DNA of 64,000 nucleotides. Source: Octopus sinensis. Taxonomy: Eukaryota. The notes beneath the pieces were generated by a model. The model searched no databases and was not told the DNA's origin. It saw nothing but the letters and a program-made list of their open reading frames with translations. The DNA lies in contig NC_043014.1 in NCBI RefSeq assembly GCF_006345805.1, positions 37,262,001 to 37,326,000 on the forward strand. The letters are read 5' to 3'. Positions 1-64,000 of the stretch are shown here, piece by piece; the stretch's first letter is position 1; each line of letters starts with the position of its first letter. The position numbers and the translations under genes are program-made.

Positions 1-217
1 GCCAACTCCGCCGCCATCGACACACGAAAAATTATGCATTAAAATGGAATAAAAAATGATGTTAAATTATTTTTAAAATCGTAGACTCATCGTAGACGCG
101 CGCTAATACTCAGACGGGCTTGATATGAATCACGACTATAAGATACCCGAATTTGGTTAAACTGCACCGCAAAATGTGGGACAGACACTCACACAACTAC
201 AGTTTTATATATATAGA
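1..217 (-). mobile_element. 5' end of a non-autonomous Helitron/HINE-like element running off the left edge
   Basis: Minus strand reads a|TCTATATATATAAAACTGTAGTTGTGTGAGTGTCTGTC: TC start after A, the same terminus type as the Rep-encoding Helitron at 6522. Confidence 0.45.
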
Positions 218-500
<283 letters not shown>

Positions 501-1019
501 TAGAAAAAAAACACCTTTTATCAATTCGATAACGAAAAAATTAAATTATACCATTTAGAAAAATTACATCTTAAGGAAAGATAAAACATATACCAAATAT
601 ATAAATATAAGATAAAACATATACTAATGATTAAGTAATGTGCAAAATAATAAATAAAACGTATATATTTGGTTACACGTTTTTCGTGGCTATACTTAAG
701 AAATGTTAATAGTAAAATCATTTCAATATAAATATAGTCACTCATCAGGTTAAAGATAAAAACAATAAAATAATTAATTAGATAAATTAATAAATATAGG
801 TATATAATCTTGTAAAATACGAAATATCTTAAAAATATATTCTTGTGTTAAATAAAAAAAAAATAGAATAAAAGGTATATAATATTTATTATATCTAGAA
901 AAATAAAATTTTAACATATATAAGAAAAGAAATAGCTATAATATATCGTATATTAGGAAATAAAATACAATTAATTAAAATATTTAAAACAAATAAATAA
1001 ATACACACACACACACATA

Positions 1020-1115
<96 letters not shown>

Positions 1116-1249
1116 TTGATTTTGATTTTGATTTTTCCAGTTTCAGCTAATGAGCTGTGGCCATGCTGGGGCACCGCCATTTGGTTGCTACACGATTTTA
1201 CCTCACGGATGCTTTTTAGCAAACGCCATCTGATGCATGAGAGAGTTCG

Positions 1250-4150
1250 ATGCAGCTGCCCTCATCTGCACCTCCTGCCATGAAGTGGTTCATCCGGGAC
1301 ACCTGACAGGAAGAGGTCCAGTCCTACTTTAAGACATCCGCATCTACACCATGCAGGTCCCTCAGGTTCTTTGGGAGGATATTGAAGAGCTGTGGGCCTC
1401 TGAAGCCCAGGCTATCACAATATCTTGTCCTACATCTTGATGGCAATTTGGAGTCCTTGGTACTACACAGTGGCGCCCCGTTCTGGCATTTGTGTGACTC
1501 TCGATGCCAAAGTTTGGAACAAGTCCTTCCAGGATCTTCCAGATATATATTATGGCATATCTTTCTCGCCTACGCTCCAAGGAATAGAGCTTTAATCTCT
1601 TGAGTCTTTCCCAGTAGCTCATATGCTGCACAGAGGCTATCTTCGTGTAGCTTCGTTGGATCGCCTCAAGTTCTGTGATCATCTTGACACTGGATGGTGA
1701 CCATAGCTGAGAGCAATAGTCAAAGTGGCTTAGAACAAGTGTCTTCCAGAGGACCATCATGGTTTCTTGTTCTCTTGTTCTAAAGGTTCTAAGAATCCAG
1801 CCAGCCAGCCGTCTACATTTCATTGCCAGTTTAGCAACATGTACATGAAAGGTCGCGTCATCACTCATGTGAATACCCAGGTCACGCACTGATTGTGCCT
1901 CTGGGATTGCAATCCCTCCAGGTCCAGTGTATTCATTGGTATTGCATTCAGTTTTGCATGCTGATGTATAAAGCTTGAAACTTTTCAGCATCGGACTGCA
2001 TGCATTCTTTTCAGCCCACTTGTATATTTCGTCCAGCTCACATTGCAGGTGCTTAGTGTCTTCAGGGTTCTGTATTGCCTGTGAGACTTTTGTATCATCT
2101 GCATAACTTGTGATCGTGGCTCTCCGCGTGGCTGAGGGCATGTCTGAGAGGGCCATTATGAACAGTAGTGGTCCCAAAACAGTGCCCTGCGGAACACCGC
2201 TCACTATTTGCGTGTTAATGGAAGTTGGCTGCTACCACCTGACTTCAGAAAGTCATGAAGCCATTCTCCCAATTTTCCAACTATGTTGAGATCACGCAGT
2301 TTGTGACATATCATTCCATGATCGACTTTATCAATGGCCTTTGCAAAGTCGAGATATATCACTTCCACATTTGAGTGGTTGAGCAGTTGTTTCAGCACCC
2401 AGTCATAGTGTTGTAGGAGCTGAGTTAAACAGCTTCTTCCTGGTCGGAAACCATGTTGGGTGTCAGGCAGCAAGTCATTTTCTTCAAGGAAGGTGATTAG
2501 TTTCCTTCTGACTATTCGTTCCATGACCTTGCTGATGTGTGAGGTTAGGGAGATAGGTCTGTAGTTCTTGGCCTCCGCTCGGCTACCTCCTTTATGAATA
2601 GAGCATATTTTACCTTCCTTCAGTTTACTTGGAAGTTTGCCAGCTGCAAGGAAGCTCTGAAAGAGAGACCACAGTGGCCTCGCTAGGACCCTCCTACATA
2701 CTTTTAGAAGGATTGCTGGGAATCCATCGGGGCCAGTAGCTGAGTTTGTTTCCATCTCATCTATAGCCTTTATCACATCGTCTTCCTTTATATTGATGTA
2801 ATCAATCATCGCCGCCTTTGACCCCTATCTGCAGTGGTGAAGAAGTCAGTTGGATTGCTGATTTGGGAAATGCCCAAGGGGTGGGGTGAAAACACTCTTG
2901 AATTGCTCATTTAGTATTTCACTTACCTCATTGGATTTCCTGTGAGTGTGCCATCCATTTCAAGAGTGGCCCTATCCTACAGTGCACCGTAGCTGTTTCT
3001 TTGGCATAACCTGTAGAAAGCTCTGGGGTTAGATTTTATGTTGTCTATAGCCCAGGCTTCTTTGTCTGCTCTTTCCTTTCATGGAGAGTTGCAGACAGTT
3101 TTCAATTTCCAACAGTTTCATTTTCAGGCGGGACTTTTCACTTGCTTTCAATTTGTTTGTTTAGGCGATTTGAGATTTTGTGCGCCGTCTCATTAGAATT
3201 TTCCTCTCTTGGGGATATTTTTCTTGTGTATAGTGGCCTTTCTCTCTGGGAACATTTGTAGCATATGGCTTGCATTACAGACATGAATTGTTGAAGTTTC
3301 ATGTCGATGTCCGGCGAGGAGAGACATTCAGGCCAGTTTTGTTTGAGGATCTCTTTCTCAATTTGTTTCCAGTTTGCCTTATGGAAGTTCAAGTTGGAAA
3401 GATTCTGAGAGTTTTTTGTAGGCTGCATGTCCATTGTTTCCTTTGGCCCGTACATGGTCAGCTCTACCATGTTGTGATCCGAGAGTAGTGTCGGCGTCAC
3501 TTTCACATTATGGATGAGATCCATATTATTTGTGAAGCAGAGATCCAGTGTGTTACCTGCCCTGGTTGGATGGAGTATTACTTGCTCCATGTACAGGGTG
3601 TTGGTGAGGTTCAGGAGGGACCTCGCCTGTCCCCGTTCACATCGTGTCATTCCTGGGAGAGAAAGGCCCTCGGCCATCTGACATGGGCAGGTTGAAGTCT
3701 CCCATGAGAAGTACACTTATGTGCTGTTCTAGTGTGACTAGAACTTCTTGTATTTTTATAAGGCAGTCTTCAAACTTGCCCACATGGCTCGGTTGCATCT
3801 GGAGGGCGATATGTAGCACACACAACTACACCAAGTTGCCTTATATGTACAATAGGTGTGTCCACACCGAGTTTGAGTATGACAAGAGGACCTGGGGTGT
3901 GAGGGTCCTCACGGATGTACATAGCAACTCCTCCATGACTCCTTTCTTTTCTGTCGGTCCGTAGTACAAATACTGTGGTATGTGTAACTCCGCATCTGCT
4001 ATGTCCGGTTTCAGGTGCGTTTCCGTAAGTGCTATGCATAAGGCTTGATTGCATGCAACAAAGTCTCTCAAGAACGGGATTTTTGTCCTGTTACTGTGTG
4101 TCAGTAGGAGCATCGAGGTGAGGTGTATGCTGTTGCCGTTGGTGTCCACC
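1250..4150 (-). pseudogene. LINE ORF2 endonuclease/reverse transcriptase, frameshifted
   Basis: Motifs split over ORFs 3841-4257, 3770-4054, 3637-3825, 3138-3716, 2204-2809 and 1362-2204; outer boundaries approximate. Confidence 0.9.
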
Positions 4151-5027
4151 TTGGGTCTATTTGCTGTGGTGGTCTTGTGAACTGTGGGTAGTCCCATCTG
4201 CGAGCTTGAGTTTGATGAAGCCAGGTTAGCTGCTGTACAATCTTTTGTGCCATGCACAAAAAAGATTCTTGTTCAGCAGCTGCCCTTTCAATGACTTGTT
4301 GGCGGTTTGTAGCATGCACCACATCTGCGTACCTCCGTTTTGGGGCAGGTGGTGCGTGGTCCATTCCTTTTCCTTTTGGTAGTTGGTTTCTGCCCTGTTT
4401 CATGTTTATGTGGCTGGGTCTTTGGTATGCAAAACGGCAGTCTGCACCTTCCTCTCCATGCCAGCAGACACCTTTCAGGTAGAATCTACACACCCATGTG
4501 CGCTGTCTCTTTCTATCCTTTTTGGTACATGGATAGTCAGGTTTGCTTCTATCCTTGGCTGTTTCATCCTTTGGTTTTGTTTGAGTTTTAGTTTTTCTTT
4601 CTTTGGCTGTTTCATCTTTTGTTTTTCTTTTAGTTTTTCCTCCTTTTACTTCTTCTTTGGCTCTTTCATCTCCATGGTTTTGGCTTTTGGTGTTGGTAGG
4701 GGCACTTGCACTTGGGTTTACTTCCCAGGCAGGTTTCTCACTTGAATCTTCTTTGTTGTTGTCCTGGGTGTCTACCAAGTGGAGGTGATATCTTTCATCA
4801 GCACCCGTGCATCCATCCTTGCCATCTTTACTTTGTTCGTTGTCAAAGATGGCATCAAGCGTGCCGATGTGAGATCTTATGAGTGCATAGGAGCGTATAA
4901 ACTCCTGCTTCTTTCGCTCTATCTGCGCTCTCGTCCTTGTATATCCGCTGCTCTTCAGCGCAGCTGTAATTATGTTGTTCGGATTATCTCCATCGGCGTA
5001 TTGCCAAGCTCTCAGAAACAACGCCAA
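4101..5027 (-). CDS. LINE ORF1 with Lys-rich linker and degenerate CCCH zinc finger
   Basis: 308-codon open frame directly 5' of ORF2; contains CRFYLKGVCWHGEEGADCRFAY (C-x7-C-x8-C-x3-[H>Y]). Confidence 0.7.
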   Translation of the reverse strand: MALFLRAWQYADGDNPNNIITAALKSSGYTRTRAQIERKKQEFIRSYALIRSHIGTLDAIFDNEQSKDGKDGCTGADERYHLHLVDTQDNNKEDSSEKPAWEVNPSASAPTNTKSQNHGDERAKEEVKGGKTKRKTKDETAKERKTKTQTKPKDETAKDRSKPDYPCTKKDRKRQRTWVCRFYLKGVCWHGEEGADCRFAYQRPSHINMKQGRNQLPKGKGMDHAPPAPKRRYADVVHATNRQQVIERAAAEQESFLCMAQKIVQQLTWLHQTQARRWDYPQFTRPPQQIDPRWTPTATAYTSPRCSY

Positions 5028-5099
5028 TTCGTTACTCCTCCAGGTTCTGGATATTTTTAGATATTTTATTTATTTATCTATCTAATTATATTTAAAATT

Positions 5100-5600
5100 T
5101 AATAGTGCGATAGAGGGTAGAGAAGAAATAGAGAAAGAAAGTGTCTATGTATTTAGAGAGATTGAGAGCTGAGAGAATATAAGAAGAGAGTAGGAGAGAA
5201 TGAGAGGAGAAAGTTCGCGTCTATATATTTAGAAAAATTGAGAGGCTGAGAGAGGAAAGATGGTGTGAGAGAGAGAAGTGGAGAAGTGAAGAGACAAGGA
5301 AAGAGGCGTGAGGGAGAGAAGTGAAAAGACAGAGAGAGAAAGAAATGAAAGAGAGGAGGTTATGCAAAAGATTGAGCGGCTGAGAGAGAGTCTATATATT
5401 TAGGAAGATTGAGAGGCTGAGAGAAGAAAGATGGTGTGATAGAAAAAGAGATGAAAGAGAGGAAGTCATGCAAAAGATTGAGCGGCTGAGAGAAGAAAGA
5501 TGGTGTGATAGAGAGAAGTGAAGAGACAGAGAGAGAAAGAAAAGAAAGAGAGGAGGTTACGAAGCTGAAACAGATTTGAAAGATTATTAACAGAATGTAA
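5100..5600 (+). repeat. GA-rich degenerate tandem repeat
   Basis: Recurrent gaaaagattgagcggctgagagaagaaagatggtgtgatagagagaag blocks. Confidence 0.75.
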
Positions 5601-5739
5601 ATTATAAAATATACCTGTCCGTAGCTACAAACATTTTCTTAAAACTAAACTAATTGCGACTATACTTCTAATGTATTTTTAGGGAGATTGAGGGACTGAG
5701 GTAAATAGTAAAATATATATATAATATATATATATATAG

Positions 5740-5771
<32 letters not shown>

Positions 5772-5775
5772 ATAT

Positions 5776-5820
<45 letters not shown>

Positions 5821-5955
5821 AATTGATAAAATATATATTTTATCAATTTCTCATTCCATTAAAATTTTCTTTCAATTTAGCATTCTGCATTTTTACAATT
5901 TTTCCTTGTATCATTTCTCCACGTGCGGTCAGCACGACCCCACCATTTATTGATC

Positions 5956-5987
<32 letters not shown>

Positions 5988-6521
5988 ATATATATATAAA
6001 TAAGGCAACAAATAAATATAGCCTATCTAAAATTGAATAATTTAAAGAGATGTAACGGAACTGAAACAGAAATTGAATGTAACAGAATGTAAACAGAGAA
6101 TAGGTCCTTATATTGAATTACGGGAAAATAAACAAATGAAAAGGGGTACTTATCTTATAAGGGGTAGAAGTCCCCAAATCTTCTCTCTATATGAAGAGGT
6201 TTCTTTCAAAAAAGAAAGAAAAACGGTTCTTTTTGCTTGTTAAAGTCGATTGGGAATAAACTTAAGAGATGTCACCACGTGCTTTTTTTTTTTACCGGAA
6301 ATCTGGTATGCGTAATTAACTTTAGTATATTATATTTGGCTTGAAGCGAAATATATTACGGTTTTTAACTAATATATCCTAGTAGACCGCTATGAGATAG
6401 CAAGTTTTACGTTTTTTATCAGTTTTCGACGATTATTTCGTCGATTTATGCAAACCTTTTCGTTTTTTTATCACAGAGCAAAGCAACACGTCTTTACTCT
6501 ACGAAAGCCGGAAGTAGTATA

Positions 6522-9500
6522 TCTCTCTCTATATAAAAGGCAGTTTGTCTGTCTGTGTGTCTGTCAGTTGTACCCTCACCTTGACCACGGCTTTCAACCG
6601 ATTCTGATGAAACTTGACACACACATAGCCCAATGTCATAATTCAAAACTGACGCAGCGAAAATTTTGAAAAGTTCCCCCAGTTCTGAAAGAAATCGATA
6701 AATTCGACATGGGGTCGAGAATCTAAGCTTTTCATATGCTACACATTTTCTGTTATAGTTTTCGCAACTTGCAATCGATTTTCACCAACCTCATGGTGAA
6801 GCTTAATGTTACCCTAAGAAACTTAATTCTGACGTTAGTTTTCCATGCAATACCTTACCATCAGAAAAAATCGATAAAATCATGCAATTTTGGGAAATCT
6901 CGTTCAAATTCAAGATGACATATTTTTGACAATATCTTTAAGAAATTGGCAGGAATTTTTTTTTTAAATTCACAGCGAGCATCATGTCTGCTCCAAGGAG
7001 CTATATGCCCCTTTTTATTCCAATAGGAAACTTTATTACTGGAAAAAATCGGTTAATTAAATCATATGTGGCACACATAGCAAACCGATTTGTGTATTAA
7101 ACACAAACCACAGACTGTCTAGGGGACGCAACTCGACCTTCTTTAACTCTTACTCCCCCAAATAACTATCAAACAGCTATCGATAATTCAACCCAACCAA
7201 TTCCTACCAGGAAGAAATTGCATTCGAGACTTTACCACAAACACTGCCACTTCAAGCAGTCAACGAGACAAAACATAACCAGACAACATAGCCTTGGCAT
7301 ACTTCCGCTAATCGCTGCTGCAGCCGCAAGTTATTTGAGTACATTTTTTGTTTAAACTTTCTTTATAACTACCACCCCAAACGTTTTTCCTTAAATTTTT
7401 GACGTACCCTAAGGGTCCTCGGATGCTACTTGCAAACTCTTGGTTTATTATAAGCCGCTTTTGTCGTGTGCACCAAAAAACCTTTTCCATTCGTTTGTTC
7501 AGTTTGGTCACTTTTCGCTTTGTCGTAGTTGTCACTCACATTGCTGCCCGCTTTTTGCCATTTTTGTACATTTTTATACATTTTGGGATACTTACTCCAC
7601 ATGTTCCTTTTTATTACACCATTGCCAAACACATTGCTATCCACCAAAATGCCACCCAAGAAGAGAAGGACCCTCCTCAGCCCTCGGACGGCCAAGGCAT
7701 CGGCTGCTAGGGCTAGAAGGGCACGCAAGACCCACGAGGAAACCGCCTTGCGCCTCTTACAAAAAGCTTCCCATTCTGCCGCTGCTCAGGCATCTGAAAC
7801 TACTAGCGACCGTTCTACCCGACTTGCAAGGGCCACAACATACAGATCTTCCCTCCGCTCGAGGTTGACGAAAGAGCAACAGTCCAGCCAAAACATGCAG
7901 GCTTCTTCCTGTGCTTCCATCCACAGAGCTCGCGAGAACCCTGAACAAAGGGCCATTTGGAATGCGGCTAACGCCGCTAGCACCGCCAGTACACGATCTG
8001 TCGAAATCTCACAGCAGAGGAGAACTCGCCAAGTTGCTGACGCCGCAAACACAGCCACGGCTCGATCTGCCGAAACACCTCAACAGAGGAGAGCTCGCCA
8101 AGCTGCTAACGCCGGAAACACAGCCATGGCTCGATCTGCCAAAACTCCAGACCACAAACTATTCGGACATCCAGAGATGCCATTAACACTGCTTCTGCTA
8201 GGGCTTCAGAGGGTGCTAAGGCGAGAGCTGAAAGGCATTCAAGGGATGCCACTGCTACCGCTGTCGCACGCGCATCTCAATCTGCTGAGGCACGGCGCAC
8301 TCGACTTGAGAGTATCAACCAATGTCGGGATATCATTTGTGGTGTACGTACCCCTGCCCCCGCTTTCTGGTCGTCACTAGTATTCAACTACGACGCCACA
8401 ATTAACTTCTCCTTGCGTGACGACATCAAGATAGGGTCAATGACAATTGTATGCCAGTTTTGCAAAGCCAAGAAATGGCCCAGAGAGCCACCTGGTTTGT
8501 GCTGCTCTGGTGGCAAAGTGTCATTGATGCTGATAAACGACCCCGCGGGGAGCACGAACGCCATTTCAATGCACCTGTGTGCAACGAAATTACCGCAGTC
8601 ATACACGGAGAGCAACACAACAGCCGTGACATAATCATCTCCTCCCGTGGTAACAGCCTGCGCAGGATCAGCAAGACTCACAGATCTTATGACGCGCTTC
8701 AGTATCCATTGCTTTTCCCTTATGGGGAAGACGGCTACCACTTCGGAATTCCTTTACGGCAGCCCTCCAATCAAACTACTGCGGCATCAAAGACGGTTTC
8801 CTGTAGGGCGTTCTACTCATACCGGTTCATGTTCAGGGAGGGTGAGTTCAACTTATTGCCCCGTTGTCGTCAGCTATTCAACCAGTTCGCCGTCGACATG
8901 GTCACCAAAATGGAATCGGAAAGGCTGCTATACATTAAACTTAGTCAGACCAAACTTCGCTCCGACTCCTACATTCATCTCCGTGACGGCTTGCAACAAG
9001 AAAATGACCCTCGCAACATCGGCAAGCCATGCATTCTACCCTCCACCTTCACGGGGAGACCGCGATATATGCGTGAAAGGATCCAAGACGCCTTGACCTA
9101 CATGCGCATTTATGACCGGTCGGACCTCTTTATCACCTACACGTGCAATCCCAACTGCGACAAAATCACTCGCAAACTCCTCCCGGGTCAGTCTCACACC
9201 CATCGACACGACATCGTTGCTAGAGTTTTCCATCTGAATTTGGGCAAAATGATGGATTTGATAGTTAAGGGTCAGATTTTCCGGCATGTCAGGTGCCACA
9301 TGCTTTCGGTCGAGTGGCAAAAGAGGGGTTTGCCACATGCTCACATCTTAATTTGGCTAACTAATAAAATAGATACTAATGACATGGACAAATTCATTTC
9401 CACCGAGATTCCTGACCCCGATGAGGACCCCGAACTGTACGAAATTGTCCGCACTACCATGGTACACGGGCCCTGTGGACCAAATTACGCCAACACACCA

Positions 9501-9683
9501 TGCTGCGAAAACAGATTAGCCTGCTCAAAGGGATTCCCTAAATGGTTCACTTTGGAGACTCAAACAGGTGGCGATGGGTATCCGCTGTACAAACGAAGGA
9601 GTCCAGCCAATGGAGGCCGCACGATTACGGTTGGGCGACATCAAGTGGACAACAGCTACATCGTCCCCTACTGTGTTAAGTGA
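6522..9683 (+). mobile_element. Helitron, 3'-truncated (Rep present, helicase absent)
   Basis: a|TCTCTCTCTATATAAAAGGCAG 5' terminus at 6522; Rep-coding frames at 7649-9683; sequence switches to a Penelope-like fragment at ~9684. Confidence 0.88.
7649..9683 (+). pseudogene. Helitron RepHel N-terminal half (Ala/Arg-rich repeats, Cys-rich CQFC..CCSGGKV motif, HUH Rep domain), frameshifted and internally deleted
   Basis: YDALQYPLLFPYGEDGY, LPSTFTG..RYM, DLFITYTCNP, DIVARVF, VEWQKRGLPHAHIL (HUH motif), MVHGPCG, YPLYKRR, VDNSYIVPY. Confidence 0.92.
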
Positions 9684-10590
9684 CAGTAAAATTCCCCAAA
9701 ACAGAAAAATAGCTTTTAGCCAACACATAGATACTTGCGCCAACAACAAAACACCAGGCTTCAGGATTTTCCCCCTCTACCAATTTAGGGACGATACAAC
9801 CTCGAGACAACGAATAAGTAAAGAAACTCTCTTTATTACAAAATACAGGCCACTTCTTAACGGGTCTACGACAAACGATTAATATACCTCAACTTTAGAA
9901 TAACAGAAATATACACACACAAATATTACATTCCAAAGAATCCATTACAAATCAGCCCCAATCACAGCTATAATCCATAACGTGCCAACTTCAAGTCATA
10001 CAACACCTCACTACTTTCACTCATTCATATTCTCCCTTCTCTTTTTTCTTCTTCTCTCTCTTCTTCTTCATCATCATCATCATCGTCATCACCATCATCT
10101 TCTTCTTCTTCTTCCTCATCATCATCATCATCAACATCGTCATCTTCTTCTTCTTCTGCTCCACCTTCTACCTCTTAACTTTATCACTAATGCTTTTTAG
10201 TATAACACATACGCAAATTCCATAAACAAACCTTTCAATAGAAATATTCTCCTGAATTGAACTGCAACTGCTAGCCGCCACTGACCATTCAAAATACGAC
10301 CATCAAGGCACTCCCAAATTTTTCCACCCCCTCTCCTCATCAACCTTTTTCTTCTTCTACCCTACCAAGAATTCACAACGGCCTCGAACACACAAGTGCA
10401 AACAAGGGAGACAGAGAAAGGCAGAATGCCACTTATATTTGAACACTATACAAATATTCCTTTAAAAAACTTTTCTTTTAATTTTTCTATATTTAATTAT
10501 TAATCGTTACAGTTGAAAAGGTCTCAAAATGACCGAAACCGGTACTGAAATGTTCTTTATAAAATTATTTTAGCATTTTCTATTTTGACT
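9684..10590 (+). mobile_element. Penelope-like element 3' fragment (GIY-YIG C-terminus + 3' UTR/pLTR with hammerhead)
   Basis: Frame ending FSQHIDTCANNKTPGFRIFPLYQF..RISKETLFITKYRPLLN resembles PLE endonuclease ends; low-complexity UTR; hammerhead at 10510; ends in (TA)n. Confidence 0.72.
10510..10547 (+). ncRNA. Minimal type I hammerhead ribozyme, U3-A8 core variant
   Basis: CAG-UUGAAAA-GGUC(ucaaaau)GACC-GAAA-CCGG-UA-CUG: stem I CAG/CUG, 4-bp stem II, palindromic stem III, GUA site. Confidence 0.62.
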
Positions 10591-10595
10591 TGTTT

Positions 10596-10643
<48 letters not shown>

Positions 10644-11254
10644 AGTGTATTAGAAATAAACTCCCTATTTCTAGGTCAGTTAAATACAAACCTTGACTCT
10701 GCTACACTCTATATAAATTCAGTACTGGGAATGACCAAGTTAAGAGAATCTTACATTGCTTATAAACTCTATATTTGGATGGTCTCAAATTTAAACTCAG
10801 CTGGACTTTTGGATTTTACTCAAAGGATATTGGAATATTGCATATATACCATTATGCATATAAAACAGATTTACAAATTTAATACCAATACATATCCTAC
10901 ATCTATATTCTTTCCTCCACCTTACTCTCTACTTGTATCACATCGAAACTATGACTTAATTTTTCCTCTCATACCGTCTCCAATGAAGTGATATTATTAA
11001 TTAATATCCTAGAAACAGCTGTAAGACTTTGTATCTATAAATGCTCTAATATCTATACAGCCTTGGTTTTTTGCATATTACGCAAAAAAATTCTTATATA
11101 CACACGCTGACATTGAACCAACATTGAACCCTTTATTTGCAAAATTACCAAATCTAGAACTTAACTCTGGTCTGTCTATAGCACTTATTCAGCATTACCT
11201 GACACTTCTGGGTCTCAATGACACCATTATCTCTTATATATATATATATCTTGC

Positions 11255-11384
11255 TTCTCTCCTTTCTGTAGAAGAGCGTAGGCTCGAAACGTAAAATACT
11301 TTTCATATTCTTGAGCATTAAACTAATACATCTGTTTGTTTTGTACACCACCTGTCTTCGTAAACTCTCCCTATATATATATAC

Positions 11385-11431
<47 letters not shown>

Positions 11432-11510
11432 CTTTTCATACTCTTGAGCATTATACTAATACATCTGTTTGTTTTGTACACCACCTGTCTTCGTAAAGTC
11501 TCCCTATATG
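11255..11510 (+). mobile_element. Short PLE-type terminal-repeat fragment with degenerate hammerhead-like motif (11263-11297), partly duplicated
   Basis: ctgtagaa-GAGC(gtag)GCTC-GAAAC-GTA; 3' part repeated at 11430-11505; flanked by (TA)n. Confidence 0.4.
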
Positions 11511-11552
<42 letters not shown>

Positions 11553-11554
11553 TA

Positions 11555-11585
<31 letters not shown>

Positions 11586-11607
11586 GTGTGTATGTATATA
11601 TATATAT

Positions 11608-11900
11608 CATGTGATCACATGAACGACCAGACCATCAGATGTTGCTACACATCGCTGGTCACAATGCGTTCGCATTCTTTTAGCCTTCGAATGATGCCAC
11701 CCCAGTGGCTAAGTGAGCAGGCCAACAGAAGAAAGAAAGAGTGAGGAGAAAGAGTGGTGAAAGAGTACAGCAGGGATCACCCCCCCCCCTGCCGGAATAT
11801 CGTCGAGCTTTTTAGGGTTTTCGCTCAATAAACACTCAAAACGCCCGGTCAAATCGAAACCGCGAGTCCGCTGCCCTAACCACTGGGCCATTGCGCCTCC
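11608..11900 (-). mobile_element. tRNA-derived SINE
   Basis: Minus strand GGAGGCGCAATGGCCCAGTGGTTAGGGCAGCGGACTCGCGGTTTCGATT (A-box, B-box-like); second copy at 50.6 kb. Confidence 0.85.
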
Positions 11901-11936
11901 AAATATATATATGTATATATATTATATATATGTATA

Positions 11937-11971
<35 letters not shown>

Positions 11972-12027
11972 GACATACACGCATACATACACACATGCAT
12001 TCATATAAGTGTGTAGATATGTATGTA

Positions 12028-12073
<46 letters not shown>

Positions 12074-12099
12074 TTATAGGACAATCACTTAGTTGTCAT

Positions 12100-12160
12100 A
12101 ATAAAACTCATATTTTCGGATGCTTAGGCTGAAGCTTGCTCTGGCATCTCATCAGTTATT
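12100..12160 (-). ncRNA. Type I hammerhead ribozyme candidate (degenerate)
   Basis: AAUAA-CUGAUGA-GAUGC(20 nt)GCAUC-c-GAAA-a-uauga-GUU-UUAUU; the paralog at 36121 has GAAAC. Confidence 0.55.
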
Positions 12161-12399
12161 TAGACAAAAATGCTATGAAAAATACCATGGAATAAAGGGA
12201 GGTTACTCCAATAGCTGTGAGAAAGAAAAACTTCATTCATAGAATCTGCATATGTTACATGTATACATACACTACCACACACACGTGTATGTGTATGTAT
12301 ATGTATATATATATGTATATCTATAATATATATATTATAATAGAAATATTTAAAATTACTAAGTCTCTCTAAAAGAGATCACGGCAGCGTTCCTGGAAA

Positions 12400-12553
12400 A
12401 TAATAGTTATCGCCATACTAATATGGCATTCTTATAAAAATAAGAATAAAGCTGTCCGCTTATTAGCTCCATGAGGCCACATGGAGCTAATAAGCGGACA
12501 GCTTTATTCTTATTTTTATAAGAATGCCATATTAGTATGGCGATAACTATTAT
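12400..12553. repeat. Perfect inverted repeat, 74-bp arms with 6-nt spacer (aggcca)
   Basis: 12400-12473 is the exact reverse complement of 12480-12553. Confidence 0.95.
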
Positions 12554-12554
12554 A

Positions 12555-12631
<77 letters not shown>

Positions 12632-13197
12632 AATTCTTATGCTTTCCTAATATTAATTTTAATTCTTATGCTTTCCTAAAACTTGATTTCGAAACGTACG
12701 TCCGTGGATAACTTTAAAAATGTTTGATAGATTGCGGTAATTCATTCTCTCTTACCTGTTGTGTCAGCCTTCCAATTGCTGTTTTTACTGAGATCTCCCT
12801 TTTTAGTAGAAGAAATAGTATAACCCTTGACTGCTATTTCTAAATTCGGTATGTGGTAAGGCAATTCGTTGCTGAACCCTTATTGCTTAGTATTACTTAA
12901 ATTTTCCTCAAATGAGGCTTTTACATGCCGAAGACTACTTGGTGTAATTGATAATTATTCCAAATTAATTAATTTCACCCTTCATATTACGGATAACCAT
13001 ATTTTATCTCAGTAGATGACTACAGCATTTGTTTTGGCTACACGCGGGTGGGAAGGGGCTGTTGACACAATCGTTTCATTCACAAATTTGAATTCGGTGA
13101 TCTAGTTGAGGATTCTAGCTCGCTCTGATACTGAGTTGAGTTGGTACCTCCTAGTATCTCAAAATTCAATATATATAATCATTTATGATTATAGTAT

Positions 13198-13303
13198 TCC
13201 ACGCTGAGAGAAAAAGAAGTTTCGGTAAGATAGAATTATTTAATATTTAATATTTTAATTCTTATGCTTTCTAAAACTTGATTTCGAAACGTACGTCCGT
13301 GGA
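13198..13303 (+). ncRNA. Hammerhead ribozyme, array copy 1 (core CUGAGA, 1-nt deletion)
   Basis: TCCACG..GAAACGTACGTC CGTGGA. Confidence 0.75.
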
Positions 13304-13787
13304 TAACTTTAAAAATGTTTGATAGATTGCGGTTAATTCATTCTCTCTTACCTGTTTGGGTCAGCCTTCCAATTGCTGTTTTTACTGAGATCTCCCTTTT
13401 TAGTAGAAGAAATAGCTATAACCTTTGACTGCTATTTCTAAATTCGGTATGTGGTAGGCAATTCGTTGCTGAACCCTATTGCTTAGTATTACTTAATTTT
13501 CCTCAAATGAGGCTTTTACTGCCGAAGACTACTTGGTGTAATTGATAATTATTCCAAATTAATTAATTTCACCCTTCATTATACGGATAACCATATTTTA
13601 TCTCAGTAGATGACTACAGCATCTTGTTTTGGCTACACGCGGGTGGGAAGGGGCTGTTGACACAATCGTTTCATTCACAAATTGAATTCGGTGATACTAG
13701 TTGAGGATCTAGCTCGCTCTGATATGAGTTGAGTGGTACCTCCTAGTATCTCAAAATTCAATATATAATCATTTATGATTATAGTAT

Positions 13788-13897
13788 TCCACGCTGAAGA
13801 GAAAAGAAGTTTCGGTAGTAAGATAGAATTATTTAATATTTAATATTTTAATTCTTATGCTTTCCTAAAACTTGATTTCGAAACGTACGTCCGTGGA
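13788..13897 (+). ncRNA. Hammerhead ribozyme, array copy 2 (intact core)
   Basis: TCCACG-CTGAAGA-G...C-GAAA-CGTACG-TC-CGTGGA; 6-bp stem I. Confidence 0.9.
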
Positions 13898-14379
13898 TAA
13901 CTTTAAAAATGTTTGATAGATTGCGGTTAATTCATTCTCTCTTACCTGTTGTGTCAGCCTTCCAATTGTTTTTACTGAGATCTCCCTTTTTAGTAGAAGA
14001 AATAGCTATAACCTTTGACTGCTATTTCTAAATTCGGTATGTGGTAAGGCAATTCGTTGCTGAACCCTTATTGCTTAGTATTACTTAAATTTTCCTCAAA
14101 TGAGGCTTTTACCTGCCGAAGACTACTTGTGTAATTGATAATTATTCCAAATTAATTAATTTCACCTTCATAACGGATAACCATATTTTATCTCAGTAGA
14201 TGACTACAGCATCTTGTTTTGGCTACACGCGGGTGGGAAGGGGCTGTGACACAATCGTTCATTCACAAATTTGAATTCGGTGATACTAGTTGAGGATTCT
14301 AGCTCGCTATGATACTGAGTTGAGTTGGTACCTCCTAGTATCTCAAAATTCAATATATAATCATTTATGATTATAGTAT

Positions 14380-14484
14380 TCCACGCTGAAGAGAAAAGAA
14401 GTTTCGGTAAGATAGAATTATTTAATATAATATTTTAATTCTTATGCTTTCCTAAAACTTGATTTCGAAACGTACGTCCGTGGA
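14380..14484 (+). ncRNA. Hammerhead ribozyme, array copy 3 (intact core)
   Basis: Same motif. Confidence 0.9.
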
Positions 14485-14975
14485 TAACTTTAAAAATGTT
14501 TGATAGATTGCGGTTAATTCATTCTCTCTTACCTGTTTGTGTCAGCCTTCCAATTGCTGTTTTTACTGAGATCTCCCTTTTAGTAGAAGAAATAGCTATA
14601 ACCCTTTGACTGCTATTTCTAAATTCGGTATGTGGTAAGGCAATTCGTTGCTGAACCCTTATTGCTTAGTATTACTTAAATTTTCCTCAAATGAGGCTTT
14701 TACATGCCGAAGACTACGTGGTGTAATGATAATTATTCAAATTAATTAATTTCACCCTTCATTATTACGGATAACCATATTTTATCTCAGTAGATGACTA
14801 CAGCATCTTGTTTTGGCTACACGCGGGTGGGAAGGGGCTGTTGACACAATCGTTTCATTCACAAATTTGAATTCGGTGATACTAGTTGAGGATTCTAGCT
14901 CGCTCTGATACTGAGTTGAGTTGGTACCTCCTAGTATCTCAAAATTCAATATATAATCATTTATGATTATAGTAT

Positions 14976-15082
14976 TCCACGCTGAAGAGAAAAGAAGTTT
15001 CGGTAAGATAGAATTATTTAATATTTAATATTTTAATTCTTATGCTTTCCTAAAACTTGATTTCGAAAAGTACGTCCGTGGA
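14976..15082 (+). ncRNA. Hammerhead ribozyme, array copy 4 (GAAAA instead of GAAAC)
   Basis: Same motif with C15.2>A. Confidence 0.75.
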
Positions 15083-15567
15083 TAACTTTAAAAATGTTGA
15101 TAGATTGCGGTTAATCATTCTCTTACCTGTGTTGTGTCAGCCTTCCAATTGCTTTTTTACTGAGATCTCCCTTTTTAGTAGAAGAAATAGCTATAACCCT
15201 TGACTGCTATTTCTAAATTCGGTATGTGGTAAGGCAATTCGTTGCTGAACCCTTATTGCTTAGTATTACTTAAATTTTCCTCAAATGAGGCTTTTACATG
15301 CCGAAGACTACTTGGTGTAATTGATAATTATTCCAAATTAATTAATTTCACCCTTCATTATTACGGATAACCATATTTTATCTCAGTAGATGACTACAGC
15401 ATCGGTTTGGCTACACGCGGGTGGGAAGGGGCTGTTGACACAATCGTTTCTTCACAAATTGAATTCGGTGATACTAGTTGAGGATTCTAGCTCGCTCTGA
15501 TACTGAGTTGAGTTGGTACCTCCTAGTATCTCAAAATTCAATATATAATCATTTATGATTATAGTAT

Positions 15568-15672
15568 TCCACGCTGAAGAGAAAAGAAGTTTCGGTAAGA
15601 TAGATTATTTAATATTTAATATTTTAATTCTTATGCTTCCTAAAACTTGATTTCGAAACGTACGTCCGTGGA
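15568..15672 (+). ncRNA. Hammerhead ribozyme, array copy 5 (intact core)
   Basis: Same motif. Confidence 0.9.
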
Positions 15673-16161
15673 TAACTTTAAAAATGTTTGATAGATTGCG
15701 GTTAATTCATTCTCTCTTACCTGTTTGTGTCAGCCTTCCAATTGCTGTTTTACTGAGATCTCCCTTTTTAGTAGAAGAAATAGCTATAACCCTTTGACTG
15801 CTATTTCTAATTCGGTATGTGGTAAGGCAATCGTTGCTGAACCCTTATTGCTTAGTATTACTTAAATTTTCCTCAAATGAGGCTTTTACATGCCGAAAAG
15901 ACTACTTGGTGTAATTGATAATTATTCAAATTAATTAATTTCACCCTTCATTATTACGGATAACCATATTTTATCTCAGTAGATGACTACAGCATCTTGT
16001 TTTGGCTACACGCGGGTGGGAAGGGGCTGTTGACACAATCGTTTCATTCACAAATTTGAATTCGGTGATACTAGTTGAGGATTCTAGCTCGCTCTGATAC
16101 TGAGTGAGTTGGTACCTCCTAGTATCTCAAAATTCATATATAATCATTATGATTATAGTAT

Positions 16162-16269
16162 TCCACGATGAAGAGAAAAGAAGTTTCGGTAAGATAGAAT
16201 TATTTTTAATATTTATATTTTAATTCTTATGCTTTCCTAAAACTTGATTTCGAAACGTACGTCCGTGGA
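16162..16269 (+). ncRNA. Hammerhead ribozyme, array copy 6 (core AUGAAGA, C3>A)
   Basis: Same motif with one core substitution. Confidence 0.75.
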
Positions 16270-16763
16270 TAACTTTAAAAATGTTTGATAGATTGCGGTC
16301 AATTCATTCTCTCTTACCTGTTGTGTCAGCCTTCCAATTGCTGTTTTTACTGAGATCTCCCTTTTTAGTAGAAGTAGAATAATAGCTATAACCCTTTGAC
16401 TGCTATTTCTAAATTCGGTATGTGGTAAGGCAATTCGTTGCTGAACCCTTATTGCTTAGTATTACTTAAATTTTCCTCAAATGAGGCTTTTACATGCCGA
16501 AGACTACTTGGTGTAATTGATAATTATTCCAAATTAATTAATTTCACCCTTCATTATTACGGAATAACCATATTTTATCTCAGTAGATGACTACAGCATC
16601 TTTGGCTACACGCGGGTGGGAAGGGGCTGTTGACACAATCGTTTCATTCACAATTTGAATCGGTGATACTAGTTGAGGATTCTAGCTCGCTCTGATACTG
16701 AGTTGAGTTGGTACCTCCTAGGTATCTCAAAATTCAATATATAATCATTTATGATTATAGTAT

Positions 16764-16870
16764 TCCACGCTGAAGAGAAAAGAAGTTTCGGTAAGATAGA
16801 ATTATTTAATATTTAATATTTTAATTCTTATGCTTTCCTAAAACTTGATTTCGAAACGTACGTCCGTGGA
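16764..16870 (+). ncRNA. Hammerhead ribozyme, array copy 7 (intact core)
   Basis: Same motif; stem II insert 16777-16852 (76 nt). Confidence 0.9.
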
Positions 16871-17359
16871 TAACTTTAAAAATGTTTGATAGATTGCGGT
16901 TAATTCATTCTCTCTTACCTGTTGTGTCAGCCTTCCAATTGCTGGTTTTACTGAGATCTCCCTTTTTAGTAGAAGAAATAGCTAAACCTTTGACTGCTGC
17001 TATTCTAAATTCGGTATGTGGTAAGGCAATTCGTTGCTGAACCCTTATTGCTTAGTATTACTTAAATTTTCCTCAAATGAGGCTTTTACATGCCGAAGAC
17101 TACTTTGTGTAATTGATAATTATTCCAAATTAATTAATTTCACCCTTCATTATTACGGATAACATATTTTATCTCAGTAGATGACTACAGCATCTTGTTG
17201 GCTACACGCGGGTGGGAAGGGGCTGTTGACACAATCGTTTCATTCACAAATTGAATTCGGTGATACTAGTTGAGGATTCTAGCTCGCTCTGATACTGAGT
17301 TGAGTTGGTACCTCCTAGGATCTCCAAAATTCAATATATAATCATTATGATTATAGTAT

Positions 17360-17462
17360 TCCACGCTGAAGAGAAAAGAAGTTTCGGTAAGATAGAATTA
17401 TTAATATTAATATTTTAATCTTATGCTTCCTAAAACTTGATTTCGAAACGTACGTCCGTGGA
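17360..17462 (+). ncRNA. Hammerhead ribozyme, array copy 8 (intact core)
   Basis: Same motif. Confidence 0.9.
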
Positions 17463-17957
17463 TAACTTTAAAAATGTTTGATAGATTGCGGTTAATTCAT
17501 TCTCTCTTACCTGTTTGTGTCAGCCTTCCAATTGCGTTTTTACTGAGATCTCCCTTTTTAGTAGAAGAAATAGCTATAACCCTTGACTGCTATTTCTAAA
17601 TTCGTATGTGGTAAGGCAATTCGTTGCTGAACCCTTATGCTTAGTATTACTTAAATTTTCCTCAAATGAGGCTTTTACATGCCGAAGACTACGTGGTGTA
17701 ATTGATAATTATTCCAAATTAATTAATTTCACCCTTCATTATTACGGATAACCATATTTTATCTCAGTAGATGACTACAGCATCTTGTTTTGGCTACACG
17801 GGGTGGGAAGGGGCTGTTGACACAATCGTTTCATTCACAAATTTGAATTCGGTGATACTAGTTGAGGATTCTAGCTCGCTCTGCTTCTGAGTACTGAGTT
17901 GAGTTGGTACCTCTAGTATCTCAAAATTCAATATATAATCATTTATGATTATAGTAT

Positions 17958-18063
17958 TCCACGCTGAGAGAAAAGAAGTTTCGGTAAGATAGAATTATTT
18001 AATATTTAATATTTTAATTCTTATGCTTTCCTAAAACTTGATTTCGAAACGTACGTCCGTGGA
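17958..18063 (+). ncRNA. Hammerhead ribozyme, array copy 9 (core CUGAGA, 1-nt deletion)
   Basis: Same motif. Confidence 0.75.
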
Positions 18064-18246
18064 TAACTTTAAAAATGTTGCGAGATTGCGGTTAATTATT
18101 CTCTCTTACCTGTTTGTGTCAGCCTTCCAATTGCTGTTTTTACTGAGATCTCCCTTTTAGTAGAAGAAATAGCTATAACCCTTTGACTGCTATTTCTAAA
18201 TTCGGTATGTGGTAAGGCAATTCGTTGCTGAACCCTTATTGCTTAG

Positions 18247-18283
<37 letters not shown>

Positions 18284-20009
18284 CATACTCACACATGTGT
18301 ACACACACACACATATATATATATACATATGTAAACATACACACATATATGTGCCGAAGCACACATCCTTATGTTCATGTACACATCTCTATACACACAT
18401 GCACATACATATGCAGATACACAAGACGGTGCATATAAATACATATACATACGTAGTCAACATCATCCTCGCATATATATATAGACGTTTATACAAATAA
18501 AACACATACACAAAACATAAACCATAAACACATTCACATTTGCCGTAAAAACTTGAATATTCCCATGAGTTATGGATGTATATGGGTGCATATATATATA
18601 TAGTATATATATATAATATATATATATATACACAAATATACCCTCCTGTCTGTCAAACACACCTACACTTGCAGATACAGAAGCATATATACGTACATAC
18701 ATGTATGAAGGAAGGAGACAAGTACAACAGATACAGTTTTACACTTGTATATATACATACATTCGTACACATGTACACATGCACACACATACACATCTGG
18801 TACATGCTTATATATACAAATACTACACGCATATACAGTCACACAATTATAAAAGGTGGGGAAAATAATATACAGAAAATATATGTAAAGAAAATAAAAG
18901 AAATGTTAAGACATATGAAAGGCTTGTATGTGGACGTTATATAAAAAGCATGTTCTATCTGTATATATATTTTCCCCTGATTCAGGTCTAATGACCCTCC
19001 ATATTTGTTTTAATTCGCTTTCTACTATATGTCTCCATTGTCCTGTTTTTGTCTCCTACCTTTGACTCTCCATAAATTCTAAATTTGATTATGTTATTAA
19101 TGGGAGCAACAGTCTTTGAAGACTCATATTGTCATTGATTGCTCGAACACTCATTTGTTTTTGTATTTCATGTTGTTTACTGTTGGTGACATCCTGTACC
19201 CATGTATGCATATATATATATATATCTTATTTATATTATTATAACATATATATATGTATAGGCCATATGTGTATCAGCCAGTGTCACTACACAATGTTTA
19301 TACAATAAATATGCTGAGTAAAATGTACATGTGTATTAATATGTTATTAATAATTAATTATAGTAACAATAATAACTAGCAGGTCCCGTGAATATTTCAC
19401 AGAATCAACAGTTAACTTAATGTCTTATTTCTGAAAGCTTTATCCAAAAAATCTGAAAGCATAGCCTGTGTTGTGTCTATATTAAAAGATAATCACTTGT
19501 CTGCTAATCATTGAAAAGTGAAGGAAATTGGAATACGATGATTACTTAATGCACTTTATACATACACTTCTATATATTCATGCCCAATCTTATAGATGTG
19601 ATACACAGCACTTGCCCTCTTTCTCTCTCACTCTTTGCCTTACCCTCTTTTACGGACTCCTTTTTCTTTCACGCCTTGCCTTTCCCTTCAACTAATCACG
19701 TGAAAGTATCACAGACAAGTTAAGTAACAGAAAGAACTTACTTCAAAGATAAAATATTACACATTTCACTCCCCTCCCATCACTATCCACTCCATCCCCA
19801 TCACCATCTCCCTCCTTCAACTAATCGTGTATAAACATTATGGACAGGTTAAATAAGGGAGAAACAAGCAGAGTTATTATAAGATAATAGTAAATAAATT
19901 ACCAGGAAAAATGTGAGCACGAAAAGTCATATTCTGAAGATAATAAACCTGGAAAAGTACAGGACAAGTTATTACACCTGGAAAAGTATAGAACAAGCTA
20001 CCTACCATA

Positions 20010-20385
20010 CTCTGAGTGCCTTGTTTCCCTGGGCATGGATTCACTGAAGCTCCGGCATCTGGCAATGGACTTGGTAAACACCCACAAAGTTATCAACCAC
20101 CTCACCAACAACAACACTGAACACCTTTTTGATCTTCATGTGTCTAACACACGTGGACATGCCTACAAAGTCAGAAAACAACACAGTTCCCATGACTTTC
20201 GGAAACATTTTTTCACGCTCAGAGTTGCTGAAGCACGGAATAAACTGCCTGCGTCAGTTGTTGACTGTCATGACACTGCATCCTTTAAGGCCCTCATGCT
20301 TTCCGAAATCCGCCGAAACTACACCTGATTATACATACACTTTAGATGAGTTGTAGTGCACCTGAGCACTGTACACAATATTTTT
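20010..20385 (+). mobile_element. CR1/L2-group LINE 3' fragment
   Basis: ORF 20035-20328 has TRGHAYK..FRKHFFTLRV...NKLP, the usual ORF2 C-terminus; (ATT)n tail follows. Confidence 0.85.
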
Positions 20386-20939
20386 TTTTTATTATTTTTT
20401 TATTATTATTATTACTCTACTAAGGTAAAGAATAAGAAACTTTTTACTTAAAATATTGCAGCAAAGAATGCCAGTCCTTCTAATTTATCACTCTTTACAG
20501 TTCTCATCTTTTAAATTTATTGTACAAAACTTTTCAGCTAATTTATAAGTTTGTCAAATTAGTAACTTTTTTCTGGATTTAAGGTAGTAAATTAGCAAAA
20601 TCCTATTTCAATAAGTATAGTGTTATTTGTAAACTATAATAAAATAAGTTTTAATATTCAAATTTTAATTTTAGCTGCAATATTTTAAGTAAAAATTTAC
20701 TTATTCTTTACTTTACTAGAAGTAATAACTTCTCCTAAACTTTTACAGGTGTAATAACTTGTCCTGTACTTTCCAGGTTTATAATCTTAAGAATATGACT
20801 TTTCATGCTCACATTTTCCCATGTAATCCATGATTTTTCCAGGCATTGCTGTTATAAGATAATTAAAAATGTGTCACTTGATAATTTAAGATTTTACCCT
20901 ATAAAATACTAAAAGATAATATTTCAATTTTTTTCATGC

Positions 20940-23040
20940 TTAATTTGAGGTCACATTATAATTTAATGTAACTTTTTTTCTACTGAACCAAGTCTCAAAC
21001 TATTTATGCCAAACTATAGCTGAGGAGGTGACCTCTTTAAAACTATTAACAGTTTGCAATTTAGTTGAGAACTGAATTAGTGGTGAAGCTTGGAAGCTGC
21101 TGTGTTTGATGAAATGATGGACTTGAGAATATATTCAGCCAGTACTGTGGTTGAATGATATTAGAACTTCTTGGAAGCTCACTCAAATTGCTGGCCTACA
21201 TACATTATTCACATCATTTCTTATTATTGATCTCGTCTTTTGTTCTTAATTTCATTATACTTTTACCTGGAAGTCTGCCACAAAAGGCAACAAAATAACC
21301 AGTAAAATCATATGTTTACCAAACGTTTATGAAAAATCTGTATGTGATGGGCAAAGATTAAAACCATTATTGAAATCAGTATGAAAAATGGTTCAGTATC
21401 ACCTATAAGTAGACAATCATAATTTATTTCATTTAAAATTGCAGACTTGTGTAATCACAGATATTTATAAATAATTGTGTTTGTATGTGTGTCTGTAAAT
21501 GTTTAAAATATTTTTTCTTAGTGAAAACAATGCAATTTATAAATTTCAATAACACAGGTTGATGGTTACTTACGATAAATATTCGCCCCATGAATCGAGT
21601 CTTTCTTATGCATACCTATGGAGAAAAAGAAGTGATATATACATATATATATATAGTGTATATATAGATAAATATATACTCATACATAGAGACATGCACA
21701 CACATGTGTGTGTTTGTGCATTCATATGTATAGGCCACATGTATATCAGCCAGTATCTTTTCTCTTTGTATAATGTTTAAAAAGAAATATGTTGATGAAA
21801 ATATACATGTGTATTAATATGGCATTAATAATTAATTAGAATAATAATTTCTACATTTATGAATTTGTGTTGCAAGATTCCTTGTGTGAAACCATGTGTT
21901 GAAAGATATTGCTGTATATGGGGATGGTCATACTTTTTTCGTTTTTTGCCAAATAGATACGTGCACTATATATTCTTCTTCACCCATTTATTACTGTTCT
22001 TACTCTAACTCAAGTCCAACATCCAACATACAGCAGCACTTACTGTATTTGTGTGTGCTCTGCTTATTCCATTCTAAAACCTCTTCAGTGACACTTTCCG
22101 TATTCGTGTGTGCTCTTGCTCTGCTTATTCCATTCTGTTCTTCTATCGTGGGTCACATATGATGGGTCACATCATAGAAGAACAGAATGGAATAAACAGA
22201 ACAAGAGCACACACAAATAAGGAAAGTGTTCTTGAAGAGGTTAGTTACAGATGTATGACGAAAGCTTTCTGGACGTTGAATGTTAGTTAAAATAGCAAGA
22301 GTAATAAACAAGTGAAGAGCAAATATATAATGCATGTGTGTATATGGCCAAAAAACGAAAATAATGACCTCCCAAAATACAATATAACAATAATAATAAT
22401 TGAATACTATGACTTGTTCTTGTAAGCTCACTTAACTGTGTAGCCTACATACATTATCCACATCATTTTTATTATTGTTCTTAAATTCATCATTCTTTTA
22501 CCTAAAGGTCTGCCACAGAAGGCAATGAATGACAAGAAAAATCATCATAGCATCCATTTATGGAGAATCTGACTGTGATAGGAGAAAACTGAAGACATAC
22601 TTGAAATTAGCATAAAAAATAGCTCCGAATCACGGAATCACATATAAGCAATCAGCACTTATTTGATTTAGAAGTACAGACTTGTATAATCATAGATATA
22701 TATATATATATATATATCAATAATTGTGTGTGTGTGTGTGTGTGTGCGTGCGTGCATGTGTGTGTGTGCAAGTGTTTGTATGTATATATATGTGTGTGTA
22801 TACATTTAAGTGTGTATGTGTGTGTGTGTATGTATATATATATATATATAGATAGATATAGATATATATGAAAAAATTTTCCAATCTTCTGTGTTGTGAG
22901 GACAAGAAACTTGTGTTTCAAATTGTAAGACAGTGTCTGAGAGAAAATTGTGATGTCATTGGAGAGAATGTGTCCACATGGATGATGGCTCACTTGCATT
23001 CAATGATGCTGCAAAAGAGAGACTGGGAGATGCCACTATG
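20940..23040. repeat. Local segmental duplication, copy 1 (lacks the RTE and hAT insertions)
   Basis: Aligns by eye to 25530-26221, 29810-31075 and 32807-33110. Confidence 0.85.
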
Positions 23041-23089
23041 TAAGGTTGATTTAGAAGTACAGACTTGTGTAATCATATATATTATATAT

Positions 23090-23137
<48 letters not shown>

Positions 23138-23329
23138 TATATACATATATATATATATATATTATATATATATATTTAGTGAACTTCAATTATCCGCGCT
23201 AAGGCACGGTTGCGACACCCCAAGGTCGTAACTTCAACCGTGTTTTTTCTGTTGTGATTTTTGCTACCCAGGTATCGGTTAAATTTTGAATAATCCTTAA
23301 CAAGATAATTCATTTATCCATTTCAATAA

Positions 23330-23360
<31 letters not shown>

Positions 23361-23389
23361 ACATATATATAATATATATATACACACAC

Positions 23390-23420
<31 letters not shown>

Positions 23421-23484
23421 TATATATATATATAATATATAATATATATATACACACACACATATATTATATATATATACATAT

Positions 23485-23516
<32 letters not shown>

Positions 23517-23560
23517 TATACATATATATATATATACATACCACACACACACACATATAT

Positions 23561-23592
<32 letters not shown>

Positions 23593-23738
23593 ATACACAC
23601 ACACACACACATATAAATATATATATATATATACATTATATATATATATATAATACACACACACACACACATATTATATATATATATAACATATATATAT
23701 ATATACATATACGCACACACACACACATATATATATAC

Positions 23739-23771
<33 letters not shown>

Positions 23772-23828
23772 CATATATATAATATATACATATATATATA
23801 TATATATACATATATAACATATATATAC

Positions 23829-23861
<33 letters not shown>

Positions 23862-23962
23862 ACATATATATACATATATACATATATAACATATATACAT
23901 ATATACATATATATACATATATACATATATATATACATATATACATATATATACATATATAC

Positions 23963-24017
<55 letters not shown>

Positions 24018-24100
24018 ACATATATATATATATATAAATAATTATGTGTTTGTGTGTGTGTGTATATATATATATGTATATATATATAGATATATATGAA
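23090..24100. repeat. Long (TA)n/(CA)n microsatellite tract
   Basis: Directly visible. Confidence 0.95.
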
Positions 24101-24435
24101 AAAATTTGCAGCATATTAATAGGTCAGAGTAATTGATTCCATGAAAAAATTAAATTTTTTGTTTTTTCTTAGTGAAAATCATGTGGGTGTTAATATAGAA
24201 ATTGACTATAATATTGTTGTTTTTAGCCTCAAATAACCCTGATACAGCAAACCTATCATCAAAGACATTCCACCCTTCAGCAAACCATCTTTTTAGGGAT
24301 AATCTAAGACATTACATACATGTGATACTTTGGCTGTATATTTTAGCATGTCAAGCGACCAGGTAGAGGCCATTTCATTCGTTCGATTGTGTGATGAGAC
24401 TTTTTTACACAAATATGTAATATGTATATATATAT

Positions 24436-24705
24436 ATCATCATCATCACCATCATTTAACGTCCGCTTTCCATGCTAGCATGGGTTGGACGGTTCAACTG
24501 GGGTCTGGGGAGCCCGAAGGCTGCACCAAGCCAGTCAGATCTGGCAGTGTTTCTACAGCTGGATGCCCTTCCTAACGCCAACCACTCCGAGAGTGTAGTG
24601 GGTGATTTTATGTGCCACCGACACAGGTGCCAGACGAGGCTGGCGAACGGCCATGCTCGGATGGTGTTTTTTATGTGCCACCGACACAGGTGCCAGACGA
24701 GGCTA
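24436..24705 (-). mobile_element. RTE LINE 3' tail fragment with (TGA)n end
   Basis: Matches the 3' end of the RTE at 26222. Confidence 0.85.
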
Positions 24706-25169
24706 TATATATATATATATATATATATATCATCGGCAGAAGTTAGAAAGTAAGTCGAAAGCTGAGAGTTTCGTGTATTGGCACTTATCTAACATGAATT
24801 TGTCCATTGTCACTCTGTAACTTCTGACGAAATAACTTCTAAAATACAAGATTTTGTCAAAAACGTAAAGAGTAAACCCTGTTCTATGTGACACATTCTA
24901 CCAGAATCAGAAGTCTGAAAGTGTTTAGTTAAAAGAAATTAATTAAATAATGTGTATGTCTAATTGAATAGATCCAAAATGGATGAAAAGCAAAGTCGAT
25001 CTCCGCGGAATTTGAACTCAGAACGTAAATACAGATGAAATGCTGCTTCTATAATACAAAATTTTATCAAAAACATTAAGAATAAACCCTGTTCTATATG
25101 ACATATTCTACCAGTATCAGAAGTTTGAAAGTGTTTAGTTGAAAAAATTAATTAAATAATCTGTACATC

Positions 25170-25272
25170 AAAGTCGACCTCACTGAAATTTGAACTAAAT
25201 AACGTAAAGACAGATGAAATACCGTTAAGCATTTCGCCTGGCACGCTATCGTTTCTACCAGCTCACTGCCTT
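25170..25272 (-). mobile_element. SINE 5' head fragment (second family)
   Basis: Minus strand aaggcagtgagctggtagaaacgatagc...tagttcaaatttcagtgaggtcgacttt (Pol III box-like); partial copy at ~24995-25045. Confidence 0.6.
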
Positions 25273-26221
25273 AGAAAGTAAACATTCATTTTAGAAATAT
25301 ATTCTTTATTCTTATTGCTTAAGCATTACTCCCTTACTTCCTTACTGACATGAAATTTCGTAACATTTTACTTCATAACTCTTTTTCTACTAATTTTTGT
25401 TCAATGCAACTAGCGATTCTTAATTCCTCGTGCATTTTTCTATTATTTAAGACTAAGAAAAGTATACTTTTAATTTAAAATTTTAAAATTTATGTTAATT
25501 GAAGATGAATATCTGCCTACTGCTCCCCACCCACCTTGTGGTCACATTATATTTTAACTTTCTTTCTACTGAACCATCCCAAACTATTTATGCCAAACTA
25601 TAGCTGAGGAGGTGTCCTCTTTAAAACTATTAACAGTTTGCAATTTAGTTGAGAACTGAATTAGTGGTGAAGCTTGGAAGCTGCTGTGTTTGATGAAATG
25701 GTGGACTTGAGAATATATTCAGCCAGTACTGTGGTTGAATGATATTAGAACTTCTTGGAAGCTCAATCAAATTGCTGGCCTACATATGTTATTCACATCA
25801 TTTCTTATTATTGATCTCGTCTTTTGTTCTTAATTTCATCATACTTTTACCTAGAAGTCTGCCACAAAAGGCAAAAATGACCAGTAAAATCATATCTTTA
25901 CCAAACATTTATGAAAAATCTGTATGTAATAGGCAAAGGTTAAAACCATTATTGAAATCAGTATGAAAAATGGTTCAGAATCACCTATAAGTAGACAATC
26001 ATAATTTATTTCATTTAAAATTGCAGACTTGTGTAATCATAGATATTTATAAATTACTGTGTTTGTGTGTGTGTGTGTAAATGTTTTAAATATTTTTTCT
26101 AAGTGAAAACAATGCAATTAATAAATATTAATAACACAGGTTGATGGTTACTTACCTGGAATATTCTTGCCTGAGTGTCATCAATGTTTCTTATGCATAC
26201 CTATGGAGAAAAGGAAGTGAG

Positions 26222-29200
26222 ATCATCATCATCATCATCATCGTTTAACATCCGTTTTCTGTGCTAGCACGGCTTGGACGGTTCGACCATGGTCTGGGAA
26301 GCAAGGAGGCTGCACCAGGCTCATCTGGCAATGTTTCTACAGCTGGATGCCCTTCCTAACGCCAACCACTCCGTGAGTATAGTGGGTGCTTTTTACGTTT
26401 CACCGGCCCAGGTGCCAGACGAGTCTGGTAGCGGCCACGATCGGTTGGTGCTTTTAACGTGCCACCAGCACGGTTGCCAGTCAAGGTGGTGCTGGCATTG
26501 GCCACATTCGGACGGCACTTTTTACGTGCCACCGGCACAGAAGCCAGTCAAGGCGGCGCTGGCATCGGCCACGTTCGGATGGTGCTTTTTACGTGCCACC
26601 GGCACAGAAGCCAGTCAAGGCGGCACTGGCATCGGCCACGTTTGGATGGTGCTTTTTATGTGTCACCAGCACAGGTATCACAACTACTATTTCCATTGAT
26701 ATTTATTTCGATGTCATGTACTTGACTCAATAGGTCTCCTCCAGCACAGCGGGTTGTTCTGAAATCCAAGGTACTTTGAATGGGCTGGGACTATGCGGAG
26801 CTGGTGCAGGAAGCAGCCCGGGTCTTTGCAGTCACAGCATATCTCCAGAGATCTCGGTCCTTCGTCATTGCCTCTGAGGCCCAACGCTCTGAGGTCATGC
26901 TTCAATACCTCATCCCATGTCTTCCTGGGTCTACCTCTACCCCTGATACCTTTAACTGTTTGGGAGTGACACTTCTTCACACATCTCTCCTCATCCATCC
27001 ACAGTACTTGACCATACCATCGCAAGCGTCGCTCTTGCACACCACATCTGATGCTTCTTATGTCCAGCATCTCTCTCAGGGTGCTTACACTCTGTCATGC
27101 GTGCACACTGACATTACACATCCAGCGGATCATGATAGCTTCATTTCTTTCAAGTCTACGCATGTCCTCAGCAGTCACAGCCCATGTTTCACTACCGTGA
27201 AGCATGGCAGTTCGCACACATGCATCATACAATCTACCTTTCACTCTGAGCGAGAGACCCTTTGTTGCCAGTAGGGGTAGGAGCTTTCTAAACTTTGCCC
27301 AGGCTATTCATATTCTAGTGGTGACACTCTCTGAGCATCCACCTCCACAACTATCTTGGTCACCTAGGTAGCGGAAACTATCAACTACTTCTAGTTTCTC
27401 CCCCTGGAGTGTGATGGAATCTGTTTTCTGAGTATCTGTGGTGTCTATTGTCCCGGTGCATCTGCCGCACATGAAAGCTATCTTATCAGTTACTTTCCCT
27501 TTGATGTTGCTGCACCTCTTATGCGTCCATAGCTTACAGTGGGTACATCTTATGGAGTTTCTACCTACACCTTTCCTACAGATCAAGCAGGGCCACCTGC
27601 TCGAGGGGACGTGTGCTGAGTTCGCCTTTCTGCTTACTATAACTTTGGTCTTTGCTACATTTACTCTAAGGCCCTTTGATTCTAAACCTTGCTTCCACAC
27701 CCGAAATTTCTTTTCTAGTTCCGGTAGTGATTCTGCTATGAGAGCCAGCTCATCAGCATAGAGGAGCTCCCAGGGGCAACCTGTTTTGAATTCCTCTGTT
27801 ATTGCCTGGAGGACTATGATGAATAAAAGGGGACTGAGGGCTGAACCTTGGTGTACACCTACTTCTACCCGGAATTCTTCACTATATTCATTGCCAATCC
27901 TAACCTTGCTGACAGCCCCTCTGTATAGGGCCTGTACAGCCCTTATTAGCCATTCGTCAATCTCCAGTTTCCATATCGACCACCAGATAAGGGATCGGGG
28001 GACCCTGTCAAAGGCTTTCTCCAAGTCCACAAAAGCTATGTAGAGGGGTTTATCTTTAGCTAGGTATTTCTCCTAGCTATGTCGGACCAGGAATATAGCA
28101 TCAGTGGTGCTTCTGCCTGGCACAAAATCGAACTGCATCTCATCTAAGCAAATTCTCTCCCTAATGAGATGGATTATGACCCTCTCTGTGACCTTCATCA
28201 CCTGATACAACAGTTTAATACCCCTGTAGTTATTTCTATCTAGAGCATCACCTTTACCCTTCTAGCAGTTGACTATGGTGCTGCTACTCCAGTCATTGGG
28301 TATGACTCCATTGTGAACTACCTGGTTTACAATGCGGGTGACTAGGCCATAGCCCACACAACCAGTTGTTTTAAGCATCTCAGCAGTGATTCCTGATGGG
28401 CCAGGGACTTTTCCTGGTTTCATACTCTTAATTGCCTTAACTACAAGGGAGCTGTCTATTCGGATAGCTGGTCCCTCTACCGGGTCAACATTTGGCAGGC
28501 TCTCCTCCTCCCATTCATTCTCCACATTCAGCTGTCTTTCATAATGGCTTCTCCAAGCCTCTTTCTTTTCACAATCATTAAAAGCAAGTGCACCATCATC
28601 CATACGGACACATTTCTCTCCTGTAACATCACTATTTTCTCTCACACACTGTCTAGCAATCCGAAATACCTCGGTTCTTTGGTCCTCACATTGCTGGACA
28701 TTGGCAAACTTCTTTTCTGCTACATCTTTGGCTATGTATACCTGCCGCCCAGCCTCCCTTTTGGTACAGTTCCCTGCTACCCCCATCCCTCCAGGCTCTC
28801 CAGGCCTGTTTCTTTGCTCTAATGGCTTTGTCTACTGTACTATTCCACCACCATGTAACTTTAGGTCTGGAAGGGACTTTGCACCATCCACAGACTTGGT
28901 CTGTGGCACTCAGCAAGCTGTCCCGTAGGAATTTCCAGCTACCTTCTATGTCCGATGTCTGTAGCTCCTCATCCCTCACATCAAATTTCTTGATGAGGAT
29001 GTCCCTAAATCTCTGACCATGTGAAGGGTTCTTTAGCTTCCAAATCCTTCCTTTCTGGATTGGTCTGTTTCTTGGTATCCTTCTGGTCTCAAGCCTAAAG
29101 TCACTAATGATTAGCCTATGATGAGGAGTACATTCTTCACCCGGGAGGGTCTTTGTATTTAAGAGCAACCCTGCATCCCGCTGTCTGGTGAGGATGAAGT

Positions 29201-29809
29201 CTATTTTGCTAGCGGAGTCCCCTGACTGATAGGTTATAAGGTGGTAGTCTGGCTTCCTGAAGTTAGTGTTTCAGATTAAAAGGTTACATGCATCACAGAA
29301 TTCCAGTAGTCTAGTTCCCTCATCATTTCTGGTGCCAATACCATGGCCACCGTGTACCCAAGTGAATATACCCGATTCCCGCCCAACATGCCCATTAAAG
29401 TCTCCACCCACAAAGATGAGGTCTTTGCCACTCGTCTTTGAGGTAGCCTGTAGAAGGGTATCATAAAAGTGGTCCTTCTGATCATTTGGTAGCCCCGCAT
29501 GTGGGGCATAGGCAGGGATAATCGTAGCTGTGCCACTCTGTAGGACTAAACTGAGCTTAAGCACTCTATCGCAAACCCTGACAATCTCTATGACCTTATC
29601 CACCCATTTCTCTGCAAGGAGAATGCCTACACCCCCTACACCATCCATGTTACCTTGCCAGAAGACTTTATACCTATGTGCCTTGCCTGTGAGGACACTA
29701 CCTGAAGCACATCTCCATCTTACCTCTTGTATGCAGCATACATCAACCCGTCTTCTTTCAAGCATCTCTACAATCTCACTACACCTACCTTTCAGTGTAC
29801 CAACACTGA
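26222..29809 (-). mobile_element. RTE-clade LINE, near full-length ORF with frameshifts and stops, (TGA)n tail
   Basis: APE (VGTLKGR, CIQEVRW, YAPHAG, GGDFNGHVG) and RT (DLEKAFDRVPR, GVHQGSALSPLLF, LYADE, FRYLG); ~66-bp tandem repeats in the 3' UTR at 26380-26690. Confidence 0.93.
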
Positions 29810-29823
29810 TGTATATATATATA

Positions 29824-29856
<33 letters not shown>

Positions 29857-30996
29857 GTGTATATATAGATAAATATATACTCATACATAGAGACATGCAC
29901 ACACATGTGTGTGTTTGTGCATTCATACGTATAGGCTACATGTATATCAGCCAGTATCTTTTCTCTTTGTATAATGTTTAAAAAGAAATATGTTGATGAA
30001 AATATACGTGTGTATTAATATAGCATTAAAATTAATTAGAATAATAATTTCTACATTTATGAATTTGTGTTGCAAGAATCCTTGTGTGAAACCATGTGTT
30101 GAAAGATATTGCTATATATGGGGATGGTCATACTTTTTTGTTTTTTGCCAAATAGATACGTGCACTATATATTTGTTCTTCACCCATTTATTACTGTTCT
30201 TACTCTAACTCATGTCCATCATCCAGAAACCTTTTGTCACATATCTGTAACCTCTTCAGCAACACTTACTGTATTTGTGTGTGCTCTGCATATTCCATTC
30301 TAAGACCTCTTCAGTGACACTTTCCGTATTCATGTGTGCTCTTGCTCTGCTTATTCCATTCTGTTCTTCTATCGTGGGTCACATATGATGGGTCACATCA
30401 TAGAAGAACAGAATGGAATAAGCAGAACAAGAGCACACACAAATAAGGAAAGTGTTTCTGAAGAGTTAGTTACAGATGTATGACGAAAGGTTTCTGGACG
30501 TTGGATGTTGGTTAAAATAGCAAGAGTAATAAACAAGTGAAGAGCAAATGTATAGTGCACGTGTCTATTTGGCATGAAAATGAAAAAAAGATGACCATCC
30601 CAAAATACAACAATACAATAATAATAATTGATTACTATGACTTGTTCTTGTAAGCTCACTTAACTGTGTAGCCTACATACATTATCCACATCTTTTTTAT
30701 TATTGTTCTTAAATTCATCATACTTTTACCTAAAGGTCTGCCACAGAAGGCAATGAATGACAAGAAAAATCATCATATCTTTAGCAGCCATTTATGGAGA
30801 ATCTGCCTGTGATAGGTGAAAACTAAAGACATACTTGAAATTAGCACAAAAAATAGTTCTGAATCACGGAATCACATATAAGCAAACAATCAGCACTTAT
30901 TTGATTTAGAAGTACAGACTTGTGTAATCATAGATATATATATATATATATAAATAATTGTGTGTGTGTGCGTGCATGCGTGTGTATGTGTATATA

Positions 30997-31027
<31 letters not shown>

Positions 31028-31075
31028 CAGTGTGTGTCTGTGTGTATGTATATCTGTGTGTGAGTGTGTGTGCAT

Positions 31076-32806
31076 CAGGGGCGTGCACTCTAAGGTATGC
31101 AAGGTATACGTTGCATGCCCTTTAAATTTTTTATCCATATGATTGGAAAATTAGATAAAATAGTTACTTTGTTTCAAAGAAAATCCGTCCAGTTGTTTTG
31201 GAAATATTTTGTCTCCCCTTCTCCTCTCTCAGTGACTCGTACTTCTGCTTTGAGAAGTCATGCATTGAGAAGACCAGCATGTCAGACACTCCCTCTCTGT
31301 CTCAGTTTGTCCTTCCTTCCTCTCTCTCTCTCTTAGTGACTTGTTTAAAAGACATTCTAAGAGGATAGGGCATTTGAAATATTTTTACCCCCTTCCTCTT
31401 TCTCTTAGTGGCTCGTCATGCTGTGGGAAGACCCGCATAACCTCCCTCTCTGTCTCTTTGTTAGTTTGTCCCTCCTTCCTCTCTCTCTCTTAGTGACTTG
31501 ATAAAACAGATGCTAGGAGGAAAGGTTGTTCATAATATTTTGTACCCCCTTCCTCTCTCTCTCTCAGTGGCATGTCATGCTATGAGATGACCGCATGATA
31601 CCCACTCTCAGTCTCTTTTTCTGTTTTGTTGAAATTGACTTGCAACTTACGCCGGCGCTTCCACGTGTGTTCGTATATAAGAACAGCCTTTTACGAAATG
31701 AGTGAAATGTGTGTTATAAACGATATTTTGAGAAATAGTTTTTCAAAAAGAGACTTCGATGGAAAATAATTAATTATATACGGTGGGAGACCAACACCGA
31801 AAAGGGCTAATGCATTAGATAACATTGTTAAAAAAAAGATTTCCGAAGGCAACAGCAATGGAATTACTCCTCAGGGCTTATTATTACCACAAAGGAAAAT
31901 TATAATTTCATAATCAGCCTTTTTGAGCACATCATTGAAAATCCTGAAGCATGGGATGATACCACCATAAATTCAGCAATTGGATTCTTACACACTTTAA
32001 AAGCTCCTGATTTCTTATTTTTGTTAGAAGTATTCAGTGAGATTTTTTCTTTTACTGACGTCTTATTTAACATCCTCCAGAGTAAAAGTCATGACGTAGT
32101 GTAATAAATAGATAAAACTAGAACTGTACTTGAAAACAAACTTGATAATTTTTCAATCTTTTATATGTTAGGGGAAAAACATGGAGTTGATGCAGGAATC
32201 GGAATTCAGAGATCCAAGAATATATCTATTGAGCCCCAACGACATTATAAAATGCTTTATAACAAAATTATCAGTACAATAGTTGACCAAATAAAAGCAA
32301 GATATTCATCCTTAGAAGAGTTTAAATTCATGGAACTTTCGAATTTCAACAAATCTGATGAGAATTGCAAACAATTTAAAAATCAAGGGTACTATTTAAG
32401 AAGAGTGGTCCCGGTGCGTGCACCCGAGCATCCATGCCAGCTAGTCATGACTAGTCGATCCTTACTTTGTGTTTTTGTGTTTTATTTATTTTGTTTAAAA
32501 CATTTACTTTGTGTTTTTGTGTTTTATATATTTTGTTTAAAAAATTTATTTACTTTGCTAGATAGTCGTAGGATCGACTAGTCACGACTAGCCAGTGCGG
32601 ATGCGCGCGCAACAGGACCACTCTTCTTGAATAGTACCAGGGCGACGTTTTTTTTAATTCTAGGTCATACAGGGGTGATTGCATATTCAGAATCTCGCAT
32701 ATGTAAATCGTAGGAATTTGAAAATTTTTTTACTGAAAAATTGCCCGGGGGGGGGGGGGGGGAAATTCATTGCATGCCCAATCCCGGAAGTCACCGCACG
32801 CCACTG
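31076..32806 (+). mobile_element. hAT DNA transposon (internally deleted) with TIRs and 8-bp TSD
   Basis: TIR CAGGGGCGTGC / CAGTGGCGTGC; TSD gtgtgcat at 31068-31075 and 32807-32814; relic hAT transposase sequence (LLEVFSEIFSFTDVLFNILQSK). Confidence 0.88.
32390..32636. mobile_element. MITE with long TIRs, nested in the hAT element (coordinates include the TA duplications)
   Basis: TACTATTTAAGAAGAGTGGTCC...GGACCACTCTTCTTGAATAGTA; inserted in ggTAcc; second copy at 44951. Confidence 0.88.
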
Positions 32807-32857
32807 GTGTGCATGTGTGTGTATGTGTATATTTGTGTGTGTCTGTGTCTGTGTGTA

Positions 32858-32909
<52 letters not shown>

Positions 32910-32939
32910 TGTGTGTCTGTGTGTGTATAGATATATATG

Positions 32940-34740
32940 AAAAAATTTTCCAATCTTCTGTGTTGTGAGGACTGGAAACTTGTGTTTCAAATTGTAAGAC
33001 AGTGTGTGAGAGAAAATTGTGATGTCATTCGAGAGAAATGTGTCCACATGGACGATGGCTCACTTGCATTGAATGATGCTGCAAAAGAGAGACTGGGAGA
33101 TGCCACTATGAAATGAAGAGAATGAGTGGAGAAAGAGAGTCTGCGAAATGTTGACCCAACATAGGGACCAGCTATTCGTATTCACAGTATGTTGGTAAAT
33201 AAAGCAATTAAGGGTACGAAAATGGGGAAAGCCCCCAGCCCATCAGGAATCACTCCTGAGATGCTTAAAATATCTGGTGGCATAGGCTACAGTCTAGTCA
33301 TCAATATAGCCAACCAGGTGATACACAAAGGAATCACACCAATGACTGCTGTAGCAGCAACCTAGTCAACTGTTACAAAGGTAAAGATGACACATTAGAT
33401 AGAAATAATCACAGAGTTATCAGATGATGAAATGCATGGAGAGGGTCACAGCCCAACTAATTAAGGAGAGAGTTAGTTTAGATGAATGCAGTTTGGGTTT
33501 GTGCCAGGGAGAAGCAGCACTGATGCTATATTTCTGGTAAGATAGTTGCAGGAGAAATTCTGAGCTAAAGATAAACCTCTGTACATGTCTTTTGTTGAAA
33601 TGGAGAAAGCCTTTGACAGGGTCCTCCAATCTCTTATCTGGTGGTCACTGCGGAAACTAGGGATAGGCGATTGATTGGTAAGAGCTGTATAATTCAAGCA
33701 CAGGGATGCTGTCAGTAAGGTGAAAGTTGTCAATGAGTATAGTAAAGAATTCTGGGTAGAAGTAGGGGTTCACCAAGGATCAGTCCTAAACCCCATCTTA
33801 TTCATCATAGTCCTCCAGGCAATAATAGAGGAATTCAAGACAGGCTGCCCTGCCTCTATGCTGATTATCTTGCTCTAAACTCTGAGTCACTACCAGAACT
33901 AAAGAAGACGTTTCAAGTGTGGAAGCAAGGTCTAGAATCAAAAGGATCTAGCAAAAACCAATGTCTAAGTAAGTAGGAAGGCAAACAAATCACAAATCCC
34001 TTCAGGTAGATGGCCCTGCTGTAGAAAAGGTATAGGTAGAAACGCCATAAGATATATCAGGTATAAGCTATGGACACATGTAAGCTGCAGCAATATCAAA
34101 GGAGGTTAAATGGGAAGATAGTTTTTGTGTGTGGAAGATGCACAGGTGCAATAAACACCGAAGAAGTACAGAAAACTCCTTCATATGCAAGGAGAAAAAC
34201 TAGAAGTAGTTGATAGCTTCCATTACCTAGGTGACCAAGTCAGAAGCAGGGATGGATACTCTGAGAGTGTAGCTGCTAGAATAAGAATAGCCTGACCAAA
34301 GTTCAGTGAGTTCCTACATCTGCTGGTAACAAAGGGCCTCTTCCTCAGAGTGGAATTTAGATTGTATAATGCCTGTGCACAAACAGCCATGCTACATAGC
34401 AGTCAAACATGAGCTGAGACTACTGCAGACATGCATAGGCTTGAAAGAAATGAAGCTACTATGCTCCACTGGATATGTAATGTGAGTGTGCATACACAAC
34501 CAAGTGCAAGCACCCTGAGAGAAAGGTTGGACTTAAGAAGCATCAAACGTAGTGTGCAAGAGAGATGGCTGCACTGGTATAGTCATGTGCTGCATATGAA
34601 TGAGGATAGCTTTGTGACATGTCACACCCTAACCTGTGGAAGATGTAGACCGAGCAAGACATGGCATGAGCTGGTGAAGCATGACCATCGAATGTTGGGC
34701 CTCACGGAGGTAATGACAAGTGACTAAGACCTTTGGAGAA
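32940..34740 (+). mobile_element. Heavily decayed RTE LINE
   Basis: Homologous to 26222-29809 in opposite orientation; many stops. Confidence 0.85.
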
Positions 34741-34930
34741 TGAGGCTTTGCATTCATCCCGCTTCCACCCACGTGAGTTATAGAGTAAAAAAATTCCTAC
34801 AGAGAGAACTGTAGTTGAAAAACAGGGATAGAGAATTATATTATCAATAATAAAAGGGTAAAATCAATTAATTATTAATTAATTTTACCAAGTAGTGTTC
34901 AGTATGTAAGAGGACCATTTAAGGTATATT
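34737..34930 (-). mobile_element. Fragment of a diverged relative of the 595-bp array unit
   Basis: Reverse complement aligns to the unit (ccttaaatgg..ctacttggt..ttaattgattttacccttttattatt..actacag..cacgtgggtggaagcggg); inverted copy at 35141-35256. Confidence 0.7.
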
Positions 34931-35081
34931 TAAAACATTCCCTCTCTCTCTTTCGGAGAGGCACTGAGCAGCTATACGCACACATACACACACGGCAGTA
35001 ACTTCCACCTACCGAATTCAATCACAAAGCTTCGGTTGGCTCGGGGCTATAGTAGAAGACACCTACCCAAAGTGCCACAAA

Positions 35082-35550
35082 ACATTACGTTATATAATTA
35101 GGGTTCAGTAAAATAATTTACTTCACCACACACTGAACTCTTATTATTGATAATATAATTCTCTCTCCCTGTTTTTCAACTACAGTTCTCTCTATAGGAA
35201 TTTGTTTACTCTATAACTCACGTGGGTGGAAGCGGGATGAATGCAAAGCCTCATTCGTACTTTAGTGCTCTCAAATCCAAATCTAAGAAATCTTTGAGCT
35301 GACGAAGGAAATGTTGATCTTTAAATTCAACTAATCTAGAAACGTACGTTCTTAAGTAATATTAATGTACATGTGATCTTTTGTTATTTTTCCCTCCATA
35401 CCTGCGTGAATTATTTTTGAGTATACATTGTCTGGGAGATTGTTCTTATAGTAGAAGAAATAGCTAAGATTTTTTGGCTGCTATTTCTAAAAGTTCAGTG
35501 TGTGGTAAAGTAAATTATTTTACTGAACCCTAATTATATAACATAACGTA

Positions 35551-35554
<4 letters not shown>
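35082..35554 (+). mobile_element. Diverged retrozyme-like element with an inverted copy of its 3' end at its 5' end
   Basis: 35082-35140 is the reverse complement of ~35492-35554; contains a hammerhead and blocks shared with the array unit. Confidence 0.75.
35294..35355 (+). ncRNA. Type I hammerhead ribozyme
   Basis: UUGAG-CUGACGA-(stem II with GUUGA/UCAAC)-GAAA-CGUACG-UU-CUUAA; same palindromic stem III as the array. Confidence 0.72.
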
Positions 35555-35649
<95 letters not shown>

Positions 35650-35708
35650 GAGAGAGAGTGATAGAGAGATAGCTAGAGATATACACACATATATATATAT
35701 ATACTCCA

Positions 35709-36100
35709 GGCGTAGGAGTGGCTGTGTGGTAAGTAGCTTGCTTAACAACCACATGGTTCTGGGTTCAGTCCCACTGCGTGGCACCTTGGGCAAATGTCTT
35801 CTACTATAGCCATGGGCCGACCAAAGCCTTGTGTGTGGATTTGGTAGGCAGAAACTGAAAGAAGCCCGTCGTATATATGTATATATATATATGTGTATGT
35901 TTGTGTGTTGTGTTTGTTCCCCCACCCAACATCGCTTGACAACTGATGCTGGTGTGTTTACGTCTCCGAAACTTAGCGGTTCGGCAAAAGAGACCGATAG
36001 AATAAGTACTAGGCTTACGAAGAATAAGTCCTGGGGTCGATTTCCTCGAATAAAGCCGGTGCTCCAGCATGGCCACAGTCAAATGACTGAAACAAGTAAA
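35709..36100 (+). mobile_element. tRNA-derived SINE, full-length
   Basis: GGCGTAGGAGTGGCTGTGTGGTAAG..GGGTTCAGTCCC head; tail CGGTGCTCCAGCATGGCCACAGTCAAATGACTGAAAC. Confidence 0.88.
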
Positions 36101-36120
36101 TGAGTAAATGAATATATAGA

Positions 36121-36168
36121 GTTTCGGATGCCGGGGTTGAAGCATGCTCTGGCATATCATCAGTTATT
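36121..36168 (-). ncRNA. Truncated hammerhead, paralog of 12100-12160
   Basis: AAUAA-CUGAUGA-uAUGCC...GGCAUcc-GAAAC; 3' arm lost at the SINE junction. Confidence 0.45.
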
Positions 36169-38680
36169 AAGACAAAAACGCTATGTGAAAAAAAAAAATG
36201 ATGAATAAAGGGAAGTTACTCCAATAGGCATAGTGAAAGTAAAACTTCGTTCATTGAATCTGCATATGTACACCTATATACATACACATACGCACACACA
36301 TACACACCTATATGTGCCCATGCACGCATCATTATGTTCATGTACACATCTCTATATGCACATGCACATACATATGCAGATACACAAAACCACACATGTA
36401 TACATATGTACAAATATACACACATACGTATAAATGCGTAGTCAAAATCATCCTCGCATATATATATAGACGTTTATACAAATAAAAACACATACACAAA
36501 ACATAAACCATAAACACATTCACATTCGCCACAAAATCTTGAATATACCTATGAGTTATGTATGTATAGGGCTATGTATATAGATATGTACACAAATACA
36601 CCCTCCTGTCTGTCAAACACACCTACACCTGCAGATATACAAGCATATATACATACATATTTGTATGAAAGGAGACAAGTACAACAGCAGGTCCCGTGAA
36701 TATTTCACAGAATCAATAGTTGACTTAATGGCTTATTTCTGAAAGCTTTATCCCAAAACTCTGAATGTATATACACCTTGTAAGGGTAATTTAACCCAAT
36801 ATTTCTGCATTTGAAAAAATATCTTATTTGTATCATAGAATACATATTTTCGGTGCTTCTAACAAAAGAACTAATATTTCTTTACATTTATATGCACATG
36901 GTTGTTCCATACAGCTAAAGTGTTTAGCATCTAAATTCAGTGGTGAATTCATTAGCAGGCAGTTTAGCTTCATGGTAAAACAATCAGTTGGAGTCTTTGA
37001 GGGATGTGGGTTTGAGTCCCATGGCTGGTTGTTGACAATTTTTTCTGTGTTGTGAGGGTAATTTACACAGTATTTCTGTTGTTCTAACAGCAATTCTGCA
37101 TTTGAAAAAATATTATCTTCTTATTTGCATAACACACACACACACATATATGTATATATGGCTAGGTATTGCCAAGGAATGAGTAGAGGACAATAAAACA
37201 TTCGGACAGATAGACGATACAAAGAGGCAGATGAGAGAAACAACAATTAGAAAGACAGGCAAAAAAGATGGGTCATTCGTGGCCTTCTTTCTTCAGTCAA
37301 GTACCAGAAGTCACAACGATTTCGGGCAGTTACACTTGAGATGGTTTGATCTGGTTGCCCCCAAAAATGTCTAAGCTAAGAGCATTAGACCCCTTTGTAA
37401 AAAAGCTAGCAAACATGTACAGCAACAAAAGACGGAGAATATGGTTCACAAAAAGACAAAAAACGGAAAACATGGTACACAATTACGAATACAAACAGCA
37501 AGAAAATAACAACAGGTGTCTTTCAACTGAGAACAAATCCAAATGAGCTGGCATGTATGAAGTGAAAGCCTAAAGGCAGGAACATAGGAGATGGACATAA
37601 GGGGTGTTGGTGGTCAGCAATCAGACCAAAAAGGAAAGATTGTGGCTGGCTGAACACCAGTCACAGGTGCCAGTAAGGCAATGCTGGTAACAATTGCACT
37701 GGAAGGCAGTGGGATTGAAGAATTAGAAAAAAAAAGAGAAAGGTACAGGGGAGATAAATGAGTGGGAAATAGTGGGAGTTAAAGAAAGAGAGGGCCAAGA
37801 AATATGAGAAAGAGGAGGAGCAAGTAAAAAAAAATAATAAAAGGGGGACTAATAGACAGAGTAAGAGTCGTACAAAATTTAGATACATACATATTTTAAG
37901 GTGAGCACAAGTATGTACGTATGCCAGACTAAACTCTTTTTCCTTTCCCTTTTGTCTGCTTTTTCCAATACAACCTACTTGCACCGTCCCCTCTGTTACT
38001 CTACCCGCTACCATCTTCTCATAACGACAAATCTCTTCCTCACATCATACTTCAATTTCTCTCCCTATTCCACATGAAGTCATTACTCTCCCTTTGTTTA
38101 ACTCTCCCTTACAAAATAACCACCCTTGTGGTAGTGCCACACAAAAGTACTGAGTGCATTCTGTACAGAGAAGGTCCATGGCCAAGTGGTGAGTGTGTTA
38201 CACACACAATTGTAAGATTGTGGTTTCATTTTCCAAACCATGCATATGTTGCATTCTTGAGCAAAACACTTCATTTCATGCTGCTCCACACCACTTAGCT
38301 CCAGCTATAGTTGGTAAGTTAACCATGCAACAGACCAGCATCCCATACAGGGATGAACTGTGTTGTGATGTTAGACACCTATATGCCAAAGAAACTGGGT
38401 TAAGATCTGACCTTAGAAATTCAAGGTTCTTAACAGACCTATGTTCTGTATAGTTGTCAAATGAAGCAGTGAGAATGCAGGGTTAAGCAGGTTCACTTGC
38501 CTTGTCAAGGGTACAGCAACCTTTACAGTGATGGTACCTGGAAACAATGTGCTCATTAAAGTGTTTTATGTTAGGAGGTATGAGTTTCTCAGAGCTGTTC
38601 CAGTCAGTCAACCCATTCAATGCATGCCAGCAGAGAAAGTAGACATATGAGGATGATGATGATAATATATATTGACTCAC

Positions 38681-38834
38681 CTCAACACTGTTTCTTGCAG
38701 CTTCAAGTAACGGCTTAACCAGATTTATATAGTTCTTAATAATGGCCAGATGTAGTGGACTATGACCTTTTCCATTTTGTATATTGACATTAGCCCCATA
38801 GTTCAGCAATAAGCTCATCACCTCAAGATGGTTG
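38681..38834 (-). CDS. Ankyrin-repeat protein exon (154 bp, phase 2 to 0)
   Basis: tttcag| c-NHLEVMSLLLNYGANVNIQNGKGHSPLHLAIIKNYINLVKPLLEAARNSVE |gtgagt; joins in frame to the 41842 exon. Confidence 0.9.
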
Positions 38835-38922
38835 CTGAAAGTTACAGAAATTGTAAAAATGTATAAGTCACAGACAATGAGATTAAATATAGATTTACAG
38901 GATTCTATAGTGTGTGTGAGTG

Positions 38923-38954
<32 letters not shown>

Positions 38955-38974
38955 TATACACATATATATATATA

Positions 38975-39240
38975 GGTGCAGGTGTGGCTATGTGGTAAGA
39001 AGCTTGCTGACCAACTACACGGTTCTGGGTTTAGTTTCACTATGTAACACTTTGGGCAAGTGTCTTCTACTATAGTCTCAAGCTGACCGAAGCCTTGTGA
39101 GTGGATTTGGTAGACAGAAACGGAAAGAAGAGTGTGTGTGTGTCTGTGTTTTTTCCCCCATTACCATTTGTTCAACTAAAACCCTTCAAAGTAGAGCTCC
39201 AGCATGACCAGAGCCAAATGACTGAGACAAGTAAAAGAAT
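38975..39240 (+). mobile_element. SINE (internally deleted copy of the 35709 family)
   Basis: Same head and tail. Confidence 0.8.
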
Positions 39241-40699
39241 AAAACTATATAGTTAGTTAGTTCTACTTTTGCACTGGTGTTGTTAAGACGTTGCTTTGCC
39301 GCAGTCTTGCACTGAAGAACTGAGAAGGCGTGACTATAAGGTAAGACATTTGTTTTTTGGGATTCAGTAGAGGTTTGTTCATTTTTCTTTAACAAGAAAT
39401 CCCCACTGGATTCCAAGGCATTTGTCTGCCTATAGTTGTGCTAAGTGTCTCACTTAGATGTGAGAAGAGTGCTGTTTTGGGGGCATATCCCGCCTCCAAA
39501 AATTGTGAAGTTTACGTGAAAATTTTTTTGAATTTTTACCAGTTTGTGGTGGATTTTTTTGAAGTTGTGTTCCTGTTGCTGAGTCCCTGTTCACTTTTGG
39601 AGTACCTTTGGAGTACCTTTTGGCCAGGAGTACCGGTTGGCCGGGATTGTGTGTTTCCGTGTTTTGAACTGTCTTCCTTCTTTCTTTTTCTGTTCTTTGT
39701 CTTTCTGCTCTTTTTGTCTTCCTTCAAAGTGTTTTTTGACTTTGTTTGGACTTTTGTTGTTTTGAACTGTTTCCTGAACTTCTTCTTCAAAGCATGGCGA
39801 AGAAATTGAACACTGCATTGGAATGGGAAATCATCCAACCCAAGCAATGGCTAAAAAATTTAGAGGAAAGCATGGTGGTGTTGAGGACTTATTCTAAGTC
39901 ACTCAACACCATCGCTGTCTTTCTAGGTCTACCTCTTCCACAGGATCCCTCCATAGTTAGAAATCAGCACTTCTTTACATGACTATCCCCGTCCATATGC
40001 ATCACATGACCATACCAGTGCAATCTTCTCTCCTGCACATCTGATGCCCAATTTTTCCCTCAAGATGCTTACACTCTGTCATATGTGCTTACTGACATTG
40101 CATATCCAGCAAAACATATTAGCTTCATTTCTTTCAAGCTTTCATATGTCTTCTGCAGTCACAGCCCATGTTTCATGTAATAGTTTTACTGAAAACATAT
40201 TAGTTTGTGTATTCATGTGGTGGGTTTGAGAGAGAGGAAAAAAATCACATTTTAATTCAAGTTTTCTGTGTGAAAAAAGTCTCAGTGATTAAATTTTTGC
40301 ATAAGAGATTTATTTTATAATAGAAGAAAAATTACATTTAACTGACTGAGATCAGGTTTGTGCTGTCATTCAGCTCATCATAGCTTTAGGTGATTCTTCC
40401 ATTACAAGTAAGGGACATGTGTTAATCTATTTGGAATTAAATGTATAAATAGGCATGTTGCTTATGACGTTTCCAAAACAAGGGACATAACTTTTGATTA
40501 GTATGTGCGTGTGAGCTTTTTATTGTCAACGGACTTATAATAAGGGTATGTGTTGGTTAAAATTTTCAGAAAATATTTTGCTACTGCAAACTGCAGTGAA
40601 AATTCTTTACTACAGATTAGATATGTCCCAAGCATATTTGACTGATCTAAATGTGTGTTTTATTTTCCACCCATGCATGGTGAACAAGAAAAACAGTGA

Positions 40700-41400
40700 C
40701 GTTCTTGTAATCCCAAGGTGCAACCATATGTGTAGGCTATGTAATGTTTCTGTGGAAGACATCACACATGTGATCAGCAGCTGTCCTAAAATGTCGTCAC
40801 AGTGCTACCCCCCTATGTGACACTATGTTATTGCTTAAACAATATACTATGCCATCCACAAAAAAGACTGTCCTGAAATAAACTTTAAAAATCCCTCTGT
40901 TATGGAGTATATTCATAAACACCAATTCAAGGAATACTAGTGGAATATTCCCATCAAACAGCTGTCAAATATAAACATAACAGGCTGAACATTGTTGTTT
41001 GGGACAGAGGGGTAAAGGTATGTACCATCATAGAGGTCAGCTGCCCTGCAGATATAAATATCTCTTTGAAAATCAAAGAAAAAGAGGATATCTATGGACA
41101 ACTGCTTCGAAACCCCCAGCTTCTATATCCAGACTATGAATTCATATTCATACCAATAATAATTGGAGCACTAGGTTTTGTTAGTAAATGCTTATAGGAG
41201 AATCTAGATAAACTGGGATTTTCAGAAAGGGAAATCAACCAGCTAATTCATATATTACAGGTGCAATCTGTGAGTGGAACAATAAAAATATGCAAGACTT
41301 TCCTCAAGTTCCAAATGTGAATTTGTCTGTGTTAACTACATCCCAAAGATGGAACCTTGTATCTTTGTTAGAAACCGGCTCCCTCCTAGTGGAAGGTTTA
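40700..41400 (+). mobile_element. R4/R2-like (RLE-type) non-LTR retrotransposon 3' relic
   Basis: CRLCNVSVEDITHVISSCP (CCHC knuckle), then HNR.nIVVWD..IIEVSCPAD..K..EK...YG...IIGALG (restriction-like endonuclease). Confidence 0.8.
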
Positions 41401-41841
41401 TATTAATTAAAAAATAGAAGAGACATAATATATGAGTGGCCAAATGAGGGAAAAGGGCACTCAACACATTTAGTGAGAGTTACATGTATTGTTTGATTCA
41501 GTTTTCATGCTAATTCATGTTTTGAAGGCCCCTAAGAAGCCTCTCTCCTTCAGGTTAGGCATTAGGAAGTGCATCCAGCTGCAGAAGCCATACCAAAGCT
41601 GTCAGTAGGGTTTGGCACACTCCTCTGGCTTGCCAGTTCCTGTCAAACCATTTGACTAGTGCTAGCATGGAAAATGATAATGGTGATAATGATGATGAAT
41701 GCCTGTATTGATGTGTCCTGTTGAATATATATTACCATATCATATTCCTACTATGTCATCTTTGCATATTTAATCTTTCTTTCATTCAAGCCAATTTTGA
41801 AACAACATAGATCTGGAGATCTTAAATACTTCTAAACTTAC

Positions 41842-41999
41842 CCAAGCACAGCATAATGTAAGGGAGTAAAGCCATTTTTATCAGATGCATTTACATTGCA
41901 TTGAGCATTGTTTTCTATCAGCAATTTCACTGTAGCTATGTCACCCAGCCGACAAGCAATAGACAGGAAACTTAGACCACATACACTGTTTTGAGGAAT
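41842..41999 (-). CDS. Ankyrin-repeat protein exon (158 bp, phase 0 to 2)
   Basis: ctgcag| IPQNSVCGLSFLSIACRLGDIATVKLLIENNAQCNVNASDKNGFTPLHYAVL-gg |gtaagt. Confidence 0.9.
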
Positions 42000-42879
42000 C
42001 TGCAGAGATTAAAGTGAAAGCATGTCAAAATTGCTAAATTTGAGACGGTGTGAGATAATGAGGAAAAATATTAAAAAAAAAGATCAGAACAGTAGGAGAT
42101 AAATTAGATGCAAAGGGAAGGTATACAACAAAGAGAAAGAGAGTCGGGGAAAGCTTCTTTATAGAAAATGAAGCAGCTGAACTTGTGAAAATTATAACTT
42201 CATAATGACCTGATCTTTCAAAAAAGTTAGTGAAGCTATTTATTTAACCCTTTCATTACCAACCCGACTGAAACCACCTCTGACTCTGGAGTACAAATGT
42301 CTTGTTTTCATAAGTTTGAATTAAAATCTTCCACCAAACCTTAGTCACAATTTATGTTCCTAACAATAGCTTAATGACAACTAAGTTATTTTGCTAAATT
42401 ATTTGTTATATCTAAAATCAATTGAAAGAAACAGAGCATCTCAAAATAAATACAGTAATGAAAGGGTTAATTGGGAAACTGATAAGTAATGAGTATTCAT
42501 AGCTTCTCTTAAAATCAATGTAAGTAGGATAGTACAATTTAGTTACAATTTAATTTTTTTTGTTATGAACACACACTCATCTGCAGTGAGTTCTTCAACA
42601 ATGAAATACAACTGTGATTACTATATTGAAACTGGAATCGGCCAGAATGTATTAAGAATGAATATATGTCTTATCATTCTGTTTCTTGTTCTTCACTGCA
42701 CATATTGTGATTTATTATCACTTGGTAGATATCAGCATGTATCAGCAATTAGTTTGTTAGCTGAAATTATAGACAAGAGCCACAATTCATTTGTCCAGCA
42801 TAGCTTTGCCTAAGGAGATATTTAGGATGGCAGAATGCACTGTTATAGTGTTAAAACATATGTAAGACATCTTTCAGGA

Positions 42880-43250
42880 TAGCAAAAAATGTAATAAATC
42901 TGATGGAGCTGGGTCCAAACTGTAAGCTGGATGTGGAATCAGTTCAATTCCCTCTAATTCCTAGAATTTATTCTAGCTTGTTCAAGTGGTGTGAGGTCCT
43001 GCATTGTCTTGTTGCAGGAAAGCTCACTGTCGTTTAACCAATGCTAGGTATTTCTATCATACAATGGCATACATCTGCTCCAGCTGTTTGGAGTATAGGT
43101 TAGTAACAATGGTTTGGCCATCTGGAACTCGTAGGAAATTATCCTTTCGTAAGTCCATTAGACAGAAAGCACCACTTTGTGTTCAAAATGCCCATGTTTG
43201 GTGGCAAGTTTCAGAAACTGGCCCTTTCTTAACTGCTGCTTATGTATATT
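42880..43250 (-). mobile_element. Mariner transposase relic
   Basis: Minus strand: ..PDGQTIVTNLYSKQLEQM..FLQQDNAGPH..IELIPHPAYSLDPAPSDYY, with stops. Confidence 0.8.
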
Positions 43251-44145
43251 AGGATTGTGGAAAAATATCTCCCTGAGATTATTACTTGTTCTGATCTATG
43301 CCTCACTTCCTGTGTTTGTGATGCTTCATCAACCAAGAGGGGGTGGAAGCTTCAGTGAAGGAGTTCTTTGTCTCAAAGGACAAGAACTGGCATTAGCATG
43401 GGATCAAAGAACTGGCAGAAAGGTGGTTTCAGACAGTGCAATAAGACGGCTCCTACTTTGAATGCTAGGCTACTTTTGTTGTAACTTGACAAACAAAGTA
43501 AGTTACCAAAGTATTGCAAAACTTTTGACATAAAACAATACCTAATGATGATAATGATAAGGAAGAGATGGAGAAGTAATTGAAGGAAATGGAAATATAA
43601 TAGGCTAAAAAATGCAATTTGTTAAGAACTTTTAACATTCATCATCATTGCTTTTGTTATTCTTTTAACATCCAATTTACCAATTTGGCAAGACACAATT
43701 TGTTGAGGTAGATTTTCTATGGTTGGATGCTCTTTCTGTGAACAACCCTCACCTGTTTTGAAACACGGTAATATCTCCTGATAGCTGTATAGGTCTATAA
43801 AGAAGAACCCATGTCAGCATGGACAATAGATATCAAAAGATGAAAGATAGGGAATGAAGGACACTGCTTCAAATATGGTAAGATTCACTAACAACTATTT
43901 GTTTACAACTATTGTCCAGACACAAACATACACACATATATGCATACAAACCACAAACACACATACATATTGGGATGGGCATCTTTCAGTTTCTGTCTAC
44001 TAAATCCACTCACAAGGATTTGATTGCTCTAGGGCTATAGCAAAAAGACAATTGCCCAATGTTCCATGTGGTGGAAGTGAACCTGATCATAAAAATAAAA
44101 TAATAAATAGATGCATTAGGGGAAAACAATAAAGGAGCAGCTTAC

Positions 44146-44252
44146 CAAATGTGGATTTTGTGTGAAACATTGTTTAATCCATCTACTATCACCCTGAATA
44201 AGCTTACATAAAATATCATTCTCAGTATAAGTATTACCATAAATTTTATAAC
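44146..44252 (-). CDS. Upstream exon of the ankyrin-repeat gene (107 bp, phase 1 to 0)
   Basis: Polypyrimidine tract + accag| gt-YKIYGNTYTENDILCKLIQGDSRWIKQCFTQNPHL |gtaagc; phase fits the next exon. Confidence 0.75.
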
Positions 44253-44950
44253 CTGGTAAGAGAAAGAAACAAAAATAAAGAGTTGAAAGAAACTGGTAAA
44301 ATGAGCTCAACAACAATATGTAAAAACTGTAATAGTTTTTACATTGTCCTAACATGAAACTACATAAACATTGAAAACTTCAGACTTTCTAAAGCAGCTC
44401 TTATTTGTAGTTGGATATTCTTCTGAATACTAAAAAAACAATTAACCAAAGTATTGTGCCTGTAAGTTAGGTGTGTTACTCTGCTTTCTACAGTCAGCCT
44501 GGTTACAATTAACTCTTGCATGGTGGAATACTCAGTATTGCTGATCAGAGCAATGGAGACATTGTATGTCTTGAGCTGTGGATCTGTGAATTATAAATCA
44601 GCTAGGTTTGGACATAGTAAATTTTGAGCAATGGATCTAAAGAGCATAAGTTATTCAATCAACTGACTGCCTTCATGCTGTAGATCTGTTTGAAGAGGAC
44701 CTACATATGGATACATAACAATGACAACAACTTTATCAACAACTATAACTAATTCCAGTTTCTCAAAGGTGATGGAAATAGTAATAAACAACTACATTCT
44801 TGATCAATTTCGATACTGTTCTCATGTGTACTGGACAATTCAATATTTTGTTATTGAACATTTTGGAACAAAAACATTTTTTTGTGCATGCTCATTTATA
44901 TTGTAATTACATTTCTTTTTGAGTTATCATATTTTGTGCCACATCTTGGG

Positions 44951-45228
44951 TACTAGTTAAGAAGAGTGGTCTCGGTGCGTGCACTCGCATACTCGCGCAT
45001 CTGCGCTAGCTAGTCATGACAAGTCAATTCTTACTTTATGTTTTATTTATTTTGTGTAAAAAATTCTTTGTTTCAAAAAAATTATTTACTTTGTGTAAAA
45101 AAATTATTTATTTTGTGTTTTATTTACTTTGCTACATAGTCGTTGTAGGGATCGACTAGCCACGACTAGTTAGCGCGGATGCGCGAGTAAGCAAGTGCGT
45201 ACATCGGAACCACTCTTCTTAAGTAGTA
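44951..45228. mobile_element. MITE, second copy of the 32390 family (coordinates include the TA duplications)
   Basis: TACTAGTTAAGAAGAGTGG...CCACTCTTCTTAAGTAGTA; TA duplicated in a gTAc context. Confidence 0.88.
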
Positions 45229-45249
45229 CACACATCTTGTGGGTGATCG

Positions 45250-45430
45250 GTAGCCATCTTGTTTCTGGTGCCACTACAATCTTTATATTCTCGTGCTCCG
45301 CACTCAAGGGGGAGCCTTGTAGTGACGCCAGGTTTCAGGCGCCATTTTGGGATGTTCATCAGTGCATGTGAAAGGATTAGTGTCTTCCGGAAGGCCAGCC
45401 GGAAGTCCCTTATGCGCATGCGCAGTAATC
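45250..45430. promoter_or_regulatory. Housekeeping-type promoter cluster
   Basis: TGCGCATGCGCA (NRF1-type, 45413-45424), CCGGAAGT (ETS, 45399-45406), TTCCGGAA, CGCCATTTT (YY1, 45340-45348), AAGATGGC on the minus strand (~45253-45260); locally CpG-rich; upstream of the minus-strand ankyrin exons. Confidence 0.6.
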
Positions 45431-45895
45431 AGCAGTAGCTAGCTTTTACCACTATTCTTTATTTTTGCTTCCTGCTGCCGAGAGAAACAGACGTGACCAG
45501 ACAAGCTGTGTGTGAAGGCAAATAGACTTGGCGAGTTGTGAAGAATGCTTTCAACAATTGTGATTTAAACCGACTCTGCTGTTTCCACCCCAGGCGCCTA
45601 GGCTACCGATATCCAGAGATGAAATGCTTATTTCGGCGAAAATAAATTATTATTGTTATTTGTTCGGAGATTCGTGTTCCTGCTATTTTTCCTTTCTACG
45701 ATGCACGAACGATGTCATAAATGTGACAAATGAAAAATACACCGCTGATAGTTGTTGTTGACAATCAACAGCAGTAAGTTTATTCAGCTGAATACACGTC
45801 ATTGATTGGTTGAAATTACCGAAATAGGACAACTTTAACGTGAAATAACTTCGTAAATATAAGTTGTTCTCAAAAATGCTAAGAAAAAAAGATGT

Positions 45896-46308
45896 GGATC
45901 TTTTCGGTTTGAACGGCAGTTTTTCTAGCAGTGTCATATGAAATTGTCAGCCATAATTATGACCCTAGTATCGATCTATTGCATTTCAATCTGTTTTAGG
46001 GTTAGGGGTGGGGGGAAGGGTATCATTTTTTTCTTCACAAATGTAAATAAACCCAATCTGTTTCTTAAACGAGGGACATATTCATATAGCACAGAATGTC
46101 TTCACCTCAATAGACGTCATTGATTTGTTGAAATTGCAGAAATTGAAGAAAAAAACAACAACAAATATCTTACAAACTATAGAATTTTCTCAGTAAAGCC
46201 AAGAGAAAAAGATGTTTTATAAACACCTTCTACCAGTGTACGAAGTTTGAAAGTGTTTAGTTACGTTGAAATTATTTTTAAAAACTGCCTTTCAAACCGA
46301 AAAGATCC
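45896..46308. mobile_element. MITE-like element with ~29-bp TIRs
   Basis: GGATCTTTTCGGTTTGAACGGCAGTTTTT...AAAAACTGCCTTTCAAACCGAAAAGATCC; related ends at ~51605 and ~55475. Confidence 0.75.
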
Positions 46309-47104
46309 AAAGATGTTTTATATGATACATTCTACCAGTGTCCGAAGTTTCAAAGCGTTTAGTTACAAAAAATTATTTTTTAAATCCGTCGGTCGAAATC
46401 TAAATTGAATTTCAAGAGACAGGTTGTGAAACGGCCTTCTTACAATTTGCAGACGATATTGTCGGGTCCCTCGTATCATTAATAATACCTGATTGGTAAA
46501 AGTAAATTACCGCCCCTTGTATCGTCCGACGTGTTTGTATTCACCAGAGCCCGTTTCCCGTTCCTGTTTTATTTTTTAGTATAAAATATTTAAAAATGGA
46601 TGAATCTTTCTAATTTTTTTTGCTTACATCATTCATTTTGTACATATTTTCCATTTTTTAAGCTTTTTTTTAAAATTGCATTTTATTTTCTTGGAGCGGT
46701 GAGTTTCTAAAGGAGCGCCGACCCGGCGATGTGGGTTTCTGCAAAAAAAAAAAAATGGACGGGGTGACGGCCCACCATGTCCACCGTTTTGGGGTTCTAA
46801 AGATCTTAAAAGGGCTGATCATATAGTTTTAGCACTTTTTAAAGGTGGTTTTAGAGCAAAAACTGACTTTGTTTCTATGGTCCCTCCTTTTGAAATTCAT
46901 AAAATGCTTTGTATAGTCCCTCCTTTTCTCCTCTTTAGTGGTTAAAAAAAAACATTGACTAGCGATGCATAAACTTCGATTATGTTTTCTGCTTGGAAAT
47001 TTGCGGAGGCGTAACTTCGGTGTAAAAACCGGATACATTTCAAGAAAGTGTTTTTTTTTATATATGGGAGGGGGTGGGGGGAGAGAAGGGTTTCTCTTAT
47101 CTTT

Positions 47105-47500
47105 CTTCTTTTTCTTTTTACTTGTTTCAGTCATTTGACTGCGGCCATGCTGGAGCACCGCCTTTAATCGAGCAACTCGACCCCGGGACTTATTCTTTTT
47201 TTTTTTTGTAAGCCCAGTACTTGTTCTATCGGTCTCTTTCGCCGAACCGCTAAGTAACGGGGACATAAACACACCTGCATCGGTTGTCAAGCAATGCTGG
47301 GGGGACAAACACACACACACGCATATATATATATATATATACATATATACGACGGGCTTCTTTCAGTTTCCGTCTACCAAATCCACTCACAAGGCTTTGG
47401 TCGGCCCGAGGCTATAGTAGAAGACACTTGCCCAAGGTTCCACGCAGTGGGACTGAACCCTGAACCATGTGGTTGGTAAACAAGCTACTTACCACACACA
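47105..47500 (-). mobile_element. tRNA-derived SINE (35709 family)
   Basis: Reverse complement of the 35709 copy. Confidence 0.88.
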
Positions 47501-47508
47501 AAGTCACA

Positions 47509-48539
47509 TGTGTACTTATACCGAAGGATCGCCCATACATTCATAAAAACAGAACAGGCACACACACACAGACAAGAACAAGCACGCACACACAACCCAT
47601 TAGCTTTCTTCTCCACCTCTCAATTTAGCAGCAGTCATGGTGATATTCGAAGTGAATTGTCGAGTTATACCGAAGATATCCGAGTTGACCTGTCAAAAGT
47701 TATCGAGTTATATCGAAGGAAAGCCGGTAAAAATTAACGTTGACAGTTTGTCGATAACTTCCGAAACATTTTTAAAGGATTAACTGGTTAACGCTTAACG
47801 AAGTTAACTTTTCGATTAACGACGCCCACCTTTGATTTTTGTGCATATATGATAATGATGACTGTCCACTCGAGACCGACGATGATCATCATTGACCAAA
47901 ACCCATGCAAAATGTCAACAATGCTTGTACAAAATTTTAGATCCAATAAGACTTCGGAAAGACTTCCGCCCCACCCCCATTTTCTCCAAAATTTGTTTAC
48001 GTAAAAAAATTTTTTTGCCAAAAATCCCCGTTTTCGGGAAAATTGCCAAAAATCGGCATTGTAAAATCCCCCACCCCCACCCCAGCTTCTTCACTTTTGA
48101 CTTTTTTCCCTAACCCTAAACCTAATCATAAGTACAGAAATGTTTTGAAATTTTTGTCCGAGTCATAATATCCATATTTTTCCACATATTTAGGGGGAAA
48201 AAAATCTATAAAGATTTTGGGAAATTTTTTACAGAATCATAATCTCCGTATGTTTCCGAATATTTTGAAGAAAAAAATTCTTTAAAAAGTTTAAAATGAA
48301 GGGAATGGAGGTGGGGGTGGTAATTAAAAAATGTCGGTTTTTGCCAATTTTTTTGCAGATTCGTATTCCCCGTAGCCGAAAAGGTGGGGACGTCAAAAAA
48401 AAAACTTTTTTAAAGGGTGGTTGAGGAAGTTTTGCCAAGCCTTCCATGACACCTCATAGGCGCTTTCCACCTTACCTGATCCACAAGTGCTCATGATTTT
48501 CAGATTCAGGATTGTGGGTGGGATCGCTGTGATCTCAAG

Positions 48540-48602
<63 letters not shown>

Positions 48603-49429
48603 ATATGTACATATATAAAACCAGTATTACATATACTAGCAGAAAGCCCACCCAAAAACACTAATCATATAATTCCATTGCTACATAAAAATGTAACCAA
48701 GTTTAAATTAAGAAAATTAACACCTTACCTAAAGCGTAACTCATAATTTTGTTGTTATGTCACCGGTGTAAGAATCTCCGAGCCAGAGTAGTAGATAGTT
48801 CGATCTCTGTTTGCAATATAGAGTGCAAAGCGCAGTATCGTCTGTTCAAAGGGCACTCACATTTAAATAGCGATAAACATTACTTCTCAGTATAAATATT
48901 ACTGCCGTCTCCAACAGAGATTTTCTTAACGAGCTGCCTTTTCTTTTTAATCTCTAATTAGTTTTGTCTTTCTCTCAAGCTGTGTCCGCCTATCACACAA
49001 GTTATCGCGGATTTTTCTTTTGCTGACAGATATTTAGAAAATTTACATTTAAAGTGAATCCTTCCAATTAGATATATTCAGGCAATGCTGGCAACACTTC
49101 CGCGTTCTTAAAACTGAAACTATTTGTTCGGCAATTTTCGTAAATATTTATTTTTCAGCTGAACCGCTTATGTTTATGTAATTTTTTGTATATGTATGTG
49201 TTTATGTGCATGTGTGAAACGCATACATACAGAAATATACATACATGCACATAAATACATACATATACTTATATACATACATATACTTATATACATAAAT
49301 ATACATTCACACGCGCGCGAAAAAGTTTTACGGAAATTGCCGAACAAAGAACGTCACTTTTCACGGCCCTTTTCCGAAAGAATTCGGTAATTTTTCACGC
49401 TCAATCCGTCTTTGAAATCCATTTGGATC
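47509..49429 (+). repeat. Duplicated block copy A (ends at the assembly gap)
   Basis: Near-identical to 49530-51610. Confidence 0.9.
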
Positions 49430-49529
49430 NNNNNNNNNNNNNNNNNNNNNNNNNNNNNNNNNNNNNNNNNNNNNNNNNNNNNNNNNNNNNNNNNNNNNNN
49501 NNNNNNNNNNNNNNNNNNNNNNNNNNNNN
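49430..49529. other. Assembly gap (100 N)
   Basis: Run of n. Confidence 1.
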
Positions 49530-50554
49530 ACATGTGTACTTATACCGAAGGATCGCCCATACATTCATAAAAACAGAACAGGCACACACACACAGACAAG
49601 AACAAGCACGCACACACAACCCATTAGCTTTCTTCTCCACCTCTCAATTTAGCAGCAGTCATGGTGATATTCGAAGTGAATTGTCGAGTTATACCGAAGA
49701 TATCCGAGTTGACCTGTCAAAAGTTATCGAGTTATATCGAAGGAAAGCCGGTAAAAATTAACGTTGACAGTTTGTCGATAACTTCCGAAACATTTTTAAA
49801 GGATTAACTGGTTAACGCTTAACGAAGTTAACTTTTCGATTAACGACGCCCACCTTTGATTTTTGTGCATATATGATAATGATGACTGTCCACTCGAGAC
49901 CGACGATGATCATCATTGACCAAAACCCATGCAAAATGTCAACAATGCTTGTACAAAATTTTAGATCCAATAAGACTTCGGAAAGACTTCCGCCCCACCC
50001 CCATTTACTCCAAAATTTGTTTACGTAAAAAAATTTTTTTGCCAAAAATCCCCGTTTTCGGGAAAATTGCCAAAAATCGGCATTGTGAAATCCCCCCCAC
50101 CCCAGCTTCTTCACTTTTGACTTTTTTCCCTAACCCTAAACCTAATCATAAGTACAGAAATGTTTTGAAATTTTTGTCCGAGTCATAATATTTTTCCACA
50201 TATTTAGGGGGAAAAAAATCTATAAAGATTTTGGGAAATTTTTTACAGAATCATAATCTCCGTATTTTTCCGAATATTTTGAAGAAAAAAATTCTTTAAA
50301 AAGTTTTTAAATGAATGGAATGGAGGTGGGGGTGGTAATTAAAAAATGTCGGTTTTTGCCAATTTTTTTGCAGATTCGTATTCCCCGTAGCCGAAAAGGT
50401 GGGGGGCGTCAAAAAAAAACTTTTTTAAAGGGTGGTTGTGGAAGTTTTGCCAAGCCTTCCATGACACCTCATAGGCCCTTTCCACCTTACATGATCCACA
50501 AGTGCTCATGATTTTCAGGTTCAGGATTGTGGGTGGGATCGCTGTGATCTCAAG

Positions 50555-50577
<23 letters not shown>

Positions 50578-50585
<8 letters not shown>

Positions 50586-50792
50586 GGAGCACCGCCTTTT
50601 TTTTTTTTTTTTTTTCTGGAGCACCGCCTTTTAGAGTGGTGAAAGAGTACAGCAGGGATCACCACCATCCCCTGCCGGAGCCTCGTGGAGCTTTTAGGTA
50701 TTTTCGCTCAATAAACACACACAACGCCCGGTCTGGGAATCGAAACCGCGATCCTCCGACCGCAAGTTCGCTGCCCTAACCACTGGGCCATT
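50578..50792 (-). mobile_element. SINE insertion present only in copy B
   Basis: Same family as 11608-11900, with a duplicated ggagcaccgcc-poly(T) tail; absent at the equivalent (TA)n sites in A (48543) and C (54760). Confidence 0.85.
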
Positions 50793-52825
50793 ATGTACAT
50801 ATATAAGTACATATATAAAACCAGTATTACATATACTAGCAGAAACCCCACCTAAAAACATTAACCATATAATTCCATTGCTACATAAAAATGTAACCAA
50901 GTTTAAATTAAGAAAATTAACACCTTACCAATAACGTCACCCATAATTTTGTTGTTATGTCACCGGTGTAAGAATCTCCGAGCCAGAGTAGTAGATAGTT
51001 CGATCTCTGTTTGCAATATAGAGTGCAAAGCGCAGTATCGTCTGTTCAAAGGGCACTCACATTTAAATGGCGATAAACATTACTTCTCAGTATAAATATT
51101 ACTGCCGTCTCCAACAGAGATTTTCTTAACGAGCTGCCTTTTCTTTTTAATCTCTAATTAGTTTTGTCTTTCTCTCAAGCTGTGTCCGCCTATCACACAA
51201 GTTATCGCGGATTTTTCTTTTGCTGACAGATATTTAGAAAATTTACATTTAAAGTGAATCCTTCCAATTAGATATATTCAGGCAATGCTGGCAACACTTC
51301 CGCGTTCTTAAAACTGAAACTATTTGTTCGGCAATTTTCGTAAATATTTATTTTTCAGCTGAACCGCTTATGTTTATGTAATTTTTTGTATATGTATGTG
51401 TTTATGTGCATGTGTAAAACGCATACATACAGAAATATACATACATGCACATAAATACATACATATACTTATATACATAAATATACATTCACACGCGCGC
51501 GAAAAAGTTTTACGGAAATTGCCGAACAAAGAACGTCACTTTTCACGGCCCTTTTCCGAAAGAATTCGGTAATTTTTCACGCTCAATCGGTCTTTGAAAT
51601 TCATTTGGATCTTTTCAGTTTGAACGGCAGTTTTTCACATAATTTCTAGTTAACTAAAAAGTTTTAAACTTCGTATACTGGTAGAATGTGTTTATAAAAC
51701 ATCCTTTTCTCTTTGCTTTATTGAGAAAATTCTATAGTTTGTAAGATATTTTCTTCAATTTTGGCAATTTCAATAACATAAAAATGTGCAGTCTGCAAAT
51801 GCGCACGTGCAGCAAACTGTCAGGTGTAAAATTATCTCGTCCATTTAAAAAACAGACATTTTGCCATTTATAGATATAGAGATTTTAAGCAAACGTTTAG
51901 AAATTCTCTGGGAAACTGGAAAATCCAGAACCCGGGACAGTTCCGGTCCTAAATTGGATAAATTGGTCTGGTACAGTATTAAGGTTTGATGCATAACAAA
52001 TGGAAGGAAATGCAGAGTTTTAATGAGTTACTTCCCTTGCAATGGTTTAATTCTTTTTAGATTAAACTGCTGGATTAAGTGAGTTATGTCCCTTGTATTA
52101 AAGACTCGTACCCGAAACATAAGGGGTAGGTTTATCGATCTTTTAAAAATAGCTTTCAGGGGTAACTGGGGAAATGAAAACATCTTCACAACCACCCTTG
52201 GACGGTTTTGAATGACCAAAGAAAGTGCGTGCCCTCTTACTGAAAAATTGTGGATTTGTATAAAGGACACTCACACACAGACAGACATTTTGCCGTTTAT
52301 ATATAGAGAGATTTGGGGCAAAAATGACTTTCATTTTCATAATCAGAATACATAAGTGCAGTGCACACCAAATTTGAACAAAATAGAAACCAAATAAAAA
52401 TTAAAAATAGAAAACTGTGACAGCAACAGAAAAGATCCAAGTGCGTTACACCATATTAGCAATACATCCTGGCGTTGCCCGGGTATATGACCTAGAAGCA
52501 CTTGTATTATTTGCTCCTTTCTTATGTGCAGAATCGCCACAGCTGATATATAGTTCATAGAATAATAGAAGTTATTTTTTGTTTAATAGTGAAGGGTGAG
52601 GCTACAATTTGCATGGGTTTCAATGAAAGTGCTTTCTGTTCTAAAGAAGGATCACAATCTACGTTTTGTTTCATCATATTAAGGTGAGTTAATACGATTT
52701 CGTCTAGAAATCACGTTTTCAAAATTTTAGTATCCCTCTATTCCCACCGTAATTTCTTAATTTGAAACTGTTTTTCAAATTTTTTTTTTATCTACGTAGA
52801 AAAATACAGAGATTACGAACCGGGG

Positions 52826-52903
<78 letters not shown>

Positions 52904-53140
52904 AGAAAAAATGAGTTCAGAAAGAACAATTCAAACTTTTGGGGGGGATCCAAAAGAGAGAAAACATTATTTCTAATAAAGATTCATCATATTCATTAAT
53001 GTCAGCCAGAGCAAGTAATAACAATATGAAAATAATATTTGAGAAGTTTCGTTATACGTATAAATCTATACCATAAAGAAGTATAAAAATGGTGAAAAAA
53101 TGTTGAATCAGAAATAGATTTATTACAAAACTGGATTCAA

Positions 53141-53240
53141 TGCATACGTACGTTTCGAAAAACAATGCGAATGTGTAAGAAACAAATTTTAATCATAGCA
53201 ATTATAATTAAATACATGCATTATCATTCTCATCGGTGTG
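53141..53240 (-). ncRNA. Degenerate type I hammerhead (CCGAUGA core, long stem II)
   Basis: CA-CCGAUGA-GAAUGAUAAUGC...GCAUUGUUUUUC-GAAA-CGUACG-UA-UG; stem I only 2 bp. Confidence 0.55.
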
Positions 53241-53289
53241 AGGAATCTCTTGGAGAACATCAAGAAAGTTTAATAAGATGAAATAGAAT

Positions 53290-53915
53290 TTACTCTGAGC
53301 GAGAGGATCTTTGTCAGCAGCAGAGGTAAGAGCTCCCTGAACCTAACCCAGGCTATTCTTTTTCTAGCAGCTACACTTTCAGTGCACCCTCCCCTGCTAC
53401 TGACTTGGTCACCTAGGTAATGGAAGCTATCAACTACTAGTTTTTTCTCCCTGAAATGTGGCGGAAGTTGTTCTCTGCACATTTTCAGTGTTATTTATAG
53501 CTCCCGAGCATCTGCCACATATGAAAACTATCCTCCTAGTTAGCCTTCCTTTGATATTGCTGCACCTCTTATGTGTCCATAGCTTACGCTGGGTACATCT
53601 TATAGAGTTTCTAACTACGCCTTTTCTACAGATCGAGCAGGGCCATCTACCTGAAGGGATTTGTGGTTTGCCTGACTTCCTACTTATTAGGACAAGGTTG
53701 ACTCTAGGGCCCTTCAATTCTAATCCTTGCTTCCACACTTGAAACTTCTCTAGTTCTGTTAGTGACTCAGCAATTAGAACAAGGTCATCAGCATAGAGGA
53801 GCTCCCAGGGGCATCTTGTCTTGAATTCCTCCGTTATTTCCTGGAGGACTATGGTAAATAGGAGGAGGAGGAGGACTGAACCTTGGTGGACCCCTACCTC
53901 TACCCAGAATTCTTC
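53290..53915 (-). mobile_element. RTE LINE fragment
   Basis: GRWPCSICRKGV..FHYLGDQVSS. Confidence 0.85.
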
Positions 53916-53918
53916 ACT

Positions 53919-56900
53919 GTTCTTATATCGAAGGAAAGCCGGTAAAAATTAATGTTAACAGTTTGTCGATAACTTCCGAAACATTTTTAAAGGATTAACT
54001 GGTTAACGCTTAACGAAGTTAACTTTTCGATTAACGACGCCCACCTTTGATTTTTGTGCATATATGATAATGATGATTTTCCACTCGAGACCGACGATGA
54101 TCATCACTGACCAAAACCTATGCAAAATGTCAACAATGCCTGTACAAAATTTTAGATCCAATAAGACTTCGGAAAGACTTCCGCCCCACCCCATTTTCTC
54201 CAAAATTTGTTTATGTAAAAAAATTTTTTGCCAAAAATACCCGTTTTCGGATACGGAGGTTCGGGAAAATTGCCAAAAATCGGCATTGTGAAATCACCCC
54301 ACCCCAGCTTCTTCAATTTTGACTTTTTTCCCTAACCCTAACCCTAATCATAAGTACAGAAATGTTTTGAAATTTTTGTCCGAGTCATAATATCCATATT
54401 TTTCCACATATTTAGGGGGGAAAAATCTATAAAGATTTTGGGAAATTTTTTACAGAATCATAATCTCCGTATTTTTCCAGATATTTTGAAGAAAAAAATT
54501 CTTAAAAAAGTTCAAAATGAATGGAATGGAGGTGGGGGTGATAATAAAGAAATGTCGGTTTTTGCCAATTGTTTTGCAGATTCGTATTCCCCGTAGCCGA
54601 AAAGGTGGGGACGTCAAAAATAAACTTTCTTAAAATGTGGTTGAGGAAGTTTTGCCAAGCCTTCCATGACACCTTATAGACGCTCTCCACCTTACATGAT
54701 CCACAAGTGCTCATGATTTTCAGGTTCAGGATTGTGGGTGGGATCGCTGTGATCTCAAGATATATATATATATATATATATGTACATATATAAAACCAGT
54801 ATTACATATACTAGCAGAAACCCCACCCCAAAACACTAACCATATAATTCCATTGCTATATAAAAATGTAACCAAGTTTAAATTAAGAAAATTAACACCT
54901 TACCAACGTCACCCATAATTTTGTTGTTATGTCACCGGTGTAAGAATCTCCGAGCCAGAGTAGTAGAAAGTTCGATCTCTGTTTGCAATATAGAGTGCAA
55001 AGCGCACTGAATAACAGCAGTATCGTCTGTTCAAAGGGCACTCACATTTAAATGGCGATAACATTACCTCTCAGTATAAATATAACTGCCGTCTCATACA
55101 GAAATTATCTTAACGACCTAGTTTATTGCATCACCTTTTTCTTTAATCTCTAATTAGTTTTGTCTTCCTCTCAAGCTGTGTCCGCCTATCACAAAAGTTA
55201 TCGCGGATTTTTCTTTTGCTGACAGATATTTAGAAAATTTACATTTAAGTGAATCCTTCCAATTAGATGTATTCAGGTAAATCCTGGCAACACTTACATA
55301 CAGAAACGCATACATACAGAAATATACATATATGCACATAAACACATACATGTACATACACACACGTGCGAAAAAGTTTTACGGAAATTACCGAACAAAG
55401 AACGTCACTTTTCACGGTCTTTTCCGAAAGAATTCAGTAATTTTTCACGCTCAATCGGTCTTTGAAATTCATTTGGATCTTTTCGGTTTGAACGGCAGTT
55501 TTTCACATAATTTCTCGGTAACTAAAAAATTTTGAACTTCGTATACTGGTAGAATGTGTTTATAAAACCTCCTTTTCTCTTGGCTTTATTGAGAAAATTC
55601 TATAGTTTGTATGATATTTTCTTCAATTTTGGCAATTTCAATAACATAAAATTGTGCAGTCATACAGACCGTCTGCAAATGCGCACGTGCAGCAAACTGA
55701 CAGGTGTAAAATTATCTCCGTCGAATCAAAAAACAGCCATTTTGCCATTTATAGATATAGAGATTTTAAGCAAACGTTTAGAAATTCTCTGGGAAACTGG
55801 AAAATCCAGAACCGGGACAGTTCCGGTCCTAAATTGGATAAATTGGTCTGGTACAGTATTGAGGTGTGGTGCACAACAAAGGGAAGGAAATGCAGAGTTT
55901 TAATGAGTTATTTCCCTTGCAATGGTTTAATTTCTTTAGATTTAAACTGCTGGATTAAGTGAGTTATGTCCCTTGTATTAAAGACTCGTTACCTGAAACA
56001 AGGGGTCGGTTTATCGATTGTTTAAAAATAGCTTTCAGGGGTAACTGGGGAAATGAAAAGATCTTCACAATCACCCTTGGACGGTTTTGAATGACCATAG
56101 AAAGTGCGAGCCCTCTAACTGAAAAATTGTGAATTTGTATAAAGGACACTCACACACAGACAGATATTTTGCCGTTTTTATATAGAGAGATTTGGGGCAA
56201 AAATGACTTTCATTTTCATAATCAGAATACATAAGTGCAGTGCACACCAAATTTGAACAAAATAGAAACCAAATAAAAATTAAAAATAGAAAACTGTGAC
56301 AGCAACAGAAAAGATCCAAGTGCTTTATACCATATTAGCAATGCATCCTGGCGTTGCCCGGGTATATGACCTAGAAGCACTTGTATTATTTGCTCCTTTC
56401 TTATGTGCAGAATTGGCACAGCTGATATATAGTTCATGGAATAATAGAAGTTATTTTTGTTTAATAGTGAAGGGTGAGGCTACAATTTGCATGGGTTTCA
56501 ATGAAAGTGCTTTCTGTTCTAAAGAAGGATCACAAACTACGTTTTGTTTCATCATATTAAGGTGAGTTAATACGATTTCGTCCAGAAATCACGTTTTCAA
56601 AATTTTAGTATCCCTCTATTCCCACTGTAATTTATTAATTTTTAACTTTTTTTCAAATTTTTTTTTAATCTACGTAGAAAAATACAGAGATTACGAACCG
56701 GGGAAATATATATATATATATATATATATGATAGAGTTCAGAAAGAACAATTCAAACATTTGGGGGTGGATTCAAAAAGAGAGAAAACATTATTTCTTAT
56801 AAAGATTCATCATATTCATAAAAGTCAGCCAGAGCAAGTAATAACAATATGAAAATAATATTTGAGAAGTTTCGTTATACGTATAAATCTATACCATAAA

Positions 56901-57748
56901 GAAGTATAAAAATGGAGAAAAAAATGTTGAATCAGAAATAGATTTATTACAAAACTGGATTCAATGCATACGTACGTTTCGAAAAACAATGCGAATGTAT
57001 AAGAAACAAATTTTAATCATAGTAATTATAATTAAATATATGCATTATCATTCTCATCGGTGTGAGGAATCTCTTGGAGAACATCAAGAAAGTTTAATAG
57101 GATGAAACAGAATTTACTCTGAGCGAGAGGATCTTTGTCAGCAGCAGAGGTAAGAGCTCCCTAAACTTTGCCCAGGCTATTCTTATTCTAGCAGCTACAC
57201 TTTCAGTGCACCCTCCCCTGCTACTGACTTGGTCACCTAGGTAATGGAAGCTATCAACTACTTCTAGTTTTTCTCCCTGAAATATGGCGGAAGTTGTTCT
57301 CTGCACGTTGTCAGTGTTATTTATAGCACCCAAGCATCTGCCATATATGAAAACTATCCTCCTAGTTAGCCTTCCTTTGATATTGCTGCACCTCTTATGT
57401 GTCCATAGCTTATGCTGGGTACATCTTATAGAGTTTCTACCTACGCCTTTTCTACAGATCGAGCAGGGCCATCTACCTGAAGGGATTTGTGGTTTGCCTG
57501 ACTTCCTACTTATTAGGACTTTGGTTTTAGTTAAGGTTGACTCTAGGGCCCTTCGATTCTAAACCTTGTTTCCACACTTGAAACTTCTCTAGTTCTTTTA
57601 GTGACTCAGCAATTAGAGCAAGGTCATCAGTTTAGAGGAGCTCCCAGGGGCATCTTGTCTTGAATTCCTCCGTTATTGCCTGGAGGACTATGGTAAATAT
57701 GAGGAGTTGAGGACTGAACCTTGGTGGACCCCTACTTCTACCCAGAAT
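53919..57748 (+). repeat. Duplicated block copy C (tandem, more diverged)
   Basis: Junction ttcactgt|tcttatatcgaagg at ~53919; aligns to B with scattered substitutions. Confidence 0.88.
56965..57064 (-). ncRNA. Duplicate of the 53141 hammerhead
   Basis: Same motif in copy C. Confidence 0.55.
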
Positions 57749-58713
57749 TCTTCACTGTACTCGTTGCCAACCCTCACCTTACTGACAGCGTCCCTGTACA
57801 TGGCTTGCACAGCTCTCACTAACCATTCATCTATCCCTAGTTTCCTCATTGACCACCAGATAAGGGAACGGGGGACCCTGTCAAAGGTTTTCTCCATGTC
57901 AACGAAAGCCATGTGCACGGGCTTATCTTTAGCTAGGTATTTCTCCTGTAGCTGTCTAACCAGAAATATAGCATTAGTGGTGCTTTTCCCTGGTACGAAC
58001 CAAACTGCATCTCATCCAAACTGACTCTCTCCCTAATTAGTTGGGCTATGACCCTCTCCGTGATCTTCATTACCTGATCCAAGAGCTTGATACCTCTGTA
58101 ATTATTTGTATCTAAAGCGTCACCATTTCCTTTGTAGCAGTTGACTATAGTGCTGCTACACCAGTCATTGGGTATGACTCCTTCGTGTATCACCTGGAAG
58201 AATGGTGGTAGCAGGGACCGGAAGAATGGTGGTAGCAGGGAATTGTATCAGACTGCCAGAAGAGAAGCTAGAAGGCAGGTTTATTTAGCCAGGGGGGAAG
58301 CAGATAAGAAAGAATTTGCCAATGTTCTGCACCGTGAGGACCAAAGACTTGAGGTATTTCGTGTTGCAAGACAGTGCGTGAGAGAGAATCGTGATGTTGT
58401 AGGAGAGAAATGTGTCTGCATGGATGATGGTTCTCTTGCACTAAATGAGGCTGCAGCGAGAGAGGTTGGAAGACGCCACTATGAAAGGTTGCTGAACAAA
58501 GAAAATGAATGGGAGAAAGAGAGCCTGTCGGTTGTCGACCCAACAGAGGAACCAGCTATCCGAGTTGACAGTACCTTGATAGTTAAAGCAATTAAAAGTA
58601 TGAAGACAGGGAAAGCCCCCGGCTCATCAGGAATTACTGCAGAGATGCTCAAAATATCTGGCAGTATCGGCATTAGCCTGGTCACCCGTATAGTTAACCA
58701 GGTGATACACGAA
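57110..58713. mobile_element. RTE LINE with inverted 5' segment (57110-58197 minus; 58196-58713 plus)
   Basis: RT motifs on minus; the upstream RTE region lies on plus; 16-bp overlap ccaggtgatacacgaa at both breakpoints. Confidence 0.85.
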
Positions 58714-59187
58714 TGATAACAACAATAATAATAGTGGTGTTAAATGAGCCAAATTTTCATGTTGGTAGTACTTGAAAGTGAATGTAGCTGGTTGTTTGAA
58801 GTCAAGGCTACAAGTAAACTTTCAATATCGGCGCATTTCACTGTTGGGGATGGGGACGTTACATAATCAAAGAAACACACATGCATACATTAATATACAC
58901 CTGAAGCCTATCTCTCTCCCTGCGTGTATTGTTCTTAGTCTTGAAATGTATGTGTGTATGTGTGTTTGTGTGAATGTTAGTCGTTGCAAAAATGCATGTG
59001 TACTGAGAGACACATACACTGTCACACACTTATACTTGTCAGTCATCAGCCTAACATAGTTAACGAACATGCGAACACACTCATATAGAAAATGTGACGT
59101 CATCGTCATTTTAGTGGTAATATAAAATGTCGTTTACAATAGGTAACTAAAAGAAACATGATAATGTTAAATTTTTATGATGCAAAT

Positions 59188-59420
59188 ATCATCATCATCA
59201 TCGTCGTTTGGCGTCCGCTTTCCATGCTGGCATGGGTTGGACGGCACAACTGGGTCTGGGAAGCTAGAAGGCTGCACCAGGCCCAGTCTGAAATGGCAAT
59301 GTTTCTACGGATGGATGCCCCTCCTAATGCCAAGCACTCCATGAATGTAGTGGGTGCTTTTTACGTGCCAGACGAGGCTGGCAAATGGCCACGATCGGAT
59401 GGTGCTTTTTACCTAGTTTC
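59188..59420 (-). mobile_element. RTE LINE 3' tail fragment
   Basis: (ATC)n + gtttggcgtccgctttccatgct... Confidence 0.8.
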
Positions 59421-59444
59421 AGTGGAATACATCCACTTGTTTTC

Positions 59445-59660
59445 AATAATAGAAATATTAAAATTACTAAGTCTCTCTAAAGGAGATTACGGCAGCATTA
59501 CTGGAAATTAATAGTTATCGCCATACTTATATGGCAGTCTTATAAAAATAAGACTAAAGCTGTCGCTGATTAGCTCCAAGAGGCCACCGCCACAAGCTAG
59601 CTATTTGACACACAACCTGCGTCCATTATAAACCTTCGAACAGGGGAGGTCAACCGCTTC
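59445..59660 (+). repeat. Unfolded parent copy of the element that forms the 12400-12553 palindrome
   Basis: Aligns to 12337-12479 and continues past aggccac into cgccacaag. Confidence 0.8.
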
Positions 59661-59679
59661 ATCCTGCCAGTCAGACAGC

Positions 59680-59718
59680 TGCATCGGTTGTCAAGCAATT
59701 CTAGGGGGACAAACACAG

Positions 59719-59773
<55 letters not shown>

Positions 59774-59938
59774 TACGACAGGCTTCTTTCAGTTTCCGCC
59801 TACCATATCCACTCACAAGGTATTGGTTGGCCTGGGGCTATAGCAGAAGACACTTGCCCAAGATGCCATGCAGTGGGACTGAACCCGGATCCATGTGGCT
59901 GGTTAGCAAGCTACTTACCACACAGCCACTCCTGCGCC
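59680..59938 (-). mobile_element. tRNA-derived SINE (35709 family, 3'-truncated)
   Basis: Head ggcgcaggagtggctgtgtggtaag on the minus strand. Confidence 0.85.
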
Positions 59939-61154
59939 TAAATAAGGAAAAAAATAGGAAAAGTTACATTAAAATTTTGGAATTGAAATCAGTGAAACCA
60001 GATCCAGTTCTGTGTAATATGACTTTTCTTCCTATACTACAAAAAAAAACCGTTTGAAAAAGTATATGCTGAAACTATTTTCTATACAAAAGATGGGAAA
60101 TAATGTGTGACTCTTTAGTTTTTGGTGTTCCCATATGCTTACGTAAATTATATATGCCAAAGTCACCATAAGAATATGTATATTAATATTATTTCAGTTG
60201 AACTATATTACAAAAACATTTATTCTGTAAAAACAAATTATTATGTTTTTATTTTTCATACATATAAACACAGAATAAAACTATTCTTGACTTGTTTTAA
60301 TTGCACAAAGTATATATTCCAGTTGTGTATCCTGTTGCTGCTGAGTAATTTTCACACTAGAATGCCTTGGCAGATTTTCAGAACAGCACAACTACATTAG
60401 TTGGATTTTCTTATGGGGATTTTCAATTTTTATTTTTTCACACCTTCGCAAATGATGGGGATCGGGAGTACTTTCCACGAAGAGAATTTTTTGAAAATTT
60501 ATGATTCCCCACTCCTTCTGGATTGATTTTGTTCAAATTCTTTTTTTGGATCAATCACTTAAAAAGATTTGGAGATGCCTTTGCAGATTAAAAAAGAAAA
60601 GGGAAATTTTTTTCAGTTTTTTTCAAACCCCTTTCCCCCACTTAGTACCCATTTTGGCCAATGTTTCCCCCACTCAGAACCAATTTTGGCCAACACACTT
60701 AAAACGATGGGAAAAACCTTGAAGGTACAAAACATAAAATTTGGGAAATCAGTGATCACCATCACAATTCTCACATTATTTTCAAAGAGAAAATGAAACA
60801 TAATTTTAAAATAATTGAGAAATTTTTTTTTAATTTCCTAACTCTGCTCCTCCATATATCCTAACATTTTGGCTTTTTTTAATCACTAGACTACCAATGA
60901 CCTTTTGGGACACTGATGGTTCAGGTTATAAAACATTGAAGCTGATATCAACATTGCATTGAAATGAAAGTTAATTTTATGATGATTCAGTTAAATATTT
61001 CAATTCGTTCATGTCATCATAGGACTGGTTCACAAGTTCATGCTTTAAAGCGTCAGATTCATGAACTCTCCTGCCTCTGTCTCCTTCCCTCTGTTCCACC
61101 AGATGCTCAGCTCTCCAAGCACCTGATTAATGATCTCTCCTGCTTCTGACCCTT

Positions 61155-61379
61155 TCAGCATATATCCAACTGTGCAAATTTAATTTTCTTTGCTATAATT
61201 CTATCAAACCAATTGATTGCCTCATATGAACTGTACCAGAGATTTAGTTTTGTCATGTTCCTAAGTGTAGGTATACATTTATCAATAATGTGTTTGCTTA
61301 TTCTACCTAAGTCAGACTTCGAAGGGTATATTAGCCTAATAGATATGTTAGTGTTAACTAACAAAAATACTAACTCCAC
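61155..61379 (-). pseudogene. Penelope-like reverse transcriptase N-terminal fragment
   Basis: IRLIYPSKSDLGRISKHIID..LNLW.SS..AINWF..I..K..KFAQLDI (PLE RT up to the first catalytic Asp). Confidence 0.75.
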
Positions 61380-61691
61380 TCAGTTCTTTGAGACTGGCCA
61401 AAGCTTTTTGAGACCCTGAAGAAGCTGAACTGATAATCGTGACAGGTTGCATCTGCAAATGTTAGTAGTCCATGCAGTGGAAACATGTGTAGGTTATTGT
61501 AATATGCTGTATAAAATTGTAAAATAAAAGAAAATAAATTTTGAGGATGAACAAGTCTCCATACTCTTTATAATTATTACTAATATATATATATATATAT
61601 ATATATATAACAAAGTGAAGTTGTAAGGTACTGCTCGAGTGGAAATATATATAAGAAAGAAGGTTTGAAAATGCAATTTTAAAGATGTTTA

Positions 61692-61739
61692 TTCACTTGA
61701 CCGGTTTCACTTTTTTAGAAAAAAATTGTCAAAAGTAAA
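61692..61739 (-). ncRNA. Minimal type I hammerhead, U3-A8 variant, in a PLE-type 3' end
   Basis: UUUACUU-UUGACAA-(U7 CU A6 GU)-GAAA-CCGG-UC-AAGUGAA; 7-bp stem I; weak closing pair of stem II. Confidence 0.55.
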
Positions 61740-62149
61740 ATGTAAAGCTTTGTATAAGCTTTGTTGCGTTAAGTATTAGTTGTCACAAAAGTATTAAAAT
61801 ACATACATATATTCTTTGATAATAGTAAGAAAATGTTATAAACAGTTACAAGAAAGTTTTTAAGAAAATATTCAACAAAAAGTATTAGGAGTTCAATAAA
61901 AATTTTGTTTGTTTGGTAGTATACACAGGAGATATATTTAAGAGTTTACAAAGAGTTTGAGAGGAACCAACCTGTCTTCCTAGCATTTTTTATTTTGTAT
62001 GTAGCTAAGGATTGTTTGCTATTTTAAGGGACAGTGTGGGAGGTTGGTTGGGGTGGGGGCAAGGAAGCGCAATGTGGAATTAAAAGGATTTTTTTGTTTC
62101 TTAGCTAGTCTATCATGGTTCAGTGGTTTTTGGGACTGGTCTGAGAGAT

Positions 62150-63580
62150 CAGAATGGTGTGACTGTGTGTCTCTGTGCACGTCTCTATGTGTGTGTATAT
62201 AAACATGTGTTTGTGTGTTTGATTGGTCCCAGAGTTTATTGTGATGTGTAAATGGGTCTGTGTGTGTTTTATATTTGGTAGGATGGTGTGTGTATATGTG
62301 TGCACGTTTGTGTGAGTATGTGTGTAATTAATATTGTTATGGTGTTGTGTGTGTGTATGTGTTGTTTCCATGTGTGTATGTGTGCGTCTGTGGATGTGTG
62401 TGTATGTTTGTGTGTGAGTATGTGTGTACATGTGTGTGAGTGTTTGTGTGTGTCTGTCTGAATATGCTTGTCTTGTTATAATTGTCCTGGTGTTGTGTGT
62501 GCGCATATGTGTATATGTGTTAGTTCGTGTGTGTGTATGTGTGCATCTGTGTGTGTGCACGTGTATGTTTATGTGTTGTGTGGTGGTGGGGATGTTATGT
62601 GTGTGTACGTGAGTGTGTGTGTGTGTGTGTGCATGAGTGTGTGTGTGTGTTAGTGAGTATGTGTGTGTCTCTGTTTGAGTATGTTTGTGTTGTTTTAATT
62701 GTCCTTGTGGTGTGTGTGTGTGCAACCATATGTGTGTGAGGGTGCATATGCATGTGTGCGTGTGTATGCTTGTGTGGTTTGTGTCCTTGTGGTGTGTGTG
62801 TGTGAGCAACTGTATGTGTGTGTGTGAGGATGCATATGTATGTGTGTGTATGCATGGGTGTGTATGTGTGTGTAAGTGTGTTGTATTTATCAGGGGTTCT
62901 GTGTGTATGCATGTGTGTTTTGTGTATGTTGGTGCTGAGTATGCATTTGTGTGTGTGTGTGCTGCATTTGTGAGTGATTTGTTTGTATTGTTAGAGCAGT
63001 ATATGTGTATACGTGTGAGTGTGTTTGTGTGAGTGTGTCTATGTGTCTTGTATTTGTCGGGGAGGTGTGTGTCATTGTGTGTGTGCATGCTTGTGTGTGT
63101 TGTGGTTGTTCAGATTGTATTGTGTGTATATGTGTGTGTTTTTTCTTTGAGTGTGTGTGTGATTTCTTTAATGGGGAATGGACATATTGTGTGTGTGGGT
63201 TGTGTTGTATTTGAATGTTTGTGTGTGTATCTGTGTGTGTGTGTGTGTGGATGTGTTTGTGTGAATGTTGTTTGTAATTGTCGGGGTGGTGTGTGTAGGT
63301 GTGTGCATGTACATGTTTACATATGTGTGTATGTGTGTGTGAGTGTTGATTATGGTTGCTAGAATCGTATTGCAAGTGTATATATGTATGTGTTTTTTCA
63401 TGGCGTGTGTGTCGGTTTGTGCTCTAGTGTGGGGATATTGTGTTTGTGCATGTGTGTATATGTATGTGTGCGTGTTTGCGTCGGAGGTTTGCATTGTTTT
63501 TGTGTGTGTGCGATTTTGTATATCTATATGTGTTTCTGTGTGTGTTCGTTTTGGATGTTTACCTGGGGGTATGTTAGAGT
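62150..63580. repeat. Degenerate (TG)n low-complexity tract
   Basis: Directly visible. Confidence 0.92.
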
Positions 63581-63585
63581 ATGTT

Positions 63586-64000
63586 GATAAGGACCTTAGA
63601 GAATTTCTTAAGGACTTTTATAATTTGAGCATCGTTTTTGAGAATAATCCTAAAGTGGCAAATTTCCTGGATGTCACTCTCGACCTGAATACCAGCTTGC
63701 ACTACCCCTTCCGAAAACCAAACCAAACTTTCCAATATATCAATGTTTCCTCAAATAATCCCAAATCAACCATCAATAGCATCGTAACTGAAATTTCTAT
63801 CAGAATCTCAAACCTATCGGCGAATGAAAACATCTTTAATCAACACGCTCCAATATACAACAATGCCTTGAAATTGAGTGGGTTAACAAATAACATTGAA
63901 TACATACCCAATACCAAATTAAAAATTAAATTGGCCAGCATGGTCAGTGATGATATGAAACGGATTTCGGATGGCAGAGGCTCCCCACATAGTTCCCAAG
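63586..64000 (+). CDS. Penelope-like reverse transcriptase, C-terminal/thumb region, 5'-truncated, open to the window edge
   Basis: Manual translation: ..VANFLDVTLDLNTSLHYPFRKPNQTFQYINVSSNNP..IRISNLSANENIF..IYNNALKLSG; 138 codons without a stop (absent from the ORF track). Confidence 0.85.

What the first reader, a model, noticed from the sequence alone, without database searches (positions are those of the whole stretch)
12626..18250. Tandem array of ~595-nt hammerhead-ribozyme units: a cephalopod retrozyme / circular-RNA retroelement
Seen: nine complete head-to-tail monomers (595, 594, 587, 598, 590, 597, 601, 592 and 601 nt, cleavage site to cleavage site) plus partial ends, with no ORF. 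Each junction folds as a type I hammerhead: stem I UCCACG/CGUGGA, core CUGAAGA, stem II closed by G-C, GAAA, stem III C-GUAC-G and a GUC cleavage triplet. Five of the nine cores are perfect. Established: non-LTR retrozymes are non-coding tandem repeats with one minimal type I hammerhead per unit; their transcripts self-cleave to monomers that circularise, and they are thought to be copied by Penelope-like RTs. The animal examples I know (cnidarian, bivalve, amphibian) have shorter units of a few hundred nt. Inference: this is a young retrozyme family, plausibly still active. I am not aware of a ~600-nt octopus family being described, but I cannot verify novelty.
Basis: partly seen in the sequence, partly recalled or inferred. 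Interest (0 to 1): 0.93.

Follow-up and report, generated by a model that had tools for sequence, protein, structure and literature searches.

The report
Octopus hammerhead-ribozyme tandem repeat (retrozyme)
A 5.6-kb block of about 9.4 near-identical, non-coding 599-bp repeats, each carrying a self-cutting hammerhead RNA motif, sits inside a TA microsatellite of an octopus-like genome; it looks like a new, probably young member of the known "retrozyme" class of circular-RNA retroelements, not a new kind of element.

Summary
There are nine complete head-to-tail units of 595, 594, 587, 598, 590, 597, 601, 592 and 601 nt, plus partial ends, at 12626-18250. No frame is open for more than 80 codons. 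Each junction carries a type I hammerhead, and five of the nine cores are perfect.

The motif is not chance: a strict descriptor hit 0 of 200 shuffled windows.

New evidence:
- A paralogous segment at 36.1-36.8 kb is an "empty site", so the array was inserted into a CA/TA microsatellite.
- An older, decayed relative (34738-35555) ends at the same unit position, next to (TA)n.
- The circular monomer is predicted to be unusually structured (z = -6.7).
- Helix III is 1 bp plus a palindromic loop, so cleavage is expected only in multimers.

All sequence-testable hallmarks of metazoan non-LTR retrozymes are met. Transcription, cleavage, circles and the Penelope-like mobiliser are untested. The 599-nt size is within the known range (51-972 bp). 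Verdict: a new member of a known kind, of moderate interest.

The parts
12558..12626 (.). (AT)n microsatellite abutting the left end of the array (target-site microsatellite)
   Evidence: TRF, 34.5 copies; sequence
12626..12702 (+). 5' partial unit. It starts inside the helix II arm (consensus position ~545), carries a 29-nt local duplication (12620-12679), and has only the 3' half of a hammerhead (GAAACGUACGUC).
12703..18057 (+). Nine complete monomers, cleavage site to cleavage site: 12703-13297, 13298-13891, 13892-14478, 14479-15076, 15077-15666, 15667-16263, 16264-16864, 16865-17456, 17457-18057. The consensus is 599 nt.
13788..13897 (+). Representative intact type I hammerhead spanning a unit junction: UCCACG / CUGAAGA / G-[75-76-nt helix II arm]-C / GAAA / C-GUAC-G / UC|CGUGGA. 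The other intact copies are 14380-14484, 15568-15672, 16764-16870 and 17360-17462. The defective copies are 13198-13303, 14976-15082, 16162-16269 and 17958-18063.
   Evidence: Rfam Hammerhead_1 matches the full model at 21.3 bits, E=0.0042. The MFE fold reproduces helices I and II.
13636..13653 (+). GC-rich box CACGCGGGUGGGAAGGGG, in eight of the nine complete units (one unit has a 1-nt deletion) and conserved in relative B. In the predicted fold it is one strand of a long-range helix. Its function is unknown.
   Evidence: 10 matches in the window against 0.05 expected; fold
18058..18250 (+). 3' partial unit, ending at consensus position ~200 (…GCTTAGTATTA)
18250..18287 (.). (TA)n microsatellite abutting the right end of the array
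   Evidence: TRF; sequence
36122..36771 (+). Paralogous 'empty site'. It is contiguous with the homologues of the array's left flank (12114-12283) and right flank (18309-18730, 19378-19463), joined through a CA/TA microsatellite.
   Evidence: blastn 79-92%; the joined flanks align at 86%
34738..35555 (+). Relative 'B', an older decayed copy of a related family. It has an inverted partial copy (34738-35143, interrupted by a SINE fragment at 34936-35075) placed head-to-head with a direct copy (35138-35555). The direct copy contains a degenerate hammerhead (core CUGACGA from 35298, through GAAACGUACGUU|CUUAAG, cut after 35350). It ends at unit position ~200, next to (TA)n 35556-35645.
   Evidence: nhmmer E=3e-10 and 1e-9; inverted repeats; sequence; A/B alignment 61% identical

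Best explanation
This is a non-autonomous, non-coding retroelement of the non-LTR retrozyme class, lying in an octopod genome.

Proposed life cycle:
1. The array is transcribed into multimeric plus-strand RNA.
2. Helix III of each hammerhead is a single C-G pair closed by the palindromic loop GUAC. One motif therefore cannot fold productively alone. Two motifs in the same multimer pair their ACGUACGU palindromes into an 8-bp shared helix III (a double hammerhead), and each cuts after GUC.
3. [quoted passage not shown]
4. A host RtcB-type tRNA ligase circularises the monomers. The circle keeps helices I and II but cannot re-form helix III, so it is stable.
5. A reverse transcriptase from an autonomous element, most likely a Penelope-like element whose GIY-YIG endonuclease prefers (TA)n, copies the circle round and round. 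The multimeric cDNA is inserted into a TA microsatellite. Here that gave about 9.4 units.

Shown here: the anatomy, the non-chance hammerhead, the energetic preference for the dimer, the strong predicted structure, the insertion relative to an empty paralogue, the (TA)n flanks, and a dispersed relative with the same 3' end.

Inferred from the literature: transcription, cleavage, ligation, rolling-circle reverse transcription, and the identity of the mobiliser.
For: Array anatomy and hammerhead cores.

The motif is not chance: 0 of 200 shuffles.

Of 4227 Rfam families, the best hit to one junction is Hammerhead_1. It covers the full model at E=0.0042, and its only penalty is a 75-nt insertion in the helix II loop.

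The MFE of the 119-nt junction forms helix I and the helix II arm.

The ACGUACGU self-duplex has -11.2 kcal/mol. A trimmed hammerhead dimer folds as a double hammerhead at -39.4 kcal/mol, against 2 x -13.5 for two monomers.

The circular monomer has an MFE of -161.3 kcal/mol against -118.7 +/- 6.3 for shuffles (z = -6.7). The minus strand gives z = -3.5. Relative B gives plus -4.7 and minus -3.4.

The array is non-coding, has 34% GC and lacks PBS and PPT.

An empty paralogous site exists. (TA)n lies on both flanks.

Relative B ends at the same unit position next to (TA)n and has a head-to-head inverted partial copy. Between A and B, helix I changes from UCCACG/CGUGGA to UUUGAG/CUUAAG: three double (compensatory) changes, two one-sided changes and no broken pair. 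The core differs only at the free position N7 (read).

Variants between units are almost all singletons (109 against 14 shared). That is expected if all units were copied from one template.

Literature:
- Canonical metazoan type I hammerheads have helix I of 6 bp, helix II of 4 bp and helix III of 1-2 bp with a palindromic loop, and they act as dimers (PMC4209133).
- Retrozymes give circular RNAs, and RtcB circularises them (PMC7229834).
- Penelope-like elements prefer (TA)n and often carry an inverted 5'-truncated copy (PMC8557442).
- O. vulgaris has 31 young families of Penelope-like elements (PMC13282606).
Against: There is no RNA evidence of any kind.

The Rfam score is below the curated cut-off (21.3 against 34). 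There was no hit at all in the whole-window or 7-kb scans.

A 76-nt helix II arm replaces the loop 2 that normally contacts loop 1, so fast cleavage at physiological Mg2+ is not assured.

Four of the nine cores are damaged as assembled.

The global fold gets no covariation support from relative B: 27 changed pairs kept against 59 broken, no better than slid controls.

No Penelope-like ORF lies in the window, and no pseudo-LTR homology could be tested.

No further copies were found in 20 kb of O. vulgaris or in the metagenome, viral or prokaryote collections, so family size and distribution are unknown.

The empty site could in principle be a microsatellite-mediated deletion.

The singleton-dominated variation may be assembly error, and so carry no information about origin.
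Confidence: 0.75

Rival explanations
1. An inert hammerhead-bearing satellite. A single retrozyme or pseudo-LTR-derived unit landed here once. It was then amplified in place by unequal exchange or replication slippage. Today it is neither transcribed nor circularised, so the hammerhead is a fossil.
For: Four of nine cores are damaged as assembled. The global fold has no covariation support. No other copy of family A lies in the window or in L003. Relative B is clearly decayed and gets no Rfam hit. Multimer arrays of retrozymes are known to behave like satellites.
Against: The units are 97-99% identical, with almost no shared variants and no higher-order pattern, whereas the flanking paralogues differ by 14-21%. 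The array is therefore far younger than its surroundings. Five cores are perfect in all conserved positions. The plus-strand structure signal is strong (z = -6.7). In-place amplification usually leaves neighbour-shared variants.
Confidence: 0.2
2. Not a separate element, but the tandemly arranged pseudo-LTRs or a 5'-truncated remnant of an autonomous Penelope-like element.
For: Pseudo-LTRs of Penelope-like elements carry type I hammerheads with enlarged helix II. These elements insert as partial tandems, often with inverted copies, and prefer (TA)n. Relative B shows a head-to-head inverted copy.
Against: There is no RT or GIY-YIG coding sequence in or next to the array. Nine identical 599-nt units lie with nothing between them. 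The only RT ORFs in the window are LINE-type, with APE-like endonuclease.
Confidence: 0.04
3. A chance hammerhead-like motif in an ordinary tandem repeat, or an assembly artefact.
For: The Rfam score is below threshold. The error-like indels show the region was hard to assemble.
Against: No shuffle reached the strict descriptor. Every conserved core position is correct. The same GAAACGUACGU box and layout recur in two other repeat families of the window. Helix I covaries between A and B. The flanks are anchored by a paralogue.
Confidence: 0.01

Closest known systems
Metazoan non-LTR retrozymes (Cervera & de la Pena 2020, PMC7229834; coral, mussel, axolotl)
   Same: Head-to-tail non-coding repeats with one type I hammerhead per unit. 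Low GC. No LTR, PBS or PPT. Highly self-paired predicted circle. Arrays range from dimers to large multimers.
   Different: The unit is 599 nt, against the ~150-450 nt first described, though within the 51-972 bp reported in 2026. Helix II carries a 76-nt arm in place of a short loop 2. The host is a cephalopod, which I found described nowhere in the searchable literature. RNA circles are not shown.
Newt/axolotl satellite 2 hammerhead (HHR_Amex1 type)
   Same: Helix III is a single base pair capped by a palindromic tetraloop. Cleavage is expected through a double hammerhead formed by two tandem copies.
   Different: Amphibian units are ~330-350 bp. They keep the conserved loop 1-loop 2 tertiary contacts and a 4-bp helix II with a small loop. 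Here, internal loops (2x2 after 4 bp of helix II; 2x2 after 6 bp of helix I) sit where those loops would be. Whether they interact is unknown.
[quoted passage not shown] 2021, PMC8557442)
   Same: Type I motif with a larger than usual helix II and a palindromic helix III region, and a dimeric mode. The elements insert preferentially into (TA)n, and inverted 5'-truncated copies lie beside direct ones, as in relative B.
   Different: There is no RT-endonuclease ORF. This hammerhead keeps a canonical helix III pair and loop and a 6-bp helix I, and it has no bulged base between A9 and G10.1. Homology to any pseudo-LTR was not testable.
Plant LTR retrozymes (PMC4918200)
   Same: Similar circle size (600-1000 nt). 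Non-coding, hammerhead-processed, with a branched, stable predicted structure.
   Different: The plant elements use type III hammerheads in LTRs, have PBS and PPT, more than 55% GC, are mobilised by Ty3/Gypsy elements and have a dimeric LTR layout. None of these applies here.
Schistosoma Sm-alpha / cave-cricket pDo500 hammerhead satellites
   Same: Tandem or SINE-like repeats in invertebrates that encode type I hammerheads.
   Different: Their hammerheads are compact and efficient as monomers, with loop-loop contacts. Their units are shorter.

Membership tests
Hammerhead ribozyme, type I (Rfam RF00163) | Conserved core: C3 U4 G5 A6 N7 G8 A9, G12 A13 A14, the A15.1-U16.1 pair, and H17 not G | tested here: met
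   CUGAAGA ... GAAA-C-GUAC-G-U-C in five of nine complete copies. The other four differ by one change each.
Hammerhead ribozyme, type I (Rfam RF00163) | Three helices around the core in type I order (helix I open, helices II and III closed), with a G10.1-C11.1 pair | tested here: met
   The MFE of the 119-nt junction forms the 6-bp helix I and the helix II arm that starts with G-C. The Rfam alignment covers model positions 1-45. Helix III is only 1 bp, but an 8-bp helix forms in the dimer.
Hammerhead ribozyme, type I (Rfam RF00163) | Score at or above Rfam's gathering cut-off (34 bits) | tested here: not met
   No hit at gathering score or at E<=10 in 7 kb. A 161-nt search gave 21.3 bits, E=0.0042. 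The shortfall comes from a 75-nt insertion where the model expects 10.
Hammerhead ribozyme, type I (Rfam RF00163) | Covariation that preserves the helices among relatives | tested here: inconclusive
   The array units are too alike to test this. Between A and relative B, helix I keeps all six pairs through three double and two one-sided changes. However, B has lost G10.1-C11.1, and only two families are available.
Hammerhead ribozyme, type I (Rfam RF00163) | Mg2+-dependent self-cleavage 3' of H17 | not testable with these tools
   Needs in vitro transcription of dimeric constructs.
Metazoan non-LTR retrozyme | Head-to-tail tandem repeats (dimers to large multimers), each with one type I hammerhead | tested here: met
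   About 9.4 units and nine complete hammerheads.
Metazoan non-LTR retrozyme | No protein-coding capacity | tested here: met
   The longest open frame is 80 codons in the consensus trimer. Real ORFs are at most 55 aa and are not conserved. No protein homologue was found.
Metazoan non-LTR retrozyme | Low GC (<45-50%) and no LTR, PBS or PPT | tested here: met
   GC is 34%. There is no terminal repeat other than the unit itself. No plus-strand PBS match was found, and the longest purine run is 14 nt, within the hammerhead.
Metazoan non-LTR retrozyme | Unit size within the family's range | tested here: met
   599 nt is above the 150-450 bp of the 2020 description but inside the 51-972 bp found across 2026 families.
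Metazoan non-LTR retrozyme | Signs of mobility: dispersed copies and filled versus empty sites | tested here: met
   An empty paralogous site at 36.1-36.8 kb and a diverged relative at 34.7-35.6 kb. Only one window was sampled.
Metazoan non-LTR retrozyme | Expression as linear and circular monomeric RNAs | not testable with these tools
   No transcriptome search was available. The only related result is that the predicted circle is highly structured (z = -6.7).
Metazoan non-LTR retrozyme | Co-occurrence with, or derivation from, Penelope-like elements | not testable with these tools
   No Penelope-like ORF lies in the window. The literature reports 31 young families of these elements in O. vulgaris. 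Pseudo-LTR homology could not be searched.
Penelope-like element (autonomous) | RT plus GIY-YIG endonuclease ORF flanked by hammerhead-bearing pseudo-LTRs | tested here: not met
   No ORF lies between the hammerheads. The spacing is 599 nt, not ~3 kb.
Plant-type LTR retrozyme | Type III hammerheads in LTRs, a tRNA-Met PBS and a PPT | tested here: not met
   The topology is type I. There is no plus-strand PBS or PPT.

The most novel reading that the evidence does not exclude
This is a currently active, cephalopod-specific retrozyme family whose ~600-nt circular RNA is abundant in octopus tissues. Its insertions have a defined 3' end (unit position ~200) joined to (TA)n. If so, the family would give the first sequence-level handle on how the reverse transcriptase and endonuclease of a Penelope-like element recognise and prime a retrozyme template. 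The long helix II arm would then be a functional module, such as a protein-binding or priming site, rather than a neutral insertion.
Probability: 0.2. Interest if true: 0.7.

Novelty: new member of a known kind. Interest (0 to 1): 0.5.

Why it matters
Retrozymes are the main known route by which animal genomes make abundant ribozyme-processed circular RNAs. How they are copied back into DNA is still unsettled.

This locus extends the class to cephalopods. The retrozyme papers I could search examine corals, mussels, insects and vertebrates, and a 2026 O. vulgaris repeat annotation mentions neither hammerheads nor retrozymes.

It also offers an unusually clean natural experiment. A young multi-unit insertion lies beside its own empty paralogue, in a TA microsatellite, and shares a 3' end with an older relative. 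That fits target-primed insertion by an enzyme that prefers (TA)n.

There is a practical warning too. Hammerheads with large helix II insertions escape Rfam-based annotation, so such elements are probably under-counted.

Tried and rejected
1. Rfam at gathering score on the whole window and at E<=10 on 12-19 kb gave no hammerhead. Only a 161-nt search recovered Hammerhead_1, below threshold.

2. I looked for outside relatives and found none.
   - I translated the longest open frame of the unit, hoping that gene callers had called it in octopus assemblies. There was no hit.
   - Exact-pattern scans of the metagenome (x2), viral (x2) and prokaryote genome collections found only two chance 19-mers in bacteria.
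   - One 20.9-kb O. vulgaris locus reached through a LINE protein holds no copy.

3. Species-level identification through the Helitron ORF and an ankyrin exon failed: they are not on record or have no homologue.

4. Covariation of the whole-unit fold, using relative B, was no better than slid-partner controls. I therefore make no claim about specific long-range helices.

5. A lax-descriptor hit at 30458-30514 is not conserved in its own paralogue at ~22.2 kb and does not fold as a hammerhead. I rejected it as chance.

6. The GAAACGTACGTA boxes at 53145 and 56969 (family C) have a degenerate core (CCGAUGA), and their MFE is not a hammerhead. They are remnants at best.

7. I considered a LINE partner, because B and C abut LINE ORF fragments. 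The intact LINE copy has a different 3' UTR, so I found no shared-tail relationship.

8. A 10-of-12 match to the plant tRNA-iMet PBS lies on the minus strand. It is in the wrong orientation and from the wrong kingdom, and about 0.05 such matches are expected by chance.

9. ARAGORN found no tRNA-like part.

Full report
**1. The observation**

The motif GAAAC-NNNN-GTH followed by CGTGGA occurs at ten evenly spaced plus-strand sites between 12691 and 18063. Cutting after GTC gives nine monomers of 595, 594, 587, 598, 590, 597, 601, 592 and 601 nt, plus a 77-nt 5' piece and a 193-nt 3' piece.

The repeat finder independently gives repeat families with spacings of 587-604 nt. TRF did not list the array only because its longest period is 500. 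It did show an (AT)n run at 12558-12626, a (TA)n run at 18250-18287, and a 29-nt duplication at the left edge.

The array is 5625 bp, about 9.4 units, with 34% GC. The majority consensus is 599 nt. The longest stop-free frame in a trimer of the consensus is 80 codons. Real ORFs are at most 55 aa and differ from unit to unit. The longest frame has no protein homologue.

**2. The hammerhead**

Each junction reads 5'-UCCACG CUGAAGA G[..]C GAAA C GUAC G UC|CGUGGA-3'. All conserved core positions are correct, the G10.1-C11.1 pair is present, and the site is GUC.

There are nine complete motifs:
- Five are perfect.
- Two lack one A of CUGAAGA.
- One has C3>A.
- One has C15.2>A.

This explains why Rfam reports nothing at gathering score or at E<=10 on 7 kb.

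When only 161 nt are searched, the best of all 4227 families is Hammerhead_1. It aligns over the full model (positions 1-45) at 21.3 bits, E=0.0042, with 75 nt inserted where the model has 10. That is below the curated 34 bits, and I report it as such.

The MFE of the 119-nt junction forms helix I and the helix II arm. A strict descriptor finds the five intact copies in the window and nothing in 200 dinucleotide shuffles. A lax descriptor averages 0.02 hits per shuffled window. The motif is therefore real, although the array counts as one independent occurrence.

**3. How cleavage would work**

Helix III is one C-G pair closed by GUAC, and the stretch ACGUACGU is an 8-nt palindrome. Alone it barely folds (-0.8 kcal/mol). 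Two copies form an 8-bp duplex of -11.2 kcal/mol. Two trimmed hammerheads co-fold as a double hammerhead at -39.4 kcal/mol, against -27.0 for two separate monomers.

This is the architecture described for most metazoan type I hammerheads: helix I of 6 bp, helix II of 4 bp, and helix III of 1-2 bp with a small palindromic loop, active as dimers in tandem transcripts (PMC4209133; amphibian HHR_Amex1, PMC7229834).

Here the internal loops lie after 6 bp of helix I and after 4 bp of helix II, where loops 1 and 2 normally touch. Whether they interact is unknown.

**4. The unit as an RNA**

Folded as a circle, the plus-strand consensus has an MFE of -161.3 kcal/mol, against -118.7 +/- 6.3 for shuffles (z = -6.7). 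It is 64% paired, with helices I and II formed. The minus strand gives z = -3.5.

A 497-nt composite of relative B gives z = -4.7 on the plus strand and -3.4 on the minus strand. So the sequence is strongly self-complementary, more so in the hammerhead sense, as reported for retrozyme circles.

I could not support any particular long-range helix. When A's MFE pairs are mapped onto B, 27 changed pairs are kept and 59 are broken, no better than slid controls.

**5. Evidence that it was inserted**

The left flank (12114-12283) and the right flank (18309-18730, 19378-19463) are both homologous to one contiguous stretch at 36122-36771, at 79-92% identity. The joined flanks align to that stretch at 86% identity, with the junction inside a CA/TA microsatellite.

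Relative to this paralogue, the array locus has gained three things: a 156-nt palindromic element (12399-12554), the (AT)n/(TA)n runs, and the array itself.

The flanks differ by 14-21%. The units differ from their consensus by 1-2%. The array is therefore much younger than the duplication. A precise deletion in the paralogue is possible but less simple.

**6. Relatives in the window**

A profile of the unit finds one diverged relative, B, at 34738-35555 (E=3e-10 and 1e-9). It is 61% identical overall and 75-78% in the best blocks.
- B consists of an inverted partial copy lying head-to-head with a direct copy. The arms are 97% and 91% complementary.
- Its direct copy carries CUGACGA ... GAAACGUACGUU|CUUAAG.
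- Compared with A, helix I keeps all six pairs through three double and two one-sided changes. The core differs only at the free position N7.
- G10.1-C11.1 is lost, and Rfam sees nothing. B is decayed.
- B's direct copy ends at about unit position 200, next to (TA)n 35556-35645. The main array also ends at about position 200, next to (TA)n.
- A GC-rich box, CACGYGGGTGGRAAGSGG, is shared by A and B: 10 matches in the window against 0.05 expected.

A third family, C (53145 and 56969, minus strand), keeps GAAACGUACGUA but has a degenerate core and does not fold as a hammerhead.

**7. The mobiliser**

The window holds LINE-type RTs with APE-like endonucleases and a Helitron fragment, but no Penelope-like ORF. 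The link to Penelope-like elements therefore rests on the literature:
- Their pseudo-LTRs carry type I hammerheads with enlarged helix II.
- They insert preferentially into (TA)n, often with an inverted 5'-truncated copy (PMC8557442).
- Vertebrate retrozymes are sister to pseudo-LTRs of Penelope-like elements.
- O. vulgaris has 31 young families of Penelope-like elements (PMC13282606).

The (TA)n flanks and B's inverted copy fit this picture but do not prove it.

**8. Variation between units**

Of the variant columns, 36 substitutions and 73 indel columns are singletons, and only 14 are shared. Of 84 indel events, 59 lie beside an identical base. Gap-free 300-nt repeats elsewhere in the window differ by substitutions.

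This indel-rich, singleton-rich spectrum looks like long-read consensus error in a tandem repeat. The true units may be nearly identical, and the two CUGA-GA cores may be artefacts. If the variants are real, the star-like pattern fits copying of all units from one template better than stepwise unequal exchange.

**9. Host**

The LINE RT ORF has its best named hits in Octopus vulgaris (70%) and O. bimaculoides (63%). A 20.9-kb O. vulgaris locus shares the window's SINE and LINE families at 75-91% nucleotide identity. An octopod origin is supported. The species was not determined.

**10. Novelty**

Non-LTR retrozymes are established in cnidarians, molluscs (mussel), insects, fishes, amphibians and reptiles. 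Their units range from 51 to 972 bp, and three quarters of families have at most seven units per array.

Full-text searches for hammerhead or retrozyme together with octopus or cephalopod returned no description of such an element.

The element is therefore a new member of a known kind. Its particular features are the long helix II arm, the escape from Rfam, and an informative empty site. I score interest at 0.5: solid, and useful for the mechanism question, but not surprising to a specialist.

Noticed in passing
window 34738-35555: Decayed relative (B) of the array unit. It is an inverted partial copy lying head-to-head with a direct copy that has a degenerate hammerhead. It ends at the same unit position (~200) as the main array, next to (TA)n 35556-35645, and it abuts a truncated LINE ORF end (34200-34742).
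   Followed up: yes
window 12114-12283 + 18309-19463 versus 36122-36771: A paralogous pair of segments, 79-92% identical. The second is contiguous where the first holds the array, so it serves as an empty site. It is unclear whether these are a segmental duplication or two copies of an unrecognised repeat.
   Followed up: partly
window 53145-53156 and 56969-56980 (minus strand): A third hammerhead-like family: CCGAUGAG ... 77-nt arm ... GAAACGUACGUA|UGCAUUG. It lies directly downstream of LINE ORF fragments truncated at the same codon, within a ~3.8-kb tandem segmental duplication (51-59 kb). The core is degenerate (U4>C), and the MFE is not a hammerhead.
   Followed up: partly
window 12399-12554; related copy 59446-59587: A near-perfect 156-nt palindrome (78-bp arms, MITE- or foldback-like) lies between the left flank and the (AT)n that borders the array. 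It is absent from the empty paralogue. It produced weak sub-threshold mir-965 hits on both strands.
   Followed up: partly
window 34936-35075 and 35703-36118: An octopus-type SINE (85% identical to a copy in the O. vulgaris locus L003) lies downstream of B's (TA)n. A 5'-truncated copy is inserted in B's inverted arm at unit position ~200, the same point where both arrays end. This suggests a fragile or preferred site in the unit.
   Followed up: no
window 12703-18057: Differences between units are dominated by singleton 1-nt indels beside identical bases (73 singleton indel columns against 36 singleton substitutions). This looks like long-read assembly error, so unit lengths and 'broken' cores may be unreliable.
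   Followed up: partly
window 13041-17222 (eight units) and 34758-34775, 35219-35236: The GC-rich box CACGYGGGTGGRAAGSGG is conserved between families A and B even though they are only ~61% identical overall. It is predicted to pair with the 5' region of the unit. It could be a promoter or protein-binding element, but this was not tested.
   Followed up: partly
window 26230-29906 (minus strand); also 1362-3716 and 8451-9683: A LINE with APE-like endonuclease, RT and a PHD finger. Its 3' UTR holds 3.7 copies of a 67-nt repeat and ends in a (GAT)n tail. The best named relative is from O. vulgaris. There is also a second LINE (RT plus endonuclease fragments) and a Helitron_like_N ORF.
   Followed up: partly
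window 30458-30514: This stretch matches a lax hammerhead descriptor (expected 0.02 per window). The CUGAAGA is not conserved in its paralogue near 22.2 kb, and the fold is not a hammerhead. It is probably chance.
   Followed up: yes
window 49430-49529: A run of 100 N (scaffold gap) lies inside the duplicated 49-59 kb region.
   Followed up: no
array consensus ~428-439 (e.g. window 13129-13140), minus strand: CAGTATCAGAGC matches, in 10 of 12 positions, the tRNA-iMet primer-binding site recalled for plant retrozymes. It is antisense to the hammerhead, and about 0.05 such matches are expected by chance. I judge it coincidental.
   Followed up: yes
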